Below the pieces are notes generated by a model. That model made no database searches. It saw nothing but the letters and a program-made list of their open reading frames with translations, and was not told where the DNA came from. From IMG/VR virus record IMGVR_UViG_3300014204_000110: a stretch of 64,000 bases of DNA; one strand, 5' to 3'. The translations under genes and the position numbers were made by a program. Below are positions 1-64,000 of the stretch, one piece after another. This stretch comes from a virus. Taxonomy: Duplodnaviria; Caudoviricetes. Positions within the stretch are counted from its first letter, which is position 1; the number at the start of each line of letters is the position of its first letter.

Positions 1-1
1 T

Positions 2-139
2 AAAGCTACTACAAGATCAAATATTATGCCATATTATAGTAGTGTAAGAAAAGGAACAGTTACTTCAGTCAGGTCTGTTCAAGAAAGAAATTTATCTTTA
101 TTTTTAAATAAACATGCAATAGGACATACAAGGTATTAA
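2..139 (+). CDS. 3' end of a small basic hypothetical protein (partial at window edge)
   Basis: Open frame from nt 2 to TAA 137-139, ending ...NLSLFLNKHAIGHTRY; next ATG at 142. Confidence 0.5.
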   Translation, partial: KATTRSNIMPYYSSVRKGTVTSVRSVQERNLSLFLNKHAIGHTRY

Positions 140-141
140 AT

Positions 142-645
142 ATGTCATCTATGTATAAACCATCATCAAAACTTGCAAGATCTTCATATATGCAAGGTTT
201 TAAATCAAGCCCATTAAGTAGACAAACTTATAAAAAAATGAGTGCTAATATAATGCCTAAAGTCTCTAGAGGTAGTGATCCTATAATGGCTCAAAATTCT
301 CTTGGACGAGTACGATCAGATAAAAAATTTAATATATATCGTGGTGTTAGCAAGTCACTTATAGGTAAGAGTAAGGTTATTCCATCTCCTATAAGAAAAG
401 GTGGACTTAAAGGTGCTCTTGTTACTGGTGCTGTTTCTATGTTAAATGTTGCAATAATGAAAGGTGCTATGAATCCAGGACGCTTTGAAGTATATGGTCG
501 TATGATGCAAAATTTAGCAGTAGGTAAAAACATGTTGAATAATACTAGACTAGGATTAGCATCTGGAACCTCTAGAATGAACGATATGGGACACACAATG
601 GGATTATCTTTAGCTTTATCTAAATCTCGTCATGGACGTTACTAA
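142..645 (+). CDS. Basic Gly/Met-rich hypothetical protein, possibly an internal virion protein
   Basis: 167-aa ORF; TAATG overlap with the next gene. Confidence 0.6.
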   Translation: MSSMYKPSSKLARSSYMQGFKSSPLSRQTYKKMSANIMPKVSRGSDPIMAQNSLGRVRSDKKFNIYRGVSKSLIGKSKVIPSPIRKGGLKGALVTGAVSMLNVAIMKGAMNPGRFEVYGRMMQNLAVGKNMLNNTRLGLASGTSRMNDMGHTMGLSLALSKSRHGRY

Positions 646-1487
646 TGTATCAATATGATCCTTATACTGGTGATCAAATACAACCTCAAAGTAATCTTGT
701 AGGTGAGATTGCTTCATATCCTATTAAACCATCTAGTTATTTTACATTAGCTACATCATATCCAGGAATGTATAGTCCAACTAATGGTGTTAAAATACCT
801 TTCAGAAAACTTGCTAAAGATATTAAAAAAAGTATAAAAAGTCCTGCCATATATAATAGATATAATCAAAGATTTGGTAAAAATGCACTTAAAACTAAAT
901 TTGTAGGTCTAGGCTCAAGAGCAATAACTAGTCCATTTTCACTTGGAATGACCGAAAGTGAATGGGTTGGTAAAGATTGGCTTAATAAAAAATCTGTTCA
1001 AAAATATAAAAGAGTTGTAAATAAAAATGATTTTAATGTCGCGCTTGGTGAAGCTAAAAAAGATTATCTTAGACAACCAAATACAAATAAAGCATCATGG
1101 ACTCTATTTAATAGAATCTCTGAAGGATCTAGAATTAAAAACGAAATAGGAACTTATGTTAAAGATGGTTTTGGATTTTCTAGAAAACAAATATTAGCAA
1201 AAGGTGCTCTTGGAGTTGCAAAAGTCGGATCTACTATTGGTCTTGGACTTCTTGCTATTGATCTAGCTTCTATGGTTGCTAAACCATTAGCTCAAGCAGC
1301 TATAGGAACATTAAACAATCTTGCTACTGAATATCAGAACCGATTTATGCCAGAAATGGGCGGACAACTTGCTTTAAGTTATCTATCTCAAGGCGCTTAC
1401 ACCGAGAGACAAAGAGCTATACAAAGTATATCTCGCTCTTCTTTGAATGCGAGGAGTGCGCTAGGTCAAGAAGCCAATTACATGTAA
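645..1487 (+). CDS. Hypothetical protein with a C-terminal hydrophobic Gly/Ala segment
   Basis: 280-aa ORF immediately upstream of the terminase. Confidence 0.6.
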   Translation: MYQYDPYTGDQIQPQSNLVGEIASYPIKPSSYFTLATSYPGMYSPTNGVKIPFRKLAKDIKKSIKSPAIYNRYNQRFGKNALKTKFVGLGSRAITSPFSLGMTESEWVGKDWLNKKSVQKYKRVVNKNDFNVALGEAKKDYLRQPNTNKASWTLFNRISEGSRIKNEIGTYVKDGFGFSRKQILAKGALGVAKVGSTIGLGLLAIDLASMVAKPLAQAAIGTLNNLATEYQNRFMPEMGGQLALSYLSQGAYTERQRAIQSISRSSLNARSALGQEANYM

Positions 1488-1490
1488 ATT

Positions 1491-4400
1491 ATGAATAATT
1501 CAAATATAATAAAAACATTTTCTGATCCACTAATATGGTGTGAGAGTTATTTAAGAGATCCTAGAGATAGGGATAAACCTCTTGTTCTTCGATCATATCA
1601 ACAAAATATTCTTAAAAATACTCGTAAATATAAGAGCATGATAAGTCGATGGGGTCGTCGTTGTGTTGCTGAAGATAGTCCAGTACAATTATATAATGGA
1701 ACTACAATTAAAATACAAGATATTAAAGTTGGTTATAAAGTAGCATCTTGGTCTTTTAATAAACAAAAAGCAGTTCCTGGAAATGTAAGTGAAGTATTTA
1801 ATAATGGTATTCAAGATATATTTGAAGTGTTACTTGAAAATGATTTAATTATAAAATGCACATCCAATCATCCAATTTTAATTTTAAGAAATACTACATA
1901 TTTATATAAACAAATAGATAGAGATTTATCTATAAATGATATGTGTGTAATTTTAAATAAAGATCACACATTTTCTACTTCTAGAATTGTAGATATAACA
2001 TATATTGGTAAAAAACAAACATATGATATAACTGTTGATAATTATAGTAATTTTTCTTGTAATTTTATCATTTGTCATAATAGTGGAAAAAGCGTAACTT
2101 TCTGTGCAGATACATTATGGTGGGCGCAGGCTTATCCACTAGTACGAATGATAGAAACTAAAGCAATAAAACAGAAGTCATTTAGAGTACTTGTCTTTTG
2201 TCCTTATGAATCACAAATTAAAGAACTCTGGAATACTTATACACAATTGATTGGTGATAGTCCATTACTTATGGATCAGTTAGTTAAGATAAGAACTTCT
2301 GATATACATCTTATTGAATTTAAAGGTACTGACGATAGTACTCGTGGAAGCACAATTGAAGGATTCACGATTGGTATTAGTTCATCTAACCAAGGTACAA
2401 GTTTACGCGGATTATGTCTTGGTGAAAACACAAGAATATCTATGATAGATGGTAGTACAAAAAATATTAAAGATTTAAATATAAACGATAAAATAATATC
2501 TTATAATATTAATTCTAAATCATTTGTTGAAGATTCAATTGCTTATATTGCTGATGAAGAAGAAAAAGAATTATTTGAGATAGAATTTCAATCAGGTAGA
2601 AAAATACAATCCTCAAAAGATCATAAATTTCTTACAGATAATGGATGGAAAAAACTTGAAGATATAACATTATTTGATAAAATTAAATCATCTTTTAATT
2701 TTGTAACAAATTCAGTAACAAATCCTCAAGATGAGTATGTCAAAATATGTGCATATTTAATAGGAGATGGATGTATATCAGATAATAGAATTAAAAACAG
2801 TACCATTCCTTTTACTAATACTAATAAAAAATTAATAGATGATTATAAAAATTGTCTAAAAACTTTAGGATTTTATTTTAGTGAACAAAGAAAAAAAGAA
2901 TGGGTAAATAAACAACCAATAGATATAGTTGTTACTGGTTTTAAAAGAAAACAACCAAAATTTTATCAATTTTTAAAAGATTATGAGTTATTAGGTAAAA
3001 TTCATAATACTAAAAGTGTTCCAGATATAATTAAAAAATCATCTACGTTAAAAAAAGCATTATTTTTAAGACATTTATTTTCAACTGACGGCTGGTGTAG
3101 TTTATATATATCTAAACAAAATTATAATCAGTGCGAAATAGGATATTGTTCAACATCCTTCAAATTATGTCAAGATATTCATGATATATTATATCAATTT
3201 GGAATATATAGTAAAATTCAAACTAAATATTATTATGTTAATAATATCAAATTTATTAAATATGAATTAAAAATTAGAAGTAAAACTAATATTAAAACTT
3301 TTTTTCAAAAAATTGGATATATTTTTGGAAAAGAAAATAGTTGTAAAATAGTAGATAATATTGTTAGTGTTGGTGTTCATGCTGATAAAATTAATCCAGA
3401 ATATGAAAAAATAATTTCTATAAAATCTATAGGTTTAAAAAAATGTTATGATATTACTACAAAAAAATACCATAACTTTATAGCAAATGGAGTTATTACT
3501 CATAATTCTGGAGATATGGTTTTTATAGATGAAATGGATTATATTCCATCTGATATTATGGAACAAGTTATATTACCTATTACTACAACACACGTTGATG
3601 TAAGACTTCGAATTTGTTCTACTCCTAGTGGTAAACGTGAGAAATTTTTCCATTTTTGCTCAGATTCAAAACAACTTGGATGGTTTCATACTCATATACA
3701 ATCATGGCATCCAGATAATACTAACTGGAGAAGTATAGAACAAGCAAGAAAACTTGGAATACCAATAGAAGAAAGTACTGAATTTCAAGTAAGACATAGT
3801 ACAACAACTTCTGCTTTTGAACGTGAATATGGTGCTGAGTTTGGTGAAGAATTTGGTGGAGTATATAAACATACACTTATAAATAAATCTATTACTAAAT
3901 ATAATCGTAATATAGATACAAGAGATCTAGATGTATTTGATCCTGGATTTGAACAAAATCCAGAACATAAATATATTGTTGGAGTTGACTGGAATAGTTA
4001 CGTTAATGGTGGTCAGGTTGTAATGGTTGAATACTGTAGTACTCCAACATTGCATACTTTTTATGACGATGATAGACAAGAAGATGTTATTGTTGATTTC
4101 ACTGGCAAATATAGATTATTTTATAGAAGAAGTATAAAGTCTCAAGAATCCACACAACGTATGACTCGTAATGAAGTTATAAGATTAATGACTTATTATA
4201 AAGTTGATTACGTGTATGTTGATTATGGAGCTGGTGATACTAATATCGAAGAATTATCTCTTTATGGAAGAGGTCATCCAGAATTAAAACTTTCTGAAAA
4301 ATTAGTCGTCATAGATAGTGGTGCTGTTGCTGAACATTATGATCATATAATTGGAAAAAAAGTTAAAAAAAGAAATAAGACTTTAATGGTAAACTTTTCA

Positions 4401-4835
4401 GTAATATCTCTTGAAGAAGGAATGTTTTTACTTCCAAAAGAAGAAGATCAAGATACTAGACTTGTTGGTCAGATGAGAAGTTATGTTGTTAAAAATATAA
4501 CAGCTCGTGGAGAATATTCATATGAAGGTGATGATCATATACTTGATGCTTTTAATTTAGCTATATATGGATTTCAACAAAAGTTCGGTCAATTGATGGC
4601 ATCTAGAATTAAGTATGATATAAATATTACTGCTGATCCTAGAATGCAATACTTTCCTAAACGTGCTGGAAATATAACAACACCTATTCCTATTAAGATC
4701 AAAAACTCTTATAGTACACCAATAAGAGATCCTGAAAAACCATTGGCCTATCCTCATAAAAATAATCGATCAGCATTTCCATTGGTTGGTGCTGGACGAT
4801 CATTACATTTTAATACAAGACGTGGATCTTTTTAA
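1491..4835 (+). CDS. terL: Terminase large subunit precursor with two inteins (mature about 610 aa)
   Basis: LRSYQ Q-motif; Walker A GRR|SGKS and Walker B VFIDEMD restored after intein removal; STPSG motif; RNase H-like GVDWN, YVDYG and DHILDA motifs. Confidence 0.93.
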   Translation: MNNSNIIKTFSDPLIWCESYLRDPRDRDKPLVLRSYQQNILKNTRKYKSMISRWGRRCVAEDSPVQLYNGTTIKIQDIKVGYKVASWSFNKQKAVPGNVSEVFNNGIQDIFEVLLENDLIIKCTSNHPILILRNTTYLYKQIDRDLSINDMCVILNKDHTFSTSRIVDITYIGKKQTYDITVDNYSNFSCNFIICHNSGKSVTFCADTLWWAQAYPLVRMIETKAIKQKSFRVLVFCPYESQIKELWNTYTQLIGDSPLLMDQLVKIRTSDIHLIEFKGTDDSTRGSTIEGFTIGISSSNQGTSLRGLCLGENTRISMIDGSTKNIKDLNINDKIISYNINSKSFVEDSIAYIADEEEKELFEIEFQSGRKIQSSKDHKFLTDNGWKKLEDITLFDKIKSSFNFVTNSVTNPQDEYVKICAYLIGDGCISDNRIKNSTIPFTNTNKKLIDDYKNCLKTLGFYFSEQRKKEWVNKQPIDIVVTGFKRKQPKFYQFLKDYELLGKIHNTKSVPDIIKKSSTLKKALFLRHLFSTDGWCSLYISKQNYNQCEIGYCSTSFKLCQDIHDILYQFGIYSKIQTKYYYVNNIKFIKYELKIRSKTNIKTFFQKIGYIFGKENSCKIVDNIVSVGVHADKINPEYEKIISIKSIGLKKCYDITTKKYHNFIANGVITHNSGDMVFIDEMDYIPSDIMEQVILPITTTHVDVRLRICSTPSGKREKFFHFCSDSKQLGWFHTHIQSWHPDNTNWRSIEQARKLGIPIEESTEFQVRHSTTTSAFEREYGAEFGEEFGGVYKHTLINKSITKYNRNIDTRDLDVFDPGFEQNPEHKYIVGVDWNSYVNGGQVVMVEYCSTPTLHTFYDDDRQEDVIVDFTGKYRLFYRRSIKSQESTQRMTRNEVIRLMTYYKVDYVYVDYGAGDTNIEELSLYGRGHPELKLSEKLVVIDSGAVAEHYDHIIGKKVKKRNKTLMVNFSVISLEEGMFLLPKEEDQDTRLVGQMRSYVVKNITARGEYSYEGDDHILDAFNLAIYGFQQKFGQLMASRIKYDINITADPRMQYFPKRAGNITTPIPIKIKNSYSTPIRDPEKPLAYPHKNNRSAFPLVGAGRSLHFNTRRGSF
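1662..2081 (+). mobile_element. Mini-intein (140 aa, no endonuclease) in terminase Walker A
   Basis: Begins CVAEDS, has block B CTSNHPI, ends TYDITV...ICHN followed by Ser(+1); removal gives GRRSGKS. Confidence 0.92.
2415..3506 (+). mobile_element. Intein (364 aa) with LAGLIDADG homing endonuclease, upstream of terminase Walker B
   Basis: Begins CLGENT, has SSKDHKF, LAGLIDADG-like YLIGDG and HLFSTDGW, ends ANGVITHN followed by Ser; removal gives LRGLSGDMVFIDE. Confidence 0.93.
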
Positions 4836-6028
4836 TGGATAAAACATATCAAATATCAGAGTTTATAAATAAAAGTTTACCTCCAGAAGTTCTAGAGCAA
4901 CTTAAAATAGTTGATAGAGTTAAACATTTTCTTAAACCAACAACTGTATCTTCAATATCACAAATAGAAGATCAACCAGAAAAACCTACAGATCAAACTC
5001 TTTCAACACAAAGAGAAGTTGAAGATGAGATTGATAAACTTATAGATGATGTAAAGGATTTTGAAGATCTTGTAGAACAACTTGAAGATCTTGCTGATGA
5101 ACATCTTAAAAATATGGCAATACCTTCTGAAAATAATCTTGTATCTGATGCAGTAAATAAACTTGGTGGTAAAGATGGAGTTATAACAAAAGAAATTCTT
5201 GATAAAGCTCAAGCTATAATAGATTATGTTCCAATGATGTCTTTAGGACAAGATCCAGTATTAGCAGCTTTGCTTGGTGATGGAGTTATTGATGGACCAT
5301 ATGTAAGTTGTAATGAAATAACATCAAATATTGGAAGAGAATTAAAATTAAAAGTTAAAGGTATAAATTCTGCAGAAGTAGTTATAAAAGATCAAGCATC
5401 TAAAATGAATGAAACTCATGATGCAAAAATGAAAAATTTTCTTATAGAATTTATATTACAATTATGGTGGAATCAACTTTGGCCTAAATTTGTTGTTGAT
5501 CTTGCTATAATAAATCCAAATAGAATTCTTGCAACTCCTCCAGATAGTGTTGTTTGTTTTTTTAAAAGTATAAAATGGAATGGACAAACATATCCTAGAT
5601 TTAGAAGAAAACCAAAAGATAGTATTACTGGAACATCTAATTCTGGTTATAGTGACGCCAATGGACCAGTTAATAAATTGTTAAATAAATTAAGAATGTT
5701 ATTATTATGTAAGTTACCTAAAAAGTTTTATAAAAACTATAAACCAGATGCTAAATTAAACTGTCCAGAAGATCAATTAAATGATTGCGTTGCTAAAACT
5801 GATAATCCAAAAGATATGTCTGGAAGTAAAGATTTATCTGATCTTGAAAAAATATATAATGATATAGATGAAAATTCTCCATGTTTTGATGTAAATGATT
5901 TAATTGGTAATATGTCTTCAGATCAACCACAAGGATTTGGATGTCCTCCAGAATGTATACAAGCTGCAAAAGTTATATTAGATGCAGTAATGGCTGATGC
6001 ATTAACTCCATTAGAAAGTAATGTATAA
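4835..6028 (+). CDS. Hypothetical protein (acidic coiled coil, hydrophobic segment, Cys-rich C-terminus)
   Basis: 397-aa ORF coupled by TAATG on both sides. Confidence 0.65.
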   Translation: MDKTYQISEFINKSLPPEVLEQLKIVDRVKHFLKPTTVSSISQIEDQPEKPTDQTLSTQREVEDEIDKLIDDVKDFEDLVEQLEDLADEHLKNMAIPSENNLVSDAVNKLGGKDGVITKEILDKAQAIIDYVPMMSLGQDPVLAALLGDGVIDGPYVSCNEITSNIGRELKLKVKGINSAEVVIKDQASKMNETHDAKMKNFLIEFILQLWWNQLWPKFVVDLAIINPNRILATPPDSVVCFFKSIKWNGQTYPRFRRKPKDSITGTSNSGYSDANGPVNKLLNKLRMLLLCKLPKKFYKNYKPDAKLNCPEDQLNDCVAKTDNPKDMSGSKDLSDLEKIYNDIDENSPCFDVNDLIGNMSSDQPQGFGCPPECIQAAKVILDAVMADALTPLESNV

Positions 6029-6276
6029 TGAGTTATATAAGAAAAAATGGATACGTCCAAGGAGCTTTATTATTTCTTCCTCAAATTAAAAAATTAAGAG
6101 AAACTCTTGAATTTGAAAAATTTCAATGTAGAGTTCTTAAGGATGATGAACGAACACAAGAATTTAAAAAGAAAACAGAAGAACTTAAAGATAGTATATA
6201 TGCTTTTAGATATAATAATATAGAGTCTGAAAAAATGACTGAAGCAGGAAAGAAATATGAATCAAAAGGGACCTAA
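6028..6276 (+). CDS. Small hypothetical protein
   Basis: 82-aa ORF overlapping both neighbours. Confidence 0.55.
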   Translation: MSYIRKNGYVQGALLFLPQIKKLRETLEFEKFQCRVLKDDERTQEFKKKTEELKDSIYAFRYNNIESEKMTEAGKKYESKGT

Positions 6277-7498
6277 TAGTCAAATAGATGTTGATCAATT
6301 TTCTACTGGTATTAAAAATGTATTTAATACTATAGAACATCCATCTATTACAAATATTCTTGGAACTCCTGGACAAGAATTAAGAAAACGTAGTGAATTA
6401 TTATCTCAAATGGTTAATAATTTAAATAAACCAATATTAAAAGCTTTAGCTAATGATATGCTCACTACAATGGTTTCTTGGCTTGATGATCCTCAAGTGT
6501 TATGCTGTCTTATACAAGGAATATGGTCTTCTTATGTTGCTAAAAATGTTAATTTAAGTGCAAGTTCAAAAATTAAATTAGCAGATAGTGATTTTGGAAA
6601 GTTTCTAGATAATCTTATAGCATTTGTTGATTTTATAATTATTTTTATAACTCAGGATATTAGAAGATTAGTTATATTCATTCCTGATCTTATTAAAGAA
6701 ATAATGAACGCAATAATGGGAATGATAATATTACTTATTCAAGAAACTGCTTTTGCTCTTAGAAATTCTGTATTATCAGTTATATTTGAATGGATGGATA
6801 AATGGGATACAGAACGTACTTGGTCAAAATGTCTTCCACTTAAACAAATGATTAATATTTTAAAAAAGTATATAAGTGATTATGGAATTTTAGCAACCAT
6901 ATTTGAAAAGATTAAAGGATATATATCTGGATTAAGTATTAAATCAGAAAAAATAGCGAAAGAACTTGTTCCTAATGTTAAAGATCTAGAATTTTTATAT
7001 TGGTTACGTGATTTATTAATTAAACTTAAACGAGCTTCTTTAAATTTTGATTTATGTATAGACTATGATTTTTTACCAACTTCTGATACAATTAATACAA
7101 ATAATGATGAAAATAATCAAAAATTTGCTAAAAAAACATACATTGATGAAATAAATGATGAAAATAAAGACTTCCAAGGTGATATTAAAAAACAACAAGG
7201 CTATACTATTGGATCAGATGGTACTATTTTTATAGATAAAGATAATACCTTGAATGATAATGGAAATTGGATACCAAGATTATCAAATAGTTTTTTAAGA
7301 GAATTTATTCATAAAGAATATAGTATTCCATATGATGTAATAGACAATACTATTACTCGTGGAACATCAAAAGATAATATTCAAGGAACTTCAATTACGT
7401 CAGATAATTTTATAATTCAAGATAGATGTGCTAATACACCAACATCTCAAGAAACAATTCAATGGATATTAAATTTGAGGAGTAGATTGAATACATGA
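6257..7498 (+). CDS. Hypothetical protein with a long hydrophobic helical region
   Basis: 413-aa ORF; ATGA overlap with the portal gene. Confidence 0.65.
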   Translation: MNQKGPNSQIDVDQFSTGIKNVFNTIEHPSITNILGTPGQELRKRSELLSQMVNNLNKPILKALANDMLTTMVSWLDDPQVLCCLIQGIWSSYVAKNVNLSASSKIKLADSDFGKFLDNLIAFVDFIIIFITQDIRRLVIFIPDLIKEIMNAIMGMIILLIQETAFALRNSVLSVIFEWMDKWDTERTWSKCLPLKQMINILKKYISDYGILATIFEKIKGYISGLSIKSEKIAKELVPNVKDLEFLYWLRDLLIKLKRASLNFDLCIDYDFLPTSDTINTNNDENNQKFAKKTYIDEINDENKDFQGDIKKQQGYTIGSDGTIFIDKDNTLNDNGNWIPRLSNSFLREFIHKEYSIPYDVIDNTITRGTSKDNIQGTSITSDNFIIQDRCANTPTSQETIQWILNLRSRLNT

Positions 7499-9570
7499 GC
7501 TGGTTAGATATATTTAAATCAAATTCTAAACAAGAAAAAGAAATTACTACAATAGAAGTTTCTGATTCAGTTATTCTTGCAAATGGTCAAGATAAACGCG
7601 AAGTAGATGATCCAACATCTAAATTTTGTTGTCCATCTCCAGTTAAAAGGTATCAATATACAAGACGTAATGTAAGTTATAAACCATCTGAGTATGATCT
7701 AGAAATGGTCGCTAATGCAGTTAGTCTAGATGGTATTCTTCGTAGAACTGTTAATATATATGTAGAACAGATACTTAAAAATGGTTATGAAATAAATTCT
7801 GAAAACGATAAAATAAGTAAACACGTTGCAAAACGACTTAAAGAAATACAATATTTTACTGGTATTTCATTTTATGAACTTTTAAATCAAATTTCTACTC
7901 AACTTGTTACTTATGGTAACGCATACGTTATTAAAGAACGCGCCAGAGATGTAAGCAAATTTGGAAAAGGTTATAGATTATATAATCGTAGTGTTTATCC
8001 AATTGTAGGATTATTTTGTGCTGATGCTTCTACTATGGAGGTTGGTCTTAATGATGCTGGAACAGTAGTAACTTATAAACAAGAAATTCGTGGAGAAGCA
8101 AATGAATGGGATGAACGAGATGTTATTCATTTTACTTATAATAAAATACCAGGAACACTTACAGGACAAAGTCAGATACTTCCAGTTCTAGATGACGTAA
8201 GAGCACTTCGAAAACTTGAAGAAGAAATAGAAATTTTAGGATTTCAATATTCTATTCCTCTTTATCTTTATAAAGTTGGTACAAAAGAAATACCACCAGC
8301 TCCTGGAGAAGTTGAACTTGTAAGTAGTACAATAGCTAATATGCCTTCTTATGGAATGCTTGTTGTTCCTGGTCATCACGATATTACTATTCCATCTAAT
8401 ACAAATAGCATGGATATCATAAAATATGTTGATCATTTTAAAAGTAGAATATTTGGTGGACTTGGAGTATCTCCTGTAGCACTAGGTCAGAGTGATACTT
8501 CTAATCGTAATACTGCTCAAGTAGCAGATCTAGCAATGCAAAGTATTACTAAATCATATCAACAAATTGAAAAAAATAAAATAGAACTTGAATTATTTCG
8601 TGAACTTATGCTTGATGGTGGATTTGATAGTATTGATGATGAAGTTGAATTTAGATTTCCTGAAATTGATATTGAAACTCAAATTAAAAAAGAAACACAT
8701 ATTATAGCAAAATGGCAGAATAATCTTATTACAAGAACTGAAGCTCGTAATGAAATGGATTATGAAAATAAAGTAAAAGATAGTGATACATTTTTAAATA
8801 CAGTTGATATTCCTAAAATTGAAGCTCAACAAAAAGGTCAAATGGAATTAGCAGAATTAAATAATGCTAATGCAGTTAAACTTGCTAAGTTAAAACCAGC
8901 ACCATCTGCTGGTGGAGAAAAAACTTCTACTCCAGCATTACCTAAACCAAATTCTGGTGGAAAATCAGTTACCAAAGTTACACATACAATTACTGCTCCT
9001 AAGAATCAAAAATCTACAAGTAATAAAGTAGCTCCAGCTAATCAACATGGAAAATCTACAAGACCCAAATATGTTAAAAATTCTAGTGATAATATTTTTG
9101 ATGGATTATCATTATTTAATAACGATAATTTTTCTAAAACACTATCAAAAAATATAACTGATTATTTATATGAAGAACTTGATTATACTATAAATAAGTT
9201 ATGTTCTTTTTATCATAAACCAAAGTTTGAAATTAATACAGATATAACAGATAAGTATTTTTCTGGATTAGACATGATAATATCTAATAGAGTTTCAACT
9301 GCGGTTAAATTTTTAGATGAATATGATAAATTAGATTTATATAATCAGAAGACAAAAGAGTTTGTTGATGATCAAGTATCTAAAGTTCATAATTTGGCTA
9401 AAATTCTAATGTACAAAGAATTTGATATTAACACTATACTAATATCAGCGGATAACTGCGATAAACACGCAGATGTTATTATTAATCTAGATAATTTTGA
9501 TTATAGTAAACTTCCACCATTTGGATATCAATGTAAGTGTGAAATAAGTGAAGAGAATTTAAATGAGTAA
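7495..9570 (+). CDS. Portal protein
   Basis: Position between terminase and protease; portal-like motifs LVTYGNAYV, DVIHF, IFGGLGVSPVALG, LITRTEARNEM. Confidence 0.85.
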   Translation: MSWLDIFKSNSKQEKEITTIEVSDSVILANGQDKREVDDPTSKFCCPSPVKRYQYTRRNVSYKPSEYDLEMVANAVSLDGILRRTVNIYVEQILKNGYEINSENDKISKHVAKRLKEIQYFTGISFYELLNQISTQLVTYGNAYVIKERARDVSKFGKGYRLYNRSVYPIVGLFCADASTMEVGLNDAGTVVTYKQEIRGEANEWDERDVIHFTYNKIPGTLTGQSQILPVLDDVRALRKLEEEIEILGFQYSIPLYLYKVGTKEIPPAPGEVELVSSTIANMPSYGMLVVPGHHDITIPSNTNSMDIIKYVDHFKSRIFGGLGVSPVALGQSDTSNRNTAQVADLAMQSITKSYQQIEKNKIELELFRELMLDGGFDSIDDEVEFRFPEIDIETQIKKETHIIAKWQNNLITRTEARNEMDYENKVKDSDTFLNTVDIPKIEAQQKGQMELAELNNANAVKLAKLKPAPSAGGEKTSTPALPKPNSGGKSVTKVTHTITAPKNQKSTSNKVAPANQHGKSTRPKYVKNSSDNIFDGLSLFNNDNFSKTLSKNITDYLYEELDYTINKLCSFYHKPKFEINTDITDKYFSGLDMIISNRVSTAVKFLDEYDKLDLYNQKTKEFVDDQVSKVHNLAKILMYKEFDINTILISADNCDKHADVIINLDNFDYSKLPPFGYQCKCEISEENLNE

Positions 9571-11062
9571 AATTGAATTACCAAATAGTATTGATATTAA
9601 AATAAAAGCAACACATTTTGAACCTTTTATAAATAAAAATGCTGTAAAATATACTGAAAAAGCTATTAAAGCTGGAGTTAATTCTTGGATTAAACCTTAT
9701 CAGAAACCTCAACTTACAGGTCATGATAAAAATTCTTCTCCGCTTGGTAGAATAATAAATTGTGAAATAATTAAAGATAAAAAATCATCTGATGAACCTT
9801 CCAATTATATAAGACTTTATGCTAGAATAACTGACAAAGATGCTATTGAAAAGATCCTTGATGGGCGTTTTAATACTGTATCTGTTGGATCTAAATCTTC
9901 TAGAGTTCTATGTAGTGAATGTTCCCAGGTAATTACCGAAGATGGTCTTTGTGACCATAAAAAAGGTTCTTATAATGAAAAAGGAGATATGATCCATTGG
10001 GTCATTGATCAAATTGAATATACAGAAGATTCTTTTGTAAACGAACCTGCTGATGAGTATGCTGGTATTGAGGAAGTTAATTTTGGTAATGGTTGGATTG
10101 AATATCGTAACTTTCTAGATAACAGAGAAACTCATCTTAAAGAAATATCTATGGAGGATTGCATGACAGTACAAACGGATGCCAAGTTATCAACTGAGGC
10201 AAGAAATAAACTTTCCGAAAGTGTATTCTGCGGTCCTGGAAGATCTTTTCCTGCTCATGATAAAGCTCATGTACTTGCTGGTTTAAAATTAATTGGAAAA
10301 TCAAAATTTTCTGATTCTACTAAATCAAAAATTAAAGCATGTCTTTATAGAAAAGGTAAAAGATATGGAGTAGTTCCTTCTGAAGATGAACTTAAAATTG
10401 ATACCATTGAAAATTTATTAACATTTGGCGTCGATGATGAATGGACTACTGAACAACGGACTGAACTGGAAACTTTTTTTAAAGATAATCCAGATGCAGA
10501 TCTTCCAGACGCGAATGATACTCAAACTGATAGTAATACAGTTACATCAGATGTTAAAATAGAAGATATGAAGAAGCCAGAATTAGTAATTCTAGCAAAT
10601 AAACTTCAAAAAGAATTTGAAGATCTCAAGAAATCAAATCTTGATGCTTTAACTCTTCGAGATAATAAAATAACTGATCTAACAAAAAAACTTTCTGATA
10701 GTGAAACTTTAGCACTTCAAAAAGAAGATGAAATAAGCAAATATCTAGATGATCATGCTATTTTATCAAAAAAATTGAAAGATTCTTTAGTTTTTAATAT
10801 TATTGATCTTAAAACGACCGATAATAATAATGAAGAGTCTAAGATTCTTATAGAGAAATATTCTAAACGATCAGTTGAAAGTTTAAATGATACTCTTAAT
10901 GATCTTAGAAACTTAAAAATAGATAACAAACAAAATACTGAAGTGAAAGTTGTATTAACAACTTCTCAAGCAGATAATTCTGATAAAAATTTAAATGATC
11001 AGAAAAATGACGGAGATAAATTCAAACTCTTCGATCAAGATAGAAGGTCAACGGAGGAATAA
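9563..11062 (+). CDS. Prohead protease fused to a scaffold-like coiled coil
   Basis: GHD...PLGRI, ILDGRFNTVSVG and EDSFVNEPAD protease motifs; C-terminal coiled coil; lies before the capsid genes. Confidence 0.8.
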   Translation: MSKIELPNSIDIKIKATHFEPFINKNAVKYTEKAIKAGVNSWIKPYQKPQLTGHDKNSSPLGRIINCEIIKDKKSSDEPSNYIRLYARITDKDAIEKILDGRFNTVSVGSKSSRVLCSECSQVITEDGLCDHKKGSYNEKGDMIHWVIDQIEYTEDSFVNEPADEYAGIEEVNFGNGWIEYRNFLDNRETHLKEISMEDCMTVQTDAKLSTEARNKLSESVFCGPGRSFPAHDKAHVLAGLKLIGKSKFSDSTKSKIKACLYRKGKRYGVVPSEDELKIDTIENLLTFGVDDEWTTEQRTELETFFKDNPDADLPDANDTQTDSNTVTSDVKIEDMKKPELVILANKLQKEFEDLKKSNLDALTLRDNKITDLTKKLSDSETLALQKEDEISKYLDDHAILSKKLKDSLVFNIIDLKTTDNNNEESKILIEKYSKRSVESLNDTLNDLRNLKIDNKQNTEVKVVLTTSQADNSDKNLNDQKNDGDKFKLFDQDRRSTEE

Positions 11063-11065
11063 AAC

Positions 11066-12235
11066 ATGACTATTTACAATGATCGTCTATCATTAAACCA
11101 GGGTACTATACAAAAGCAGGATCTTCGTACACGACCGTCCAAATATGCTCAGTCTAATCTTAGAAATTGGGCATTTGAACAGTCTGAAGGAGTACGTCCA
11201 GCTGAATATATGGGTGTGTATAAGTATCTCCCTGTAGAATTTCAAGATGTTAATACTGAAGATTGGGTAGTCTTACAGAAGGGCCGCATTGTTAGTGCTC
11301 TTGGTATGAATAGCACCAGTCCTAGTGGAATTCCTGCCCCTCAAGGTAGTGGATATATTCCAATTGGTATTAGCGGAGATTATATGGGAACTGGTACTGG
11401 AGCTACAATAGTTGTATCTGATGATACTTCTTTCTTTGGTTACGAAGAACACATCGTTAACCTTTTAGTTCCAGCTAATGGTGGATCAGGAACAATTACA
11501 CGATATTACAGTGCGGATGACGTTACTGCAGGTACGCGAGTAGCAGGAACTTTTGCTGCTGCAACTGCTTCAGGTGCGGTTTCTTTTGCTGCTAATATTC
11601 CTATTGGTGTTGCTTTTCATGATATTTATCAAGATATACGCGGTAAATATCTTAACTATAGAATGCATCCAGATGGTCAGCATATATTAACTGACTGGTA
11701 CGTCGAAGTACCTTTCGTTAATAGTGTTTCTACTGGTGATGCAGCTACTTTCTCAGGTGTTCCACTTAATGCGAGTGTAAATACTTGGGGTCGATGGCGT
11801 GAACTTAATAAACAGTTTACTTATCTTTCTTTTGATAGTTCTTCAACGAACTATAGTGTAATTCCTGGAGCACTTATTTGTCCTGATATTCAGGGTAATT
11901 ATTCTCTTCAGAATAAAACAACTACCATGCTTGCTGGTGCTAATGTTGCCGTATCTGGTTTTGTTTCAACTCAGGGAATTGTCACATCACAGACAGTTGG
12001 TAAACTAATAGCATTAGATAGTCGTTTTCCAAAAGATGATCTAGAAGATGTTCTTACATATCCTCGATCTGGTATGCCTGGTAGTCAAACTGGTGGTATC
12101 ATAAAGAATCTTTTTGATTTCGTATACTATTGTTTATACATTGGTAATGGAACAGCCCCAACTATTGAGGCAATATACAACGGAATTCGTTCTGGAGTAT
12201 TTGGTCTGGCCCGAATCCAGCTGCATGTATCATAA
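11066..12235 (+). CDS. Head decoration or minor capsid structural protein
   Basis: Strong RBS GGAGG; between protease and major capsid; Gly/Ser/Thr-rich. Confidence 0.6.
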   Translation: MTIYNDRLSLNQGTIQKQDLRTRPSKYAQSNLRNWAFEQSEGVRPAEYMGVYKYLPVEFQDVNTEDWVVLQKGRIVSALGMNSTSPSGIPAPQGSGYIPIGISGDYMGTGTGATIVVSDDTSFFGYEEHIVNLLVPANGGSGTITRYYSADDVTAGTRVAGTFAAATASGAVSFAANIPIGVAFHDIYQDIRGKYLNYRMHPDGQHILTDWYVEVPFVNSVSTGDAATFSGVPLNASVNTWGRWRELNKQFTYLSFDSSSTNYSVIPGALICPDIQGNYSLQNKTTTMLAGANVAVSGFVSTQGIVTSQTVGKLIALDSRFPKDDLEDVLTYPRSGMPGSQTGGIIKNLFDFVYYCLYIGNGTAPTIEAIYNGIRSGVFGLARIQLHVS

Positions 12236-12253
12236 TTATAGGAGAAAAATATT

Positions 12254-13585
12254 ATGCCTTTCATGACAATTAGAGATCAAGTCGCAGCTGAATTTTTCCC
12301 AAAGAAAGAAGATAGAGTTAAATATACTAATGTATATGACGCTTTTACTTCTCGCGGACGGTTAATGGATTCTGACGGCAATATTAATAAATATGAACTA
12401 AAAGATTTAGTAACAAGAGAAGATCTTATGCGGTTTATGCCTCAAACGGTAGAAACTGTTGTACGAGAAGCTATTGAACCTAATCTTTTTATAATCGATC
12501 GACTCTTTCAGAGTATTACTATCGAACAGGGTAGTCGTATACAGATTGGTGCTATTGGTGCCATGACTGCTGGACGAGTTGGACAGGCTGGAGAATATCC
12601 AGAAAAAATGTTAGACCTTGATGGTGGAGACATGATTGCTATCACTACTGATAAGTATGGTATCAAAATTTCTCTTACTGAAGAGGTTGTTTCTCAGAAT
12701 CAGTTTGATGTCGTAAACGTTTGGCTTCGTGCTGCTGGTAAAGCAATGGCTCGTTGTAAAGAACGTATCGGTATGAAACTTATAAATGAGATGGGATATA
12801 AGGTATTTGATAATGCATCACCTTCTGCTTCATATTGTGGTAGTACAACTGGTCGAAATATCGCTGGCGTTACTAATGGAAGTATGACTGCTAATGATGT
12901 ATTTGAAATGTATGCTTATCTTCTAAATCGTGGATTTACTCCAGATACTCTTCTACTTCATCCTCTTGCTTGGAAGCTTTTTGCAACTGATACAGAGATG
13001 AGAGAAGTAGTTCTTGCTGGTTCTACGATTGCTCAGGTACAGGGTGGAAAACCAGTATCACAATGGGGTGGAACATCTCATAATGGTTATGGTCTTCGTA
13101 CAACTGGTACTGGTAATGAGAATCTTGCGGGTAGCGTTCCTAAAGGACCAAATGCTTGGACTCAGACATTGAATCCTCTTGGTGCAACATGGAATGTACG
13201 ACCTGCATATCTTCCTTCTCCAATACAAGTAATTGTAACTCCAATGGTTCCTTTCTCATATGGAACTGCTGGAATTGAACGTATGGATACTGGAAGTACT
13301 TGTAACGTCATTATGGTTGATAGTAGTAACTGTGCAGTAATTGGTCAGAGCGAAGCAATTCGTACTGATCGTTGGACTGATCCTGAACGGGATATAGTCA
13401 ATATTAAACTACGTGAAGCTTATGGTATGGCTGTTCTTGAACAGGGTAAAGGTATTGCTAAAGCAAGTAATATAGCTATTGCTAAAAATTACAACTTTGA
13501 GAATTACAATTCTCAGACTTTATCAAACTTTGATCCTACTACAGCTCCTAGTGGTTTCTCAGCTGCAAGTCCTAATCTACCGTAA
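12254..13585 (+). CDS. Major capsid protein (HK97-fold)
   Basis: RBS AGGAG; GEYPE, KYGIKISLTEE and PDTLLLHPLAW motifs; followed by a terminator. Confidence 0.88.
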   Translation: MPFMTIRDQVAAEFFPKKEDRVKYTNVYDAFTSRGRLMDSDGNINKYELKDLVTREDLMRFMPQTVETVVREAIEPNLFIIDRLFQSITIEQGSRIQIGAIGAMTAGRVGQAGEYPEKMLDLDGGDMIAITTDKYGIKISLTEEVVSQNQFDVVNVWLRAAGKAMARCKERIGMKLINEMGYKVFDNASPSASYCGSTTGRNIAGVTNGSMTANDVFEMYAYLLNRGFTPDTLLLHPLAWKLFATDTEMREVVLAGSTIAQVQGGKPVSQWGGTSHNGYGLRTTGTGNENLAGSVPKGPNAWTQTLNPLGATWNVRPAYLPSPIQVIVTPMVPFSYGTAGIERMDTGSTCNVIMVDSSNCAVIGQSEAIRTDRWTDPERDIVNIKLREAYGMAVLEQGKGIAKASNIAIAKNYNFENYNSQTLSNFDPTTAPSGFSAASPNLP

Positions 13586-13613
13586 TTGATAGATTAATTA
13601 GTTAGTTTTTATG

Positions 13614-13647
13614 AGGCATTGGGGCCAACAGCCTCGATGCCTTTTTT
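13614..13647 (+). terminator. Rho-independent terminator after the major capsid gene
   Basis: AGGCATTGGGGC-caaca-GCCTCGATGCCT stem followed by a T run. Confidence 0.8.
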
Positions 13648-13673
13648 ATTAATTCAAAAACAAAGGGAGTTTT

Positions 13674-14351
13674 ATGAATAAATCTAAAGAGGAAAAAAAG
13701 AAACCAGAATATAAGTTACCAAAATACTTACGTCTGGCTAAAGGATCGATGTGGCTTGATACTGAAGGTGAGGAAGCTTCTGGTGTTAGGTTATATTCAG
13801 TTAAAGAAGTGTTTGTTAGTCGTGATATGAAGTTTGAAATAAATGATGGAAAAGTAAAAGTATTTGCTACTGATGTTCCAAAAGATAGATATAATAATAA
13901 TAATAATGTTGATTTTGGTAAAGTAGATAGTGATCTTCCTTGGTATGTTGATACAACAACTATAGATCCATCTAAATTATCGCATATTCTAACTGCATAT
14001 AAACATGGAATTCTTATAGCTGCAGATCCAGATAAAAAACCTGGAGAAGCTAAAGAAAAAGTTCAAGATAATGATTTTGGTTATGAAAAGAATGGTGATC
14101 GAATTTTTGTTGGTAAAAATAAAGAAATGTTTAAGAAACTTCAAAATCTTACTTTTAATAAATTAAAAGAATTTGTAGCAACATCACCATTAACTGAAGC
14201 ATCAAAAAGAAATCTTATAGATCTTTATGATTATGAACGTAAAGGTTATAATGCTTTAGGAAGACTTCGATTAGAAGTTGTTGATTTAATAAGAGATAAA
14301 TTAAAAGAATATGGTTCTGGAATGTCTGATGTTCGTATAAATGAAGATTAA
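13674..14351 (+). CDS. Hypothetical protein (head module)
   Basis: 225-aa ORF with RBS AAGGGAG. Confidence 0.65.
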   Translation: MNKSKEEKKKPEYKLPKYLRLAKGSMWLDTEGEEASGVRLYSVKEVFVSRDMKFEINDGKVKVFATDVPKDRYNNNNNVDFGKVDSDLPWYVDTTTIDPSKLSHILTAYKHGILIAADPDKKPGEAKEKVQDNDFGYEKNGDRIFVGKNKEMFKKLQNLTFNKLKEFVATSPLTEASKRNLIDLYDYERKGYNALGRLRLEVVDLIRDKLKEYGSGMSDVRINED

Positions 14352-14360
14352 GGAATATAA

Positions 14361-14960
14361 ATGAAAGTCATAGATCATTATCCAACAATTGGAGCAACGG
14401 GAATTTATAGAAATCAAAGTATACAAATATATTTTGATAAACCTATTGAAGCAACAAGTATTGATTGGCAAACATTTTCACTTAATGATAGTAATACATT
14501 TACTTCAGTTGTTGGAGATCTAGGACCTATATGGGCTTCTGGTATTAATCTTAGTGGTGTTACAAGTGGACTTGTATTTACTCCATCTGTAGCACTTCTA
14601 GCAAATACAGAATATAGTGTTTATATATATCATGAACCTAATAGTGTTATTGCTAAAGATGGTGATTTTGTAAGAAAAACTTATAGTTATAGTTTTGTAA
14701 CTGGAACAGGATATTATAGTAATATAATTATTCCAGGAATTCCAACTGGAATTGTTGATTATAGTAATCCAGATCCTAACACAGATTTATATAATATAAC
14801 TAATGGAATATATGTAACTAAAACTACTCCAACACATCAAGCAACTAATTTTCCATCAGCAAGTGGACAGATAGATATATTTTTTAATATTCCATTAACA
14901 ATTTCTGATAGTGATATATCTGGATGTATAGATATTCAGATAACTGATGTTTTAGATTAG
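14361..14960 (+). CDS. Ig-like (Big-type) domain virion protein
   Basis: YPTIGATGI...IQIYFDKPI...LVFTPSVALLANTEYSV...YSFVTG pattern typical of bacterial Ig-like domains. Confidence 0.65.
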   Translation: MKVIDHYPTIGATGIYRNQSIQIYFDKPIEATSIDWQTFSLNDSNTFTSVVGDLGPIWASGINLSGVTSGLVFTPSVALLANTEYSVYIYHEPNSVIAKDGDFVRKTYSYSFVTGTGYYSNIIIPGIPTGIVDYSNPDPNTDLYNITNGIYVTKTTPTHQATNFPSASGQIDIFFNIPLTISDSDISGCIDIQITDVLD

Positions 14961-14968
14961 AGAATATA

Positions 14969-15715
14969 ATGGCTTACAATATTAGTATTTCTGGAAATGT
15001 ATATCAAGTTGATCATGTTAATCTTACTGGAAGTTTGGTATCAATAGTATTTCCTGATGGATTTGAAAATAATAAACAATATGAAGTAACGTTAAGTAAT
15101 AATATTTCTGGAGAATTTAATAGTTCAAATTATTATCTAGAAAATGGTTATTCTTTCTGGTTTACCTCTACGTATTGTCCATTATTTACAACCGTAAAGA
15201 AAATACATCTTACTGGTGGTCCTCAGACTGAAATGTTTCTAGATGACACGATAAATAAGATGATACATAAAAATTCTATAGATGCAGTTGATCTTTATAA
15301 TTTATATAATAATACATCAGTAGCTTATGATTATTGGGGATGTACAGCAAGTGGAGTTCCAACTATATTAAGACGGTATGTAGAATGTAAAACTGCTTAT
15401 GATCTTATATCTCTTTTAAAGATGTCTGGAAGTTCTAATGAACAACTTAAAACTCTTGGAGATCTAACTATTAAATATGATACTAATAGTAATGCTTCTA
15501 AAGATGATCCTAATCGATTAAAAGAACTTTATGATTGTTGGAAAACATCTTTAAATACTTTTGGTAATATTAAAAGTACGGTTCGTGGTTTTTACGACCA
15601 GAGCAAGCAGTTCCGACATCCAGTTTTGGAACCAGCATATAATAGAGTAAAACAACCAGTATATCCAATACAAAGAAATTACAGTCCTGGTACGATTGGT
15701 GTTCGAGGTTTTTAA
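14969..15715 (+). CDS. Putative head-completion/neck protein
   Basis: Position; KTLGDLTIKY motif resembling neck adaptors. Confidence 0.5.
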   Translation: MAYNISISGNVYQVDHVNLTGSLVSIVFPDGFENNKQYEVTLSNNISGEFNSSNYYLENGYSFWFTSTYCPLFTTVKKIHLTGGPQTEMFLDDTINKMIHKNSIDAVDLYNLYNNTSVAYDYWGCTASGVPTILRRYVECKTAYDLISLLKMSGSSNEQLKTLGDLTIKYDTNSNASKDDPNRLKELYDCWKTSLNTFGNIKSTVRGFYDQSKQFRHPVLEPAYNRVKQPVYPIQRNYSPGTIGVRGF

Positions 15716-16230
15716 TGAACTGGTATAAAAATAATATAAGTACATCTTCAAGTGAAGGTATTGATCTTAGACAAGAACTTAATTGGATTCTTTATGGTCG
15801 TAGTAATCCTCCTAGAAGTCCTAAAGGTCATTGGGTAGTATATCGTAGATATGATCAATGTAGTAAATCTGAATTTTATAGTACACGAACTCATGAAGGT
15901 GTTGGAGGACCAGCGTATAATTTTACTGATGTTCTTTTAAGAACACGAAGAGTTCCATCTAGAAAACGTGCTGATATGTTAACTCCTACAAAATTAGGTG
16001 CTGATATAGGAGATACATATAATTATTATTTTGAATATACTGTTAATCCAAAAATGGGTGATCATATAATTGAAATTGATTGGCCAGATCATTCAATTAA
16101 ACCAACGGATATATTATCTCTAACCTTTACATGTAAATATCTTATTAAACGTGTTCATGATTATCGTTTAGATAATGGAAATTTACAGTATTATATAATA
16201 AGTTGTGATTATGATGAGGTTAATTATTAA
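15715..16230 (+). CDS. Putative head-tail joining protein
   Basis: Position and size (171 aa); beta-rich composition. Confidence 0.5.
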   Translation: MNWYKNNISTSSSEGIDLRQELNWILYGRSNPPRSPKGHWVVYRRYDQCSKSEFYSTRTHEGVGGPAYNFTDVLLRTRRVPSRKRADMLTPTKLGADIGDTYNYYFEYTVNPKMGDHIIEIDWPDHSIKPTDILSLTFTCKYLIKRVHDYRLDNGNLQYYIISCDYDEVNY

Positions 16231-17150
16231 TGAATGAAACTGATTTTCGTTTTGTTGTTGTTGAAAATAAACAAAATGAACCAAATAGATTACAACTTGA
16301 ATATTCATCTAATCCTCCAAAATTAAAATCTGTTGGACATATAAATACATTGTATGAAATGCATGAACTTATGTCTAGATCACTTGAAATTTTAGCACCA
16401 TTTAAAGATGATTGTCAACCATATGAAACTCAAAATACTCATACTACGTCTGGATTTAATATTAATAATGTAATTAAAAATTATGGTATTTATTTTGCTC
16501 CAGATTTTCCAGATTTTCTTGTTCCTAAAATGACTCCAAAAGAATTTAAAGCAGCACCTCAAATGGTACGAAATGCTATTACTTGGGGTGTCGTAAGACA
16601 AGAACCTGGAACAATATCACAAGATGATCCATTTAGAGGTGTAAGAGAATTAAAAGCTAGAAATCGTGAGTTTATAACTTATTATAATGCTTTTGGAAGA
16701 ATGAAAAATACAAATATTACAACTTATAATGATAAGTTTGCTTATATAAATATTAAAGCTCAAGTATTTGATAATCTTGTACAATATAATATCTGGAGTA
16801 AATCTAACTATGAGGTAGAACGTCTTACTGAATGGTTTATAGATGATTATATGGATAATTATATTGGTATGTTTAGAGAAGCTGGAATTGTTCAAATGTA
16901 CTATGATAGACGTGTTAGAGACAATGTAATTGAACAAACTAAAAACGGATATCATTTAAGATCAGTGCTATACTATATAAGAACTGAACGTATAAAACCT
17001 GAAATTGTCGGTCCTATAAAGCAAATTACACTAAATGTTAGTGTTGAAAGCCTTCAAAATCTATTAAAGATTGAAGAAGGAAATAGTATTGGATCTACTA
17101 ATGATATATTATTATCAAAGTGGATTCAAAGAAACCAACTTGGAGGATAA
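16230..17150 (+). CDS. Putative tail terminator/completion protein
   Basis: Directly upstream of the sheath; VQYNIWSKSNYEVERL motif. Confidence 0.5.
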   Translation: MNETDFRFVVVENKQNEPNRLQLEYSSNPPKLKSVGHINTLYEMHELMSRSLEILAPFKDDCQPYETQNTHTTSGFNINNVIKNYGIYFAPDFPDFLVPKMTPKEFKAAPQMVRNAITWGVVRQEPGTISQDDPFRGVRELKARNREFITYYNAFGRMKNTNITTYNDKFAYINIKAQVFDNLVQYNIWSKSNYEVERLTEWFIDDYMDNYIGMFREAGIVQMYYDRRVRDNVIEQTKNGYHLRSVLYYIRTERIKPEIVGPIKQITLNVSVESLQNLLKIEEGNSIGSTNDILLSKWIQRNQLGG

Positions 17151-17154
17151 ATAA

Positions 17155-19908
17155 ATGCCTATAGCTAGAGAAATAAATCTACCCTCTCCTGCTACATATG
17201 TCCAAGATTATGGTCTCAATGTTTCTCCTACTCCTACTCAACGAAATAAAAAAGTCGTTGTTATTGGTACAGCTGAAGATGGTCCAATGTATGAACCTAT
17301 TCAGATTGAAAAACCAGAGGATGCAGAATATGTCTGGGGAAGACTTGGTGCTGGTGATCTTGTTCGTGGTGTCTTCGAATGTTGGGATGTTCAAGGCGGT
17401 CATCCTACTGTTGTAGGAGTTCGTATTGGAAATGGTGAAGAAGCCTCTTTAGATATCGAAGAATCCACAGGTAGTGGATCAGATACTGAACTTGGTGGTA
17501 ATGCCACATCTTTAAAATTAGAAGCTCTTTTTCCTGGAGCAATATATAATCAGATTAGTGTAAGCTATGATGAAAATAGAGATGTTGCAATATATAATCC
17601 TAAAACTGGAGTTACTTCTACTTTTTCAGTTGATACAGAACGACCAACTAATCCTAACGTAGATGCACATAATGTAGCCGAGTTAGTAGACGCAATAAAT
17701 GCAGATCCTAATTTAAATAGTATTTTAAAAGCGACATATTCTGGAATATTAACAGATTATGAAGTATGTATTAGTGGAAATAGTACTGGTGTAAATAATA
17801 CTTCTACTTATGTTGAAGTAAGTTTACCTGATTTAATCAGTAATAGTTATATTACTACTTCTGGTTATATGATTCCTAATCCAATTCATGGAGTAGTTTC
17901 AGCTGGAAATGATATTATAAATGTTGAAGCAATTGAAGCTGTAAGTATTTCTGAATGGGAACAGATACAGTGTGCTGGTAAAACTACTAACAAATTAGCA
18001 TATATGCCATTGGATGGTAAAGCACCAGCTCGATGGAATACAATACAATCATTATATGATTATAATAGTGATTCAGAATATATTCAAGATCCTTCTGGTA
18101 ATATAGTTTCTGAGTATATATATAATCTTAATAGTGCTCTTATGGATGGTGGTACTGGAGAAGGTGGACCTACTAGATCTGGTGGTTACTTTGTTACTGG
18201 ACTTCCTACTAATACTATTCGAGTCACCGTTCCTCTTTGTATTGCAGATAATGAAGAACTCGTAAATAGTGGTGTTGCGGATGCTTATATTAATAGTTTA
18301 ATTACATCTACTTATGCATCATATTCTGGTGTTGGACATAGATATGCAACTTGTTCTGGAATTGCTACTAAATTAGTAGAAGGTGTTGCAGTTCGACCTT
18401 CTGGTAAAATTCAGATTCAGGCTGCAATGTCAGATGATCCAAATGATTTCTGGCAGACTCTTCCATATGATGGAATATCTGGTATTTATTTATCAAGTTA
18501 TTCAGCGGGTGTAGCAGTATTTTCAATTGGAGCAAATGCTTATGCAGATAGTCCTATTATGCAAACACTTGTATCATCTGGAAATATTATACGACCTGAT
18601 GTATATCTTAGAATAACTGCTAATACTGTAAAAGGATTTTTGAATGAGAAAGAAAACTTAAATGCTTTATCAAGTGCTTCTACTCTCACAGATTATTTTG
18701 TTAGAGGACAGGAAATAGTATTTAATACTCCTCCTTCTTTTAATGTTACAGTAAATTATGGAACTAGGATTGAATATGAACTTGGAAGCAATGTTACATT
18801 AAGTGATGCTGCTAATGGTAAATTTGTATTTGATGACGCAGAGCTATTGCCTGGTCCAGGAGGTGGTCCTTTATCTAATACAACAAAATCATATTTACGA
18901 TTTAGATATACTTATTTACCAACGTGGCCTAATATAACTACTGCTGCTAAAGCAATGTCTGGTGGAAGTAATGGAACTAATCTAAATAGTCGTCAGCGTA
19001 AAGAACTATTAACTACATGTTATGATAGACTCCGAAATTATGGAGCTGATCTATGGGTCCCAATGAGTGCGTTTATAGATGAATTAAGTGAACGATTTAA
19101 TCCAATTACTGGTCTTAAGGAAACAATTCCTACAGACTATATAACTGACATTAATGACTTTCTAGAAGATCTATCTATAAATAATATTCAACCACATGCT
19201 ATACTTGGTGTTAAACCAATGGATGACGTTAATCAGGCTAATAAAGATCTATGGGTAAAACGACTTACAGAACGTGATCTTAAAGATCCTAATCGAGGTG
19301 CTAATATTATGGCTTTGGTTGGAAGTAAGTTTATTTCTGTATCCGCTTTTGAACCTGTATTTCTAAATATTGGTAGAGGTCGACCATATGTAGCAAATGG
19401 ACAAGCTGCTTATGCAGGTATGCTTGCTTCAATGCCATATGATATATCTCCAACTAATAAATCTATTACTGGACTTCAAGGTCTTAGATTTTCATTGTCA
19501 ACATCTCAATATGAAGCTCTTAATAGTTCTAGATATGTTACTATGAGAACAAAACCTGGACGTGATCCAGTTGTTGTAGAAGATGTTACTGCTGCACCAG
19601 TTGGAAGCGATTTCGTAAACTGGTCAACTTATAGTATCACTGCTGAAGCTGCTAATAGAGTATATGCAATTGCAGAAACCTTTATTGGTAGACCAAATAG
19701 TGTAGAAGTAAGAACATCTCTAGAACAGTTAATCTCTAATACTCTTATGAGTATGGCTGGTTTACGAGGATTCGATTTCTCCATAAATAGTACTCCGAAT
19801 CAACAGGTTCTTGGTATTATCGAGGTCGATCTTATAATTGTTCCGATTTTTAGTATTAAAAAAATTAGAACAACTGTTAAATTGCGTAAAAACTTACCAA
19901 GTAGATAA
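17155..19908 (+). CDS. Tail sheath protein with a large central insertion
   Basis: RBS GGAGG; N-terminal VVVIGTAEDGPMYEP; C-terminal SPTNKSI, FIGRPN and VDLIIVPIFSIKKI sheath motifs. Confidence 0.9.
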   Translation: MPIAREINLPSPATYVQDYGLNVSPTPTQRNKKVVVIGTAEDGPMYEPIQIEKPEDAEYVWGRLGAGDLVRGVFECWDVQGGHPTVVGVRIGNGEEASLDIEESTGSGSDTELGGNATSLKLEALFPGAIYNQISVSYDENRDVAIYNPKTGVTSTFSVDTERPTNPNVDAHNVAELVDAINADPNLNSILKATYSGILTDYEVCISGNSTGVNNTSTYVEVSLPDLISNSYITTSGYMIPNPIHGVVSAGNDIINVEAIEAVSISEWEQIQCAGKTTNKLAYMPLDGKAPARWNTIQSLYDYNSDSEYIQDPSGNIVSEYIYNLNSALMDGGTGEGGPTRSGGYFVTGLPTNTIRVTVPLCIADNEELVNSGVADAYINSLITSTYASYSGVGHRYATCSGIATKLVEGVAVRPSGKIQIQAAMSDDPNDFWQTLPYDGISGIYLSSYSAGVAVFSIGANAYADSPIMQTLVSSGNIIRPDVYLRITANTVKGFLNEKENLNALSSASTLTDYFVRGQEIVFNTPPSFNVTVNYGTRIEYELGSNVTLSDAANGKFVFDDAELLPGPGGGPLSNTTKSYLRFRYTYLPTWPNITTAAKAMSGGSNGTNLNSRQRKELLTTCYDRLRNYGADLWVPMSAFIDELSERFNPITGLKETIPTDYITDINDFLEDLSINNIQPHAILGVKPMDDVNQANKDLWVKRLTERDLKDPNRGANIMALVGSKFISVSAFEPVFLNIGRGRPYVANGQAAYAGMLASMPYDISPTNKSITGLQGLRFSLSTSQYEALNSSRYVTMRTKPGRDPVVVEDVTAAPVGSDFVNWSTYSITAEAANRVYAIAETFIGRPNSVEVRTSLEQLISNTLMSMAGLRGFDFSINSTPNQQVLGIIEVDLIIVPIFSIKKIRTTVKLRKNLPSR

Positions 19909-19994
19909 AATAGTTAGGAGTCATGACCTAACTTATAAGGGTAGAGGTAGTTTAACCTATTGCCTCTACCCAAACTTTAAAAATAGGAAAAATA

Positions 19995-20474
19995 ATGAGT
20001 TCAAAAACTTGTAAAACATGTAATATTGAAAAAGATGAATCGGAATATTATAAATATAAAAATACATATTGTCGAAGAGATCATTCGTATAAAGAATGTA
20101 AAAAATGTTATAATCTTAGAGTTAAAAAATATTGTGAAAATAATAAAGAAAAAAAAAGAAAATCCAGTAAAATATGGTGGGAAAATAATAAAACTAGTAG
20201 AAATATAATACGTAAAGAACAACGTTTAAAACGAAATTATGATTTATCTTTAATTGATAGAGAAAATATTTTAAAAGAACAAGATTATAAATGTAAAAGT
20301 TGTAATACTGATTTAAAAAATTTAATATCTTATCATATACATATTGATCATGATCATACTACAAATGTTATTCGTGGAATATTATGTAGAGGATGTAATA
20401 TTGCTTTAGGTTTATTAAATGATGACCCAGATAAAATATTAAAATTATATAATTATTTAAAACCCTTTAAATAA
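19995..20474 (+). CDS. Free-standing HNH endonuclease, endonuclease VII family
   Basis: CxxC motifs; QDYKCKSC...HIDHDH...IRGILCRGCNIALG. Confidence 0.88.
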   Translation: MSSKTCKTCNIEKDESEYYKYKNTYCRRDHSYKECKKCYNLRVKKYCENNKEKKRKSSKIWWENNKTSRNIIRKEQRLKRNYDLSLIDRENILKEQDYKCKSCNTDLKNLISYHIHIDHDHTTNVIRGILCRGCNIALGLLNDDPDKILKLYNYLKPFK

Positions 20475-20508
20475 TATCAAAATCTTCCAAGTAGATAACT
20501 TGGAAGTA

Positions 20509-20540
20509 AGAAAGGGGGTTAAAATCCCCTTTCTAGTTTT
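20509..20540 (+). terminator. Stem-loop or terminator upstream of the tube gene
   Basis: AGAAAGGGGG-ttaaaa-TCCCCTTTCT followed by AGTTTT. Confidence 0.6.
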
Positions 20541-20559
20541 AACAATAAGGAGGTAATTT

Positions 20560-22396
20560 ATGGGCGCAAGTCCTGCTAATTACCAGAATACTGAAAGCGC
20601 AGTTGATGGTATTAAATCCACTTATAACGCTTCGGCAGGAACAGATATCGTCGCTACCATTGACGGTATCTTAATTGGAAATTTGAATGGTATAAGTTTC
20701 AGTACAACCCGTGAATAGCTTGCGGCCTTATATAGTAATATATATTGAATAACGCCATTAATTGCTGGAACATCCTTATAGGACAATCAGCAGCTACTTA
20801 ATTGTAGTTCAACGACTATCCCGAAAGGGAGTAGAGTTTAGTAAACTCGAAACATGGCGGTTCTTTGAAAGAACGTGATATAGTCTGAACTTACTGGTAA
20901 CAGTAAGAGAATGTATGGAAACGATACATTCGTAACATATTTGGAGAAAGCTCCGATTTATACACTGGGTAAATAACACTGCCCACTTTTAGAGTAATCT
21001 AATTGTAAAAACATTGGGTGAATTCGGTGAAGGTCTGAAAAGAATAATACCGAGCCAAGACCTTGGTACACTAAGGTAAGGTGTAGAGACTACTGGAGAG
21101 ATATAGTTCTCTTAATAACCAGTCCAGCGCCCAACATCCTTATAGGATGAAGAGATAGTCCAAAATAAAGAGTGTAGATGCCGTTTCATTCGGCAGAGGT
21201 AAGCGTAAGCAACATTGCGCTTGTAAAATTCTGTAAATTGCTGGGATAACCTTATAGGTCAATCAGCAGCCAAGCTTAAGTAGAAATACTTTTGAAGGTT
21301 CAGAGACTATTCCGAAAGGAAGTAGGGTCTAAGTAGACTCGAAAGACAGAATAGTTAGAAATAACTAATGATATAGTCCGATCTTTATGGTAACATAAAG
21401 AGAATATATGGAAACGATATATTCGTAACACAAATGGGTCATGCTGGTTCGTTAATCTCAAAGTAAAAGGGATCGTATGTTAGTAATAACATATTGCAAC
21501 TCGTCAAATTGCTGGAATCTCCTTAGAGTCTTAAATACTTAGAAATAAGTGACAATTTTAAGAATTGGACAATCAGCAACTAAATTCATAAGTAATTATG
21601 ATAAATGCTCAGAGACTAAATGGCGAGATCCTCTATCTAGAGGAATAAGATATAGTCCAGACTACAACCGAAAGGGCTTGAGAAATCAAGAGTAGTAAAG
21701 TTACGAACTTTGATAGACATGCATTATATGATATAATGCAAGGTACATTTCAGGACAGTAATGCAGGACCTGCAGATAGGTATAAATATTATGCTAAAAC
21801 TACAGATATTCCTGCTGGTGGACGAAGTTTACTTTTAGGTAAACAACATCTTGACGCATTAGGAGCACTTGGTTCACAAAAATCAATTGCAAACTATAGC
21901 GATCAACTTCCACCAATGACTATCACTTTAACTTCAATGAATGAGTATGGAAATGTTAGTGCAATGCACATACTTGGAGTTGAATTGATTAATGAGGGTT
22001 CTGGTGTGTCAATTGATGATATTGTGACAGAAACGCAGATGAACGGTTGTCTGCCTCAGTAGTAATACTGATGATAAAACATCACCATATGCGGGAATAA
22101 CCTTAGAGTCTTAAGTACCAAAGTGTAACAATCTTAAGAATTGGTCAATCCGCAGGAAAGACTCGAAAGAGAATCCTCAGAGACTTTATGTGATGCTCCT
22201 ACTTGTAGGATGAAGATAAAGTCCGATCTTAATAGAAATATTAAGCTAACACATTTGGACGTTTGTAGCTCGTGGTATTATCGGTTGGAAACCAATCTCT
22301 CAGAATGGTGGAAATGTGAATATTAAAGCAGATGTACTTGCTCAGATGAATAATCTTACAGCAGTACAACAGGCTCAATACAACGGGCTCAATTAG
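20560..22396 (+). CDS. Tail tube protein, 238 aa after splicing; exons 20560-20712, 20944-20970, 21171-21206, 21437-21458, 21701-22040, 22258-22396
   Basis: RBS AAGGAGG; joined exons give 717 nt in one frame: ...ISFSTTR|EKAPIYTLG|SVDAVSFGRGKR|GHAGSLIF|TNFDRHAL...TETQM|TFVARG...; collinear with the intact paralogue at 22464. Confidence 0.92.
20713..20943 (+). mobile_element. Group I intron 1 (231 nt, no ORF)
   Basis: Exon ends in U with P1 CCGU/GCGG; core AATTGCTGGAA...AATCAGCAG; P7 GACTA/TAGTC; terminal G. Confidence 0.9.
20971..21170 (+). mobile_element. Group I intron 2 (200 nt, no ORF)
   Basis: P1 GGGU/GCCC; P10 ACACT pairs with exon AGTGT; core GAATTCGGTGAA...ACCGAG; GAGACTAC/AAGAGATAGTCC; terminal G. 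Confidence 0.88.
21207..21436 (+). mobile_element. Group I intron 3 (230 nt, no ORF)
   Basis: P1 AAGCGU/GCGCUU; core AATTGCTGGGA...AATCAGCAG; CAGAGACTA/GATATAGTCC; terminal G. Confidence 0.9.
21459..21700 (+). mobile_element. Group I intron 4 (242 nt, no ORF)
   Basis: P1 AUCU/GGAU; P10 GTAA/TTAC; core AATTGCTGGAA...AATCAGCA; CAGAGACTAA/AAGATATAGTCC; terminal G; phase 1. Confidence 0.9.
22041..22257 (+). mobile_element. Group I intron 5 (217 nt, no ORF)
   Basis: P1 GCAGAU/GUCUGC; core TGCGGGAA...AATCCGCAG; CAGAGACTTT/AAGATAAAGTCC (covarying P7); terminal G; phase 2. Confidence 0.9.
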
Positions 22397-22429
22397 CACA
22401 GAGTTTACCATTTAACGCTTAAAAAATTG

Positions 22430-22452
22430 GGAGGGTTCATGTAACCCTCCTT
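22430..22452 (+). terminator. Stem-loop after the tube gene
   Basis: GGAGGGTT-catgt-AACCCTCC with a short T tail. Confidence 0.55.
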
Positions 22453-22463
22453 ATACTATCTAT

Positions 22464-23498
22464 ATGGCAACGTTTTTCGATAAAATTAAAAATAATATAT
22501 TTACTCAAGTAGAGGAAAATGTCTCTGCTAATAGTCAGCCATATTTGGGTGGATCGCTTGGTCCAGCAGAAGTTAATCCATTTGCTGAAGATCCAGTAGT
22601 AGATTTTTCTAAGAGTAATACATCATATAGTGGTAGTGATTGTACTGTTATGGTACAATTGAATAATAAACTTATTGTCTTAGGTAATCTAGAGACATTC
22701 TCACATTCTACGCATCGACGAAAAGCACCAGTAGACGTAATTGGACGATCTCACGCAAAAGGTTTTGTTAGTGGAAGTCGTGTTGTAGCAGGAAGTATGA
22801 TATTTATTGTATTTGATAGATCTCCATTGTATGATGTTGTTAAAGAAATTAATTACGTTAGAAATGCTTCTGATAGACGTACATCACCATTACCTGATCA
22901 ACTTCCACCATTAGATTTAATATTACTATTTCATAATGAATATGGACATAGAAGTTTAACTAGAGTCTATGGGGTAGAATTTGTTGATGAGGGTCAGGTT
23001 CATAGTATTAATGATCTTTATACGGAATGTACAATGAGTTACATTGCTCGTGATATTGATCAGATGATTGCTTATGATGAACTTAGTGATTTTAAAAATA
23101 TGTTATTTGAACGTCAGGTTCGAGGACAATTTGTAGATAATAAATTTACTGGATTACTTGAATATAAAGCAAGAGTTGAAAGAGAACTTTCTGATTGTGA
23201 AAAAGTAATTTCTGGTATTGATATGGAAACAGATAGACGTGCTGTTGCTGGAGTTTTTACATTAAGTGCTTCATATTGGTTATCTAGACTATCTTATGGA
23301 AAAGATTATGTAACACGCGAAGAACTTAATAAAGAAAAAACAAAACAACTTAAAATAAAAGAATATCTACTTACTGAACTTGAAAAGATTAATCAACAAG
23401 TTAGAATTTATGAACAGAACGTTAATGTTGGTTTTAATGCTCAACACACTGATGCTGGTAATGTACAATTTGATTACTTATCTCATGCGAGTAAATAA
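22464..23498 (+). CDS. Tail tube-like paralogue with a C-terminal coiled coil
   Basis: SYSGSD...RRKAPV..IG...GSRVVAGSMIFIVFDR...DQLPP...GVEFVDEG, collinear with the spliced tube protein. Confidence 0.8.
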   Translation: MATFFDKIKNNIFTQVEENVSANSQPYLGGSLGPAEVNPFAEDPVVDFSKSNTSYSGSDCTVMVQLNNKLIVLGNLETFSHSTHRRKAPVDVIGRSHAKGFVSGSRVVAGSMIFIVFDRSPLYDVVKEINYVRNASDRRTSPLPDQLPPLDLILLFHNEYGHRSLTRVYGVEFVDEGQVHSINDLYTECTMSYIARDIDQMIAYDELSDFKNMLFERQVRGQFVDNKFTGLLEYKARVERELSDCEKVISGIDMETDRRAVAGVFTLSASYWLSRLSYGKDYVTREELNKEKTKQLKIKEYLLTELEKINQQVRIYEQNVNVGFNAQHTDAGNVQFDYLSHASK

Positions 23499-25408
23499 TG
23501 TGGCCATTTAAAAAATCCGAAAATGATATACTTCAACAGGATTTAAAATCTAAAGAAAATAATATAAAACTTCAACAGAATGCAAGTTTTATAGGAAGTT
23601 CTAATGATCCTTTTTCTACTCCTACACGAGATAATTATCAAACTTATCCTTATGATTATTATTCATCCTCTGATTGTAAAATATTTCTAGGAGATATCTG
23701 GTGTGATGATATTGTTTCAATACAATATAATTGTTCTCAATCTAAAACTCCAATATATGGATATGCTTCACAAAACTTTGATGCTATAGCTAAAGGTCAG
23801 ATACTTGTACAAGGAACATTAGCAATCGCATTTAAAGAAGTTGGGTATTTAAATGTTATTCAAGCAACGTTAGAAGCTCAACGAAGAAATTCATCTGAAG
23901 TAATATCAAGTAAAATTAAATCTTATCAAACTGAAGCAAAAGATGGAACTGCTAAATTTATACCAAGACTTAATACAATTGGAGAACAATCAGTAGATTC
24001 TCAAGTATCTTTTCAGTATTCTCCAAATGGAAGTCCTCAGATAATAAGACAACAACAAACTATTGAACAGATATTAACAAGTAAAAAAGGTAATATTGCT
24101 AGTTCTGGAGTTGCTAAAGAACTTGGATTAGGCCCAAGTGATAATAGAGATTTTGAAGATTTTGCTGAAGTACTTGAAGATAGTATCTGGGGTGATAGTA
24201 ATGGACAAGCAATTAATCTTGTAGATAAACTTAAAAGAGTCGATGAATTTGATTATAATTCAAATGGTGGTATTACTACTGCTAAAGGTAGACAGTATTC
24301 TGATGTTTTAAATATTATGCTTACGTTTGGTGACATTAATGATTATCGAGCTGAACATACAATGATTGTTATAAATGATGTTCATTTTACATCTAGTTCA
24401 CTTATTGTTAACACTGATGGAAATCCTATATTTGAAGAATATACTTTTATAGCTAGAGATATTAATGATAGCATCACTGGTAAGTCTATAAACGTTTCTC
24501 CTATTAAACTTAATGTTGGAATTGATAATTTAAAACTGTCTACATTAGAAAACGTTAATGAAATTGAAAAGTTTTTAAATGAAAGAGATTCAAATAGTCA
24601 GGTAACAATTAATTTCTTATCTGCTTATAATGGCACTTGGAATGTTTATAATGGTCAGATTATTGCTACTTTTATATCTAATAAAACTGAACCTTTTACT
24701 GATCAAGTTTGTAAGTTTGCTGAAAACATTGTTAATGAAATTTATTATCCAGAAATTGTAAATACAAGTTACTCTCAATATATTATAGAACTTGATATGA
24801 CTGATAATAAACTTACAATGATACTTGAACAAGTTACTGCAAATACTCGTAGTTATAGAGTAATATCTCCTACTCGAAGTGGGTTTGCTGCGGTTAATAT
24901 TATTTCTAGAGATGATTTATTTCAAGGATCAAGTCTTCCTGAACCAATACAAGACCGACCAATATCTAATACACTAACTCAAAAGAAACAAGCAAGTATA
25001 AATGAAAGTACTAAAGTTAAAGAAGTTCAAGTAACATCATCGTATGATATAGAACGTCCATTTCAAGAAGATAGATTAAATATAATTAATGCTAATTTAA
25101 AAGAAACTAGATTTGATAGTGTAGCAGGATCACAGGTTTCTGATGATATTAAAGCTAGACTAGGTGATCAGGATGCAAGACTTAGACAACAAAATAAAGA
25201 ATCTGATCTTGAAAAACAACGTAGAGTTTCACAAGAAATGCAAGATGAACGAAATTTAAAATTAGAAATAGATCATCTAGAACAAAAAGTTAATATACAA
25301 TTACCTTGGTATGATGTTATTAATCCTGGTATAATTTCTGAACGAAATAAAGAGAAAAAAGAATTAAAAGAAGCTAAATTAAAATATTATAAAGATATTG
25401 GAAATTAA
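23498..25408 (+). CDS. Tube-domain-containing tail protein (third paralogue)
   Basis: N-terminal YYSSSD...SKTPIYGY...GQILVQGTL tube-like motifs and a later YTFIARD. Confidence 0.7.
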   Translation: MWPFKKSENDILQQDLKSKENNIKLQQNASFIGSSNDPFSTPTRDNYQTYPYDYYSSSDCKIFLGDIWCDDIVSIQYNCSQSKTPIYGYASQNFDAIAKGQILVQGTLAIAFKEVGYLNVIQATLEAQRRNSSEVISSKIKSYQTEAKDGTAKFIPRLNTIGEQSVDSQVSFQYSPNGSPQIIRQQQTIEQILTSKKGNIASSGVAKELGLGPSDNRDFEDFAEVLEDSIWGDSNGQAINLVDKLKRVDEFDYNSNGGITTAKGRQYSDVLNIMLTFGDINDYRAEHTMIVINDVHFTSSSLIVNTDGNPIFEEYTFIARDINDSITGKSINVSPIKLNVGIDNLKLSTLENVNEIEKFLNERDSNSQVTINFLSAYNGTWNVYNGQIIATFISNKTEPFTDQVCKFAENIVNEIYYPEIVNTSYSQYIIELDMTDNKLTMILEQVTANTRSYRVISPTRSGFAAVNIISRDDLFQGSSLPEPIQDRPISNTLTQKKQASINESTKVKEVQVTSSYDIERPFQEDRLNIINANLKETRFDSVAGSQVSDDIKARLGDQDARLRQQNKESDLEKQRRVSQEMQDERNLKLEIDHLEQKVNIQLPWYDVINPGIISERNKEKKELKEAKLKYYKDIGN

Positions 25409-25445
25409 TATAAACTATACTAAAAGTAGATAAATATTTAAACTA

Positions 25446-25474
25446 TTGACTAAATGTTTTAAAATAAGTATATT
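25446..25474 (+). promoter_or_regulatory. Sigma70-type promoter, probably giving a leaderless mRNA
   Basis: TTGACT-17 bp-TATATT; ATG lies 7 nt after the -10 box; no SD sequence. Confidence 0.65.
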
Positions 25475-25481
25475 ATAACTT

Positions 25482-25910
25482 ATGTCTCATAATACTAATT
25501 TATGTAAAATTAATGTTGATAAAAATATAAGTAAAATAGTACAATTTTTCTTAGATAAAACAACATATGAAATTATACCATTTGCGTCATGTGAGGGAGA
25601 TTCTACTGCATATATATCAGTTATTGTTAGATCAAATGAAGCATTTTTAATTATATTAAATCTATTATTTTATGAAATATATTTTAAATTTGAAAGAGAA
25701 AACACACATGATTGTATTTCTTATACAATACGTTGGGATAATAAAGATACAAATAAAATTATAGAAAATATTAAAAATTGTGAATGGTTAGAGTTTAATA
25801 GTAAAATACAACAAGAAATAACAAGTTTAATATATAATGATAAACAACAGTATGGTATGATTCAAGATGATAGTATTAAAAAAATAATAAGTACAATTTC
25901 AACAATATAG
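25482..25910 (+). CDS. Hypothetical protein (moron-like)
   Basis: 142-aa ORF, more AT-rich than flanks, with its own promoter; FASCEG motif. Confidence 0.6.
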   Translation: MSHNTNLCKINVDKNISKIVQFFLDKTTYEIIPFASCEGDSTAYISVIVRSNEAFLIILNLLFYEIYFKFERENTHDCISYTIRWDNKDTNKIIENIKNCEWLEFNSKIQQEITSLIYNDKQQYGMIQDDSIKKIISTISTI

Positions 25911-25917
25911 GAAAAGT

Positions 25918-26475
25918 ATGACAAAACAAGAAGTTTTAGATAATTTTCATAATTCTATAATTAAATTTTGGTCACCATTTAAAGAAATAGATAAACAATA
26001 TATTCCATATTTATCAAAAAATAAATATGGAAGAGATGTTATATATATAAAAACACCTAACTGTAATAATGATTGGATATTTGCTATTTTTGATGCAATA
26101 AAAGAAATATCTAATATAAATGAAGATGTATGGATTTGTTTTTGTGATATTTGTATTAAAAAAGATCATTTAACAATTTTTTTAGCATCTGGGATAGAAG
26201 ATATAAATAAAAAAGATAATGATAACGTTTTAGAATTAAATACTAATTCACTTAGGTTAATTAATCCATTTGCTGGATTATTTATAGATTTAAATTTGAA
26301 TTTAGAAATAAATGAACTTATAAAAATTATTATAGATAAATTAGATTCTGTTGGTGATTATGAACAATTAGGTTTTGAATTTCCAAGTAATAATCAAATG
26401 AATGTTAGGTGGAAATATAATAATGAGCGTTATGGATTTGGTATATCTTTTAAAGATAATATCTTAAATAATTAA
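25918..26475 (+). CDS. Hypothetical protein (moron-like)
   Basis: 185-aa AT-rich ORF. Confidence 0.6.
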   Translation: MTKQEVLDNFHNSIIKFWSPFKEIDKQYIPYLSKNKYGRDVIYIKTPNCNNDWIFAIFDAIKEISNINEDVWICFCDICIKKDHLTIFLASGIEDINKKDNDNVLELNTNSLRLINPFAGLFIDLNLNLEINELIKIIIDKLDSVGDYEQLGFEFPSNNQMNVRWKYNNERYGFGISFKDNILNN

Positions 26476-26499
26476 AATTATAAATTGAGGAGAGATTTT

Positions 26500-26799
26500 A
26501 TGGAAGAAAAAATTGTAGAATGGAAAAAATTATATACTTTTGTATATAAAACTACTGTTGCTGGAGTTGATTACTTTTTTAAGACTTTAACCAGAGATGA
26601 TTACGCAGATATTCTAACAATACAGGCGTCTACTAGAGATCCTAGAGCGTTTGATCACGATCTTGAAGTTTGCAAAAAATGTATTCTTTCAGATTATGAT
26701 GAAGTTGTAATATCTAAAAAAGCTGGTATTGCTGTTGTTATTGCTGAAAAAATAATGTTATATTCTGGATTTGAAGCCGCTGATGTGACAGAGTTGTAA
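26500..26799 (+). CDS. Putative tail assembly chaperone
   Basis: Start reassigned to ATG 26500 (RBS GAGGAG); YFFKTLTRDDY...IMLYSGF pattern; position before the tape-measure-like gene. Confidence 0.6.
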   Translation: MEEKIVEWKKLYTFVYKTTVAGVDYFFKTLTRDDYADILTIQASTRDPRAFDHDLEVCKKCILSDYDEVVISKKAGIAVVIAEKIMLYSGFEAADVTEL

Positions 26800-26823
26800 G
26801 TAATTAAATATATAATTATATTG

Positions 26824-26858
26824 GAGCTTGGGACCTTTAATGGCTCCAAGCTCTTTTT
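26824..26858 (+). terminator. Rho-independent terminator
   Basis: GAGCTTGG...CCAAGCTC followed by TTTTT. Confidence 0.65.
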
Positions 26859-26873
26859 ATTTAAAGGAAATAT

Positions 26874-27410
26874 ATGACCCGACAAACTAAACTTTATAAA
26901 ATATCAGCAATGGTAAATAAAACTAAACAAAATATATTTTATAGAGATCTTACTGCTAATGAATATACTTTTATAAATAATATTAAAAATTTAGCAATAA
27001 AAGAAGATATCGCAGGTAGAACAGCTATATATAATTACGATCCAGATAAACTTTCATTAGGTGTAAGAATTCAAATTGGCCGTGACGCGTTATCTAGAGT
27101 AGATAATATTTTAAGTTCAAAACAAATATTTGAAATAACTATTTCTGAGTTTAGAGCAAGTATTAAATCTGATGATTTTATGTTACTTATTAAACAAATA
27201 TTATCATGTCTTCCTGGACAATCATATATCGATCTACTTAATTTAACTCTTAAAGATCTTATTGAATTGGCTTGTTTATGTGAACTTTTAATTGGAAAAC
27301 CATTATTTGATAGTGGTAAAAAAGGTGGACTTGTTAATCCTAAAAATTTAGAAGATAATGGTAAAAGTCTTCAAGATAAAATGAATAAATTACATGGAGT
27401 TACAAAATAA
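26874..27410 (+). CDS. Putative second tail assembly chaperone
   Basis: IFYRDLTANEY resembles the motif in the upstream gene; position. Confidence 0.5.
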   Translation: MTRQTKLYKISAMVNKTKQNIFYRDLTANEYTFINNIKNLAIKEDIAGRTAIYNYDPDKLSLGVRIQIGRDALSRVDNILSSKQIFEITISEFRASIKSDDFMLLIKQILSCLPGQSYIDLLNLTLKDLIELACLCELLIGKPLFDSGKKGGLVNPKNLEDNGKSLQDKMNKLHGVTK

Positions 27411-30400
27411 TGGATTACTCTCCAGACGATCAAAATAGATATTATGATCCGCAGCAAAACACTAAGTCTGATGTAGATGTAGGTACTCTTGCTAGGCAAA
27501 TTGTATTACCAATGGTTGCTGATGTTGCAGGATTACTTGTAGCAAAATATGTTACACATACTTCTATTTCTAAACTTAAGTCTTGGAGAACTTCACAAAA
27601 TAGTTTTAAAAATTCTTTATCTAATTCAATTTTTAGTAAAACAGAGAGTTTTAATAAAAAGATACAACCATTTAAAAAATCTATAACAGAAAATCCATTA
27701 TATAAATCTGTTGTAAAATCTGGTCAAGAAAGAGAAGCTTTATTATCTAATCTTAAAGGAACGTCTAGATATAATACTACGAGAGTTTCTTCAGTTTTTA
27801 AAAATCCAAAAACATTAGCATACTCAGCTGCAAAAGTTTGGAAAGAAAATGTATGGTCTGGGATGGCTGCTCAATATGCTATTGATCATATGTTAGGTGT
27901 TAATGAACAATGGGGATTAGAGAAGAAATCAGTATATGATATTCCTGGTCAAGCAGTTAATTTTGGTAAATGGCTTGGAGCATCTACTGTATTTGGACTT
28001 GGTTTTGGAGGTGCTGGTCCTCTTGTTAAAGCAATGGGAAGTACTGGCTTAAAAGCTACTCAAAAAGTATTTGGTGGTGAATTTGGTAAAAAGGTTTTAG
28101 ACACTTTATCAATGAGACCTTTAGGTGTTCCTAAAGATTATAAATATACTTCAAGTAGTGATATTTCAGTTTTTAATAAACATGTTATTTCTGATCTTAG
28201 AAGTAATGAACAACAAAAATTTGCTGCTAATGCTGTACGAAATAAATTATCATTTGGATCAAATGTTGGAGAAGCATTTAGAAATGTTCAAAATTCTTTA
28301 TATGTAGCTTCTGATACTTTTAAAGGTGGATGGCAAAGTAGTGGAGTTAATGTAGGTTCTAGAACACGACAAGCTTTAGGTGTATTAGAAACTTCTCTTA
28401 AAAATGTTCGTGAGATATTAATCAAGCCAAGAGAAAAACTTACTTCTACTATATCACATCCTGGAATTCAAGCAATAAATTTTCTTACAGAAATATCTAA
28501 AAATAAGAATACAAAAATAGATACTGGATCTACTGAATTTGCTAATTTCATGACTCAAGTTTCTAAAGATTCTTATAAAGAAACTGCTGTTGGTAGAATA
28601 TTTAAATTTTTAAAACCTTTACAAAATAAAGATGTTGTTAGTAATGAATGGATAAAAAATACTTATGGAAATTTAAGTGATAGATTTGCTGATACTTCTA
28701 CTGCTAAAACTCTTATGAGAAATGTTCTTAATATGAGAGTTGGTCAGAATATTTATAGAGATTGGCGTGGAAGTAATATTAAAGGTGCTGGTGTTGATCT
28801 TGGTGCTTTTGATCCAATTCTTAGTATGCGAAGAACAGCATCAAAGATACTTAATCATCAATTTAATTTACCACTTACTAAACTTGGAATGAGTCTTGGA
28901 GATATTACTGGTATAAATACATATTTATCAGAAGCTCCTTCATTTGAGTTTTTTAAACAACCTCCAGAGTTTAAATATAAAAATCATGGATCTATTGGTG
29001 ATCTTGCTGATAATAAATCCAATGCAATGTTTGCATATAACAATGGTAAATGGGCAGTAATAAATAACAATACAGTAAGAATAGTTGATGATAGTGGACA
29101 TCGATTACGATATGCATCTAAATCAGGAAAAGATAAAGCGTTTGAATTAAAAACTATTGGTGTTAATAGAATGAGAGATGCGTTAAATAAAGAAGATCCT
29201 TTAACTGCAGCTCTTAGATATAATCAAATTAAAGAACGTGTTGATTATCAAGATGCTCCAACTAATCCATTTTTACATTATCTAGATCGACGTAATATTG
29301 GACTTCCTACAAAGTTAAAAGAATATGCTCAAATAATAACTGATAAATTTCAAGATAAAGAAGTTTATAAACAATATGTGTCTGATTTCTTTACTGCTCC
29401 ATCAATACTTAATGCAAGAGCATTGCCTATAATTGGAAATATATATGAACGAACTTCTCAGACATTTTCTAGAGTATTACAAAATAAAAATGCTCATCAA
29501 ATAATAGCACATTATGTACATAATAAAGAACTTAAAGATGACTTTGCTGGAATTGCTTATTCTGATCAAAAGATGATAGATATTTTAGATCGATCTGAAT
29601 TTAAAGCAGATAGACATATATTTGATAATGATTTTCATCGATCTGTAAAAGAACTTAGAGCTTATCCTCAAAAAGCAAAAGATCATGCAAGTACAAAACG
29701 TTTAGGTCCATTTTCTGATATGACATCTAGTGATGTTGTAAGAAAAGATCTAATAGAAGATATTTTTAATAGAGATTTTATTGGTGCTCCTGCTGGACAT
29801 GCGCATCCTCTTATTGGTGCCGCTGATGATTTATTTACAGCAAGAATAATTAATGATAAAGAAAGAAAATATCTTAAACTTCATGCAAAGTTATCTGTAT
29901 TTAAAGATGAAGGACTTATAAAAGGTTCTGATCATCATGCAGATTATTGGCCAAGTATTGTTAAGAATATTAATGATCGATCAAAGAAAAATAACTGGGA
30001 TATTTTAAATGAAATAACAGATTTTATTTCTAATGAAGATATACGTCGACCAAGTATTCGATTATCACAAAATCAAATTATTCCAAAAGATTGGGGTAAT
30101 TTAAGTGATGCTAAATTATTTCCTAAAGATATTAATCCATATACATCAATACCAGATAATGGTATAGTAATATTTAAAGATATAATAACTAAGTCTACTG
30201 ATTCAGTTACTACAATGATGGGTGAATGGTTACCATATAAAAAGAGATATTTACAACATCATGGATTTACTGGAAGTGCTAAATATATTGGAGGTATTTT
30301 AGGAACTTCAGCAGCAGTATTTGGAGCTTATAGAATAACAGATACTCTTGTTGCTACTAATCCATTATTTGATGACACTTTACTTGGAGATGGTCTTACA

Positions 30401-33400
30401 GGAGCAGGAGCAGATGCTATAGCGCGAGTTAGAATGGGTGTGTCTAGAGTATCAGACCTAACTGGTATAACGGCTACAATGAAGTATCTGCATGGTTTAA
30501 TGCCACTTTCTGAAAGTAGTATTCCTGGAGCTGTTGTTGGTGGAATATTTAGTAAAATAATGCAAACTGGACCTCTTGGAACTGCTAAAAATATATTTGC
30601 TGGAGCAATTATAAATAGAATAGTTTCTCCATATCTTCCAGATATGACAAAGACTCATAAAGAACTTACTGAGATATATTCTGGAAGACAACAAGTTCCA
30701 ATCATGAAAGCACCTACATGGTTACTTGGAAGTACTCCTTGGGAAGGAAGTAAAGTAGCTGGATATTCTCCTAACTGGTATGTAAGAGCTAAAAGTAGAT
30801 GGAAAGAATCTGATAATATGTATGGTTCTGCTTTTAGAAAACTTATACATGAACCATTACCTTTTCTTGGTTTTAATGTAGGAGACATTGTAGATCCATA
30901 TTTTCTCGAACGTAAATCGTATTGGTCAAGACCTTTCCCTGTAACAGGAAAACCATTTGAAGAAGTTCCAGTAATTGGAGGAATACTTGCAAATACAATT
31001 GGTAGAATAATTAAACCACAGAAGACAATGCATCAAGAGTTTTTACAAGAAAGATTTGCTTCTGCAGATGATTCTAATAATCCATATCCTTTTTCTATAC
31101 GTCCACCAACAGTAAGTGAAGGAATGGAAATAATGAAAACTTCTTCTAAAATGAAAAGTCTTGGAGGAAGAACATTTAATGGTGGTAACGTTAAACAAGT
31201 AAATCCAGATTGGGGTGAAACTGCAGCAGAAGATTTCTTATATGACATACAAAATTTTACTGGTCTTAAAGGATTTTTATCAAGTACAATCACAGATAGA
31301 ATCTTTGGTAAAAATACAGTAACTCCAACCTTTGAAACTGCAGGAAGAATAGCATCATTTAGCAGAAGTTATAGTGATCTTAATCTTGGTGGTATCGGTA
31401 TGATAAGTGAAGGTATGAGAAGAATTATAGAGAAACCTAAGTATAGACAATATGGAATTAATCCAATTCCAAATATGATGCCTGAATATTTAGGACCAGA
31501 GTTTATAACTGGTGATCCTTGGAGTTCCATACAAAGGGGAGAATTAAGACTTCCTGGAGAAAGTTATTTGCGGACACATCCAGATGTAAAGAGATCTATG
31601 CCTGCAAGATCATCTTTAATCGGAGGTAATATAGAACATATTGTTCAATATTTTACAGGTTTACTTCCACCATTACTCAAAGAAGAATATGACATCATGG
31701 AAACTGGAACAGAGTTTCATAGATCTATTCAGGATTCTCTTGCTGCTGAAGGACTATTGATACAAGCCGAATCATTGGTTCATGATGTTAAAAATGATAT
31801 TACTGGTCACGTTGATGCTATTATACGTGATGGTACTGGTGGTGGTGGTCGAAGAGCACTTGAAATAAAGACAATAAGTAATGAAGGTTTTGAAAAATTA
31901 AATGCTCCAAAAGGATCCCATCTAACTCAATTAAATTTTTACTTACGTCAACTTAAGATGAGAAAAGGAACATTGTTATATGTTAATAGAGATAATCCAT
32001 CACAAGTTCGAACATTTGAAATAAATTATAGTCAGAGTAGATGGGAAAAGGATCTTGCTAAATTAAAAAAAGCAAGAAGTGTTGCTGCTACAATGATGCA
32101 AGAAGGAGTTGGTGACGATTTTGGATATAGTTATTCGTGGCTTGATAGATTAAATATTTTATCAGATGTCAGTCCAATGAGTCCTGAATACAAAGAAGCT
32201 AAAATGATCGTAGACAGTCAGATCAAATTTGGAATGCTGAATGATAAGGAGCTATTAAAATATAAAAACTCTATTAAAATGAGACAAGCTAGGATACGTA
32301 AATACGAGTTATACGAAAAGCGATTTGCTGGAAAATTATTTAATCCTGATACAGAACTTAATATACAATCTATTAATGATGATATAAAAGCAGGAGCAAA
32401 TTATAGTTTACCTGAACGAAGTTTAGGATGGTTATACGAGCAATTTACAAATACTAATACTTTCTTAGTTAATAAATTTTGGGCAGTTAAAGATCCATTA
32501 GAACATTATAAGATGTCTAGGATATATGGAAAAGAATATAAACCTTGGGATGAACCAATACGTAGTTGGGCTAAACCAATGTTAAATTCATTGTTAGAAA
32601 AAACAAATCCAGTTGAAGGAACTATATCAGCAGGTAGTCTAGGATATTTATTTGGTGGAGGTCCTTTAGGAGGACTAATTGGTAGTGCGGTTGGTTTTGG
32701 ATATGGAAGTATAAATGGTATTTATAGAACACTTACTAATTCAGCTTTTATTCCTGAAGATGTTAAAACTAGACGAGAAATAAATTCTTATTTTGATGCA
32801 GCTAAGTATGAACGAAATAATATGATGGCTAGTTTATCATCTGGACTTACTCAACAGGAATATTTAAAAGAACAGAATGCTACACTTACTGCTTTTAATA
32901 ATAACAAAGGAAGTGTTGTTGCTAATCTTTTCAGAGGTGCTTCTGTTTTTGAAAAACCATATATAGAATCATTTTTAAATACTAAAGATAAAAAAGAAAG
33001 AGAGAATATACTTAAATATATTCCAGAAGATCTTGCTATGGCTTTAAAGAAACAATGGAGTCAAAATGATAGTAAAGAAGCAACTGGAGAATATGTTAAA
33101 TTAAGTAGTGCTGAACTTACAAAAGGTGCTCCTAAATATAAGTTTAGTAAGCAAATAATGGATCCAGCAGTTAATCTAGAAGATATTGAATTGAAAACTA
33201 TTAATCAAGAAGGACTTGATAAGTTTGAATTTGGTCTTGGATGGAATGAACAGATGCTTAGAATTCAACAGTCTAATCGATCTATTCAGGCCGAAACTAT
33301 AAGTAGATTAAATCCAGAGACACAATCATTAGGACCAAATATAAGTTCAGCAAATATACGTGGACTTATAAATAACTATTTTAGTAGTAATAATATAAAA

Positions 33401-33535
33401 TCTTCTACTAATGTATATATAGATAATACTCAAGAAGAATATAATCAACTTGAAGTTGTTATACGACGAGATAGATCTAGAACAGTTATTAATGCTTTAA
33501 ATAATCGTAAAAAATATGGATTAAGTAATGAATAA
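27410..33535 (+). CDS. Tape-measure-like or ejected virion protein with a PD-(D/E)XK nuclease domain
   Basis: 2041 aa; follows the chaperones; Gly-rich hydrophobic segments; GTEFH...GHVDAII...LEIKT...QLNFY motifs. Confidence 0.7.
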   Translation: MDYSPDDQNRYYDPQQNTKSDVDVGTLARQIVLPMVADVAGLLVAKYVTHTSISKLKSWRTSQNSFKNSLSNSIFSKTESFNKKIQPFKKSITENPLYKSVVKSGQEREALLSNLKGTSRYNTTRVSSVFKNPKTLAYSAAKVWKENVWSGMAAQYAIDHMLGVNEQWGLEKKSVYDIPGQAVNFGKWLGASTVFGLGFGGAGPLVKAMGSTGLKATQKVFGGEFGKKVLDTLSMRPLGVPKDYKYTSSSDISVFNKHVISDLRSNEQQKFAANAVRNKLSFGSNVGEAFRNVQNSLYVASDTFKGGWQSSGVNVGSRTRQALGVLETSLKNVREILIKPREKLTSTISHPGIQAINFLTEISKNKNTKIDTGSTEFANFMTQVSKDSYKETAVGRIFKFLKPLQNKDVVSNEWIKNTYGNLSDRFADTSTAKTLMRNVLNMRVGQNIYRDWRGSNIKGAGVDLGAFDPILSMRRTASKILNHQFNLPLTKLGMSLGDITGINTYLSEAPSFEFFKQPPEFKYKNHGSIGDLADNKSNAMFAYNNGKWAVINNNTVRIVDDSGHRLRYASKSGKDKAFELKTIGVNRMRDALNKEDPLTAALRYNQIKERVDYQDAPTNPFLHYLDRRNIGLPTKLKEYAQIITDKFQDKEVYKQYVSDFFTAPSILNARALPIIGNIYERTSQTFSRVLQNKNAHQIIAHYVHNKELKDDFAGIAYSDQKMIDILDRSEFKADRHIFDNDFHRSVKELRAYPQKAKDHASTKRLGPFSDMTSSDVVRKDLIEDIFNRDFIGAPAGHAHPLIGAADDLFTARIINDKERKYLKLHAKLSVFKDEGLIKGSDHHADYWPSIVKNINDRSKKNNWDILNEITDFISNEDIRRPSIRLSQNQIIPKDWGNLSDAKLFPKDINPYTSIPDNGIVIFKDIITKSTDSVTTMMGEWLPYKKRYLQHHGFTGSAKYIGGILGTSAAVFGAYRITDTLVATNPLFDDTLLGDGLTGAGADAIARVRMGVSRVSDLTGITATMKYLHGLMPLSESSIPGAVVGGIFSKIMQTGPLGTAKNIFAGAIINRIVSPYLPDMTKTHKELTEIYSGRQQVPIMKAPTWLLGSTPWEGSKVAGYSPNWYVRAKSRWKESDNMYGSAFRKLIHEPLPFLGFNVGDIVDPYFLERKSYWSRPFPVTGKPFEEVPVIGGILANTIGRIIKPQKTMHQEFLQERFASADDSNNPYPFSIRPPTVSEGMEIMKTSSKMKSLGGRTFNGGNVKQVNPDWGETAAEDFLYDIQNFTGLKGFLSSTITDRIFGKNTVTPTFETAGRIASFSRSYSDLNLGGIGMISEGMRRIIEKPKYRQYGINPIPNMMPEYLGPEFITGDPWSSIQRGELRLPGESYLRTHPDVKRSMPARSSLIGGNIEHIVQYFTGLLPPLLKEEYDIMETGTEFHRSIQDSLAAEGLLIQAESLVHDVKNDITGHVDAIIRDGTGGGGRRALEIKTISNEGFEKLNAPKGSHLTQLNFYLRQLKMRKGTLLYVNRDNPSQVRTFEINYSQSRWEKDLAKLKKARSVAATMMQEGVGDDFGYSYSWLDRLNILSDVSPMSPEYKEAKMIVDSQIKFGMLNDKELLKYKNSIKMRQARIRKYELYEKRFAGKLFNPDTELNIQSINDDIKAGANYSLPERSLGWLYEQFTNTNTFLVNKFWAVKDPLEHYKMSRIYGKEYKPWDEPIRSWAKPMLNSLLEKTNPVEGTISAGSLGYLFGGGPLGGLIGSAVGFGYGSINGIYRTLTNSAFIPEDVKTRREINSYFDAAKYERNNMMASLSSGLTQQEYLKEQNATLTAFNNNKGSVVANLFRGASVFEKPYIESFLNTKDKKERENILKYIPEDLAMALKKQWSQNDSKEATGEYVKLSSAELTKGAPKYKFSKQIMDPAVNLEDIELKTINQEGLDKFEFGLGWNEQMLRIQQSNRSIQAETISRLNPETQSLGPNISSANIRGLINNYFSSNNIKSSTNVYIDNTQEEYNQLEVVIRRDRSRTVINALNNRKKYGLSNE

Positions 33536-36500
33536 ATTTGATGAACGTAATGAAAATATAAAAGATCAAAATTGGTTTATAAGAACAACTTTTAAAATTG
33601 GTGTTTTATCTGCTGCAACTTTTGGTATTTATAAAATGCGTGGTCCAGCAAAAAGTCTTGCTGATAAATATTTAAATCAATATAAAGATAAAATTATAGA
33701 ACGAGAATCATGGAAAAAACTTGATTCAAAAACTAGAATGCTTGGAAGTACTGCAAGTATTAATCAACCTAATTTTGGATTAGATCTAGATGATCAAGAA
33801 TTTGATAGAATGTTTCAAAAGAAAGACGATTTTGTTTTTACATTAGAAACTGATCCTCTTAAAGTTTTAGATTTAGAAACTCAAGAAAATTCTCTTATAA
33901 AAACTATTGAACTTGATATTGGTAATGATGCAGTTATAGATAAACATGATGTTTTATTTAAACTAAGAAAAGATGCACTTTATGAACGTATAAATACTTC
34001 ATCTCTTTTAAGAATGGAAGATAGAGCAGCTTTAGAAAGTATTAATAATATTAAAGATTCTGATAAACTTGAAGCACTTCATAATTTCTATATGTCTAAT
34101 GATCTTAATTATTATAGAAAATATAAGCAAAAATTAACTGCAGTTACTCATGATTATAGAACTTCAATGAATAAAATGTATGTTAAATTTGGACATAATC
34201 CAAAGATAACTTCTGACATTGCAAAAGATTTTATTTATGGAACTGCTAAATTTGATGCAAGTCCTGAAACTGCTGTAAAATTAAGATATCAAGCTAAAGA
34301 ACTTAAAAAGGATATGTATCAACCTATTAATGTTTTTGAATTACTTAAACAAAAGAAACCTATTACGTCTGGATCATTTGTTAAAAAAGATTTAACAGAT
34401 CAATTTGAAAAAGATATAGCTAGTTTTGATTATAGTAATTTACTTAAAGATCTTGGTGAAAAAATCGAAGAATTACAAGATAAAGAACTTAGACCAAAAT
34501 CTTATGTTAAAAATGTGTCATATACAATAGCAAGAGAAAATTCTTTTGGATCTGAAGAACGTTGGTTTTTAAATATAGCATTACAGCATGAAACTAGAGG
34601 AACTGCTGAAATTAGAGTTCCAGTATCTCAACATGGTCTTATTCCTGGATCTAAAATGAGTGTAACTGAACAACTTGATGGTTTTTATTTAAAACCAGAA
34701 AAACATTTTGTTCCTAATTTATTACATACAAATCTTTCAACTGATTATCAAAATAAAACTCAAATGATTCTTAAGAAAGTTTTTAATATTCTAGATGGTA
34801 GTCAAATGGAACGAGATTTTGCAGATAATCCACAATCATTTGCAAGAAGTGTTCAAAATATTATAACTAATTTACTTGATGATCCAATTGCTGGACGATC
34901 TGGTAGAGATTTTATAAAAATGAATAGATTAGTTTTTCCTAATCCATCTCCAAAAATAAGTAAATATTATCGAGAAAGATTAGGTGATATAGTTGCAACT
35001 GGACGATCTATGAAATCGTTTTCTCAAAATTTAAAAAATAAATCAAATATGATGATCATTGATCTTGACTTTGAAACGATATCTAGAGATACTCCTGGTC
35101 TTAATTGGATGGCAAAAGATGATTTTACTGAAATTACCGAAGTCGGTTTTGTTGTACAAGATTATGAAAATGGTAAACTTATTAAAACTGATATGGATAA
35201 AATACATAGTAATCATGCAGTACATGCTATTGATGGATGGAGAGAAAAAAAGAATGCTATTAATTGGATACGAAGTCAAACTCATAACTCTGAAAAAATG
35301 ACCGATGTAGAACTTATAGACTCTTGGAAATCTCAAGTTAATAATGATGCTGAATGGTCAAGACTTAGACATGGTAAAACTTTTCATAGTAATCATGATA
35401 TAGCACAACATGCTGCAAATAAATTATTAATTTCTATTAAAAAAGCTGTAAGTGAAAGAAAGAAAGTTTTTATAAATACTAAAAACTCTAGATTTGACTT
35501 AGAATTTCTTAAAGCATACGCTGGACATGAATGGAGTTATTTAAAAAAATATGTTCAGTTTATTGATTCTCAAAGTATTGCTCATCTTTATAACATAAAA
35601 GGTCAACAAGGATCCATGAGTCTTAGTAACATTATGATAAGAATGATGAAAGGATATGGTGCTACAAGAGATGATATACTTCCAGTAGCTAAAGGTAGTC
35701 TAACTCATGCTATTCGATGGTTAAAAAGTAAAGATAGAAAATTATGTAGTATCGATGATGCTATTATAGATGAAATGGAAAAAAGTAAAGTTCTTGGTCT
35801 TGCACATAGTTCTACTGTTGATGCCCTAGCTTCTAACTTTATACTTTTTAAATCTCATGAAGACTTATTTGGTCATCCAGAAATATATAAAGAATTTTCT
35901 GAGATAGAAAAGTTTTTAGCAAGATGTAAAAATTCTTCATCATTAAGCGAATCTATGGAAGAAGCTAAATTAAGAGAAGTATATTCTACTGTTAATGGAA
36001 TGACTATAAGCAGTCATATGTTAGCTCAAGGACAAGCGGCTAAAAGAATGATGTCTAGAATAAGTAATCATCATATAAGTTCGTATACTGATAGTCCATT
36101 ATCTAAACAATGGGATCAATTTCATGCTGGTGTTAGAGTATCACCATCAGATCGTTTTTTAAAGGAAATGAATAATAGCAAAGATAAACAATTATATAAC
36201 AAATATTTTAAAAGTGTATTTCTATCTCGTGGAGAGATAGGAATGTATAAAGGTATTTCTGCAGATGCGATGACTAATAATTTTCAACATCATGTCATTC
36301 TTGATACAATACATGTATTTAATCCTTATATGGGTGAAGGTGGATATAATGCTGTAAGTACTGAAGCCTTTAAAAATTATAAAATACATTTTACTGAACG
36401 AGTTGATTTATCTCAAGTTCAATCTGGAGGAGAAGATCCAATACTTAATAAACGTCTTATAGATATGCAAAATAAAATATATAAAGAGGCACGAGCACTT

Positions 36501-39500
36501 GCAAACGGAGATCATGGTAAAATAAATAAACATCATCTAGAAATGGCTGCAAGAAAAGTAGTTGAAACTATGGATAGTCTAGGTGAAACAATAATTAATC
36601 CAGTTGATAGATCAAATACTTTAAGTCATGGTGATGCTAATATTAAAACGTCTAAAAAAGAATTTGGTGGTAAAATACTTAATGTGGTTACTAATCTAGA
36701 AGCTGGTAAAATCAGTATGCACGCTGATATTGAATATTTAGCTAATGGAGAATCTTTTGAAGATATGCCATTTAGATTAAGAAATGAAAGTACTAAATCT
36801 ATGGGTGTTGTAGATAATTATAATTCATTACTTATTGCTAATGGTGCTAATCATTTATCAGATGCTGGATTTTTAACAAAAGGTTATGTTCATGCTCAAA
36901 AATCTATGCTTACTTTTAAAATTATGAGTAATTTATTTGATACTTATAATGATCCAAATGCTTCTGAAGTTGAAAAACGATATGCTGAAAAAACATTACA
37001 AAGATTAGCTAAAGATGTAAAAGGTCAACCATTTGATATTAATAATCGTCAGATAGTACATGATCCTGATGCTAATCCTGAATTTAGTAATATTCTTGAT
37101 CCAATGGAAATAGAACAAAGTAAAAAATATTATGGTAATGTTGATATGAGTTTTTCTAAACTTGATCAATATATGGTTGATGCTAGAATTGTATGGACTG
37201 AAGAAAAGTTTAATCAATGGCTTGGTTTATGGGGTGGAGAAAAGAATCTTAGAAAGTTTATTAATCAATCAATATCCAGTCATACTCATTATATAGAAAA
37301 ACAACTTAAATCTACTGGTAAAACTTTAGGACATCTAGAACAATCAGCTATACAGGATTATTCAACTTATTTAAATGAATGGTTTTTACCATCTATGGAA
37401 AAAGTTAAATCAGGTAAAGCTGCTATGTATTGGGAACCATTTAAAAAATATAAAGATGGTTCTACTATGACATTTGGATATAGAGGACCTTCTAGATATT
37501 CTCTTTATGGAATTGCTTCTGGAAATAAACCAGTTGCTAAAGAAATTAAAATGAGATCTAGTATATTACATTTTATAACTCAACCATTTAGTCATGTTAC
37601 TCCTTCTACTGTTAAAAGTATTAAAGCAAGTAAAAGAGCTTATGGTGGAAATAAATTTTCATCAGCTTATGCAACACTACGAAGATACAAAGATACTATT
37701 TGTTCAAATGCTATGGCTAAAGGACACGATTTAAATCTTGATGATATTAATAGATTACTTGATAATAAAGGCGACATTGATGTTAAAAAATTAGCAAGAT
37801 GGTCCTTTAGTGATGAAGAAAAATCTAAAATAATAAGTAATGTTATAGACGATCTTCAAGAAGCTACAAAAGATGGTAGTAAACTTCAAGGAGCTATTGA
37901 AACTATTCTTAATGAAATGCAACAAGATAAATTTGAAAAAGCTTTTGAAAAAGGAAGTAATTTAATTACAACTGTTGCTGCTGAAAAGAATTGGGAAAAT
38001 TTAGCTAAAGAAAAAGGTGGAGTTTTTACATATTCAAAACGTCCTGAACTTGGTGGAGGTTTTACTTTTCATATAAATGAACTTCTAGATAGAACTCCTG
38101 GTTTCACTGATGATGAAGTAACTAAAGCAAAAAATCTTAGTTTAGATTTCTTTGAACATATATATAAAAATTCTCCTGATGGATTTGTAAAAGATTTTGA
38201 TAGAGAAAAAGGACAAGTTACTTTAAAATATCTTGCAATACATGCTGATACTTCTAAAGCTAATGTAATGAATTATATAAATAAGAGTGCTCAAGAAAAA
38301 GGATATGGATATCTATCTACTCCTGCTAAATATCAAAGACATTTGTTTAATGCAATGAAAGAATATGAACTTGAAGTAAAAAAGTTATCATCTGGAAGTA
38401 ATCAAATAAAAGTTCAAGAAGAATTTCTTAAAAAACAATATCTTTTATATACATTAAAAGGATTTTTAATGGATTCATCTTCAATCTATGCCCGTTCTGC
38501 TCAAGAATATGTACCAGTAGGACTTCAATCTCATATTATTGGAACATCAGCTGTAATTGAAAAAGCTAGAGAGATTATGTATCAAGGTGGAATAGAAAAA
38601 GCTTATGGAGTTAAAGGAAGTTCTAAACATGATCAATTAATTAAACGATTAGCTGAAGAAAGTGATTTTACTGATGTTATTGTTTCAGAAGATGTATTTA
38701 AAAAAATGCAATATCCTGATGGAACTAATATATATGAAAAATTAAAAAAGACAAAAACAAAAGAAGAAGTTAAAAGGGTGATGTCTGGATTAGAATCACA
38801 TTTTATGTATTCTAATAGTAATCCAAATATACAAGCTGCATCAGATGCAATACAATCACATAGATTAACAATAGTTCCTAAAGATGTAAGAAAATATTTA
38901 GCAGTTAGTAATAGTTTAATTCATGCTAACTCTATGCAAGTTAAATTAGCTGGTCGTGATAATGATGGAGATAGAATGGGTTTTGTTGTACATGCTTATG
39001 AAACTGCAGATGATTTAGTTAATCTACAAAAAGAACATTCTGAATATAAACGTAAAGTACTTGAATCTTATATTGGACGGCCACGAACTGCTGAAGAAGT
39101 AAAAGCTGGAGATGCTAGTAAAATTATTACATTTGGAGAATATGGTAAAAAAGGTTGGGTTAGAGATTTTTCTAATGGAAATGTAAATTATACCTATTAT
39201 GATGATGCTGGTAGAGAAGTTCATACTTCTGTTCCTATAAATAGTTCTAAAGCTGAAGAACTTTTAGGAGATCCATTCTTTTCAAATTATGCTAAAAATG
39301 CTTATACGTTAGAAATGAATACTCCAGCAAGGGCTACTACTCAAGAAGCATATAAACAGTTAGATCGAGTATGTGCAACTGTTGTATCAAAAAATAATAT
39401 AGGTTTAGCAACTAATATAGCTTATAAAATGACTCGACATCTTATGCAAGTTGGACTTACTGGTAAAAATCCTGATGCTGCAAAATTACTTTATGGTAAC

Positions 39501-40373
39501 TTATCTACTGGAGATGCTGGAATTGCTCAATTATTTATTAGTTTAGCTAAACATGAAACAGATATAAAGGGGTTAGAACAAGTATCTAAAGTTTATGCTA
39601 ATCCTTTAACCAGAGATGCTGAGACTCATAATGGAGCTAAACAGTTCTTTGAAAGACTTATGCCTAAAGGAATGGAAGGTCGTGGAGAAGAAATTTATAG
39701 AATATTTACTGATTCTATGAAAGCGTATAATGAATATACTCCAAGAGATTCTATTAGTTCTGAGATTATAAAATCAATTGATGACATTGATGGTCTTAAA
39801 GATGGAACTAATATTATGAACGCAATAATGTCTACTGCTCATGTTGATTTTTTAAATGATTATGGTGATCAAATAAGAGAACAATATAGATCTCCTACTC
39901 AAGAAATGTTTGATGTTCTTGGTAAGAAATTTAAATTTGATCCTAGTAAGATTAATTTTAAAAAAGGTGGTAAAATAGGAGCAGTTGGAGCAGCAGTTTA
40001 TTTAGCATCTAATTTCTTTAGACCTCATCAATTAAGTAATTCATTAAATCCATTTGATGCTTTTACAGATCTAGGATCAGATATTGATAGTTCTCAAAAT
40101 AGAAAACTATTTACGGATTTAGAACTTGAAAGATCAATACCATTGGATATGGTAAATGCTTCCTTTTCTAAAAAAGCATATATTAAACTTAATAAAAGAA
40201 ATAATAATCAGGATAAGTCTATGATTATTAATGACATGCTAAAACAAGGTTATAGTAGTACTAATCCTTTATTGCATGAATGGAGAACTTCACCAAGCTA
40301 TGACTATGCAGACTATACTACCAACGTAGGCTCCTTTGGAACAACTTCATTAGATAGAAAATCTAGATATTAA
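33528..40373 (+). CDS. Putative virion single-subunit RNA polymerase with a DEDDh exonuclease domain
   Basis: 2281 aa; GRDNDGD catalytic-type motif; NIGLATN; QLFISLAKH; DLDFET...FDLEFL...AHSSTVD. Confidence 0.7.
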   Translation: MNKFDERNENIKDQNWFIRTTFKIGVLSAATFGIYKMRGPAKSLADKYLNQYKDKIIERESWKKLDSKTRMLGSTASINQPNFGLDLDDQEFDRMFQKKDDFVFTLETDPLKVLDLETQENSLIKTIELDIGNDAVIDKHDVLFKLRKDALYERINTSSLLRMEDRAALESINNIKDSDKLEALHNFYMSNDLNYYRKYKQKLTAVTHDYRTSMNKMYVKFGHNPKITSDIAKDFIYGTAKFDASPETAVKLRYQAKELKKDMYQPINVFELLKQKKPITSGSFVKKDLTDQFEKDIASFDYSNLLKDLGEKIEELQDKELRPKSYVKNVSYTIARENSFGSEERWFLNIALQHETRGTAEIRVPVSQHGLIPGSKMSVTEQLDGFYLKPEKHFVPNLLHTNLSTDYQNKTQMILKKVFNILDGSQMERDFADNPQSFARSVQNIITNLLDDPIAGRSGRDFIKMNRLVFPNPSPKISKYYRERLGDIVATGRSMKSFSQNLKNKSNMMIIDLDFETISRDTPGLNWMAKDDFTEITEVGFVVQDYENGKLIKTDMDKIHSNHAVHAIDGWREKKNAINWIRSQTHNSEKMTDVELIDSWKSQVNNDAEWSRLRHGKTFHSNHDIAQHAANKLLISIKKAVSERKKVFINTKNSRFDLEFLKAYAGHEWSYLKKYVQFIDSQSIAHLYNIKGQQGSMSLSNIMIRMMKGYGATRDDILPVAKGSLTHAIRWLKSKDRKLCSIDDAIIDEMEKSKVLGLAHSSTVDALASNFILFKSHEDLFGHPEIYKEFSEIEKFLARCKNSSSLSESMEEAKLREVYSTVNGMTISSHMLAQGQAAKRMMSRISNHHISSYTDSPLSKQWDQFHAGVRVSPSDRFLKEMNNSKDKQLYNKYFKSVFLSRGEIGMYKGISADAMTNNFQHHVILDTIHVFNPYMGEGGYNAVSTEAFKNYKIHFTERVDLSQVQSGGEDPILNKRLIDMQNKIYKEARALANGDHGKINKHHLEMAARKVVETMDSLGETIINPVDRSNTLSHGDANIKTSKKEFGGKILNVVTNLEAGKISMHADIEYLANGESFEDMPFRLRNESTKSMGVVDNYNSLLIANGANHLSDAGFLTKGYVHAQKSMLTFKIMSNLFDTYNDPNASEVEKRYAEKTLQRLAKDVKGQPFDINNRQIVHDPDANPEFSNILDPMEIEQSKKYYGNVDMSFSKLDQYMVDARIVWTEEKFNQWLGLWGGEKNLRKFINQSISSHTHYIEKQLKSTGKTLGHLEQSAIQDYSTYLNEWFLPSMEKVKSGKAAMYWEPFKKYKDGSTMTFGYRGPSRYSLYGIASGNKPVAKEIKMRSSILHFITQPFSHVTPSTVKSIKASKRAYGGNKFSSAYATLRRYKDTICSNAMAKGHDLNLDDINRLLDNKGDIDVKKLARWSFSDEEKSKIISNVIDDLQEATKDGSKLQGAIETILNEMQQDKFEKAFEKGSNLITTVAAEKNWENLAKEKGGVFTYSKRPELGGGFTFHINELLDRTPGFTDDEVTKAKNLSLDFFEHIYKNSPDGFVKDFDREKGQVTLKYLAIHADTSKANVMNYINKSAQEKGYGYLSTPAKYQRHLFNAMKEYELEVKKLSSGSNQIKVQEEFLKKQYLLYTLKGFLMDSSSIYARSAQEYVPVGLQSHIIGTSAVIEKAREIMYQGGIEKAYGVKGSSKHDQLIKRLAEESDFTDVIVSEDVFKKMQYPDGTNIYEKLKKTKTKEEVKRVMSGLESHFMYSNSNPNIQAASDAIQSHRLTIVPKDVRKYLAVSNSLIHANSMQVKLAGRDNDGDRMGFVVHAYETADDLVNLQKEHSEYKRKVLESYIGRPRTAEEVKAGDASKIITFGEYGKKGWVRDFSNGNVNYTYYDDAGREVHTSVPINSSKAEELLGDPFFSNYAKNAYTLEMNTPARATTQEAYKQLDRVCATVVSKNNIGLATNIAYKMTRHLMQVGLTGKNPDAAKLLYGNLSTGDAGIAQLFISLAKHETDIKGLEQVSKVYANPLTRDAETHNGAKQFFERLMPKGMEGRGEEIYRIFTDSMKAYNEYTPRDSISSEIIKSIDDIDGLKDGTNIMNAIMSTAHVDFLNDYGDQIREQYRSPTQEMFDVLGKKFKFDPSKINFKKGGKIGAVGAAVYLASNFFRPHQLSNSLNPFDAFTDLGSDIDSSQNRKLFTDLELERSIPLDMVNASFSKKAYIKLNKRNNNQDKSMIINDMLKQGYSSTNPLLHEWRTSPSYDYADYTTNVGSFGTTSLDRKSRY

Positions 40374-40561
40374 TGGGTATCAAGACAAAATTAGTTATTG
40401 ATCTTCCAGATGATGTTGATTATACTCAACACGTTAATAATATTAAAAATCAAATATCTAGAATTAATGGATTAGAAACTATTGTAAGTTTACAGACGAT
40501 AGATGATCCAATCAGCCTTAGTCCAACCAATATAAGAAAAGTAAGTGAAGCTAATGACTAA
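40373..40561 (+). CDS. Small hypothetical protein
   Basis: 62-aa ORF, TAATG-coupled. Confidence 0.5.
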   Translation: MGIKTKLVIDLPDDVDYTQHVNNIKNQISRINGLETIVSLQTIDDPISLSPTNIRKVSEAND

Positions 40562-43500
40562 TATTGATCCAAATACAATTGGAAATGCTTTATATTTTAT
40601 TCTTACTAAAAAAGAACCTTATAGTAAATATATATCTATTTATTCTTCAGATCAATCTCTTGGTAAATCTACTGTTCCTAATTTAATTATAGAAGTTTAT
40701 AATAAATATTTTAAGCTTCAAGTTAATCTTAATACTCAATCTAAAAGTAATATATTTATTTTACAAGGTGGAGATGTTATTAAAACTGGTAGTGGTAATA
40801 CTTATTTAATAACTCATTCTGAAGGAACAGTTGGAACTTGGCCAAAATTAACAGATATAGATAATCTAGAAATTAATTCTACTATTAAACAGTATGAAGT
40901 TATAAGACCTAATTTTGATAATATTAAAGAAACATTACTTGAAGATCTTCAAAATATTGGAAAAGAAATATTATCCACCGATAGTGAAACTAACCGATTA
41001 CTTGAGCAAATTCCTGAAACATTAAATAATTCCAAAGATATTAAAAGTGCAGATGGTGTAGACTTTTATTCATTAGGTGAAGGTGCTTTACAAATTGGTG
41101 ATTTAATTTTTGTTGTTGATCCTACACAACTTGCTTTTAATTCTCAAAACGGATATCAATATTTTCCTACTTTAAGAACTCAAGGTAATCCAAAAATACC
41201 AACTACTCAACAAGTTAAAAATTTATCTATTAATTTGATATTTCCAAATGAAGATAGTATAAATTATCAACTTTTAAATTTATATGCAATGTTTAAAAGA
41301 ACTCCATTTGTTAATATAAGAAATAAAGATATTTGTGAATTTTTTAAAGATATTTGTTTTATGGAAGAATGGCTTCCAGTTGCTCTAGAAAGTATTCAAA
41401 TACAATCAGTTCCTGGTTTTCCAAATACATTACAAGCATCAATAACAATACTTCCTTTTGATTATAGAATGATGAGTGATGGATTTCAAGCACTTCTTTC
41501 AATGGAAGATGTAGAACGTCAACAAACTATTTTATATCGAAATGAAGAATATGATAGATTAATTAGAAAAGCAGAGTCTAAACTTGATGAACAATCTGTA
41601 TCAGAAGAACGATTTCTAGATGTACTTATTCATGATATAGATAAATCTCCTGATTTTAGAAACAGTTTGCCATTTAGAGCATTTTATCAATCTTTGATAG
41701 CTGATCGTAAATTTATAATGAATAGTTCTGGTAAAATAGTTTCTACCTCTAAAAAAGGTAGTTATGATATTGCTTGGTTTAGACCAACTAAGACTGAAAA
41801 TTTACTTAATGAATATAAAGCTTCTTCTAATAATAAATCAATTACATTATCCTATAATTATATTTCTAAAGATTTTCAAACATTTTCTAAAATAGTTTCT
41901 AATGAACGCACTGATAAACAAGTACGACTACTTAAACAACTTACAGATTTTTATACTTCTATTAGAACTAAAGATGATCTTATAAAAGAAATGGTTACTT
42001 TTTTTACAAGAAAAGAAGATTTTTATAATATAACTGAAGGAAAATTTCAAGAACTTTCTAATAATATAATTCCTAATTTAGTTACTCGATTTGGTATTAC
42101 AATGGAAGGTCAAAGTGAAGTAATTATTAAAAATTGGTTTGATCTTCTTACCAAAGGTTTTGCTATAAAACAAGGTTGGGTACAAACATTTGAATCAATA
42201 CAAAGTATAAATAATTTCTTTGGTGGTAATTTTTCTGTTGATAATACTGATGTTTTAGGATTTTTAAATGGTGTTACTTATACTGATAAAGATACCTTTG
42301 GAGTTGGAACATTTCAATGGGGTATTAAGAAAATATGGGATTGGATTGATACTGGAACTGATAAACAAAAAGAATTGAAAAAGAAAAACTTTTCAGCATT
42401 TCTAGGAGAATTAAGAGTTGCTATTACTAAAGAAATTACTTCTGAAACTCTTGTTGTAAATCCTACTGCTGATGGTGAAATGTTTAGTATTGCTAGAATA
42501 CCAATTGTATCAGAAGATATTGTTATAGATAATGTTAGTGATATAATTGTTGGTTGGTCAATTGTGTTTTCTAATAAATTTATTCCAATGACATTACAAG
42601 CATATAAATATCCATATTATCAACATATTGGTTCTGAAGATCCAGTAATGTCTTTAAATATAACATCAATATATAATAAAAATAAAGATTTAAAATCACA
42701 ACTTTCTATATTATCTGAACGTCTTCATGAATCAGCAAAAGTTGTTACTCTTAATGCTCCAGAGTTGATAACATATCTAGATCCTAGAATAACTATTAAT
42801 GCTGAAGCAAATAATTTATTTAATTCTTTTGGAATTAAAAAAGTTGTATTTGATTCTTTTAATATTGTTAATATTGATGGGCAACCAAATAGTTGGAATA
42901 TTGCAGTTAATTTTACTCAATCGAATTTTACAATATCTGATTATCATGGTGTATCTCATGTTCCTTCTAATGAAATTGCTATTCTTGAACTTGCTAAAAT
43001 AGTTTCAAGTATAGAAAAAATTAATGATAATTATGTTGTAATGGATTATAAAACTAGAAGTGGTAATTTATTAAATCTCAATGATATTCTTAAAATAAGA
43101 TTTCTAGCTTGGTCAGTAAGTAATATTGATCAAAAATATAATATCATTGAATATATTAAACAAGTTAAAAGTGGAAGACAAAGTAAAAATACTGGAACTA
43201 TTGGAAATGAATTAGCTGATAAATATTTACAAGAATTTTATAAATCTATAGGTAGTCTAGAAAGTTTTTCATTATCACAACCAAATACTACAGAAAATTT
43301 TAATGTACGAGAAGTTAATATAACTAAAACTAAAATTTTACAAGATTTAATATCTAATACGCAATATAAAAATATTTTAGATTTTATAAATATTAAAACT
43401 GAAGAATTATTTAAATTAAAATCTGAACTTATACGATCTTTGATATTTAATGATAAATCTTGGTTTAGAAATTATTTAGATAGATATGATGCTAGGTATA

Positions 43501-46500
43501 GAGCTAATCCTATATTGTTACCTTATGTAATAGCTATATTTGATACAATTGAACTTGAACAAAAAAATAAAGTAACATCAAAATTATCACCAATATTTAA
43601 TTCAATGGAAGAATCTTTTTCTTCAATGGTTTCTATAGATTTTGCAGATAAAATATTAAGAGATCCAGTTGTATATAAAAAAATAATTACTCCAGAAATA
43701 ATTGGTGAAACTCAGTTTAATAATATAGAACGTTATAAAAAGTTATCTAGAGTTAATTGTTATAATGATTTTGATATTCCTAATTTTTCAGATACTGTTG
43801 TTTTAGGACCAGATTTTTATTTATATAATAATATAGTTGATATTTCTGAAAACAGATATTATATATCTGAATCTCTTAAACGATATGCGAAAATTGGTAA
43901 ACTTGGAGCAATGATGTCTTTAGTTGAATCAACTGATGCTCTTATAAAGTATGACCAAATTATATCACAACTTGAATCTATTGAACCTGAAGTTAAAGAA
44001 GCGGTATCAGTATCTCTAGCTGATGATATTCCAGGATATACTTCTGATGGAAATATAAAAGAAATTATAGCTAAATTAAAAAATATACAGACTCAAATAT
44101 CTTTATGTAATAATAGTATTGATGAAATAAATACAATTTCTGATGATAATCAACAATTATTAGATAAATTTAAAAATGATTTTGAAAATAATTTATATCC
44201 TGGAATGAAAAAAGAAGAATTTGATACCGCTTATAAAATAATGGAATCAAAAGTTAGTAAATTAAAATCTGGTATAACTGTTGAAAATATTGATTTTAAA
44301 AAGATAAATCTTATACATTCAGCTAGAACAATGACAATGTTAGAAATTTTTGAAATATATAGTGTTTTAAATAATTATATCATTGATGAAATTTCAAGTA
44401 AAAATAATATATTTCAAATGAAACCAACTAAACTTGATGATCAAGGTTTAACCAAAAGTTCTTCTGAAAAAGAAGTTGCACAAAAATTGTATAATTATGT
44501 TAGATTTGTCCTTATAAATAATAAAAATATAACTACATCTTCATTAGAATCTGGTGGAACTTTTTCAAGTGATAGTTCAACTGAAGATAATTTTAAAAAA
44601 GAACTTAAAAAACAATTTAGTGCTGGTGGTATTTCTGATTCATTTAATAAAACTTTATCATTACCCAATTTGCGTAATATACAAAACTATTTATTTAATA
44701 AAATAGGTTATTATATAAGATTAAATTCTTTTATTGTTGAATATGGAAAAAGCAATTCTATAGGAAAAATTGATTTAACTAATCTTCCAGAACTTAGTTA
44801 CTTAGATTTTTGGAATTTTCGATCAATTGAAGAAAATGATAGAAAAATTAAAATAATAAAAGAGTTTTCAGAAAACCAAGATAATAAAAAAGATACAACA
44901 ATTAAAATGTATCCAACATTTAAATTATTTTTTGTTGAAGAAGATAAAAATTTTATAACACATAATTTTGATGATTATTATACACAGAATGCTATTCAAT
45001 CTATTGAAATTGTAAGTAATAAAAATTCTGCAAGTAAAACCGCAAGAATTATTTTAAGTAATGTTACTAATTCACTTACTGATAAAATGAGTCTTCTTAG
45101 AGAATCTGAAGATTTATTTGGTAATAGTATTGGTACTGATGTTAAAGCTAAAAACTTATTTCTAGGAACTCTAGATGTTAAACCTGGAACTCAAATAATT
45201 ATTAAAATGGGATATGCTCCTTATGATAATCTATTAACTACTGTATTTCATGGAAGAATTATAGAGATGAATCCTGGAAGCATGGTGGAAATGATTTGTC
45301 AGGATTTTGCATCACAACTAAATCATAAAGTAGTATCAGAAAAATTTGGTGTTGCTTCTACTGTTAAAGATTATGGTGATATTGCTTCAGCTACTCTAGA
45401 TATGATTCCTGGACTTGAAAAACTTGGTAAAGAATCTAAATTTAATATTATAAATACAGATAATTTTACTGGAAGAAATTTAAGAAATATTGGAAGTAAT
45501 TTTGCTAATAGATATCTTATGAGTAATCTTTTTGGATCACTTTCAGCACTTAATGCTGCTAAAGATAATCCTAGAGATGAAAACATATATTTAAACTATA
45601 GTGCTGTAAATACTGTATATCATAAACCAACGTTTGACTGGATTATATATGATCAGACAGTCTGGAGTGTATTACAAGAATTATGTTTATATAATAGAGA
45701 CAAAATTGCGACAATTAGGACATATAATGAAGATCCAATGTCTAGTAATAATAATCTACGAGAAACAATAGTAGTTGGTGATAAAGCTGGTTATTATAAA
45801 TGTACAGATTCTTTTGCATTATCTTCTTTAAATATTAAAGAACTTGATGCATTTGCTTCTGAATGGGATACTATTAAAAATTTAATTTTAAATAATAAAT
45901 ATAATTCTGCATATTGGGAAGTTACTAGAGAAGTAGCAAGTCTTAATGAAGGTGAAGTGTTTATATATAGACGTCTTAATAAATCTGGTGTTCAGTTATA
46001 TTCTTTTCTACAGAATAAATTAAATTCTCTTGTACTTATTGCTCATCTTTTAGATACTTATAAATTAAATAGTAGTCAGTATGTATTTGATCAACTTCTT
46101 ACATCTCTTACTGAAAATAAGTTTTTTAAAGATGATTTTAAAGAAATGATATATAATATTTATAATTTTAATAAAAATTATTTTATTAATACTGATCAAT
46201 TAAATTCTACTATATTTGAGAGTTCTACAAAACAAGTTATTAACTTTGAAAAGATTATTACTGATCTTAGAAAATATATTAAAGATGTACAATTTGTAAA
46301 AGAATCATATTATAATGTAAAAGATACATCTTCCAATATTGATCAAAAATATCTTAATGATCCTCAGTATAAAAAGATTCAAAAACATCATCTTATAACA
46401 GATAGTTCAGATATTATATCAAATAACATTTCTCTTAATTCTTCATTTTCTAATGTTGTTAATGTTTATTATACCAATGAACCAAATATAAATACTGCAT

Positions 46501-47546
46501 CGTTAGATAGTATTAGTCCTGATAAAATAAAAACAAGTGTTAATATGTGGAGTGTTAAAGCTTTTGGTGATCAGAAAGATGAGTTCTCTAGAATATTAAA
46601 TAGTTATCAAAAGAATATAGATACAAATTGGTTTGATGTTTCTAATACTCTTGCTAGTTTTTATGGTAAATTTCAAAGAATTAAAGGACAAGAATCTTTA
46701 AAAAAATATAAAAATTTACAAAATTTTGAATTACCAAGATGGGATTTATTTCCATCATTTGTTCTTGTAGGTGTAAGATTACTTCAAAAAGAAGTTGAAA
46801 GGATGTATCAAGGTACAATTGAAATTGTTGGTAATCCTAAAATACAACCTTATGATATTATACATTTACAAGATTACACAAATGATATGCATGGTGTTGT
46901 AGAAGTTGAAGAAGTCATTCATTCTTTTACTCCTGAACGAGGATATAGAACTATAATTACTCCTAATCTTATAACTTATGATAGAGATCCTATACAACTT
47001 CAAGATATTCAAATTATTAATCAAATATATGATTTTTCTAATGTGAGAAGAAATGTTGCTCATGTTGCTAATATTGCTACTGCTGGTATGTTTAGTATTG
47101 TTTCAATGCTAGGACTTGCTGCAGGTGGTATTGGTGGGACAGTCACAGCAATTGGTGCAGGATTACCAGCATTAGGATTTTTATATAATGGAACAGTTGG
47201 AGCAGTTGTTAAACAACAGAAGTTTTTGTATGATCAATTAGGACATATTCTTGGAAGAGATTGTATTAATTTTACTTCTTTATTATATCATGGAATGCCA
47301 TTTATGACTGGATTTGATGGTGTTGATTATACTAATTTAAAAACTTTAATGAATCATAAAGTTGCTGATATTAAAAATCCAATTAATCGATTTTTATCTT
47401 TTGGAGATACTTTTGATGCTAATATTATCACTAACTGGAATCCTGAAGAATATGGAATTCTTCAATCTATATTTGGAAAGTTACCTATTACTAGCGATAT
47501 TGCTAGTTATCAAAATTCAGGTTTAAAGACGGGATTTACTGAGTAA
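40545..47546 (+). CDS. Large baseplate hub-like virion protein
   Basis: 2333 aa; IIIKMGY...VFHGRIIE...MICQD and GTIEIVGNPKIQPYD...VEEVIHSF hub-like motifs; true start may be ATG 40554. Confidence 0.65.
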   Translation: MKLMTNIDPNTIGNALYFILTKKEPYSKYISIYSSDQSLGKSTVPNLIIEVYNKYFKLQVNLNTQSKSNIFILQGGDVIKTGSGNTYLITHSEGTVGTWPKLTDIDNLEINSTIKQYEVIRPNFDNIKETLLEDLQNIGKEILSTDSETNRLLEQIPETLNNSKDIKSADGVDFYSLGEGALQIGDLIFVVDPTQLAFNSQNGYQYFPTLRTQGNPKIPTTQQVKNLSINLIFPNEDSINYQLLNLYAMFKRTPFVNIRNKDICEFFKDICFMEEWLPVALESIQIQSVPGFPNTLQASITILPFDYRMMSDGFQALLSMEDVERQQTILYRNEEYDRLIRKAESKLDEQSVSEERFLDVLIHDIDKSPDFRNSLPFRAFYQSLIADRKFIMNSSGKIVSTSKKGSYDIAWFRPTKTENLLNEYKASSNNKSITLSYNYISKDFQTFSKIVSNERTDKQVRLLKQLTDFYTSIRTKDDLIKEMVTFFTRKEDFYNITEGKFQELSNNIIPNLVTRFGITMEGQSEVIIKNWFDLLTKGFAIKQGWVQTFESIQSINNFFGGNFSVDNTDVLGFLNGVTYTDKDTFGVGTFQWGIKKIWDWIDTGTDKQKELKKKNFSAFLGELRVAITKEITSETLVVNPTADGEMFSIARIPIVSEDIVIDNVSDIIVGWSIVFSNKFIPMTLQAYKYPYYQHIGSEDPVMSLNITSIYNKNKDLKSQLSILSERLHESAKVVTLNAPELITYLDPRITINAEANNLFNSFGIKKVVFDSFNIVNIDGQPNSWNIAVNFTQSNFTISDYHGVSHVPSNEIAILELAKIVSSIEKINDNYVVMDYKTRSGNLLNLNDILKIRFLAWSVSNIDQKYNIIEYIKQVKSGRQSKNTGTIGNELADKYLQEFYKSIGSLESFSLSQPNTTENFNVREVNITKTKILQDLISNTQYKNILDFINIKTEELFKLKSELIRSLIFNDKSWFRNYLDRYDARYRANPILLPYVIAIFDTIELEQKNKVTSKLSPIFNSMEESFSSMVSIDFADKILRDPVVYKKIITPEIIGETQFNNIERYKKLSRVNCYNDFDIPNFSDTVVLGPDFYLYNNIVDISENRYYISESLKRYAKIGKLGAMMSLVESTDALIKYDQIISQLESIEPEVKEAVSVSLADDIPGYTSDGNIKEIIAKLKNIQTQISLCNNSIDEINTISDDNQQLLDKFKNDFENNLYPGMKKEEFDTAYKIMESKVSKLKSGITVENIDFKKINLIHSARTMTMLEIFEIYSVLNNYIIDEISSKNNIFQMKPTKLDDQGLTKSSSEKEVAQKLYNYVRFVLINNKNITTSSLESGGTFSSDSSTEDNFKKELKKQFSAGGISDSFNKTLSLPNLRNIQNYLFNKIGYYIRLNSFIVEYGKSNSIGKIDLTNLPELSYLDFWNFRSIEENDRKIKIIKEFSENQDNKKDTTIKMYPTFKLFFVEEDKNFITHNFDDYYTQNAIQSIEIVSNKNSASKTARIILSNVTNSLTDKMSLLRESEDLFGNSIGTDVKAKNLFLGTLDVKPGTQIIIKMGYAPYDNLLTTVFHGRIIEMNPGSMVEMICQDFASQLNHKVVSEKFGVASTVKDYGDIASATLDMIPGLEKLGKESKFNIINTDNFTGRNLRNIGSNFANRYLMSNLFGSLSALNAAKDNPRDENIYLNYSAVNTVYHKPTFDWIIYDQTVWSVLQELCLYNRDKIATIRTYNEDPMSSNNNLRETIVVGDKAGYYKCTDSFALSSLNIKELDAFASEWDTIKNLILNNKYNSAYWEVTREVASLNEGEVFIYRRLNKSGVQLYSFLQNKLNSLVLIAHLLDTYKLNSSQYVFDQLLTSLTENKFFKDDFKEMIYNIYNFNKNYFINTDQLNSTIFESSTKQVINFEKIITDLRKYIKDVQFVKESYYNVKDTSSNIDQKYLNDPQYKKIQKHHLITDSSDIISNNISLNSSFSNVVNVYYTNEPNINTASLDSISPDKIKTSVNMWSVKAFGDQKDEFSRILNSYQKNIDTNWFDVSNTLASFYGKFQRIKGQESLKKYKNLQNFELPRWDLFPSFVLVGVRLLQKEVERMYQGTIEIVGNPKIQPYDIIHLQDYTNDMHGVVEVEEVIHSFTPERGYRTIITPNLITYDRDPIQLQDIQIINQIYDFSNVRRNVAHVANIATAGMFSIVSMLGLAAGGIGGTVTAIGAGLPALGFLYNGTVGAVVKQQKFLYDQLGHILGRDCINFTSLLYHGMPFMTGFDGVDYTNLKTLMNHKVADIKNPINRFLSFGDTFDANIITNWNPEEYGILQSIFGKLPITSDIASYQNSGLKTGFTE

Positions 47547-48319
47547 TGTTTGATCTAGAAACAAAATATCAACTTAAAGCATTTGTTGGAACTATTGCTG
47601 GACTTAATTATTTTAATGATACTCATAAGATTATTAGATTAGAATTTAATAATAAATTTTATGATTTTAAATTTATAAGTTCAAATGAAGTTCCTAATCC
47701 TTCTAAACATTTAGCTATCGTTATAACAAGTGAAGAATTTTTATCTGATAATGCGTCTATATCTGAAGAAAGATTAAATTATTTACCAGGAATAGTTGAT
47801 AAATTTGGAAATATTGGTGATCTTCCATTAGGATTTGTTTATATAATTAATAAAAAACAAACTGTATCTGTTACTAATCCTAATAGTGGTGGAGCTGGAT
47901 TTGCTATAAATAATACAAATATGTTTGATTATGATAAGATTGCAGTTTCAATCTCACCCCCTTTAGACAATGACTATACTAATACTGAAAAAGATGATAA
48001 TAAACTTAATAAAAATGTTGGTATTTTTATAAATCATGATGGAACTATACTTGTTAAATCCAAAGGTGGATCAATAACTCTTGGTGAAGAAGGAATATAT
48101 TTAGCTGGTAATATAGCTTGGGAATCTTCTGAACATCAAAGAGAATGGATGATGGATAATGGATTTCATAGATTTATACCATCAACAATGGTTTCTTTTG
48201 CTTTAGCATTACCTGAATTTCCGAATTTAACTACTTTTGCTAATATTGGAAATGCTGCTCAAAAAGTATTAAGTATTGTTAAAAAAGTTAGTAATATATC
48301 AAAAATTGTAGGTAAATAA
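47546..48319 (+). CDS. Putative baseplate spike-associated protein
   Basis: Position between hub and wedge genes; beta-repeat-like GIFINHDGTILVKS. Confidence 0.45.
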   Translation: MFDLETKYQLKAFVGTIAGLNYFNDTHKIIRLEFNNKFYDFKFISSNEVPNPSKHLAIVITSEEFLSDNASISEERLNYLPGIVDKFGNIGDLPLGFVYIINKKQTVSVTNPNSGGAGFAINNTNMFDYDKIAVSISPPLDNDYTNTEKDDNKLNKNVGIFINHDGTILVKSKGGSITLGEEGIYLAGNIAWESSEHQREWMMDNGFHRFIPSTMVSFALALPEFPNLTTFANIGNAAQKVLSIVKKVSNISKIVGK

Positions 48320-48846
48320 TGGCTGAATTTTTTGAAGGAATGAGAGATATTAGATTAAATTATGATCTAGATATTAACTTTAAAAACGGTGACTTATTAA
48401 CTACTACTGGAATTGATTATATTCAAATTGAGATATATAAATTACTTATTACTGAACCTGGAGATTGGAAAGCTTCTCCTAAACTTGGGTGTACTCCAAA
48501 TATTTTTACTGGAGCACAAAATACTAAAGACACTGGTAAAAAAATAGAAAATTATCTTAAAGAAGGTTTAAAAGATACTGTTTTTCCAAGTCAAGTTAAT
48601 GTAAGAGTTGTACCTACTAATTATACAAATATAATGATATTTATTGATATACTATTACAAAATTTTGAAATTGATTCTATTCCTTTCGAATTTGATTTTA
48701 TTAATGGAATTAAAAAATTTAATAAATTAGATTATGTTGTTAATAAACCAAAATCATCAATCGAATATAAAATAAATAATATATCAAATATTAAACGACC
48801 AAATAAATATTTACAACGATTACGAGAAGATACTTTAAGTTTGTAA
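48319..48846 (+). CDS. Baseplate wedge/sheath initiator (gp25-like)
   Basis: GDLLTTTG...LITEPGDW..SPKLG pattern; position. Confidence 0.65.
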   Translation: MAEFFEGMRDIRLNYDLDINFKNGDLLTTTGIDYIQIEIYKLLITEPGDWKASPKLGCTPNIFTGAQNTKDTGKKIENYLKEGLKDTVFPSQVNVRVVPTNYTNIMIFIDILLQNFEIDSIPFEFDFINGIKKFNKLDYVVNKPKSSIEYKINNISNIKRPNKYLQRLREDTLSL

Positions 48847-48856
48847 TGGAGAAATA

Positions 48857-50110
48857 ATGGCTACACGACGATCATATATAAATATTGTTGAAGATGGAAG
48901 AACTCGATTAGAACAAAATAGTCCTGTTAATAATTTTAATCAACAAGGAATTTCAAAAGCATTTCTAGATATTCTTGGTGTTGAAGTTGAAAAACAATAT
49001 GATAATCTAGAGTATGTTTATAGGGCAATTGATCCAACAAAAGCTACTGGAAGTGATCTAGAAAAAATAGGATATCTTGTTGGAGAATATAGGACTGAAG
49101 CAGTTACACCATCTGATTATTCTACTACAAACTTTTATTTTTATATCGATCCTAAAATTAATATGAGTTTATCTTCAATGATAAAACGAAGTTATACATA
49201 TGAAGAAAGAAATACTCTTGTTTCTAATGGTTTTTTAACTAATGACATATATGGAGAACCACAAAATTTAATTATACCAATTGATACAGTTGTTCAAAAT
49301 TTTGATGGAACAATATCTTATACAACTATTAATTCTGTTATTTTAAATAATACTGATAGTTATGTTGGAATAATTGCTACAAATACTGGACCAAGTTATA
49401 ATGTAGAAACTAATACACTTATTGCTCATACACTTCATCAAATTCCAGAACTTAGAAAAATTTCACAATATATTAAATGTTCAAATAGATTTCCAATTCA
49501 AAATGGAAAATATTCAATAAATGATGATGAATTAAGATATAAAATTTCTACTTCTAGAAGTTCAATTAGATCAAATGAATTATCAATACGTAGATCAGCA
49601 TTAAGTGTTCCTGGTGTTAGAGATATTCTTTTTGAAAAAAATAAATATGGTGCTGGTACTGTTAATATAATTATTGATGGAGTATCACCACTAATTTCTC
49701 AAGGGCTTATAGATGCTGTTAAAGAAAAAGTTCAACAAGAACAATCATATGGTGATACAATATATGTTAATAGACCAGAATATATTGGAATAGAATTAGA
49801 TATTGGTATTGTAATTACTTTAGGTACTATAGATGAATTAAGTGTTAAACAACTTGTTAAAAGTTCAATTATTCAATATATTAATGATCTTCCTATTGGT
49901 GGAGAAATTATTTGGAATAGAATAATAGATGTTGTAATGGATGTTTCTGGAGTTGAAGATATTGTACCAAGAACATTTAAATTAGGTGAGTACGATATTT
50001 TCCATAAACTTATTAAAAATCAAATAATACTACAATTTCAAAATCAAAAAGCCAGTCTAACACAAAAGTTTTTTTGTGATTATGGACTTTGTAATATATG
50101 TATAGTATAA
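48857..50110 (+). CDS. Baseplate J-like protein
   Basis: ATGSDLEKIG, DDELRYKI, ALSVPGV, GAGTVNIII and YINDLPIG motifs. Confidence 0.85.
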   Translation: MATRRSYINIVEDGRTRLEQNSPVNNFNQQGISKAFLDILGVEVEKQYDNLEYVYRAIDPTKATGSDLEKIGYLVGEYRTEAVTPSDYSTTNFYFYIDPKINMSLSSMIKRSYTYEERNTLVSNGFLTNDIYGEPQNLIIPIDTVVQNFDGTISYTTINSVILNNTDSYVGIIATNTGPSYNVETNTLIAHTLHQIPELRKISQYIKCSNRFPIQNGKYSINDDELRYKISTSRSSIRSNELSIRRSALSVPGVRDILFEKNKYGAGTVNIIIDGVSPLISQGLIDAVKEKVQQEQSYGDTIYVNRPEYIGIELDIGIVITLGTIDELSVKQLVKSSIIQYINDLPIGGEIIWNRIIDVVMDVSGVEDIVPRTFKLGEYDIFHKLIKNQIILQFQNQKASLTQKFFCDYGLCNICIV

Positions 50111-50111
50111 T

Positions 50112-52385
50112 ATGAATACAAAATTACCATCTCAAGCTAAATCAACTGAACGATTACTTAGATCTGTTTTACCAGAACATTTTAAAATGGTATCTGATAA
50201 AAATTCTAATGGATATAAGTATGTTAATCTTTTATATGGTATTGAATGTGATAATATTTTAGATTCTATACGGGAAGTTTATAATGAATCTTTTATTACT
50301 TCTTTTGATTTAAGTAAAGATTATGAATTATATGAAGCTAATTTATCTGGAGTTCCAACTACTTCTTATTTAAATTCAAGTGGATTATTTCCAATTAAAA
50401 TTACAAATGAATATGAATTTTATAATGGTGATCCAACTAGAATCATTCCTAATGGAACTTTAGAACTTCCAATGTATTATTTATCTTATACTGGAGTTCT
50501 TCAAGCAAGTGGTGAATTTAAAAATGGTTTTGATATAGGATTTAATGAACCATGTTGGTCTCAAATATCTGGAATAATTGGATTAGAATATATAAGAAAA
50601 GATATGAGAGGTTCTGGATATTTAATTATAACTTCAGATATAGATCAAACTTCTGGATTTTTTAATAATATGTATCCAGTGTTTTCAATTGATGTTGGAA
50701 ATAATTTAAAAACAAGTGGAGATTTTGTAAATACTTATGGAATATTTAATGGGGTTAAGGAACAAAACTTTTCTGGAAGTTTAACTAATGAAATATTATA
50801 TCCAATAGATTCAAAAACACTTTTAGAAAGATATCCATTATATAGAGAAGTTCTAGATGATAGTGGAATTTTACGTACTATAGATCATTATGAACCGTAT
50901 CATGGATGGACTAAAAATGCTAATGGTCAAATTATTGCTGTAGTTGATTATTCTGGTGAATATTATTATGATAATTCAGGTGAAAAAATATATTATAAGA
51001 CATCATATAATAATCCATATGGATATAATAATTATACAAAAGCTTATTTAGATTTAAAATATATACCAATAAGTGGAACACTTAAAGTTTATGATATAGA
51101 TATTTTAGATACAAGTGGTAATGCAACTGAAATACCTTATAGTGGCAAAAACTTATATTATTATAAATCTCCTAAAATGTTTTTAGGTAATACTTCTGGT
51201 GAATTAGATGCTCAATTTGATCCAATATACCTTGGTTACGAATCAATTGTTCCAAGTGGAATGGGTTTTAGTTCAAATATGGAAGGTTCTGGATGTTCAT
51301 TATATAAAGTTACTACTTGGAATTATTTACATGAAAGTGGTAAATTAGATGAAGGTTCATTAAGTTATATAGATGGTACTGAAAATATTACAAATAGAAT
51401 TAGTTTATCTGGATATCATAGTAGATATATGGTTGAGTATAAATATAAAATATATGATAATGATAGATATGTATCTTCTTTAAATTCAAATGGTTCTATT
51501 TCTTTTCATACACCAAGTCCAATAATTACTAATTATAAAAATAATGATTATGTTTTAATTGATTATGACTTTACTAAAAATCCTGATTATAAAAATGAAA
51601 ATTCTAAAATAATAACTTTTGATGGATTAAAATATAGACCAGGATGTAGAATTAATAAAATATCTTTTGATATTCCATTTCTTTTTAATGAAAATGAAAT
51701 TACTGAAAATTTATATATTAATACAAATAAAGAATATGCAGGATATTCTAATGAATTTATTCCACAATTTAATGATTTAAGATATTATGTTTTAAATTGT
51801 TTATTTTCATCGGACGTGTCTGGAAATTTAATTGAAACTGATTTAACTAATACTGGAAACGATTTGACTTATAGTGGTAATAATAATATATTTAAGATTA
51901 ATTATAATACATTTTTTGGTAAAAAAATTATAAATACTGGTAATGAGTCTTATTTTTATAAAGACAATTATAGTTTTCTTAATATAAATACTTTTTTTAA
52001 ATTTGATTTTAGATTAAATACAATACAAAATGGAAGATTATTAGAAATCTATGATGTTATTACTTCTACATATATATTTTTAGATATAGATCAATCTGGT
52101 AGATTAATTATATATTCTAATAATAAAATATTTTATTCAACAAGTAATTTAATATCAAATTTTAATTATAAAAGTTTAATATTAAAATATTCTCCAGATG
52201 AGTTTTCATCAAGTATACCAACTTTTAAAATATATTTTAAAGATAGTGAGCAACTTGGTTATTCAATTATAAATTTAAGTGAAAGTTCTGATAGTAATAT
52301 TAATTTAATTGATCATACATCATTAAAAGTTTTTAAAAATATGAGTATTGATATTGGTGGTTTTTCTGTATTTTATGAGGATTAA
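50112..52385 (+). CDS. Baseplate wedge or tail structural protein
   Basis: 757 aa after baseplate J; LPEHF N-terminus; Ser-Gly rich. Confidence 0.55.
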   Translation: MNTKLPSQAKSTERLLRSVLPEHFKMVSDKNSNGYKYVNLLYGIECDNILDSIREVYNESFITSFDLSKDYELYEANLSGVPTTSYLNSSGLFPIKITNEYEFYNGDPTRIIPNGTLELPMYYLSYTGVLQASGEFKNGFDIGFNEPCWSQISGIIGLEYIRKDMRGSGYLIITSDIDQTSGFFNNMYPVFSIDVGNNLKTSGDFVNTYGIFNGVKEQNFSGSLTNEILYPIDSKTLLERYPLYREVLDDSGILRTIDHYEPYHGWTKNANGQIIAVVDYSGEYYYDNSGEKIYYKTSYNNPYGYNNYTKAYLDLKYIPISGTLKVYDIDILDTSGNATEIPYSGKNLYYYKSPKMFLGNTSGELDAQFDPIYLGYESIVPSGMGFSSNMEGSGCSLYKVTTWNYLHESGKLDEGSLSYIDGTENITNRISLSGYHSRYMVEYKYKIYDNDRYVSSLNSNGSISFHTPSPIITNYKNNDYVLIDYDFTKNPDYKNENSKIITFDGLKYRPGCRINKISFDIPFLFNENEITENLYINTNKEYAGYSNEFIPQFNDLRYYVLNCLFSSDVSGNLIETDLTNTGNDLTYSGNNNIFKINYNTFFGKKIINTGNESYFYKDNYSFLNINTFFKFDFRLNTIQNGRLLEIYDVITSTYIFLDIDQSGRLIIYSNNKIFYSTSNLISNFNYKSLILKYSPDEFSSSIPTFKIYFKDSEQLGYSIINLSESSDSNINLIDHTSLKVFKNMSIDIGGFSVFYED

Positions 52386-52387
52386 TA

Positions 52388-54472
52388 ATGTTAATTAAAA
52401 ATGTTAAATATGATGGTTCTGGAGATTATACAGATATAACAACTGCTTTCAATGATATGTTAATTAGTGGTGTGGCTGCTACAGGATTAATATCTGATTA
52501 TTTAATGTTAGTTGATGGTGGTACATATAGTGGTACATTAAGTGGTTTTATACCATATAGTGGAAAATTCAATATTATTGGTAGTGGGACATTATTTAAT
52601 TTAACATCATCAATATCTAATATTAGTGGAACTTATCAATCTTATTTTGCATCAAATTTATATATTGAAAATTTTATATTTAATTGTTCTGGAATTAATA
52701 ATTATTCTTTTCAAATTCCATCAGGATTTGGATTAGCATTAAAAAATTCTCAATTTATTAATACTTTTAGTGGAATATATAATTCTGGTGTTGTAGTATT
52801 AGATAACGTATCTAGTTGTGGAATTTCTGGATCAGATATATTTATATATAGTCCTAATGGATTTGAACAAATTATTAATTCAGATATATCTAGATATCAT
52901 ACGGCTATTAATAGTTATAATATTAATATTAAAAATTCGAATATTCATCATAATAATAGTGGAATTTATTGTAATAATTTATTTGATATTTATTTATATA
53001 AAAGTTTATTATATTCAAATATTTGTGATATTAGAATTGGATCTGGTAATTGTTATATAGATAATTCGACTATAAGTGGAAATATATATACTTCTGGAAC
53101 TAGTATTTATGTTAATTCTTCTATTATTAATGGAATAAATAATATTAGTGGAATTGTAACTTCTGGATCTACTTTATACAATTCAAATTTATATAATTCA
53201 AATTTAAATACTTTATTAACAGTTAGTGGAAATAAATATGGTGATCCTAAATTTAATAATATTTCTATTGGAGATTATAGATTAAAATTTAAACAAACTG
53301 AAGGTTCTCAAGCTATAGAAATTAAATCAAATTCTAATTATTCTGATTCAATTAATTTTATAGTTGATCATAGTAAATTACAAATATATGATAGTAATGG
53401 AATATTTACAAATAATGAATTTTTACCATATATATATACTCAAGATTCAAGTATAATATTTAGTGATTATAATAGAGAAATTAAATTTTCTGAATTAAAA
53501 AATTTGTATAAAAAATTATATTATAAATTATATATTAATCTACAATTTGAAGAATATAATATTTTAACAGATTCAACTTTTAATTTAAATCAAAATGAAT
53601 ATGATAAACATCCTTGGGATTGGGATTATAATGAAATTCAAACAACTCAAATAATTGATAATAATATGTATATTATTCCAAGATCTTTTATAGATATTGA
53701 AAATATAATTTTAAATAAAATACCAATATTACCAACTAATATATCATTTTCAAATATAATTAAAGATAATATTAAATGTTATATAGTTCCAGATCTACGT
53801 GGAGTTTCTTATGATTATAGTTTATCTTCTCCTGGAAATACAATTGTTTGGATGATAGATGGATTAAATCAGTCTTTAATTAAAAAAGATGCATATTCTG
53901 ATGAGTATCTAGAAAATTATCCATTACTTTGTTATAATCCTACAAAATCTATAATTAGACCATCTGGATTAATTTATACTGGAGTTGATGGAGATTATTA
54001 TACATTTATTAAATATGATAATCCAAATTTTAAACTTAAAGGTTTAAGTGAACTTGGTGATTTTCAATGGATTGCTACTGATATTAATCAAAATTTTGAT
54101 ATACGAGGAATTAAAGTTTATAAAAATAATTTGTTTATAACTGCTGGAAAGTATCCTATTAATATAACTAATAGATTAATTATTCCAAGTGGTGAGCCAG
54201 TTGGACAATTATTATGGTATAATAATAATGATTTGTTTTTTAATTATATTAAATCTATTGATAATATTAATAATACCACATTAGCTTCTGGAAATTATTA
54301 TCCGACTGATCTTACTTTTTACGAAGATGGTACTTTAATGATAGCTGATTATTATAATCAAAGTGGATTATATAAATATAATCTAGCATATGATTATTGC
54401 ATGATAAATTCTACTTATGATAATGAAACAAAAGTTATTTTAAGAGAATATTATGATAACGTTGAAATATAA
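52388..54472 (+). CDS. Tail-associated protein with a parallel beta-helix N-terminus
   Basis: DGSGDYTDITTA start; Asn/Ile/Ser repeats; GDPKF...DYRL motif. Confidence 0.6.
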   Translation: MLIKNVKYDGSGDYTDITTAFNDMLISGVAATGLISDYLMLVDGGTYSGTLSGFIPYSGKFNIIGSGTLFNLTSSISNISGTYQSYFASNLYIENFIFNCSGINNYSFQIPSGFGLALKNSQFINTFSGIYNSGVVVLDNVSSCGISGSDIFIYSPNGFEQIINSDISRYHTAINSYNINIKNSNIHHNNSGIYCNNLFDIYLYKSLLYSNICDIRIGSGNCYIDNSTISGNIYTSGTSIYVNSSIINGINNISGIVTSGSTLYNSNLYNSNLNTLLTVSGNKYGDPKFNNISIGDYRLKFKQTEGSQAIEIKSNSNYSDSINFIVDHSKLQIYDSNGIFTNNEFLPYIYTQDSSIIFSDYNREIKFSELKNLYKKLYYKLYINLQFEEYNILTDSTFNLNQNEYDKHPWDWDYNEIQTTQIIDNNMYIIPRSFIDIENIILNKIPILPTNISFSNIIKDNIKCYIVPDLRGVSYDYSLSSPGNTIVWMIDGLNQSLIKKDAYSDEYLENYPLLCYNPTKSIIRPSGLIYTGVDGDYYTFIKYDNPNFKLKGLSELGDFQWIATDINQNFDIRGIKVYKNNLFITAGKYPINITNRLIIPSGEPVGQLLWYNNNDLFFNYIKSIDNINNTTLASGNYYPTDLTFYEDGTLMIADYYNQSGLYKYNLAYDYCMINSTYDNETKVILREYYDNVEI

Positions 54473-54484
54473 AAGGAATTAAAT

Positions 54485-55807
54485 ATGTCTTATCCTTATG
54501 ATTTACCTAGTTTAAGTATGTCTACAACATGGATCAGTGGTAACTTCAAGCCTACTGATGTTACTAAAAAAATAATTAATAATTTTACTCCAGTAAATAA
54601 ATTATCTATGACTAATTCTGTTGGTAATGAAATATCTCTTATACAAAATTATATTAATTCTAAATTTTTAGGAAGAGATGAACTTCCTATACAATCAGGA
54701 TATATAACTCAATTAAAATCTAATAGTGGTTATTATTATATTTATAATAGTGGATCTTATGATGTTGATAATAGTATTACTATTAATCCATCTAGTATAA
54801 TATTATATCATGAAGCTCTAGATCCTTATAATATAACTGAAATAATCAGACCAACTGGAGTTTATATTAAAGCCATTAATGGATTTTATGAAACTAATCG
54901 TAGAATAATAGATTTTAATTTAAACAAATTATATATGCATGGTGTAGATCCATCTACATTACCTGAAGGTTCTATTTCATGGGATACTAATTTTATACCA
55001 TATTCAGGATTAAATATTAATAGAACAGATTTAGATATTGATGCTTGTACAAGAATGTTAGATGTAAGTATTAGTGGTATTAAATGGGGTTATACAAGTT
55101 ATGATGGATTAACATCTAATGTTACAAAACTTGATGTAAATTCTAGTGGTAATATTATAGTATTTCCTAGTGGTCAATTTGTAATTAGTTCAGGTGTTCC
55201 TTATGTTGATTGTGGTTTAACAGTAGGTAATATTAATGGTGGTGGTAATGTTTTTATACAAACTAAAAGTGGTGGTGGAGTTTTTATTGGTGGATTAAAT
55301 AATATTGATTCAATAATATCTTATGCAACTAATAGATTATTATTACAATGTGGTTCTTCAGATATTAAATTATATTCAACTGTTCCTAAAGTAGCAATTA
55401 CTGGAGATACAATTATTGATAATCATACTTTAGTTGTTAGTTCAGGTCAAGCATATACAGATTGTGGAATAACTATTGGTAATGATAATTATAGTGGAAA
55501 TATGTTTATAAGAACAAGTGCTGGTGGTGGTATTCTATTAAAAGGTGATAATGGAATGATTGATAGATTACAAACATTTGGTACAAGTACAGTTATAGAA
55601 AATCAAGGTGGCGTAGTTAATGGATCAATAACAATAGATACTAGTCCTGAAAATAGTGGAATTGTATTTGTTACTGGAGATTCAACTATAACTATTCCAG
55701 GATCAGGAACTATAACATTACCAGTAAATGCAACAGATCCTACATCTAGTTATGCTTTAACAAATGCTATTAAAGATGTTTTAATTAAAATTGGATTTTG
55801 TTCATGA
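54485..55807 (+). CDS. Tail fibre-like protein
   Basis: Internal repeat SSG..Y.DCG(L/I)T(V/I)GN...GN.FI.T..GGG occurring twice. Confidence 0.55.
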   Translation: MSYPYDLPSLSMSTTWISGNFKPTDVTKKIINNFTPVNKLSMTNSVGNEISLIQNYINSKFLGRDELPIQSGYITQLKSNSGYYYIYNSGSYDVDNSITINPSSIILYHEALDPYNITEIIRPTGVYIKAINGFYETNRRIIDFNLNKLYMHGVDPSTLPEGSISWDTNFIPYSGLNINRTDLDIDACTRMLDVSISGIKWGYTSYDGLTSNVTKLDVNSSGNIIVFPSGQFVISSGVPYVDCGLTVGNINGGGNVFIQTKSGGGVFIGGLNNIDSIISYATNRLLLQCGSSDIKLYSTVPKVAITGDTIIDNHTLVVSSGQAYTDCGITIGNDNYSGNMFIRTSAGGGILLKGDNGMIDRLQTFGTSTVIENQGGVVNGSITIDTSPENSGIVFVTGDSTITIPGSGTITLPVNATDPTSSYALTNAIKDVLIKIGFCS

Positions 55808-55896
55808 AAAAATTATGTAAAAAATGTAATATCGAAAAAGATCTAATCGATTTTTATACTGATAAATATACAAAATCTGATATTCGTTATGAATAA
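55804..55896 (+). pseudogene. Truncated HNH endonuclease N-terminal remnant (30 aa)
   Basis: MKKLCKKCNIEKDLIDFY resembles MSSKTCKTCNIEKDESEYY of the 19995 endonuclease. Confidence 0.6.
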
Positions 55897-55927
55897 TATT
55901 AAACTTAAAATTAAGAAAATTAAATAA

Positions 55928-57478
55928 ATGAAACCTATTAAGAAACAAGTATGGGATAATATGAGCGTTTTTGCTCTTCTAAATGGTATATCTATTTGGA
56001 ATGAAAATTATCAATCTTTAAAATATGTTAGAAAACCGTATGAAACTAATCTTGATGTTCGTGATAATGTTTTAAAATCTCATGACTATAAAACAGATAT
56101 TACACAACAAGGTTTAATTAATTCTATTTATAATGAATTAGATCTTATTCCATATAATGTATTAAAAAAATCAATATTTTATTTATCTTATAATCCAGTC
56201 CCATCAGGAAATATTGAAGTTCAAGATATATCTGGATTTTATAAAACTTCAAGTGGTACTTGGAATTCTATTGGTCCTCAAATTTGGAGTGATAATTATT
56301 TTATAGCAAAACAAAATAAAATAGGATTTATAGTTTGGGAAGATATTAAATTTAATAATATATCAAATATTAAAAATTATACATATTCTAATGTTGTTGA
56401 AGTTTTTCGTGAATTTAATGATAAAACTGAATTAAAATTTGAATATTACATTCAAGTTAAAGATAGTTATGATAATATTAATTTAATAAGATATACTGAC
56501 ATGAATTGTCAAACCGATAGTAATGATATTAGATATACTTATAGATTTCCTACAGTGTCTGGATTAAATCTAGATGGTGATATATTTTGTTATACATTAG
56601 GTGATATTCCATCTCAAATAAAACATTTGTATATGGATGATAATAATTATCCTACTCAATTATATTATGATCTTAAAAACTATTTAGATAATAAATATAA
56701 ACATAGATGGGATAAAATAACTAATAATTCTTGTATATGGGATATTAATAAAAATTATGGTAGTGGTCAAATTAATAGTTTTTATGATGCTTTAGCTCCA
56801 GAGAATCATTTTAGTAGTTCTATTACACATACTGGATATTATGGAGGAATAGAATCTTTATCTTATAGTCTCCATCAATCAGACTTTTTAGAAATTTCTG
56901 GAAATCAAAGTTGGTATCTAAAACTTTATCCAGGTAAATTTTATATAGATGGTATTCCTTTTTATTATTTTGAAAATCCTCAAGTTTCACAATTAGATCT
57001 AATTTTAAGTGGTAATCTATATTATTCATCTATACCTAGTGGATTATCTCGTGGAATGTATACAATAGCTTCAAAAAGTGGATATTATGATACATATTAT
57101 TGTAATAACTCTAGAGATGAATTTTTAAGTGGAGTTTATGAAGATTATTCTTATAGAACTGGTTTTGATGGAAATAAAAGTTGGGGAGATATATATAGAA
57201 AACGTCCAAATATAAATAATAATATAGGGTTTCAAATAGATCTAGATTATGGTCAATATAAAATAGATTTTGATAATAATTTAATATATTTTAATTTACC
57301 TAATATTACTGATTATAATAAGGTTACTTTTGTTTGGGATAATCTTTTAGTTCCTAGTGGATCTATACTATATTATGATTTAAATCCTCTTAATGAACAA
57401 AATTTAAGTTTAGAGAAATTTTTTATGTACTTATCTCTAGTTCCAAATAAATATTATAATAGTTATTTAAGACCATGA
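55928..57478 (+). CDS. Tail/baseplate structural protein
   Basis: 516-aa ORF in the tail module. Confidence 0.55.
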   Translation: MKPIKKQVWDNMSVFALLNGISIWNENYQSLKYVRKPYETNLDVRDNVLKSHDYKTDITQQGLINSIYNELDLIPYNVLKKSIFYLSYNPVPSGNIEVQDISGFYKTSSGTWNSIGPQIWSDNYFIAKQNKIGFIVWEDIKFNNISNIKNYTYSNVVEVFREFNDKTELKFEYYIQVKDSYDNINLIRYTDMNCQTDSNDIRYTYRFPTVSGLNLDGDIFCYTLGDIPSQIKHLYMDDNNYPTQLYYDLKNYLDNKYKHRWDKITNNSCIWDINKNYGSGQINSFYDALAPENHFSSSITHTGYYGGIESLSYSLHQSDFLEISGNQSWYLKLYPGKFYIDGIPFYYFENPQVSQLDLILSGNLYYSSIPSGLSRGMYTIASKSGYYDTYYCNNSRDEFLSGVYEDYSYRTGFDGNKSWGDIYRKRPNINNNIGFQIDLDYGQYKIDFDNNLIYFNLPNITDYNKVTFVWDNLLVPSGSILYYDLNPLNEQNLSLEKFFMYLSLVPNKYYNSYLRP

Positions 57479-57867
57479 TTTCAAATATAATTAGTAATCA
57501 AAGAAGAACTCCATATAGACTTGAATCTAATGATATTATTAATATTAGATTAAATTTATATAATAATAATAAACAATTTTATAATCAAAATATTCAATTA
57601 GAATTTTATTTAAATTATCCAAGTGGATGGAATAAAGTAGCTGATTCAATAAGTACAAAAAATGGTAGTCAAAATTTAAATTGTTCTTGTTTATATATAA
57701 GTAATATATCAAATTGTCTTGGGTATGTAAAAGCTACCATTAATAATAACTCTTATAATTCTAATATAATAAGATTTAATTTTATTTCAAAATATACATA
57801 TAATAATTATATATATAATTTTGAAAATATATTAACAACATATGAAAATAATATTTTTACTTTTTAG
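57475..57867 (+). CDS. Hypothetical protein
   Basis: 130-aa Asn-rich ORF with ATGA overlap. Confidence 0.5.
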   Translation: MISNIISNQRRTPYRLESNDIINIRLNLYNNNKQFYNQNIQLEFYLNYPSGWNKVADSISTKNGSQNLNCSCLYISNISNCLGYVKATINNNSYNSNIIRFNFISKYTYNNYIYNFENILTTYENNIFTF

Positions 57868-57875
57868 GAAATATA

Positions 57876-59276
57876 ATGGCAATTACTACTTATAATTGGG
57901 TTAAAGAAAGTGGTCATTTATATGATAACTTTAATACGTGGGTTACTAATCAAGAAGATAATGAAGTTTCTGTTGCAATAGGTCAAAATATCGTATTAAC
58001 TGGTGATCTTACTATTCCATCTGGAATAAATATTATTGAATTTTATAATGGTGCTGGATTTTATGGTCCATATAATTTAACTATTAGTAGAATGACTGCT
58101 AAACCAAGACATCAAATTTTTAATAGTGGATGTACATGTACTTTTCAAATAGGCGCAATAGATTATCTTTTACCAGAATGGTTTGGAAGTGGAAATGGTA
58201 ATTTATATTTTGGATTAACTAATACTATACCTTCGATTAAAATTCCACTATCTAGAATATATATAGATGGTGGACTTGCTATAGGTGATAATATAAATAC
58301 TGGTAATGGTAATTTATATGTTAATGGTAGTGGAACTTTTGGTGGAAATATACATTTAAATGAATTAAGTACCGTTGATGGTGTTGATATTTCTACATTA
58401 CCAACTTATATAAGTAATACTTCTGGACAACTAGATTCTAGGATAACTTCTAATACTAATAATCTTTCAAATACATCAGGACAATTAAGTACACGAATAG
58501 ATGCTACTGGTTTATATAATTATAATCTAATAAATAATCATAGTAATTTAACAATAACCGCTCATGGTGGTTTAGCATCTGGAAATCATAATCATGGTCT
58601 TGGAACTTCAGGAAAACTTTTAAAATTTGTATCATCATCTGGATATTCAGATAGTATGATTAATGATTCAGGAAATCAAATATATATTGGTTCAACTAAT
58701 AACTATGTTAAATTTAATGAAAATGGATATTTATTAAATGTTGGAAGTGGAAAAGCTTGGAGAGATGAAATTGGATCTGCTATGTCATTACAATCAACTG
58801 GTCCAGGAATTTCTTTAAATATTTCTGGTGGAACAATTGATTATATAAATACATCTAATTATAGTGATTTTGCAACAACTAATGTTCAATTAAATCATGA
58901 TATAGATAGTAATTGTTATATTAGTCCTCATTTGCATTATATTCAATCATCGTCTGGATATCCTAACTGGGTATGTCAATATAGATGGCAAACTAATGGA
59001 CAAGTTAATACTGTTAATTGGTCTGGAATACCTGGAACTGGTATATATTTATATACAACTGGAACTTTAAATCAAATATTTGAATTTAGAGATATATATC
59101 CACCTACTCAATCTGGAATGAGTGATATTGTTCAATTTAGATTAATACGTGATGCAAATAATGCAAGTGGATATTATGGTGGAAGTGATAGTTCTCTTGG
59201 AACTGTAAGTTTTACAAGTTTTGATGTCCATGTTTGTATAGATTCTTTTGGAAGTAGACAAGAATGGATAAAATAG
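57876..59276 (+). CDS. Tail fibre or receptor-binding protein
   Basis: PEWFG, VDGVDIS and repeated SNTSGQL motifs; C-terminal globular domain. Confidence 0.6.
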   Translation: MAITTYNWVKESGHLYDNFNTWVTNQEDNEVSVAIGQNIVLTGDLTIPSGINIIEFYNGAGFYGPYNLTISRMTAKPRHQIFNSGCTCTFQIGAIDYLLPEWFGSGNGNLYFGLTNTIPSIKIPLSRIYIDGGLAIGDNINTGNGNLYVNGSGTFGGNIHLNELSTVDGVDISTLPTYISNTSGQLDSRITSNTNNLSNTSGQLSTRIDATGLYNYNLINNHSNLTITAHGGLASGNHNHGLGTSGKLLKFVSSSGYSDSMINDSGNQIYIGSTNNYVKFNENGYLLNVGSGKAWRDEIGSAMSLQSTGPGISLNISGGTIDYINTSNYSDFATTNVQLNHDIDSNCYISPHLHYIQSSSGYPNWVCQYRWQTNGQVNTVNWSGIPGTGIYLYTTGTLNQIFEFRDIYPPTQSGMSDIVQFRLIRDANNASGYYGGSDSSLGTVSFTSFDVHVCIDSFGSRQEWIK

Positions 59277-59286
59277 GAGAAAATAT

Positions 59287-60066
59287 ATGAATCAAATTAC
59301 TTTAAAATCATCATTCTTTTCATTTTTATCTTATGATGAAAAAAATGTACAAGATAAGATACATAAAACTTTTAAAGATCATAAAACTCATTTTATAAAA
59401 AATGAAGATGGAAGTCACTTTTTTGGTCTTATTATTGATAATATTAATAAAATAGCATATCTTGTTAATCGTGGAACTGATGGTGATAATAATCTTGGAA
59501 ATTTACATTCATGGTTATATGATGCTAATCTTTTTACTGGTAGTGATGGAATGCATAATGGTTTTCAAAAATTAGCTAATAAAGTATTTGATCAATTTAA
59601 AGATATACTTGTTAATTATAAAACAATTGTTTGTTGTGGTCATTCTCAAGGATCTGGTGTTGCTCAAATACTTGCTAAATTATGTTGTGAAAATCTTTCT
59701 AAAGATAAGAAAATTAAATTAATAGTATTTGCTGCGCCACCATCTGGAAATTATACTTTTAAAGAAATTGTTCAAAAATTTATAGATAATGGACAACTTG
59801 AAGTAGAACGATATATTATGCCAGGTGATCCAATAGCATCTAAAAAACTTAGAAATAAAAAAAGTATATTACTTAATGGAGAAGATGTTGGCCCAGATAG
59901 TTGGCTTCCAGATATCATACAGACTAAACTTGGTCCATTTGAAGCAATAAATCATTCATGTAAAGTCTATGTTGTTGGACTTATATTAGAACTTCTTAAA
60001 AGTGATATTGAAACTTTAGAAGACTTAAATTTTCTAGGATGTTTGTTTAGAAATTGTGTTAATTAA
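59287..60066 (+). CDS. Class 3 lipase (alpha/beta hydrolase)
   Basis: RGTD, HNGF, CGHSQGSG nucleophile elbow, GDPI and C-terminal His. Confidence 0.85.
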   Translation: MNQITLKSSFFSFLSYDEKNVQDKIHKTFKDHKTHFIKNEDGSHFFGLIIDNINKIAYLVNRGTDGDNNLGNLHSWLYDANLFTGSDGMHNGFQKLANKVFDQFKDILVNYKTIVCCGHSQGSGVAQILAKLCCENLSKDKKIKLIVFAAPPSGNYTFKEIVQKFIDNGQLEVERYIMPGDPIASKKLRNKKSILLNGEDVGPDSWLPDIIQTKLGPFEAINHSCKVYVVGLILELLKSDIETLEDLNFLGCLFRNCVN

Positions 60067-60093
60067 CTATACTAAAACTGATTGGAGAATTAT

Positions 60094-60378
60094 ATGAACG
60101 TATTAAATAATATTTTATCACATCAAGAAATTATAATTGCAATTATTGGGGTTTTGACACCAATAATATATCGGGCATTACAAAAATTAGTACAATATCT
60201 TCCTTCTGAATATAAAAAAATAGGAAATAAAATTAAACCTACAACTATTACAATAATACTTCGATTTTTATTTGGTAAAACTGCTACTTTTTATAAATGT
60301 TTTGTTAAAAAAGATCCAAAAGCTACTGAAGAATTATTAAAAATAGCTAATCAATATATAAATAATAAACTTAAATAA
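60094..60378 (+). CDS. Small membrane protein, holin-like
   Basis: Start reassigned to ATG 60094 (RBS GGAG); N-terminal hydrophobic helix and basic C-terminus. Confidence 0.45.
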   Translation: MNVLNNILSHQEIIIAIIGVLTPIIYRALQKLVQYLPSEYKKIGNKIKPTTITIILRFLFGKTATFYKCFVKKDPKATEELLKIANQYINNKLK

Positions 60379-60391
60379 TTGGAAAATTTAA

Positions 60392-61303
60392 ATGTCAGAA
60401 TTATCAATTTTAATTCCAGCAAGAAATGAAATGTGGTTACAAAATACTATTGATGATATTCTTAAAAATATAGAATTAGATACAGAAATTATAGTTTGTT
60501 TAGATGGATATTGGCCTTATATTCCAATAAAAGATGATAAACGAGTAAAAATAATACATTATACAGAATCAGTTGGTCAAAGAGCAGCTACAAATGATGC
60601 AGCTAAATTATCTAGATCTAAATATATAATGAAATGTGATGCTCATTGTGCTTTTGATAAAGGATTTGATAAAAAACTATTAAGTACAATAGAAGATAAT
60701 TGGACAGTTATTCCAAGAATGTATAATCTTCATGTGTTTAATTGGTTATGTAAAAAATGTAATAATGAAACTTATCAAGGACCTACTCCAACAAAATGTG
60801 ATAAATGTGAAGGTGCTGAGTTTGAACGTAAATTAATTTGGAAACCAAGATTAAATCGCAAAACTGATTTTACAAGATTCGACAGTGATCTTCATTTTCA
60901 ATATTGGTCTGATTATGAAAAACGTCCTGAAGCTAAAGGTGATATTGTTGATGTGATGTCAAATCTCGGGGCTTGTTGGTTGATGTCTCGTAAACGATAC
61001 TGGTCATTAGATGGTCTTGATGAAGAACATGGTTCCTGGGGTCAGATGGGTACTGAGATAAGTTGTAAGAGTTGGTTATCTGGAGGAAGACAAGTAGTTA
61101 ACAAAACAACATGGTTTTCTCATCTATTTAGAACCCAAGGTGGAGATTTTGGATTTCCTTACCAAATATCAGATAAACAAGTCCAGAATGCCAGAAAAAG
61201 ATCAAGAGAATTGTGGTTAGAAAATAAGTGGCCTAAAGCTATTAAAAAATTAGATTGGCTGATTAATAAATTTTCACCAGTACCAACATGGGAAATAAAA
61301 TGA
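60392..61303 (+). CDS. Family 2 glycosyltransferase
   Basis: LSILIPARNE, IIVCLDG, KCDAH and GLDE...WG motifs; CxxC...CxxC insertion. Confidence 0.88.
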   Translation: MSELSILIPARNEMWLQNTIDDILKNIELDTEIIVCLDGYWPYIPIKDDKRVKIIHYTESVGQRAATNDAAKLSRSKYIMKCDAHCAFDKGFDKKLLSTIEDNWTVIPRMYNLHVFNWLCKKCNNETYQGPTPTKCDKCEGAEFERKLIWKPRLNRKTDFTRFDSDLHFQYWSDYEKRPEAKGDIVDVMSNLGACWLMSRKRYWSLDGLDEEHGSWGQMGTEISCKSWLSGGRQVVNKTTWFSHLFRTQGGDFGFPYQISDKQVQNARKRSRELWLENKWPKAIKKLDWLINKFSPVPTWEIK

Positions 61304-61467
61304 AAATAAAGTATAAAATAATAGAAGATCGCTATGTAGACAAAGAGTGCAAAGATTTTGATATTATATCCATTCATTATGCAGGTCCAGAAGGTCTTGT
61401 ATGTGTGTGGTATAAAGATTATACTGATGAATTATCTTTATTAAGTAAAATAGATGAAATAACTTGA
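61300..61467 (+). CDS. Small hypothetical protein (55 aa, not in the ORF track)
   Basis: ATGA overlap with the GT2 stop; fills the gap. Confidence 0.45.
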   Translation: MKIKYKIIEDRYVDKECKDFDIISIHYAGPEGLVCVWYKDYTDELSLLSKIDEIT

Positions 61468-61495
61468 TAACTAATAAATTTTTACCTGTGCCTAC

Positions 61496-62203
61496 ATGGG
61501 AAACTTAATGAAATATCCAGATAATTTAACCATAATATATCTTACGAACAACTTGATGCCTGAAGGTTGGATGAAATTTCAATTAGATGCTTTTGCTAAA
61601 GCATCTGAAGGATATAAAGTTATTTCTGTGTCTAGAGTTCCAATGAATTTAGGTTATAATATTATTCAAACAGAACCATCTTCTTATTGGAATATTTATT
61701 ACCAATTAATGAAAGCAGCTAAATTAGCAGATACAGATTTTATAGCAACTGCTGAAGATGACACGTTATATACACATCAACATTATCATGAATTTAGACC
61801 AAATGTTGATGAAATAGCTTATGATCGATCAAGATGGTCTTTATTTACATGGGATAAAGACCCAATATATTGTTTAAGAAATAGAGTATGTAATTGTTCA
61901 ATGATTTCACCAAAAAAGTTATTTATCGATGCAATTGAAGAACGCATAGAAAAATATCCTAATGGACTTCCAAACAGTGAAGTGGGAGAAGTAGGTAGAG
62001 AAAGAATAGAGTTACGTCTTAAAGTTAAACGTAATAAATTAGTAGAATTTTATTGTACTAATTCAATTGTACAACTTAATCATACTAATGGTGAAGATAT
62101 AAGACAAAAAGAAAAATGGAAATCACATGGTCAAATTAAAGCATATGATATTCCTACTTGGGGTAAAGCAAAAAATATAGTGGAGATTTATAATGGACGT
62201 TAG
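61496..62203 (+). CDS. Putative GT-A fold glycosyltransferase
   Basis: TDFIATAEDDTLY DXD-like motif; cluster context. Confidence 0.6.
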   Translation: MGNLMKYPDNLTIIYLTNNLMPEGWMKFQLDAFAKASEGYKVISVSRVPMNLGYNIIQTEPSSYWNIYYQLMKAAKLADTDFIATAEDDTLYTHQHYHEFRPNVDEIAYDRSRWSLFTWDKDPIYCLRNRVCNCSMISPKKLFIDAIEERIEKYPNGLPNSEVGEVGRERIELRLKVKRNKLVEFYCTNSIVQLNHTNGEDIRQKEKWKSHGQIKAYDIPTWGKAKNIVEIYNGR

Positions 62204-62777
62204 AAAAGCAATTTTAGAAAAGTTTAGATTTAGAGGAACTAGAGATAATATGCCAATGTCCTCACCTAAAGGAACAAGAGAAACATTAGCAGAATTACTT
62301 GAGGAACTTGATTTTAATAAAGGAATCGAGGTAGGATCTAGAAAAGGTCACTATGCAATGGTATTATGTCAGAAAAATCCTAAGTTAGAATTAACTTGTA
62401 TTGATCCTTGGAAAGCTTATAGTCATTTAACACAAGAAAAACAAGATGAAATATTTGAAGAATGGAAAAAGAATATGCAACCATTTAATGCTAAATTTAT
62501 AAGAAAATATAGTATGGATGCATTGATTGATTTTGAAGATAGATCTCTTGATTTTGCTTTTATAGATGGTAATCATGAATTTGATTATGCTGCACCTGAT
62601 ATTATTTTTTGGGCAAAAAAAGTAAAAGTTGGTGGAATTTTTGCAGTACATGATTATTATAATTTTTATAGATCTGGTGTTATTAAAGCAGTAGATGCAT
62701 ATACACATTGTAATAGAATTAAAGAATGGTATTGTACTCAAGAAAAAACACCAATAGCATTTTGGATTAATATATGA
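62193..62777 (+). CDS. Class I SAM-dependent methyltransferase (Methyltransf_24-like)
   Basis: IEVGSRKG, CIDPW, DFAFIDGNH and GGIFAVHDY motifs. Confidence 0.88.
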   Translation: MDVRKAILEKFRFRGTRDNMPMSSPKGTRETLAELLEELDFNKGIEVGSRKGHYAMVLCQKNPKLELTCIDPWKAYSHLTQEKQDEIFEEWKKNMQPFNAKFIRKYSMDALIDFEDRSLDFAFIDGNHEFDYAAPDIIFWAKKVKVGGIFAVHDYYNFYRSGVIKAVDAYTHCNRIKEWYCTQEKTPIAFWINI

Positions 62778-63283
62778 GAAATGAAGATATAAGATTGCGT
62801 AATAGTTTAAATGTTGGAAGTCATCTTCCAGTTTTAATGAAATTATTTTCTATTACTGATGGACCAATAGTTGAATATGGTGGAGGAATAAATTCTACTA
62901 TATTTTTTCATTGGGCGTGTTTTTCAACAGAAAGAAAATTGCTGACTCTAGAGAGTGATTGGATAAATCATAAACTATTAAGAAAATTTAGAACCGATTG
63001 GCATCAATGTCAATTTGTTAGACATTGGAATGATGCAATTGTTGAAGATAATTATTCACTAGTTTTTATAGATCATAACCCAGCTGCTCAAAGGCATGTG
63101 GATGTTAAAAAACATATAAATGCTGAATATGTTGTACTTCATGATTCTGAACCAGATAAAAATAATATTTATTTTTATGATCGAATTTATCCTTTATTTA
63201 AATATAAACTTGATTATACAAAATCTTGGCCTAATACAACAATATTAAGCAATGTTCATAGATTAAATAAATTGAAAATATGA
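62774..63283 (+). CDS. Putative SAM-dependent methyltransferase
   Basis: IVEYGGGINST, LVFIDH and VVLHDS motifs. Confidence 0.65.
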   Translation: MRNEDIRLRNSLNVGSHLPVLMKLFSITDGPIVEYGGGINSTIFFHWACFSTERKLLTLESDWINHKLLRKFRTDWHQCQFVRHWNDAIVEDNYSLVFIDHNPAAQRHVDVKKHINAEYVVLHDSEPDKNNIYFYDRIYPLFKYKLDYTKSWPNTTILSNVHRLNKLKI

Positions 63284-63867
63284 TTCCGAAAGTTATCAAT
63301 CAAGTTTGGCTTTATCCACCTATAGATAATAAATATCTTAATTGGTCTAAAACGTTTGATATATCTGGATTTAAACATAAAATTTGGGAATTACAAGATT
63401 GTTTAAATTTATTAAGTCCTGAAACAGTAAGTATTATAGAAGATCCAAATGTGCATTGGATATATAAGGCTACTTTTGCAAGATATGATATTTTAAGACT
63501 ATTTGGAGGTTTTTATGCTGATATGGATATGGAATGTATAAAGTCTTTCGAAGATTTATGCAATCAAGATTTTATATGCGTAAAACAAAATGATAGAGAA
63601 ATATCAGATGCTTTTATAGGATGTTCTAAAAATAATAGTATTATAGATAGAGTTTATCAAAAAGCTTTATATAATTTTAATAATCTTAAAAATAAAAGTT
63701 CCAAACGTTGGATTCTAGAAACTGCAAGCGTATTTATGATAACAAAAGAATTAACAGATCAAATTCCATTAGAACAAGAATATTTTTGTCCTATCTGGAA
63801 AGGTCGAGGAAAAGTTACAGATAAAACATATTGTATTCACCATTATACAAGGTCATGGAAAAGATGA
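63280..63867 (+). CDS. DXD glycosyltransferase (GT32/OCH1-like)
   Basis: IPKVINQVW, RYDILRLFGGFYADMD and IHHYTRSW motifs. Confidence 0.88.
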   Translation: MIPKVINQVWLYPPIDNKYLNWSKTFDISGFKHKIWELQDCLNLLSPETVSIIEDPNVHWIYKATFARYDILRLFGGFYADMDMECIKSFEDLCNQDFICVKQNDREISDAFIGCSKNNSIIDRVYQKALYNFNNLKNKSSKRWILETASVFMITKELTDQIPLEQEYFCPIWKGRGKVTDKTYCIHHYTRSWKR

Positions 63868-64000
63868 TAAAACTATCAATAATTCATCCTGTACTTAATA
63901 GTCACGAAGTTGTAAGACGACAATTGCTTCATTATGAAAAACAAAATTTACCTGATGAAGTAGAGATTATTATAGTAGATGATGATAGCGATCCTCCATT
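63864..64000 (+). CDS. Family 2 glycosyltransferase, 5' part (runs off the window)
   Basis: MIKLSIIHPVLN...EIIIVDDDS read directly from the sequence. Confidence 0.75.
   Translation, partial: MIKLSIIHPVLNSHEVVRRQLLHYEKQNLPDEVEIIIVDDDSDPP

Follow-up and report, generated by a model that had tools for sequence, protein, structure and literature searches.

The window analysed here, a stretch of 64,000 nt to which all coordinates refer, very probably carries the major tail-tube gene of a jumbo myophage of the Bacillus phage 0305phi8-36 lineage, invaded by five separate group I introns that contain no ORF and are predicted to be spliced out. The gene spans 1837 nt on the plus strand (20560..22396) as six exons and five introns. 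The five elements match the group I covariance model and have the anatomy that the splicing chemistry needs, and their deletion at the positions given below recreates a protein that more than 100 relatives encode uninterrupted. The source is an uncultured jumbo myophage of the 0305phi8-36 lineage from landfill and groundwater metagenomes.

The gene is situated in the tail module. A tail sheath gene of 917 aa (17155..19908, plus strand; phrog_16991 tail sheath, 1.1e-39; phrog_279, 3.2e-25; weak PF04984) takes the position that sheath gene gp139 has in 0305phi8-36. It is followed by a free-standing gene for an Endonuclease VII-type (HNH-like) protein (19995..20474, plus strand; PF02945, 3e-18; PHROG endonuclease VII families to 2.7e-25), which ends 85 nt upstream of the tube start codon. 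A ribosome-binding site read from the sequence, AAGGAGG (20547..20553, plus strand), lies 6 nt 5' of the ATG. On the other side, an intact tube paralogue of 344 aa (22464..23498, plus strand) is the counterpart of the 0305phi8-36 gp141 ‘tail tube paralog’; such a paralogue stands directly 3' of the tube gene in nearly all relatives, and altogether three tube-like paralogues are arranged in tandem. In the relatives the tube gene directly follows the sheath gene, with a gap of at most 100 nt in about 97 of them; here only the inserted endonuclease gene intervenes.

Exon 1 (20560..20712, plus strand as are all further exons and introns; 153 nt) encodes residues 1-51, ending in ISFSTTR, and is collinear with the intact homologues. 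Then come exon 2 (20944..20970; 27 nt, EKAPIYTLG), exon 3 (21171..21206; 36 nt, SVDAVSFGRGKR), exon 4 (21437..21458; 22 nt, GHAGSLI plus one base), exon 5 (21701..22040; 340 nt, residues 80-193) and exon 6 (22258..22396; 139 nt including the TAG stop), so that three of the six exons measure 22-36 nt. With the introns removed, which make up 1120 of the 1837 nt, a frame of 717 nt remains, that is 238 aa and the stop. The figures of the original prediction (elements of 200-242 nt, 1120 of 1837 nt intronic, exons of 22-36 nt, a 717-nt frame for 238 aa) were all reproduced, as were the ribosome-binding site and ATG. The spliced product aligns over all five junctions without gaps with more than 100 uninterrupted homologues of ~240 aa, the closest of which are up to about 90% identical to it. 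The predicted collinearity with the paralogue at 22464 was likewise borne out by blastp (33% identity, E = 7e-27, all junctions gap-free). Because the junctions lie inside invariant stretches (TR|EK, LG|SV, KR|GH, LI|FT and QM|TF), a boundary shift of one base would show. The junction peptide APIYTLGSVDAVSFGR is found in the spliced product. A 30-nt version of exon 3 ending in AGAGGT was considered and dropped, as the 36-nt form gives both an 8-bp P1 with U.G and the family-invariant GKR. Skipping of exon 2 or exon 3 would keep the frame, and skipping of exon 4 would break it.

The Rfam group I intron model RF00028 (gathering score 50) was used to search the whole 64-kb window. It returned five full-length matches (model positions 1-253; 59.9-84.7 bits, E = 1e-12 to 4e-20), all on the plus strand and inside 20690-22245, and no match elsewhere in the window. 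Since every one of the five exceeds the gathering score, the claim of five ORF-less group I introns in this gene stands. Over the phage's own genome, the same model gave at least three matches, and three of the five from the window were not among the matches listed there.

Intron 1 (20713..20943; 231 nt, phase 0; 60.2 bits) has P1 CCGU/GCGG, a P10 of 3 bp and a P7.1/P7.2-type insert, and reaches an in-frame stop at 6 nt. Intron 2 (20971..21170; 200 nt, phase 0; 59.9 bits) forms P1 UGGGU/GCCCA and a P10 of 5 bp, also has its stop at 6 nt, and is devoid of the P9 hairpin, the P9 positions being deleted in the RF00028 alignment. Intron 3 (21207..21436; 230 nt, phase 0; 80.3 bits) carries an 8-bp P1, a 3-bp P10 and a P7.1/P7.2-type insert. 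Intron 4 (21459..21700; 242 nt, phase 1; 84.7 bits), with P1 AUCU/GGAU, a P10 of 2 bp and a stop at 8 nt, has a long P5 extension and no P7.1/P7.2, and intron 5 (22041..22257; 217 nt, phase 2; 72.4 bits), with P1 GCAGAU/GUCUGC and a 3-bp P10, is of the same type. None of the five contains an ORF. The U.G pair in P1, the P7 pairing and the terminal G that had been described are present in all of them: P1 comprises 4, 5, 8, 4 and 6 bp in introns 1-5, each time closed by U.G after the exon-terminal U, with the guide sequence at intron nt 9-18, and the P7 strands are GACUA/UAGUC in introns 1-4 and the compensatory GACUU/AAGUC in intron 5. The P10 helices of 2-3 bp (all except that of intron 2) are weak evidence taken alone. 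Less favourable features are the P1 of only 4 bp in introns 1 and 4, the P10 of only 2 bp in intron 4 and the missing P9 of intron 2. It should be added that an in-frame stop occurs 6-30 nt into every intron, and that such early stops are known as a feature of introns in bacteria and phages (PMC3984707).

Covariation was seen in both sets of three sequences compared, in which 11 of 49 and 10 of 28 predicted pairs were changed on both sides with pairing kept; these compensatory changes, which include pairs of intron 1 compared with intron 3 and pairs of intron 4, are located in P3, P4, P5, P6, P7.1, P7.2, P9 and P9.1. Introns 1, 2 and 3 have an insert of 32-33 nt between P7 and the 3' strand of P3, which in introns 1 and 3 folds as two hairpins with compensatory changes, whereas introns 4 and 5 possess the long P5 extension instead. 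In our reading, made with the general model RF00028 only, the insert of introns 1-3 resembles the P7.1/P7.2 of subgroup IA (IA2-like). Pairwise identity among the five introns is 61-72%, with the pairs 1/3 and 4/5 at 72%, against 49% (maximum 63%) for shuffled sequences. A recent duplication of introns within the gene was considered as well, and is unsupported: introns 3 and 4 are each 88% identical to a counterpart in another phage, compared with the 61-72% among themselves.

The identity of the protein was approached through a close orthologue, P0003. Its tblastn search led to the ORF140 locus of 0305phi8-36 (46% identity over the matched parts), for which the depositors' annotation of gp140 reads ‘identified as virion protein by mass spectrometry; tail tube’, and also to KLEB27-3 gp026, annotated as ‘tail tube protein’. 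With the order sheath, tube, paralogue conserved, the spliced protein is, as judged by sequence and gene order, the orthologue of gp140. The AlphaFold2 model of P0003 is of moderate confidence (pLDDT 65, pTM 0.57). Foldseek against the PDB gave nothing at E <= 0.001 for this model (best E = 0.045), and the fold was therefore judged by the kinds of protein in the hit list and by VIA-align Z-scores. The latter were 4.2-6.4, all below 8 (rmsd for the most part 4-6 A, 86-138 residues aligned); the 50 best structural matches listed were without exception tube, Hcp or injection-system tube proteins, and none was a capsid protein. No Pfam family was matched by the exon-5 product, the paralogue, the 636-aa neighbour or P0003, and the profile of family alignment A1 found only a chance-level match (E = 0.13) among sequences of solved structures. 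The assignment as tube protein is supported by orthology and synteny with gp140, with the modest fold matches to tube and Hcp proteins pointing the same way.

It is unlikely, though somewhat less so than the decaying gene and the assembly artefact discussed further below, that the introns are real and spliced while the protein is not the bulk tube subunit, being instead a minor tube-fold protein (initiator or terminator) or a head protein. Such a view could draw on the PHROG match, phrog_9206, labelled ‘major head protein’ as are some RefSeq records, on the three tandem tube-like paralogues, among which roles could be divided, and on the modest fold matches (Z not above 6.4). It is opposed by the original 0305phi8-36 record, where gp140 is a ‘major structural protein ... 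tail tube’ with mass-spectrometry evidence, by the tail-tube annotation in another isolate, by the composition of the structural hit list and by the location directly behind the sheath gene in all relatives. Moreover, the window has a separate HK97-type capsid gene of its own (12254-13585; PF25209, 4.4e-16). The name ‘major head protein’ used by PHROG and RefSeq for this family looks wrong.

The reading frame is open through all six exons, and the residues invariant in the family are all retained. With pN/pS of 0.2-0.35 and synonymous sites near saturation, the exons are under purifying selection, and between exon 5 and that of a relative from run X3, which also has intron 5, 11 of 12 differences fall on third codon positions. 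One irregularity was noticed at the 3' end, where a 14-nt insertion (22379..22392, equally 22372-22385; plus strand), with the repeat GGCTCAA at its flanks, puts the last codons into another frame, and the protein ends in QYNGLN and not in the homologue-like QLAQSLPFNA; without it the stop would be at 22420-22422. Relatives' contigs in runs X3 and X14 match the stretch except for exactly these 14 letters, which they miss. This frameshifting insertion could be a first sign of decay, and it alters only a poorly conserved tail.

A gene in decay, or a dispensable one, in which selfish introns and the 14-nt insertion have piled up as the paralogue or another protein builds the tube, seems very improbable to us. 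On such an account some introns would no longer splice, for instance intron 2 without its P9 or introns 1 and 4 with their short P1; the insertion, absent from relatives, and the tube paralogue adjoining downstream would also fit. However, the open exons with their conserved residues and the pN/pS values argue against it, conservation in the protein is lowest in the shifted C-terminal tail, and all five introns surpass the curated Rfam threshold over the full model. Furthermore, the paralogue accompanies an intact copy of the gene in practically all relatives, so it is no replacement.

That the intron array is an artefact, with intron-like repeats misjoined by a metagenome assembler, can be practically dismissed: the sequence does come from a metagenome bin and the Logan contigs of runs X1 and X2 break in intron 3 near 21323, where related introns of other organisms pile up, but overlapping X2 contigs span the whole locus with zero differences and a 117-kb X1 contig covers it up to 21323 (both runs holding the locus completely may be its source and so are not independent), the introns are only 61-72% alike and hence not collapsed repeats, each is placed so that the frame is restored to the base, and assemblies made independently from other samples have orthologous introns at the same positions. 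Among the contigs of the examined runs, none joins across an intron at the splice sites as an intron-less DNA allele would. No RNA run was among those listed for the locus; the one run labelled RNA-Seq (X14, ‘probably DNA’) yielded nothing but brief matches of great depth to conserved intron cores from other organisms, and no splice-site joint. When 19900-23600 was compared by megablast with 50,697 phage records, the sole match was an exact one of 32 nt, in a core segment of intron 1.

For the five-intron gene as preferred here, the following course may be envisaged. One late pre-mRNA of 1.8 kb would be transcribed from the gene and translated from its own ribosome-binding site. Each intron would fold and bind a free guanosine, which would attack after the exon-terminal U marked by the U.G pair of P1; the freed 5' exon would then attack after the terminal G of the intron, with the short P10 as a guide. 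Five such events would join the six exons into the 717-nt mRNA, and tube output would thus depend on five splicing events, as originally proposed. Ribosomes entering an unspliced intron would stop within 6-30 nt and so be kept out of the ribozyme core. The introns plausibly arrived by homing, each in a separate event, within the two stretches where the gene is most conserved (residues 46-85 and 172-198). They would be ORF-less either through loss of their endonuclease genes or through movement in trans, and each of them would destroy the target site of its cognate endonuclease.

The tube gene is an intron insertion hot spot. The interrupted tube genes of relatives contain one to four introns each, at no fewer than nine sites overall, and the insertions fall in those same two stretches, all nine family sites ranking between the 74th and 93rd percentile for nucleotide conservation. 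At the site of intron 3, L114 has an intron 88% identical to it (RF00028, 83 bits), and at that of intron 4, L008 has one likewise 88% identical (66.7 bits); the site of intron 2 (60|61) is also used in L127, and that of intron 5 is interrupted in L087, L111 and L123 as well. Larger probable introns with LAGLIDADG endonuclease genes are present at the same or neighbouring sites in relatives, so that endonuclease-bearing and ORF-less insertions share sites across the clade. Rfam gave nothing at E <= 0.01 for the endonuclease-bearing insertions of L087, L103 and L111. In the first insertion of L008, inspection by eye revealed a 6-bp P1 with U.G, the core motif GAAGAUAUAGUC and a terminal G, and these endonuclease-bearing insertions are probably ORF-bearing group I introns. 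One relative has an exon of 13 nt in its tube gene. Among the related alleles found, no other has five introns all without an ORF.

The expectation that standard gene callers miss such genes proved correct: in public protein sets, interrupted alleles of this gene are represented by exon fragments and by a chimera of an endonuclease with an exon. A 439-aa homologue, P0014, was at first sight readable as intein-bearing; this was rejected in favour of an intron-encoded LAGLIDADG ORF that continues in frame through exon 5 and terminates at the site of intron 5.

The endonuclease gene between the sheath and tube genes is a mobile insertion, absent from about 97 relatives. Only L084 has a homologue of it at this place (41% identical), which sits beside an uninterrupted tube gene, so that a link between endonuclease and introns is thereby neither supported nor excluded. 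A comparable arrangement is that of psbA and F-CphI in cyanophage S-PM2, for which collaborative (trans) homing is described (Zeng et al. 2009, as reviewed in PMC3984707): there too a free-standing endonuclease gene adjoins a gene with an ORF-less intron. Unlike that system, five introns are present here, and because of this at most one of the sites could be the target of the upstream endonuclease.

More tentatively, and with the odds rather against it, the five-intron allele could be more than a passive collection: it may store immunities accumulated while co-infecting jumbo phages compete with one another. Each ORF-less intron could then persist because it removes the target of one particular homing endonuclease, a different one for each intron, among those that circulate in the clade: the LAGLIDADG enzymes found in relatives at the same or adjacent sites and possibly the upstream Endonuclease VII-type enzyme. 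If this were true, the tube gene could not be cut in mixed infections, in which rivals would be cut by the endonuclease of the phage itself, and, as a corollary, such enzymes would move ORF-less introns in trans.

Several phage genes offer themselves for comparison. In Staphylococcus phage Twort, orf142, a tail tube protein gene according to PMC11878797, carries three self-splicing group I introns (Landthaler & Shub 1999, as cited there). Both cases concern several small group I introns in a late structural gene of a large myophage, the tail tube gene, with short exons between the introns; exon skipping has been seen in Twort and is conceivable here. The differences are that Twort has three introns, compared with five here, and that its splicing was shown by experiment, whereas here it is predicted from sequence. 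That the three-intron gene of Twort is also a tail tube gene suggests that tube genes are recurrent targets. The tblastn search of P0003 gave no Herelleviridae match, and the two tube proteins are not detectably related in sequence.

[quoted passage not shown] 2021, PMC7886860). It is likewise a structural gene of a metagenomic phage shattered so that annotation was defeated. Its introns were recognised via endonuclease-type protein domains in three of the four segments, whereas the present ones are ORF-less ribozymes of 200-242 nt detected with a covariance model and bounded to the base by intact homologues; the tube gene, about one third as large, has one interruption more. Jug huge phages also contain small group I introns devoid of ORFs (PMC12880540), and for Bastillevirinae as many as three introns in a gene, a small internal exon and exon skipping are described (PMC11878797). 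Common traits are that the introns, of ~206 nt, lack ORFs, are numerous in the genome and interrupt essential genes of large phages, where free-standing endonuclease genes are common. In those phages, however, two or three is the reported number per gene, with terL split into two or three pieces and at most three introns in polymerase and terminase genes, and the targets are mostly genes of DNA metabolism and packaging, in contrast to five introns in a single 717-nt tail gene. To call the present gene extreme, as was done originally, is right, but it is not unprecedented in kind, given Twort, the crAss-like capsid gene and the relative with four introns.

The finding means that callers working from ORFs overlook an essential virion gene whose product is probably made in high copy number. 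The transcript would unite five compact natural group I ribozymes of 200-242 nt, one of them without P9, with exons of 27, 36 and 22 nt between them. The locus is therewith a natural test bed for the folding of neighbouring introns free of mutual interference, the order of splicing, exon skipping and the fit of all these with coupled translation. Furthermore, at least nine insertion sites in one gene of 240 codons across the clade provide a well-resolved view of the homing cycle in giant phages and of how introns and endonucleases compete there.

The tube gene (20560-22396) lies between the tail sheath gene (17155-19908) and a 344-aa ORF at 22464, and the longest ORF within this stretch does not exceed 108 aa. 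In three-frame translation the exon pieces continue one another, forming six exons on the plus strand, 20560-20712, 20944-20970, 21171-21206, 21437-21458, 21701-22040 and 22258-22396. When joined, these make 717 nt, i.e. 238 codons and a stop, whereas the introns (231, 200, 230, 242 and 217 nt from 5' to 3') take up 1120 of 1837 nt, or 61% of the locus, with one intron per 143 nt of coding sequence; recomputation returned the very frame, protein length and intron share of the original prediction. A search with the product of exon 5 retrieved 109 longer proteins, mostly of 225-256 aa and with identity up to 91%. Aligned with 21 of these, the spliced product was gap-free through all five junctions, which fall inside family-invariant stretches (..ISFSTTR/EKAPIY.., ..G/SVDAVSFGRGKR/GHAGSLI/FTNFDRH.. 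and ..TETQM/TFVAR.., slashes marking junctions), and was thus collinear with uninterrupted homologues. The predicted collinearity with the intact paralogue, the ORF at 22464-23498, was also borne out (33% identity, E = 7e-27). The boundaries are therefore supported by homologue alignment and do not rest on RNA structure alone.

All Rfam families were scanned against the full 64-kb window with the gathering score as threshold (50 for RF00028, the group I catalytic intron model). Exactly five matches exceeded it, all to RF00028, on the plus strand and within the tube gene: 20690-20907 (intron 1, 60.2 bits), 20961-21170 (intron 2, 59.9 bits), 21175-21400 (intron 3, 80.3 bits), 21440-21680 (intron 4, 84.7 bits) and 22031-22245 (intron 5, 72.4 bits). 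Every match covers the full model (positions 1-253), and the E-values for the window, from 1e-12 to 4e-20, are far beyond chance, so that the proposed group I assignment held in the covariance-model check. Since the matches end at P9, introns 1, 3 and 5 reach approximately 12-36 nt further, to the terminal G. A sixth RF00028 match in the window's own genome (contig C121, 66638-66835, 70.4 bits, corresponding to 1501-1698 of locus L003, minus strand) is flanked by an ORF of 265 aa and, just downstream, by one of 503 aa that has a glycosyltransferase group 1 domain; it was not recovered in a second, multi-locus Rfam scan at gathering score, presumably due to speed filters. Furthermore, a 32-nt segment of the intron 1 core (20803-20834, P7 to P7.1/P7.2) has 100% identical copies in regions without annotation of Escherichia and Salmonella phages of ~146-151 kb (cardinal, nepoznato, PD114 and UAB_1), and likewise of four records named Campylobacter phage; these may be unannotated group I introns.

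At the 5' splice site of all five introns the exon-terminal U pairs with the G that begins an internal guide sequence (intron nt 9-18), with P1 helices CCGU/GCGG, UGGGU/GCCCA, GUAAGCGU/GCGCUUGU, AUCU/GGAU and GCAGAU/GUCUGC in introns 1 to 5, while the 3' splice site has a terminal G and a P10 of 2-5 bp. P7 pairs GACUA with UAGUC in introns 1-4; in intron 5 the two strands read GACUU and AAGUC, each being altered in such a way that pairing is preserved. The first in-frame stop from the upstream exon is met 6, 6, 30, 8 and 22 nt into introns 1 to 5; early stops of this kind are seen as protecting ribozyme folding from ribosomes (PMC3984707). Two structural types were distinguished: in the RF00028 alignment introns 1-3 have 32-33 extra nt between P7 and the P3 3' strand, an insert which in introns 1 and 3 forms two hairpins that we read as P7.1/P7.2, the mark of subgroup IA, whereas introns 4 and 5 are without it and have a long P5 extension instead. 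Intron 2 (20971-21170) has no P9 hairpin, with only 9 nt from the P7 3' strand to the terminal G; it nevertheless scores 59.9 bits, has the longest P10 of the five (5 bp) and would be a group I ribozyme of naturally minimal size, 200 nt. When introns 1 and 3 were folded to a consensus with an intron of the relative L114, and introns 4 and 5 with one of the relative L008, double-sided changes that preserve pairing were seen in 11 of 49 and 10 of 28 pairs, respectively; given sets of three sequences, this counts as support and not as a statistical result. Pairwise likeness of the five introns is 61-72% (shuffles, 49% with a maximum of 63%), and they are therefore not recent copies of one another.

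Two runs, each from a separate study (landfill 2018 and groundwater 2022), yielded contigs that reproduce the locus without differences; since the bin may derive from either, the agreement rules out a mistake of a single assembler but does not amount to independent sampling. All six exons are open and keep every family-invariant residue; in comparisons with eight relatives pN/pS is 0.2-0.35 and synonymous sites are nearly saturated. A relative in sequencing run X3, whose contig spans intron 5, carries that intron too; of its 12 differences from exon 5, 11 are at third codon positions. Decay of the tube gene could be read from its 3' end, where a 14-nt insertion (22379-22392, within the stretch 22372-22392) with the 7-nt repeat GGCTCAA at its flanks moves the final codons into another frame, the protein ending in ...QYNGLN versus the homologue-like ...QLAQSLPFNA, whose frame without the insertion would stop at 22420-22422; exactly these 14 letters are missing from contigs of relatives in runs X3 and X14. 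We consider decay improbable, however, and regard the altered tail as probably tolerated, since no other part of the family is as poorly conserved. The insertion itself may have arisen as a small duplication or as a scar left by repair.

We read the gene thus interrupted as a tail tube gene, most probably that of the major subunit. Its upstream neighbour matches sheath family phrog_16991 (1.1e-39), and the tube-family proteins found no family in Pfam and fall in phrog_9206, labelled 'major head protein'. We take this label, also present in RefSeq for NC_009760 ORF140 and NC_041884, for a probably propagated mis-annotation on four lines of evidence. Firstly, tblastn of P0003, a close orthologue, against phage records hit jumbo myophages only (Bacillus phages 0305phi8-36, vB_BceM_WH1, Edson and KLEB27-3, Moorella MTATph1 and Acinetobacter ME3). 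Secondly, the original GenBank record describes 0305phi8-36 ORF140 as 'major structural protein; gp140; identified as virion protein by mass spectrometry; tail tube', and the order of sheath subunit gp139, gp140 and gp141 ('tail tube paralog') is identical in the window; the KLEB27-3 counterpart is annotated as tail tube protein. Thirdly, the window has a separate HK97-type capsid gene (12254-13585, PF25209, 4.4e-16). Finally, the 50 best VIA-align rows for an AlphaFold2 model of P0003 were all tail-tube, Hcp or contractile-injection-system tube proteins (Z at most 6.4). This model, based on 48 homologues, was of moderate confidence (pLDDT 65, pTM 0.57; below 50 pLDDT at residues 50-75, which include four of the five intron sites), and Foldseek with it returned nothing at E <= 0.001. 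Together with the ORFs in 22464-25408, the tube gene forms a tandem of three tube-like genes of rising size (238 aa spliced, 344 aa and 636 aa, the last with a weak phrog_9206 match), paralleling gp140-142 of 0305phi8-36.

Of the 80 best IMG/VR relatives, 79 have the tube gene as a single unbroken ORF with the paralogue after it. Interrupted alleles were nevertheless found. L008, a 213-kb contig, has two introns, a LAGLIDADG-bearing insertion after residue 70 and an orthologue of intron 4 at the same site (88% identical, RF00028 66.7 bits). L114 (the same contig as L126) has four, namely LAGLIDADG introns at 54/55, at approximately residue 77 and at 151/152, and an orthologue of intron 3 that is 230 nt long and lacks an ORF (88% identical, RF00028 83 bits); between this ORF-less intron and the LAGLIDADG intron at approximately residue 77 lies a micro-exon of 13 nt (GGTCATGCAGGGT, L114 1083-1095), shorter than every exon in the window. 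Other alleles have one insertion (L103, 70/71), three (L111-113, at ~55, 70/71 and ~190-194), two or three including the intron-5 site (L087, L123-125) or at least three including the intron-2 site 60/61 (L127). In total, at least nine distinct sites are used; ranked by nucleotide conservation across 93 distinct uninterrupted relatives, all of them fall between the 74th and 93rd percentiles, as expected of homing endonucleases, which recognise conserved sequence. Among the alleles found, that of the window has the most introns and is the sole one with every intron ORF-less. Another IMG/VR relative (L009, 4925-6601) seems to have an interruption of ~1.17 kb in the paralogue rather than in the tube gene, close to the corresponding conserved region; no Rfam match reached the gathering score there. 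That gene callers would miss such genes is confirmed by public collections, where 'proteins' of 65-117 aa (P0110, P0116 and P0117) are tube exon fragments and P0014 is an endonuclease ORF joined in frame to exon 5.

The sheath and tube genes are separated by the gene for a 159-aa Endonuclease VII-type nuclease (19995-20474, PF02945, 3e-18). In ~97 relatives the sheath-tube gap is at most 100 nt and the gene is absent, which argues for a free-standing mobile endonuclease; only L084 has a homologue there (41% identical), and its tube gene is uninterrupted. The nuclease is a possible candidate for moving one neighbouring ORF-less intron in trans, for which collaborative homing provides a model (PMC3984707).

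Multiple interruption has precedents. Twort orf142, since identified as a gene for the tail tube, contains three group I introns that self-splice, and shows exon skipping (PMC11878797); polymerase and terminase genes of Bastillevirinae have up to three introns each (PMC11878797). Jug huge phages average 18.5 introns per genome, of ~206 nt each, with terL in two to three fragments (PMC12880540), and the capsid gene of a crAss-like Zeta-group phage is in five fragments with four intervening segments (PMC7886860). The window tube gene, in contrast to the three introns of Twort and the four segments of the Zeta-group phage, has five, their splicing being predicted; in the literature searched, whose coverage is incomplete, no published phage gene with five group I introns was found. 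The observation is thus confirmed and its interpretation supported: with splicing a prediction from sequence, five bona fide group I introns very probably interrupt a functional tail-tube gene. The earlier claim of an extreme stands for the number of introns and their 61% share of the locus, but not for the kind itself: multiply interrupted phage genes are already known, and this tube gene is an extreme case of them.

Follow-up and report, generated by a model that had tools for sequence, protein, structure and literature searches.

The window analyzed here, a 64,000-nucleotide stretch of viral DNA, comes from an uncultured jumbo myovirus whose genome probably comprises contigs C3 and C121 (~228 kb), and its tail-tube gene is split by five small group I introns. 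Its six exons lie on the plus strand: exon 1 (20560–20712; 153 nt, codons 1–51), exon 2 (20944–20970; 27 nt), exon 3 (21171–21206; 36 nt), exon 4 (21437–21458; 22 nt), exon 5 (21701–22040; 340 nt), and exon 6 (22258–22396; 139 nt, stop included). Introns account for 61% of the span. Joined, the exons give an open frame of 717 nt whose 238-amino-acid product matches phrog_9206 (E 4e-42), and they are colinear, base for base and with zero indels at the junctions, with the intronless genes of three relatives (L037, L006, and L038). A megablast search of GenBank phages with the 15 kb around the tube gene gave zero matches. The sheath and tube genes are separated by a free-standing gene for an Endo VII-type (HNH-like) endonuclease (19995–20474, plus strand; 159 aa; PF02945, E 3e-18; PHROG endonuclease VII), which is outside all introns and leaves a gap of 85 nt to the tube start.

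The initial annotation had described five introns in this gene, each with a guide sequence matching its own exon and each devoid of an open reading frame (ORF), and our analysis agrees on every one of these points. All five, 200–242 nt long and on the plus strand, match the covariance model RF00028 in an Rfam scan at 59.9–84.7 bits (the gathering score is 50); in all five the base preceding the intron is U and the last intron base is G, and each forms a P1 of 4–8 bp with its own 5′ exon, with a U.G pair at the splice site. From these features and the restored frame, we infer that the introns self-splice and that the spliced mRNA encodes a normal 238-aa tube protein. Because the longest ORFs starting within the introns are only 38, 48, and 61 aa (the last continuing into exon 6), the introns are too small to hold an endonuclease gene, and none of the five encodes the homing endonuclease expected of an autonomously mobile intron.

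Two of the introns, I1 (20713–20943, plus strand; 231 nt, after codon 51; 60.2 bits) and I3 (21207–21436, plus strand; 230 nt, after codon 72; 80.3 bits), carry a P7.1/P7.2 insertion after the 5′ strand of P7 together with a 3′ hairpin and a ...GUAACA(N4)UG end, IA2-like features that rest on alignment and on covariation (22 of 39 pairs with compensatory changes). The guide of I1, GCGG, pairs with CCGU, and I1 aligns with the tube introns of phage Twort and with the alpha family. Its 3′ domain (20905–20943, plus strand), a GAAA-tetraloop hairpin followed by ...GTAACA(N4)TG, shows, in comparison with I3, a compensatory G-C pair and differs from the consensus of the external family, whereas that of I3 (21398–21436, plus strand) is identical to the consensus. 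The initial annotation had paired I1 with I3, noting that both follow a CGU arginine codon, and the resemblance is genuine: CGT ends exons 1 and 3, the similarity stands at z=20 against shuffles, and blastn aligns the two at 74.5% over 196 nt (E 1e-27). The observation that I5 ends like these two also holds, the endings being ...TAACATATTTG, ...TAACACAAATG, and ...TAACACATTTG.

What such resemblance says about descent is another matter. The annotation had drawn from it a local proliferation by reverse splicing or recombination with later adaptation of the guides, a model in which I1 and I3 go back to one founder and I4 and I5 to a second. I1 and I3 are nominally mutual best matches when the same-site orthologue of I3 is set aside (223.5; a DNA-polymerase intron, L026, scores 220, and none of 80 further introns exceeds 193.5), and duplication within a gene has a precedent in Twort, whose introns 2 and 3 are sisters (100/99). 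With that orthologue included, I3 is far nearer to an intron at codon 72 of another phage (L067:853-1083; 86.5–88% identity, 222 nt, 256 bits) than to I1 (119 bits). The two codon-72 introns form a clade (97/96) in trees built from short MAFFT alignments of family members (190–255 columns), for which external introns were gathered by motif and are thus a biased sample; aligning just the five introns with plain MAFFT misplaces their 5′ halves, and that alignment was left out of inference. I1 falls as sister to the codon-72 lineage (74/81 in one tree, 91/85 in another), as it does by site patterns, where 43 make I1 the outgroup, 14 join it to I3, and 9 join it to the L067 intron. An exclusive clade of I1 and I3 is borderline-rejected (AU p 0.049). 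Since the path from I1 to I3 (0.46) is about as long as that to L026 (0.51), any copy event must be old; moreover, a P2 hairpin like Twort's is present in I1 and absent from I3, and the two target sites agree at only 3 nt, the CGU itself. It is plausible from these comparisons that I1 and the I3 lineage are old paralogues that arose through a single old site switch. We stop at plausible because the support for the sister relationship is weak and the L026 intron is nearly as close.

The second pair fares less well. I4 (21459–21700, plus strand; 242 nt, in codon 80, phase 1; 84.7 bits) and I5 (22041–22257, plus strand; 217 nt, in codon 193, phase 2; 72.4 bits) are without a P7.1/P7.2-type insertion, and each has a P5 extension (48 nt at 21521–21568 in I4 and 44 nt at 22101–22144 in I5, both plus strand). 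Their likeness, which the annotation had also reported, is real (z=9.8; blastn 78%) but limited to 69 nt, from P3 to the P5 extension. I4 has a same-site orthologue in another relative (L005:3803-3999; 91% over 188 aligned nt; clade 100/100), and I5 groups with same-site introns at codon 192 in two more (L004 and L040; clade 99/95) that contain LAGLIDADG ORFs of 277–278 aa, the 277-aa ORF of L004 matching LAGLIDADG in Pfam at E 2e-16. A tree uniting I4 and I5 as a clade fails the AU test (p 0.00095). Of the four paired introns, all but I1 are therefore closer to external introns, inserted at the same nucleotide of the tube gene in related phages, than to their partners in the gene; with both members of the second pair having same-site orthologues elsewhere, we regard local proliferation as unlikely. 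The outcome for that claim, which is supported only in part, is mostly a correction; a possible old paralogy between I1 and the I3 lineage survives.

Gene conversion could in principle have produced these patterns by making introns of the same gene uniform in parts, I4 with I5 in the P5 extension and I1 with I3 in the 3′ domain. In favor of such concerted evolution, the P5 extension present in both I4 and I5 is missing from their counterparts at the same sites in L005 (I4) and in L004 and L040 (I5), and a small cluster of sites in the P5 loop at which I1 equals I3 points the same way. Yet the 44-nt extension of I5 is identical to that of an intron on an unrelated contig (L032) and one base from another (L033), and it differs from that of I4 in the distal hairpin, so we reject copying of the extension between I4 and I5. 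Nor are the site patterns uniting I1 with I3 clearly more numerous than those uniting I1 with the L067 intron, and the 3′ domain of I3 is that of the external consensus while I1's deviates. We consider this explanation very improbable.

The modules themselves are widespread. The 3′ hairpin motif of I1 and I3 occurs on 17 other IMG/VR contigs, the stems of the P5 extension are found exactly in 3 other contigs, and the P7/P7.1 string of I1 has at least 118 exact matches; host genes of external family members include those for DNA polymerase A and a DnaB-like helicase. The hairpin and the extension, taken by the annotation as marks of particular pairs, are thus found in many unrelated phage introns, a further point against local proliferation. 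Judged by their distribution, the resemblances of I1 to I3 and of I4 to I5 would mainly reflect structural modules that are conserved in widespread intron families, and shared modules of this kind are poor evidence for recent kinship. Short contigs of other, related introns (88–95% likeness), and these only, were recovered from a run that is possibly RNA but probably DNA (X14); apparent joints among them, considered as splice junctions, were rejected, as they connect parts of different introns.

The remaining intron, I2 (20971–21170, plus strand; 200 nt, after codon 60; 59.9 bits), has an insertion at the place of P7.1/P7.2 without the 3′ hairpin. Its nearest relative (blastn, 86 bits), an intron that carries a LAGLIDADG gene, is found in L067 in the same gene but at a different site, codon 152, which speaks for movement within the gene family and to that extent for local proliferation. 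A pattern scan of IMG/VR returned zero matches to an I2-specific pattern.

Comparison with about 48 relatives turns what might have been a single oddity into a system. Most relatives are intronless, the distribution is sporadic, and the occupied sites vary between phages. Ten insertion sites are seen in the tube gene (codons 51, 55, 60, 70, 72, 73, 77, 80, 152, and 192), of which at least eight lie within 90 nt, at codons 51–80, and all of the sites fall in two segments where the protein is most conserved (conservation ~0.96; the mean over the gene is 0.71). Among the first ten relatives an Rfam scan detected one intron only, since ORF-bearing introns escape the model; these were located by gaps in tblastn matches. 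A scan of the genome contigs added two relatives, one intronless (L077) and one more distant (L078) that was left out of the mapping. At codon 192, introns with and without an endonuclease occupy one site; endonuclease-bearing versions of I1, I3, or I4 at their own sites were not found among the relatives. A paralogue in one relative (L010) has an intein at the equivalent spot.

Introns at the same site occur in tube proteins that are only 54–85% identical, an observation that would suit vertical inheritance from a clade ancestor possessing most of the introns, with later precise deletion in the relatives. Precise intron loss is a known process. The introns are, however, far more alike than the exons around them: I4 and its L005 copy are 91% identical where exon 5 is 75.6% identical (54% at third codon positions), and I3 and its L067 copy are ~88% identical where third positions of the exons stand at 47%. 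Some of this high identity between phages could stem from selection on ribozyme structure and not from recent transfer. Because most of the relatives are intronless, ancestral possession would also demand many independent precise losses, and the phages do not agree in which sites are occupied. We therefore judge vertical inheritance with loss to be improbable.

The explanation we favor, with moderate confidence, is a pool of tube-gene introns moving between related phages, through homing at the DNA level or co-conversion, followed by loss of endonuclease genes and accompanied by one or two old site switches. Each intron would splice by guanosine-initiated, two-step self-splicing with its own guide sequence. 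At least four lineages would be represented, namely I1 and I3 (IA2-like, of the Twort tube-intron family), I2, I4, and I5, all drawn from a pool that circulates among the tube genes of related phages over at least ten sites and in which many introns of the relatives carry LAGLIDADG homing endonuclease genes. The I3, I4, and I5 sites may have been gained or kept by homing or recombination at the DNA level between coinfecting phages, and I5, perhaps with others, could be a derivative left after loss of an endonuclease gene. For I1, I3, and I4, the case for homing followed by ORF loss is no more than an analogy drawn from the I5 site. Introns without ORFs that lie 22–36 nt apart might hitchhike in the repair tract of a double-stranded break introduced by a neighbor's endonuclease. 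At most one or two old moves within the family would then be needed, one bringing I1 from the codon-72 lineage and one relating I2 to the codon-152 intron. The annotation had also raised mobilization in trans, which is plausible because the ORF-less I3 and I4 are far more alike between phages than their flanking exons.

With a different emphasis, codons 51–80 would be a landing zone, counting no fewer than eight group I sites over 90 nt and, in the paralogue, an intein site, and I1 and I2 would be genuine moves of introns lacking ORFs to new sites in one and the same protein-coding gene. We hold this to be doubtful; if true, it would provide natural evidence for site switching in phage of a reverse-splicing type or an illegitimate type. 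The system permits two sets of questions to be asked: how ORF-less introns persist and spread, whether through the breaks of their neighbors or by switching sites, and how ribozymes fold and choose their partners across exons of only 22–36 nt.

The endonuclease gene upstream invites comparison with collaborative homing, in which the Endo VII-type enzyme would cut intronless tube alleles at or near intron sites and so spread the ORF-less introns. F-CphI, an enzyme with an Endo VII motif, takes part in collaborative homing of the psbA intron of cyanophage S-PM2 (PMC6083498), and T4 mobE drives trans homing of the neighboring nrdB intron (PMC2790892; also PMC3984707). As in those systems, a free-standing Endo VII/HNH gene sits beside a gene with ORF-less introns, and I1–I4, 150–1150 nt downstream, could move by co-conversion. 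Unlike the situation there, cassette and introns in the present clade are not codistributed. The cassette is absent from 40 relatives and from two sequencing runs, X3, with a relative in which I5 is present but which diverges after exon 1 and before exon 5, and X6, with a near-identical relative that has the exon 1/I1 junction and I4 and in which the end of the sheath gene joins directly at 20499 without the cassette. Conversely, in L037 the corresponding intergenic position holds an Endo VII-type gene (97 aa), and the tube gene next to it is intronless, an arrangement that would be suicidal if the target were the empty intron site. The upstream gene is a separate, polymorphic mobile cassette, and we think it improbable that it has spread these introns.

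The closest precedent is the tail-tube gene of Staphylococcus phage Twort, orf142, for which three self-splicing group I introns are described (Landthaler and Shub 1999, as cited in PMC11878797). In Twort (MT151386), as here, the interrupted gene encodes the tail tube, directly follows the sheath gene, and holds a cluster of several small, ORF-less introns; introns 2 and 3 of Twort can be aligned with I1 and I3, and the match extends to P7.1/P7.2 and the ...UUCGUAACA(N4)UG end. Exon skipping is known from Twort. The two differ in the number of introns (five, separated by exons as short as 22–36 nt, against three), in ancestry (at least four lineages against one close set that includes the two sister introns), and in setting, a Staphylococcus phage against an uncultured jumbo phage, and their tube proteins have no similarity detectable by tblastn (zero matches).

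Mobile group I introns in general pass through a cycle of homing-endonuclease gain and loss, and introns and inteins favor conserved sites (PMC3984707, PMC2814812). The sporadic distribution, the two endonuclease states at codon 192, the conserved sites, and the intein of the L010 paralogue all resemble that cycle; ten sites, eight of which fall within 90 nt, in a single gene of 717 nt, and five present copies that all lack ORFs set this gene apart. Related introns at different rDNA positions have served as circumstantial evidence for reverse splicing (PMC3984707), and I1 with the codon-72 lineage, like I2 with the codon-152 intron, gives relatives at different sites in one gene family. Here, by contrast, the introns interrupt a phage gene that codes for protein, the relationships are weakly supported, and the targets share CGU alone (I1 and I3) or nothing (I2). 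DNA polymerase and terminase genes of the Bastillevirinae contain multiple introns, up to three of group I per gene (PMC11878797), with a heterogeneous IA2 class and a mosaic colonization by endonucleases, as in the present introns, although those genes function in replication and packaging, whereas the tube gene is structural and has the higher intron count. Within the literature searched, five group I introns in a gene of 717 nt exceed the documented phage maximum of three per gene, reached in Twort orf142 and in the Bastillevirinae.

The tail-tube gene is split by five group I introns, each of which carries its own means of recognizing its exon. An Rfam scan of the window returned five plus-strand matches to RF00028 (20690-22245; 59.9-84.7 bits, with a gathering score of 50) and no other RNA family above threshold. 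Reading the frame across these matches gives six plus-strand exons (20560-20712, 20944-20970, 21171-21206, 21437-21458, 21701-22040 and 22258-22396) separated by introns of 231, 200, 230, 242 and 217 nt, here called I1 to I5 in order, all preceded by U and ending in G. By script, the 5′ exon end pairs in every case with the intron's own guide sequence, 9-12 nt inside the intron, in a P1 of 4-8 bp with U.G at the splice site. Joining the exons leaves a frame that stays open for 717 nt (238 aa), with a phrog_9206 match (E 4e-42) spanning the junctions, and protein and nucleotide alignments with intronless homologues reveal no indel at any of the five; the nucleotide comparison used three intronless relatives (L037, 85.7% identical in amino acid sequence, L006 and L038). 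Since the gene comes immediately after that for the tail sheath (17155-19908) and has two longer paralogues behind it, we identify it as the tail tube gene. An ORF scan found no room for an endonuclease gene in any of the introns. The sequence observations of the initial annotation were thus all correct: these are ribozyme-like introns with their own guides and exact junctions, and we would expect them to splice themselves out.

Five is an unusually high count; the literature searched yielded no phage gene with more than three group I introns. The closest precedent is orf142 of phage Twort, also a tail tube gene, which is annotated as a join of four pieces and has three Rfam matches; exon skipping is reported for this gene in PMC11878797, on the authority of Landthaler and Shub (1999). 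The second and third Twort introns group as sisters (100/99 in the tree) and are members of the I1/I3 family, and a P2 hairpin like that of the Twort introns is present in I1 and absent from I3. Group I introns also cluster, over stretches of a few kilobases, on the unrelated IMG/VR contigs L016 (173-5233; four Rfam matches and one motif-only copy) and L021 (551-3034, the same as L027; three matches, adjoining a tRNA array).

Protein-guided scans recovered related tube loci from IMG/VR (10), metagenomes (37) and genomes (2). Most are uninterrupted, and the introns in the remainder are distributed sporadically over ten sites, numbered here by codons of the window's gene. The sites of I3 (codon 72, shared with L067), I4 (codon 80, shared with L005) and I5 (codon 192, shared with L004 and L040) are occupied in other phages, while those of I1 (codon 51) and I2 (codon 60) are occupied in the window only. 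At codons 72 and 80 the introns are ORF-less in both phages; at codon 192 the L004 and L040 introns encode LAGLIDADG proteins of 277-278 aa. The other sites are codon 55 (L004, L064-66 and L067; a 352-aa LAGLIDADG ORF in L004), codon 70 (L005, L056 and L064-66; 256-aa LAGLIDADG ORF in L005), codon 73 (L040, ORF-bearing), codon 77 (L040 and L067; 328-aa LAGLIDADG ORF in L067) and codon 152 (L067 and L070; a LAGLIDADG_2 ORF in L067). The tube gene of L067 (L074:2798-7033 is the same phage) lacks I1 and has four introns, at codons 55, 72, 77 and 152, three of them with LAGLIDADG genes; that of L040 (1302-4849) has three, at codons 73, 77 and 192, all ORF-bearing. The ten sites are confined to the two most conserved segments of the protein, residues 46-84 and 186-200 (conservation of about 0.96, versus a gene mean of 0.71), a bias with a permutation p <1e-4 for sites that are clustered and hence not independent. 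The gene thus offers an informative hot spot shared across the family.

Three minor observations concern these sites. The codon-55 intron of L004 seemingly follows G (exon ...AAAGCG; L004:2800-2815) rather than the usual U, at a boundary placed by frame and terminal G alone. The second tube paralogue of L010 contains an intein (Hint plus a LAGLIDADG-like insert; L010:4544-6910) at the equivalent of codon 70, the spot of the introns in L005, L056 and L064. Within window 22041-22075, I5 retains an ATG where the LAGLIDADG ORFs start in the L004 and L040 introns at codon 192; because its frame closes after 9 codons, it may be what is left of an endonuclease gene since lost.

The initial annotation had suggested that I1 and I3, and likewise I4 and I5, are pairs that arose by local proliferation. 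As sequences the pairs are indeed alike: against shuffles, I1 and I3 give z=20 (blastn, 74.5% over 196 nt, E 1e-27) and I4 and I5 give z=9.8, with all remaining pairs below 5. The blastn alignment of I4 with I5 covers only 69 nt (78%), from P3 to the P5 extension. The features shared within pairs are poor evidence of local copying. The I1/I3 3′ hairpin motif is found exactly in 17 other IMG/VR contigs, with hosts such as family A DNA polymerase and DnaB-like helicase genes and, among these external introns, no tube gene. The hairpin is almost invariant in their alignment, where I3 has the consensus and I1 a compensatory G-C variant; the ...TAACA(N4)TG ending is common to Twort and the entire external family, and IMG/VR contains at least 118 exact matches to a P7/P7.1 string of 25 nt from I1. 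The P5-extension stems of I4 and I5 occur exactly in three more contigs, and the 44-nt extension of I5 is identical to that of L032, one base off that of L033, and unlike I4 in its distal hairpin. A wastewater run, X14 (labelled RNA-Seq, possibly DNA), contains very deep short contigs 88-95% like the I1 and I3 cores, matching window positions 20683-20943 and 21205-21378; these are other members of the I1/I3 family, abundant in that sample.

Comparison with external introns separates the two pairs. Same-site orthologues exist for I3, I4 and I5, and each of these is nearer to its outside counterpart than to its partner in the gene. I4 is 91% identical to the L005 codon-80 intron over 188 aligned nt (clade 100/100), the chief difference being the P5 extension, which L005 lacks. 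I5 falls in a clade with the L004 and L040 introns at codon 192 (99/95), with homology from P1 to the 3′ end except in peripheral loops and their ORF. A clade of I4 and I5 is rejected (AU p 0.00095), and their mutual score of 52.7 bits falls below matches of each in GenBank phages: 76 bits for I4, with a Pseudomonas phage KIL1 intron, and 87 bits for I5, with an intron beside an Acinetobacter phage terminase gene. The pairing of I4 with I5 is therefore rejected. I3 matches the L067 codon-72 intron at 86.5% over 222 nt (256 bits; 97/96) and I1 at only 119 bits. I1 does find its best match in I3 (223.5), followed by L026, an intron of a DNA polymerase gene (220), and the L067 codon-72 intron (204.5); the best score among 80 further family members is 193.5. 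An exclusive I1-I3 clade is borderline-rejected (AU p 0.049), and I1 is the outgroup to I3 and the L067 intron, because site patterns uniting those two (43) outnumber those uniting I1 with I3 (14) or with L067 (9); these patterns give no clear sign of I1-I3 gene conversion. Local proliferation is thus partly supported: what survives of it is one weak, old link between the I1 and I3 lineages, in which I1 is sister to the other two with moderate support (74/81 in the family tree). I2 matches best (86 bits) with the intron at codon 152 of L067, which contains an ORF.

The same-site introns are far more alike than the genes that contain them: I4 and its L005 copy are 91% identical, versus 75.6% for exon 5 and 54% at its third codon positions, and I3 and its L067 copy are 88% identical, versus 47% at exon third positions. 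This suggests that the introns passed from one phage to another when the genes around them had already diverged, although selection on the ribozyme may add to the gap. We suspect that they spread from phage to phage by homing or by co-conversion in mixed infection, that endonuclease genes were lost from them, and that I1 and I2 would reflect one or two old site switches.

The sheath-tube spacer holds an Endo VII-family ORF (19995-20474; Pfam E 3e-18), to which phages carry numerous distant homologues, also free-standing. F-CphI and T4 mobE are established cases of trans or collaborative homing (PMC6083498, PMC2790892, PMC3984707); here such homing is not supported by co-distribution. The spacer is 650 nt in the window versus 20-103 nt in 40 relatives, and the last sheath codons are doubled around the cassette (approximately 19895-19910 and 20481-20498, in region 19891-20506). 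A relative in run X6, 97-99% identical, contains I4 as well as the exon 1/I1 junction and passes from the sheath end directly to 20499. Another, in run X3, matches exon 5, I5 and exon 6 at approximately 98% identity and has no cassette, departing from the window just past exon 1 and just ahead of exon 5. Because the sheath end is joined directly to 20487/20499 in these relatives, the cassette is a recent, polymorphic insertion. It is also an independent mobile element not tied to the introns, since both relatives have introns without it and an Endo VII-type gene of 97 aa occupies the equivalent spot in L037, which among intronless relatives is the closest. A break at the cassette's own site could nonetheless co-convert nearby introns.

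The whole stretch is present in two DNA runs (landfill and groundwater), possible sources that are not counted as independent. It maps to C3 (92.9 kb, 29% GC) in an assembly of 194 contigs and 2.36 Mb, where the only other group I intron match lies on C121 (135.7 kb, 27% GC). Since C3 and C121 together make up 228.5 kb and the IMG/VR contigs with tube-gene relatives measure 213-230 kb, the element is most likely a jumbo myovirus, as yet uncultured, that was placed in the bin of a bacterial genome. The end of C3 falls at window position 44704, inside an ORF of 2333 aa (40545-47546); because this ORF crosses the contig end, the window must come from a longer version of C3. The sixth intron of the assembly (C121:66638-66835, equivalent to L003:1501-1698, minus strand; 70.4 bits) is flanked by an ORF of 503 aa and by another of 265 aa that has an HNH-like motif.

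What the first reader, a model, noticed from the sequence alone, without database searches (positions are those of the whole stretch)
33528..40373. Putative virion-packaged single-subunit RNA polymerase in the tail module of a myovirus
Seen in sequence: LIHANSMQVKLAGRDNDGDRMGFVV (DxDGD at 38958-38972), preceded by a NSNPNI segment at the position of the beta-prime R.P motif and followed by NNIGLATN (about 39395) and AQLFISLAKH (about 39530). Established: these match the layout of double-psi-barrel single-chain polymerases (cellular RdRP, YonO, crAss-like virion RNAP of similar length). Inference: its place between the tape-measure-like and hub genes suggests an injected enzyme for host-independent early transcription.
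Basis: partly seen in the sequence, partly recalled or inferred. Interest (0 to 1): 0.82.

Follow-up and report, generated by a model that had tools for sequence, protein, structure and literature searches.

The report
Tail-module exonuclease-fused two-barrel RNA polymerase
A 2281-residue protein encoded among the tail genes of an uncultured giant contractile-tailed phage joins a DnaQ-type exonuclease to a single-chain version of the cellular RNA polymerase core. The phage probably carries it in the particle to start its own transcription, a strategy known from a few other phages but here in a protein family that no annotation library recognises.

Summary
ORF 33528-40373 (+) is one open 2281-aa frame, and DNDGD lies at 38958-38972 (aa 1811-1815). 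In 46 full-length relatives (15-49% identity), the three Asp and the Pro of the upstream R-x-P are invariant.

No Pfam, PHROG or PDB sequence search recognises the protein. Two AlphaFold models (pLDDT 77 and 84) do match RNA polymerases:
- Foldseek gives more than 400 PDB hits at E<=1e-3, and the 50 listed are all beta-prime/Rpb1 chains.
- VIA-align ranks the single-chain two-barrel enzymes first: QDE-1 (Z 11.9), P74 gp62 (11.7) and P23-45 gp96 (8.9).
- ESM-Atlas shape hits are fused clusters that carry both Rpb2_6 and Rpb1_2.

The beta-prime-like barrel, bridge helix and trigger-loop region are clear. The second barrel is supported only indirectly.

An invariant DEDDh exonuclease motif set (aa 514-765) is fused upstream in every family member.

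The gene is the middle of three giant genes between the tail chaperones and the baseplate. This synteny is shared with Bacillus phage 0305phi8-36, whose middle giant gp146 is a virion protein, and with Acinetobacter phage ME3, whose middle giant carries R-E-P...DHDQD.

Packaging into the virion and early transcription are inferred, not shown.

This scan has already reported the same kind of protein on other genomes. I found no paper describing it. Verdict: a new variant of a known kind.

The parts
33528..40373 (+). Whole gene: 2281-aa exonuclease plus two-barrel RNA-polymerase-like giant protein (P0001)
   Evidence: Single open frame. It overlaps the upstream giant gene by 8 nt. The family has 61 representatives, about 45 of them full length at 2200-2490 aa.
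33576..33638 (+). N-terminal moderately hydrophobic segment (aa 17-37)
   Evidence: Read from the sequence. It stays below a Kyte-Doolittle mean of 1.3 in this member, but it reaches membrane-helix-like values in relatives P0026, P0055 and ME3_36.
35040..35837 (+). DEDDh (DnaQ/RNase T-like) 3'-5' exonuclease motif set, aa about 505-770: ExoI D514-x-E516, ExoII N653-x3-F-D657, D680, ExoIII H760-x4-D765
   Evidence: D514, E516, D680, H760 and D765 are invariant and D657 is kept in 98% of 46 relatives. Pfam support is weak: RNase_H_2 in 3 of 46 members (best E 1.5e-4) and RNase_T in 1. In the ESM feature search, 57 of 100 hits fall in the RNase_T family set, score 0.93.
36666..37562 (+). Beta-subunit-like region with the candidate second barrel (DPBB-B), aa about 1047-1345; conserved basic residues K1090, K1118, K1125, K1341, R1343
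   Evidence: Beta-strand clusters appear at model-2 residues 118-166, 180-182, 237-249 and 374-410. Including aa 930-1150 raises the Z scores and extends the alignments into DPBB-B of QDE-1, gp62 and gp96. An Atlas match to fused Rpb2_6 + Rpb1_2 clusters covers model residues 148-978.
37698..38504 (+). Clamp-like region aligned to the N-terminal part of beta-prime/Rpb1 (aa about 1391-1659)
   Evidence: VIA alignments to vaccinia Rpo147, Pol I A190, Pol II Rpb1 and M. tuberculosis beta-prime start at model-2 residue about 460 and at chain residue about 11-20.
38517..38993 (+). Beta-prime-like double-psi beta-barrel (DPBB-A), aa 1664-1822, carrying S-N-P (the family's R-x-P) at 1764-1766 and DNDGD
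   Evidence: Isolated DPBB domains superpose on model-2 residues 735-893: 7dww_A Z 6.8, 7dvc_A 6.2, 7dbo_B 6.2. P1766 is invariant.
38958..38972 (+). DNDGD metal-binding loop (D1811, D1813, D1815)
   Evidence: All three Asp are invariant in 46 relatives. A family profile aligns this loop to NADFDGD of bacterial beta-prime, but not significantly (E 1.5-2).
39339..39449 (+). Candidate bridge helix, aa 1938-1974, containing the S-K-x-x-I-G-x-x-T-N motif
   Evidence: A 37-residue helix in model 2, H1009-1045. K1955, I1958, T1962 and N1963 are each kept in 91%. Its offset from the Asp loop (+127 to +163) is similar to that in phi14:2 gp66 (+168 to +198; bioRxiv 10.1101/2020.03.07.982082).
39495..39554 (+). 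Candidate trigger-loop region, aa 1990-2009 (G-x-L-x-x-G...Q-x6-K-H)
   Evidence: Q2001 is kept in 98%, K2008 in 98% and H2009 in 87%. Short helices follow the bridge helix in model 2. The QDE-1 alignment runs to chain residue 1149.
39963..40370 (+). C-terminal module, aa 2146-2281: a Gly/Ala-rich hydrophobic segment followed by the best-conserved part of the family
   Evidence: Mean column conservation is 0.47-0.62 against about 0.3 elsewhere. The region is disordered in model 1, pLDDT below 50. ME3_36 has a TM-like segment near its C-terminus (aa 1480-1500); a similar-looking Gly/Ala-rich stretch in 0305phi8-36 gp146 does not reach the 1.3 threshold.
27410..33535 (+). Upstream giant gene (2041 aa) in tape-measure position, with a Cas4/PD-(D/E)xK nuclease domain at aa 1428-1558 and an N-terminal TM segment
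   Evidence: phrog_1706 at E 3e-19. TM-like segment at aa 24-50. A giant of 2050-2400 aa holds the same position in relatives' contigs.
40373..40561 (+). Small 62-aa ORF overlapping the stop codon of the polymerase gene by 1 nt
   Evidence: Found. An ORF of 58-64 aa sits at the same place in three relatives' contigs.
40545..47546 (+). Downstream giant gene (2333 aa), hub/lysin-like
   Evidence: phrog_20474 'endolysin' at E 9e-43, aa 1939-2146. It is the positional equivalent of 0305phi8-36 gp147 and ME3_37, the latter annotated 'baseplate hub protein'.

Best explanation
The gene encodes a single polypeptide made of three parts:
- a DEDDh 3'-5' exonuclease (aa about 505-770);
- a complete, very diverged, single-chain two-barrel RNA polymerase core (aa about 1047-2010), in the order beta-like barrel, clamp-like region, beta-prime-like barrel with the DNDGD Mg-binding loop, bridge helix, trigger-loop region;
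- hydrophobic or conserved segments at both ends.

It is co-transcribed with two other giant genes between the tail-assembly chaperones and the baseplate of a 0305phi8-36-like jumbo myovirus.

The most likely working is as follows. The protein is built into the particle with the tail and ejection proteins. After sheath contraction it is delivered with the DNA. It then transcribes the first-entering phage genes without the host RNA polymerase.

The fused exonuclease has two candidate roles. It may trim 3' ends for the polymerase (backtracked or misincorporated RNA, or the template end), or it may attack host nucleic acid on entry.

Shown here: the fold, the motif conservation, the fusion and the gene context. 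Inferred: packaging, ejection, template, activity and the role of the exonuclease.
For: Sequence and conservation:
- The frame is intact and all three Asp plus P1766 are invariant in 46 relatives down to about 15% identity.

Structure predictions:
- The AF2 models are confident: pLDDT 76.7 / pTM 0.71 and pLDDT 83.9 / pTM 0.81.
- Foldseek against PDB gives 447 and 418 hits at E<=1e-3. The 50 listed for each model are all beta-prime/Rpb1 chains, best E about 2e-6, probability 1.0.
- VIA-align over 48,161 chains puts RNA polymerases in the top 17 rows: QDE-1 Z 11.9 (299 residues), P74 gp62 Z 11.7 (307), ZmRDR2 9.4, P23-45 gp96 8.9 (255), AR9 and phiKZ nvRNAP about 9, Pol I/II/III, vaccinia and M. 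tuberculosis beta-prime 8-9.
- The barrel with DNDGD matches isolated DPBB domains.
- ESM-Atlas shape matches are fused clusters with PF00562 and PF00623. The best is a phage cluster at TM 0.60 by the match, 518 residues aligned.
- BFVD matches include segments of crAss-like virion RNAPs, a siphovirus 'minor tail protein', and proteins of Acinetobacter phage ME3 and Microcystis phage MaMV-DC.

Gene context:
- The gene order chaperone-like ORFs, giant, this gene, about 60-aa ORF, giant is kept in three distant relatives' contigs.
- 0305phi8-36 has the same three-giant layout (without the small ORF), and gp145 and gp146 there were found in virions by mass spectrometry.
- ME3 also has it, and its middle giant ME3_36 carries R-E-P, then 41 residues, then DHDQD.

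Precedent:
- P23-45 gp96 is a tape-measure-fused two-barrel virion RNAP with proven activity (PMC10770324).
- phi14:2 gp66 is a proven virion two-barrel RNAP.
Against: - There is no proteomic or biochemical datum for any member of this family.
- 0305phi8-36 gp146, the only syntenic protein with virion evidence, has no DxDxD and no detectable homology to this family.
- This member has Ser where 89% of relatives have the Arg of R-x-P. In bacterial beta-prime that Arg contacts the substrate ribose (my recollection, not checked here).
- No sequence method links the protein to any RNAP family at a significant level.
- A folded core of about 130 kDa cannot pass through a tail tube without unfolding, so the route of delivery is unexplained.
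- No second (non-virion) polymerase and no repeated promoter-like motif were found on the two phage contigs. The genome may be incomplete.
Confidence: 0.6

Rival explanations
1. It is a real two-barrel polymerase but is not packaged. It is made late together with the tail genes, or merely sits in that operon, and acts inside the cell as a middle/late or accessory transcriptase, as YonO does for SPbeta.
For: Fold and motif evidence are the same as for the main reading. The related phage 0305phi8-36 has its YonO-like RNAP (gp99) outside the structural module. No virion data exist for this family.
Against: The gene is tightly embedded in the tail operon (8-nt and 1-nt overlaps with its neighbours) between chaperones and hub, and this position is conserved across relatives at 15-30% identity. 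It has hydrophobic termini like ejection and tape-measure proteins. The positional equivalents in 0305phi8-36 are virion proteins. Late expression fits a packaged enzyme better than one needed inside the cell.
Confidence: 0.15
2. The two-barrel core does not work as a transcriptase. With the in-cis 3'-5' exonuclease it acts on DNA: as a proofreading DNA polymerase in the manner of archaeal PolD, as a primase-like enzyme, or as a DNA-end processing machine delivered with the genome.
For: A DEDDh exonuclease fused to a polymerase is the hallmark of proofreading DNA polymerases. PolD is a two-barrel DNA polymerase (PMC7281927, listed; PMC10770324). The Arg that in beta-prime reads the ribose is not conserved in this member. 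The neighbouring giant carries a Cas4-like DNA nuclease.
Against: All the best structural matches are RNA polymerases, and a bridge helix plus trigger-loop region typical of RNAPs follows the barrel. PolD chains do not appear among the 50 rows shown; this is not an exclusion. A virion-delivered replicative polymerase has no precedent known to me.
Confidence: 0.12
3. The polymerase-like core is an inactive structural relic inside a tail-lumen or ejection protein whose real job is mechanical (tail length, channel formation).
For: The position is next to the tape-measure slot. The C-terminal 130 residues, not the active site, are the best-conserved part. The Arg of R-x-P is lost in this member. 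The equivalent 0305phi8-36 protein lacks the Asp triad altogether.
Against: The three Asp, P1766, Q2001 and K2008 are invariant or nearly so across 46 proteins that otherwise share about 20% identity. So are all five DEDDh catalytic residues. That pattern indicates selection on catalysis.
Confidence: 0.06

Closest known systems
Thermus phage P23-45 gp96 (PDB 8H2M/8H2N), the tape-measure-fused virion two-barrel RNAP (Chaban et al. 2024, PMC10770324)
   Same: Both are single-chain two-barrel RNAPs encoded in the tail module as part of a giant protein with membrane-like segments, and both have a DxDGD loop. The structural match is Z 8.9, 255 residues, rmsd 3.8 A, covering gp96 residues 502-1088, which includes its DPBB-B.
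   Different: - gp96 belongs to a siphovirus; this phage has a contractile tail.
- In gp96 the RNAP is N-terminal and clamp-less, and is followed by about 3800 residues of tape measure with a metallopeptidase. Here the core is C-terminal and has a clamp-like region aligned to beta-prime.
- Here the core is preceded by a DEDDh exonuclease.
- A separate 2041-aa gene occupies the tape-measure slot.
- No sequence similarity is detectable.
Neurospora QDE-1 / plant RDR2 (cellular RNA-dependent RNA polymerases) and P74-26 gp62 (orthologue of the P23-45 gp64 non-virion RNAP)
   Same: These are the best overall structural matches: QDE-1 Z 11.9, gp62 Z 11.7, ZmRDR2 Z 9.4. The order is the same: barrel B, connector/clamp, barrel A with DxDGD, bridge helix, trigger loop.
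   Different: About 10% sequence identity. Those enzymes are 600-1400 aa and have no exonuclease. The spacer between the two barrels here is much longer (about 300-600 residues against about 140 in QDE-1 and gp66), and it resembles the N-terminal clamp of beta-prime.
Cellulophaga phage phi14:2 gp66, the crAss-like virion RNAP (PDB 6VR4)
   Same: A giant protein (2180 aa) that is packaged in the virion and is a proven two-barrel RNAP, with the Asp loop about two-thirds of the way along the chain. BFVD matches to segments of several crAss-like orthologues are at E 5e-5 to 4e-2.
   Different: gp66 belongs to a short-tailed Crassvirales phage. Its loop is DFDID, it has a cleft-blocking domain, and it has no exonuclease. 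6VR4 is not among the 50 VIA rows shown.
Acinetobacter phage vB_AbaM_ME3 gene ME3_36 (AND75197.1, 1603 aa, 'hypothetical protein')
   Same: It is the same lineage (0305phi8-36-like jumbo myovirus) and the same slot between the gp145-like and hub-like giants. It has R-E-P, then 41 residues, then DHDQD, plus hydrophobic N- and C-terminal segments. The BFVD model of an uncharacterised ME3 protein, whose segment length fits ME3_36, matches at E 6.6e-5, TM 0.35 by the match.
   Different: It is 680 residues shorter, and I saw no DEDDh motif set. Sequence homology to this family is only marginal: a profile hit of 1.8 bits, placed on the Asp loop.
Bacillus phage 0305phi8-36 gp146 ('hypothetical tape measure protein', 2537 aa) and gp99 (YonO-like RNAP)
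   Same: gp146 holds the same gene position and is a virion protein by mass spectrometry. It contains DnaQ-like motifs (Y-L-D-I-E-T-T-G, H-L-A-R-A-D) and a similar C-terminal hydrophobic segment. gp99 has R-S-P...G-G-A-D-T-D-G-D, which resembles this family's consensus.
   Different: gp146 has no DxDxD and no detectable homology. gp99 is a separate 1218-aa gene at the genome end, outside the tail module. No gp99 homologue was found in this assembly by tblastn.

Membership tests
Two-barrel (double-psi beta-barrel) RNA polymerase superfamily | Beta-prime-type DPBB carrying an invariant DxDxD metal-binding loop | tested here: met
   D1811, D1813 and D1815 are invariant in 46 relatives. Model residues 735-893 superpose on isolated DPBB domains (Z 6.2-6.8, rmsd about 2.5 A) and on the beta-prime/Rpb1 active-site region.
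Two-barrel (double-psi beta-barrel) RNA polymerase superfamily | Second (beta-type) DPBB supplying basic residues, facing the Asp loop | tested here: inconclusive
   Support is indirect. Alignments to QDE-1, gp62 and gp96 extend into their DPBB-B once aa 930-1150 are modelled. Atlas matches are to fused PF00562 + PF00623 clusters. K1118 and K1125 are kept in 85-89%.
Two-barrel (double-psi beta-barrel) RNA polymerase superfamily | Bridge helix and trigger loop after the catalytic barrel | tested here: met
   A 37-residue helix at aa 1938-1974 and a conserved G...Q...KH segment at 1990-2009. The alignments to QDE-1 and beta-prime run through this region. The assignment rests on the model only.
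Two-barrel (double-psi beta-barrel) RNA polymerase superfamily | Significant sequence match to an RNAP family model (Pfam RNA_pol_Rpb1_2, Rpb2_6, RdRP) | tested here: not met
   There is no Pfam hit for this protein or for any of 38 relatives' core regions at E<=0.1. The PDB profile search gives only E 1.5-2 on NADFDGD.
Two-barrel (double-psi beta-barrel) RNA polymerase superfamily | Mg-dependent templated RNA synthesis | not testable with these tools
   Needs biochemistry.
Virion-packaged phage RNA polymerases (phi14:2 gp66, P23-45 gp96 type) | Protein present in the virion and ejected | not testable with these tools
   Only positional evidence is available: the syntenic gp145 and gp146 of 0305phi8-36 are virion proteins by MS.
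Virion-packaged phage RNA polymerases (phi14:2 gp66, P23-45 gp96 type) | Gene located in the structural (late) module | tested here: met
   The gene lies between the tail sheath/tube/chaperone genes and the baseplate genes on one strand with overlapping stops and starts. The position is conserved in relatives.
DEDDh (DnaQ / RNase T) 3'-5' exonucleases | ExoI DxE, ExoII Nx2-3(F/Y)D and ExoIII Hx4D motifs in order | tested here: met
   D514-x-E516, N653-x3-F656-D657 and H760-x4-D765 are invariant or 98% conserved in 46 relatives.
DEDDh (DnaQ / RNase T) 3'-5' exonucleases | Match to the family model or fold | tested here: inconclusive
   Pfam gives RNase_T in 1 of 46 members (E 0.022) and RNase_H_2 in 3 of 46 (best E 1.5e-4), all below curated thresholds. 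The PDB profile search gives no exonuclease hit. In the ESM feature search, 57 of 100 hits fall in the RNase_T family set, score 0.93. The domain was not folded, because both fold jobs went to the polymerase core.
Tail tape measure proteins | First large gene after the tail chaperone pair; long extended helical protein | tested here: not met
   The 2041-aa gene at 27410-33535 holds that slot. Residues 930-2100 of this protein are predicted to be globular, with pTM 0.81.
PolD-type two-barrel DNA polymerases | Structural match to DP2 better than to RNAPs | tested here: inconclusive
   No PolD chain appears among the 50 rows shown by VIA-align or Foldseek. Absence from the list does not exclude the family.

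The most novel reading that the evidence does not exclude
The exonuclease and the two-barrel polymerase work as one machine. On this reading the protein is an injected RNA polymerase with a dedicated in-cis 3'-5' exonuclease, for proofreading or backtrack rescue in place of the Gre/TFIIS-type cleavage used by all known two-barrel RNAPs. Alternatively it is a bacterial-virus counterpart of PolD, that is, a proofreading two-barrel DNA polymerase. In either case it is delivered through a contractile tail together with a Cas4-like nuclease giant and a lysin giant, as a three-protein takeover module.
Probability: 0.15. Interest if true: 0.88.

Novelty: new variant of a known kind. Interest (0 to 1): 0.68.

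Why it matters
Virion-delivered two-barrel RNA polymerases are so far documented experimentally only for crAss-like phages (gp66), for the Thermus siphovirus P23-45 (gp96), and in multisubunit form for phiKZ/AR9-like jumbo phages.

This protein stands for a sizeable, wholly unannotated family. It has 61 cluster representatives, about 45 of them full length. The family places such an enzyme in the tail operon of 0305phi8-36-like jumbo myoviruses and fuses it to an exonuclease. I found that architecture in no paper.

If the protein is active and injected, three things follow:
- Host-independent early transcription would extend to another large phage lineage.
- The cultured Acinetobacter phage ME3 would offer a tractable relative.
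- The role of a 3'-5' exonuclease beside an RNAP active site becomes an experimental question.

It also shows that 'hypothetical' or 'tape measure' giants in tail modules can hide catalytic cores that only structure prediction reveals.

Tried and rejected
Searches that found nothing:
- Pfam, PHROGs and PDB sequence searches of the whole protein gave nothing.
- tblastn against 50,697 phage records gave no match at E 1e-5.
- A profile of the polymerase half against PDB sequences gave only non-significant beta-prime hits, E 1.5-2.
- A profile of the exonuclease region against PDB sequences gave only unrelated weak hits.
- Pfam scans of 38 relatives' cores found no RNAP family.
- The ESM feature search of the beta-like region (aa 1035-1400) gave no usable hit.

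Tests against syntenic proteins:
- hhalign and hmmsearch of the family against 0305phi8-36 gp146 and the Moorella phage MTATph1 giants found no homology.
- hhalign against ME3_36 as a single sequence also failed. A direct hmmsearch placed a marginal hit on its Asp loop.

Search for a second polymerase:
- Pfam RNA_pol_Rpb1_2 and Rpb2_6 found only the host rpoB/rpoC on contig C19. The T7-type model found nothing, and its control rang nowhere.
- tblastn with 0305phi8-36 gp99 found nothing.
- A regex for R/K-x-P...DxDxD on the phage's two contigs gave only a chance-looking hit.

Search for a promoter-like motif:
- A count of repeated intergenic 12-mers on C3 and C121 found no genome-wide motif. 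It found only a local repeat cluster outside the window.

Technical failures:
- A full-length alignment of 46 proteins failed in the alignment tool and timed out once in mafft --auto. It was then done with FFT-NS-2.

Readings considered and rejected:
- I rejected the reading of this protein as the tape measure itself. Another gene holds that slot, and the modelled part is globular.

Full report
**1. What is in the sequence**

The stretch 33528-40373 is one uninterrupted + strand ORF of 2281 codons. It overlaps the preceding 2041-codon ORF by 8 nt. Its stop overlaps the start of a 62-codon ORF by 1 nt.

- DNDGD is aa 1811-1815 (nt 38958-38972).
- NSNPNI is aa 1762-1767.
- NNIGLATN is aa 1956-1963.
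- AQLFISLAKH is aa 2000-2009.

The window is AT-rich (about 28% G+C), with almost all genes on the + strand.

**2. Phage and gene context**

PHROG matches identify the structural genes:
- a terminase with an insert;
- a portal;
- a major head protein;
- a tail sheath at 17155-19908 (E 1e-39);
- a baseplate wedge protein at 48857-50110 (E 1e-31).

The phage therefore has a contractile tail.

The window lies on two contigs of a metagenome bin, C3 (92.9 kb) and C121 (135.7 kb). Both are about 27-29% G+C, against a bin median of 42.6%. The phage is therefore at least about 228 kb and was probably binned with an unrelated organism.

The sheath's nearest cultured relatives are Moorella phage MTATph1 and Bacillus phage 0305phi8-36.

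The gene is the middle of three giant genes placed between small chaperone-like ORFs and the baseplate genes:
- the upstream giant has 2041 aa and a Cas4/PD-(D/E)xK nuclease domain;
- this gene has 2281 aa;
- the downstream giant has 2333 aa and an endolysin-like segment.

The same order holds on the contigs of three distant family members. There it reads: an about 900-1000-aa protein (not matched to a window gene), 100 aa, 182 aa, giant, this gene, about 60 aa, giant.

The three-giant layout also holds in two cultured phages:
- In 0305phi8-36 the three giants are gp145, gp146 and gp147. The first two were identified in virions by mass spectrometry, and gp146 is annotated 'hypothetical tape measure protein'.
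- In Acinetobacter phage ME3 they are ME3_35, ME3_36 and ME3_37.

**3. The family**

An exhaustive HMMER search of 1.8 billion cluster representatives with aa 1150-2281 found 61 proteins. About 45 are full length at 2200-2490 aa; the rest are contig-end fragments. All come from metagenomes, and none carries a name or a Pfam domain.

I aligned 46 full-length members, which share 15-49% identity with this protein. Two clusters of invariant residues stand out.

(a) A DEDDh exonuclease motif set:
- D514 and E516;
- D657 (98%);
- D680;
- H760 and D765.

These correspond to ExoI DxE, ExoII N-x3-F-D and ExoIII H-x4-D.

(b) The polymerase motifs:
- P1766, D1811, D1813 and D1815, all 100%;
- R1764 in 89% (Ser in this protein);
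- K1955, I1958, T1962 and N1963, each 91%;
- Q2001 and K2008, each 98%;
- H2009, 87%.

Many relatives read G-x-D-F-D-G-D and M-T-R-H-P-N-x-Q. This is closer to the beta-prime N-A-D-F-D-G-D and N-R-A-P motifs than the window's own sequence is.

The fourth position of the loop is Gly in most members but varies in others (A, S, V, K, N, R, T). The defining signature is therefore DxDxD.

The best-conserved segment of all is the C-terminal 130 residues.

**4. Sequence methods do not recognise the protein**

Pfam, PHROGs and PDB searches with the single sequence returned nothing. A family profile against PDB sequences returned only non-significant hits (E 1.5-2). Almost all of them, however, were the NADFDGD segment of bacterial beta-prime or the cyanobacterial gamma subunit. 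No RNAP family was hit by any of 38 relatives' core regions.

**5. Structure prediction**

Two AlphaFold2 models were built on 44-sequence alignments:
- Model 1 covers aa 1150-2281, with pLDDT 76.7 and pTM 0.71.
- Model 2 covers aa 930-2100, with pLDDT 83.9 and pTM 0.81.

*Foldseek against PDB.* The two models gave 447 and 418 hits at E<=1e-3. All 50 rows listed for each model are largest subunits of multisubunit RNAPs: Rpb1, A190 and bacterial beta-prime. The best E is about 2e-6 at probability 1.0.

*VIA-align against 48,161 representative chains, model 2*:

| Match | Z | Detail |
|---|---|---|
| QDE-1 | 11.9 | 299 residues aligned, chain 693-1149 |
| P74 gp62 | 11.7 | 307 residues aligned |
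| ZmRDR2 | 9.4 | |
| Pol IV | 9.2 | |
| AR9 nvRNAP | 9.0 | |
| P23-45 gp96 | 8.9 | 255 residues aligned, chain 502-1088 |
| phiKZ nvRNAP | 8.8 | |
| Pol I/II/III, vaccinia, ASFV, M. tuberculosis beta-prime | 8-9 | |

The top 17 rows are all RNA polymerases. The next rows are isolated DPBB domains (Cdc48/VAT N domains and designed DPBBs). They superpose on model residues 735-893, which are aa 1664-1822, the barrel that carries S-N-P and DNDGD.

*Evidence for the second barrel.* With model 1, which starts at aa 1150, the same three single-chain enzymes scored lower and over shorter ranges:

| Enzyme | Z | Residues aligned | Chain range starts at |
|---|---|---|---|
| QDE-1 | 9.1 | 237 | 752 |
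| gp62 | 8.7 | 243 | 182 |
| gp96 | 7.2 | 190 | 603 |

The roughly 60 extra aligned residues gained by adding aa 930-1150 fall in QDE-1 693-751 and gp96 502-602. Those are the DPBB-B segments that precede the connector in these enzymes (connector positions).

The ESM-Atlas shape search points the same way. Its first row is a 1006-aa cluster in which every member carries both PF00562 (Rpb2_6) and PF00623 (Rpb1_2), with 572 residues aligned over model residues 56-1161. Its fourth row is a 692-aa phage cluster carrying PF00623 in all members and PF00562 in 78%. It has TM 0.60 by the match and 518 residues aligned over model residues 148-978.

*BFVD matches* include:
- segments of crAss-like virion RNAP orthologues;
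- giant-virus Rpb1 homologues;
- a siphovirus 'minor tail protein';
- uncharacterised proteins of Acinetobacter phage ME3 and Microcystis phage MaMV-DC.

**6. Domain map (model-based)**

| Residues | Assignment |
|---|---|
| aa 17-37 | Moderately hydrophobic segment |
| aa about 505-770 | DEDDh exonuclease |
| aa about 1047-1345 | Beta-like region with strand clusters and conserved K1090, K1118, K1125, K1341, R1343 (candidate DPBB-B) |
| aa about 1391-1659 | Region aligned to the N-terminal clamp of beta-prime |
| aa 1664-1822 | DPBB-A |
| aa 1938-1974 | 37-residue helix carrying S-K-x-x-I-G-x-x-T-N (candidate bridge helix) |
| aa 1990-2009 | Candidate trigger-loop region |
| aa 2146-2281 | Gly/Ala-rich hydrophobic stretch plus conserved tail, disordered in the model |

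I could not inspect the coordinates. The strand topology of the second barrel and its distance to the Asp loop are therefore not verified. I rate the second barrel as supported but not demonstrated.

**7. The exonuclease**

The motif set is canonical and invariant. Support from family models is weak:
- Pfam gives RNase_H_2 in 3 of 46 members (best E 1.5e-4) and RNase_T in 1.
- The PDB profile search gives no hit.
- A protein-language-model feature search puts 57 of 100 nearest named clusters in the RNase_T family set, score 0.93.

I did not fold this domain. The fusion is present in every full-length family member.

**8. Relatives in cultured phages**

ME3_36 (1603 aa, 'hypothetical protein') sits in the same slot in ME3. 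The evidence that it is a distant relative:
- It contains R-E-P, then 41 residues, then DHDQD. The P-to-D spacing in this protein is 45 residues.
- It has hydrophobic segments near both ends.
- Its length fits the two-segment BFVD entry that matched the model at E 6.6e-5.
- The family HMM places a marginal hit exactly on its Asp loop.

ME3_36 is thus a probable distant, exonuclease-less relative in a cultured host-phage pair.

By contrast, 0305phi8-36 gp146 and the MTATph1 giants have no DxDxD and no detectable homology. gp146 does show DnaQ-like motifs and a similar C-terminal hydrophobic stretch.

0305phi8-36 encodes a separate YonO-like RNAP, gp99, at its genome end (PMC7824862). The gp99 loop region (R-S-P...G-G-A-D-T-D-G-D) resembles this family's consensus.

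In the present assembly I found no gp99 homologue. Apart from the host rpoB/rpoC, I found no other RNAP.

**9. Mechanism**

Shown:
- a confidently predicted RNAP-like core with an intact, invariant catalytic triad;
- an invariant DEDDh motif set in cis;
- a fixed position in the tail operon.

Inferred:
- The protein is assembled into the particle with the neighbouring giants.
- It is ejected on contraction.
- It transcribes the leading part of the genome independently of the host enzyme, as shown experimentally for P23-45 gp96 and phi14:2 gp66.

The exonuclease may rescue or proofread the RNA 3' end, or it may act on host or phage nucleic acid at entry. I cannot distinguish these roles.

Points against the inferred mechanism:
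- no virion or activity data exist for the family;
- the Arg of R-x-P is lost in this member;
- it is unknown how so large a folded core would leave through a tail tube.

**10. Novelty**

The kind, a virion-associated single-chain two-barrel RNAP that can be encoded in the tail module, is known from P23-45 (PMC10770324) and from crAss-like phages.

Two features are undescribed in the papers I could search. One is its occurrence in contractile-tailed 0305phi8-36-like jumbo phages. The other is its fusion to a DEDDh exonuclease.

Earlier agents of this scan have reported the same or closely similar proteins on other genomes (e1-5377006, e1-1954232 and others). Those are unchecked AI notes and I did not count them as evidence.

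I class the finding as a new variant of a known kind.

Noticed in passing
window 27410-33535: The upstream 2041-aa giant in the tape-measure slot carries a Cas4/RecB-like PD-(D/E)xK nuclease domain (aa 1428-1558, phrog_1706 at E 3e-19) and an N-terminal TM-like segment. In one relative's contig the equivalent gene shows faint intein/LAGLIDADG Pfam hits.
   Followed up: partly
window 40373-40561: A 62-aa ORF overlaps the polymerase gene's stop by 1 nt and overlaps the GTG start called for the third giant. An ORF of 58-64 aa sits in the same place in three distant relatives, so it is probably a real small gene of this module.
   Followed up: partly
window 44704/44705 (contig junction C3 end / C121:146): In the held assembly the window spans two contigs, and the third giant ORF (40545-47546) crosses the junction. 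The 145-nt overlap between the contigs is only 141/145 identical to the window. The window's first 44704 bases are not letter-identical to C3. The window therefore comes from a slightly different assembly or strain mixture.
   Followed up: partly
window 1491-4835: The large terminase ORF is 1114 aa, with its terminase matches split (aa 131-215 and 674-1060) around an insert that weakly matches recombinase and primase PHROGs. This looks like an intein or another insertion.
   Followed up: no
window 19995-20474: A 159-aa ORF just after the sheath gene matches Endonuclease VII (PF02945, E 3e-18). It is probably a homing-type nuclease next to the intron-rich tail-tube gene that another agent of this scan reported.
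   Followed up: no
G000 contigs C154 (ORF from 16023, - strand, 6248 aa) and C174 (ORF from 59660, + strand, 3913 aa): Other low-GC contigs in the same bin encode giant ORFs with R-I-P...G-S-D-F-D-M-D and R-I-P-T-Q-G...G-S-D-Y-D-I-D signatures. These are candidate two-barrel polymerase giants of other phages binned together.
   Followed up: no
G000:C3:33500-34750 (about 13 kb upstream of the window): A non-coding region of about 1.3 kb lies at the switch between the - strand and + strand gene blocks. It holds four or more copies of AATAATCAGACATAAAT. It is a candidate origin or regulatory repeat cluster.
   Followed up: no
L010 (Moorella phage MTATph1) 30512-37868: In MTATph1 the middle-giant slot holds a 1309-aa ORF followed by a transposase gene and three small ORFs before the hub/endolysin giant. 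This suggests an insertion-sequence disruption of the middle giant.
   Followed up: no
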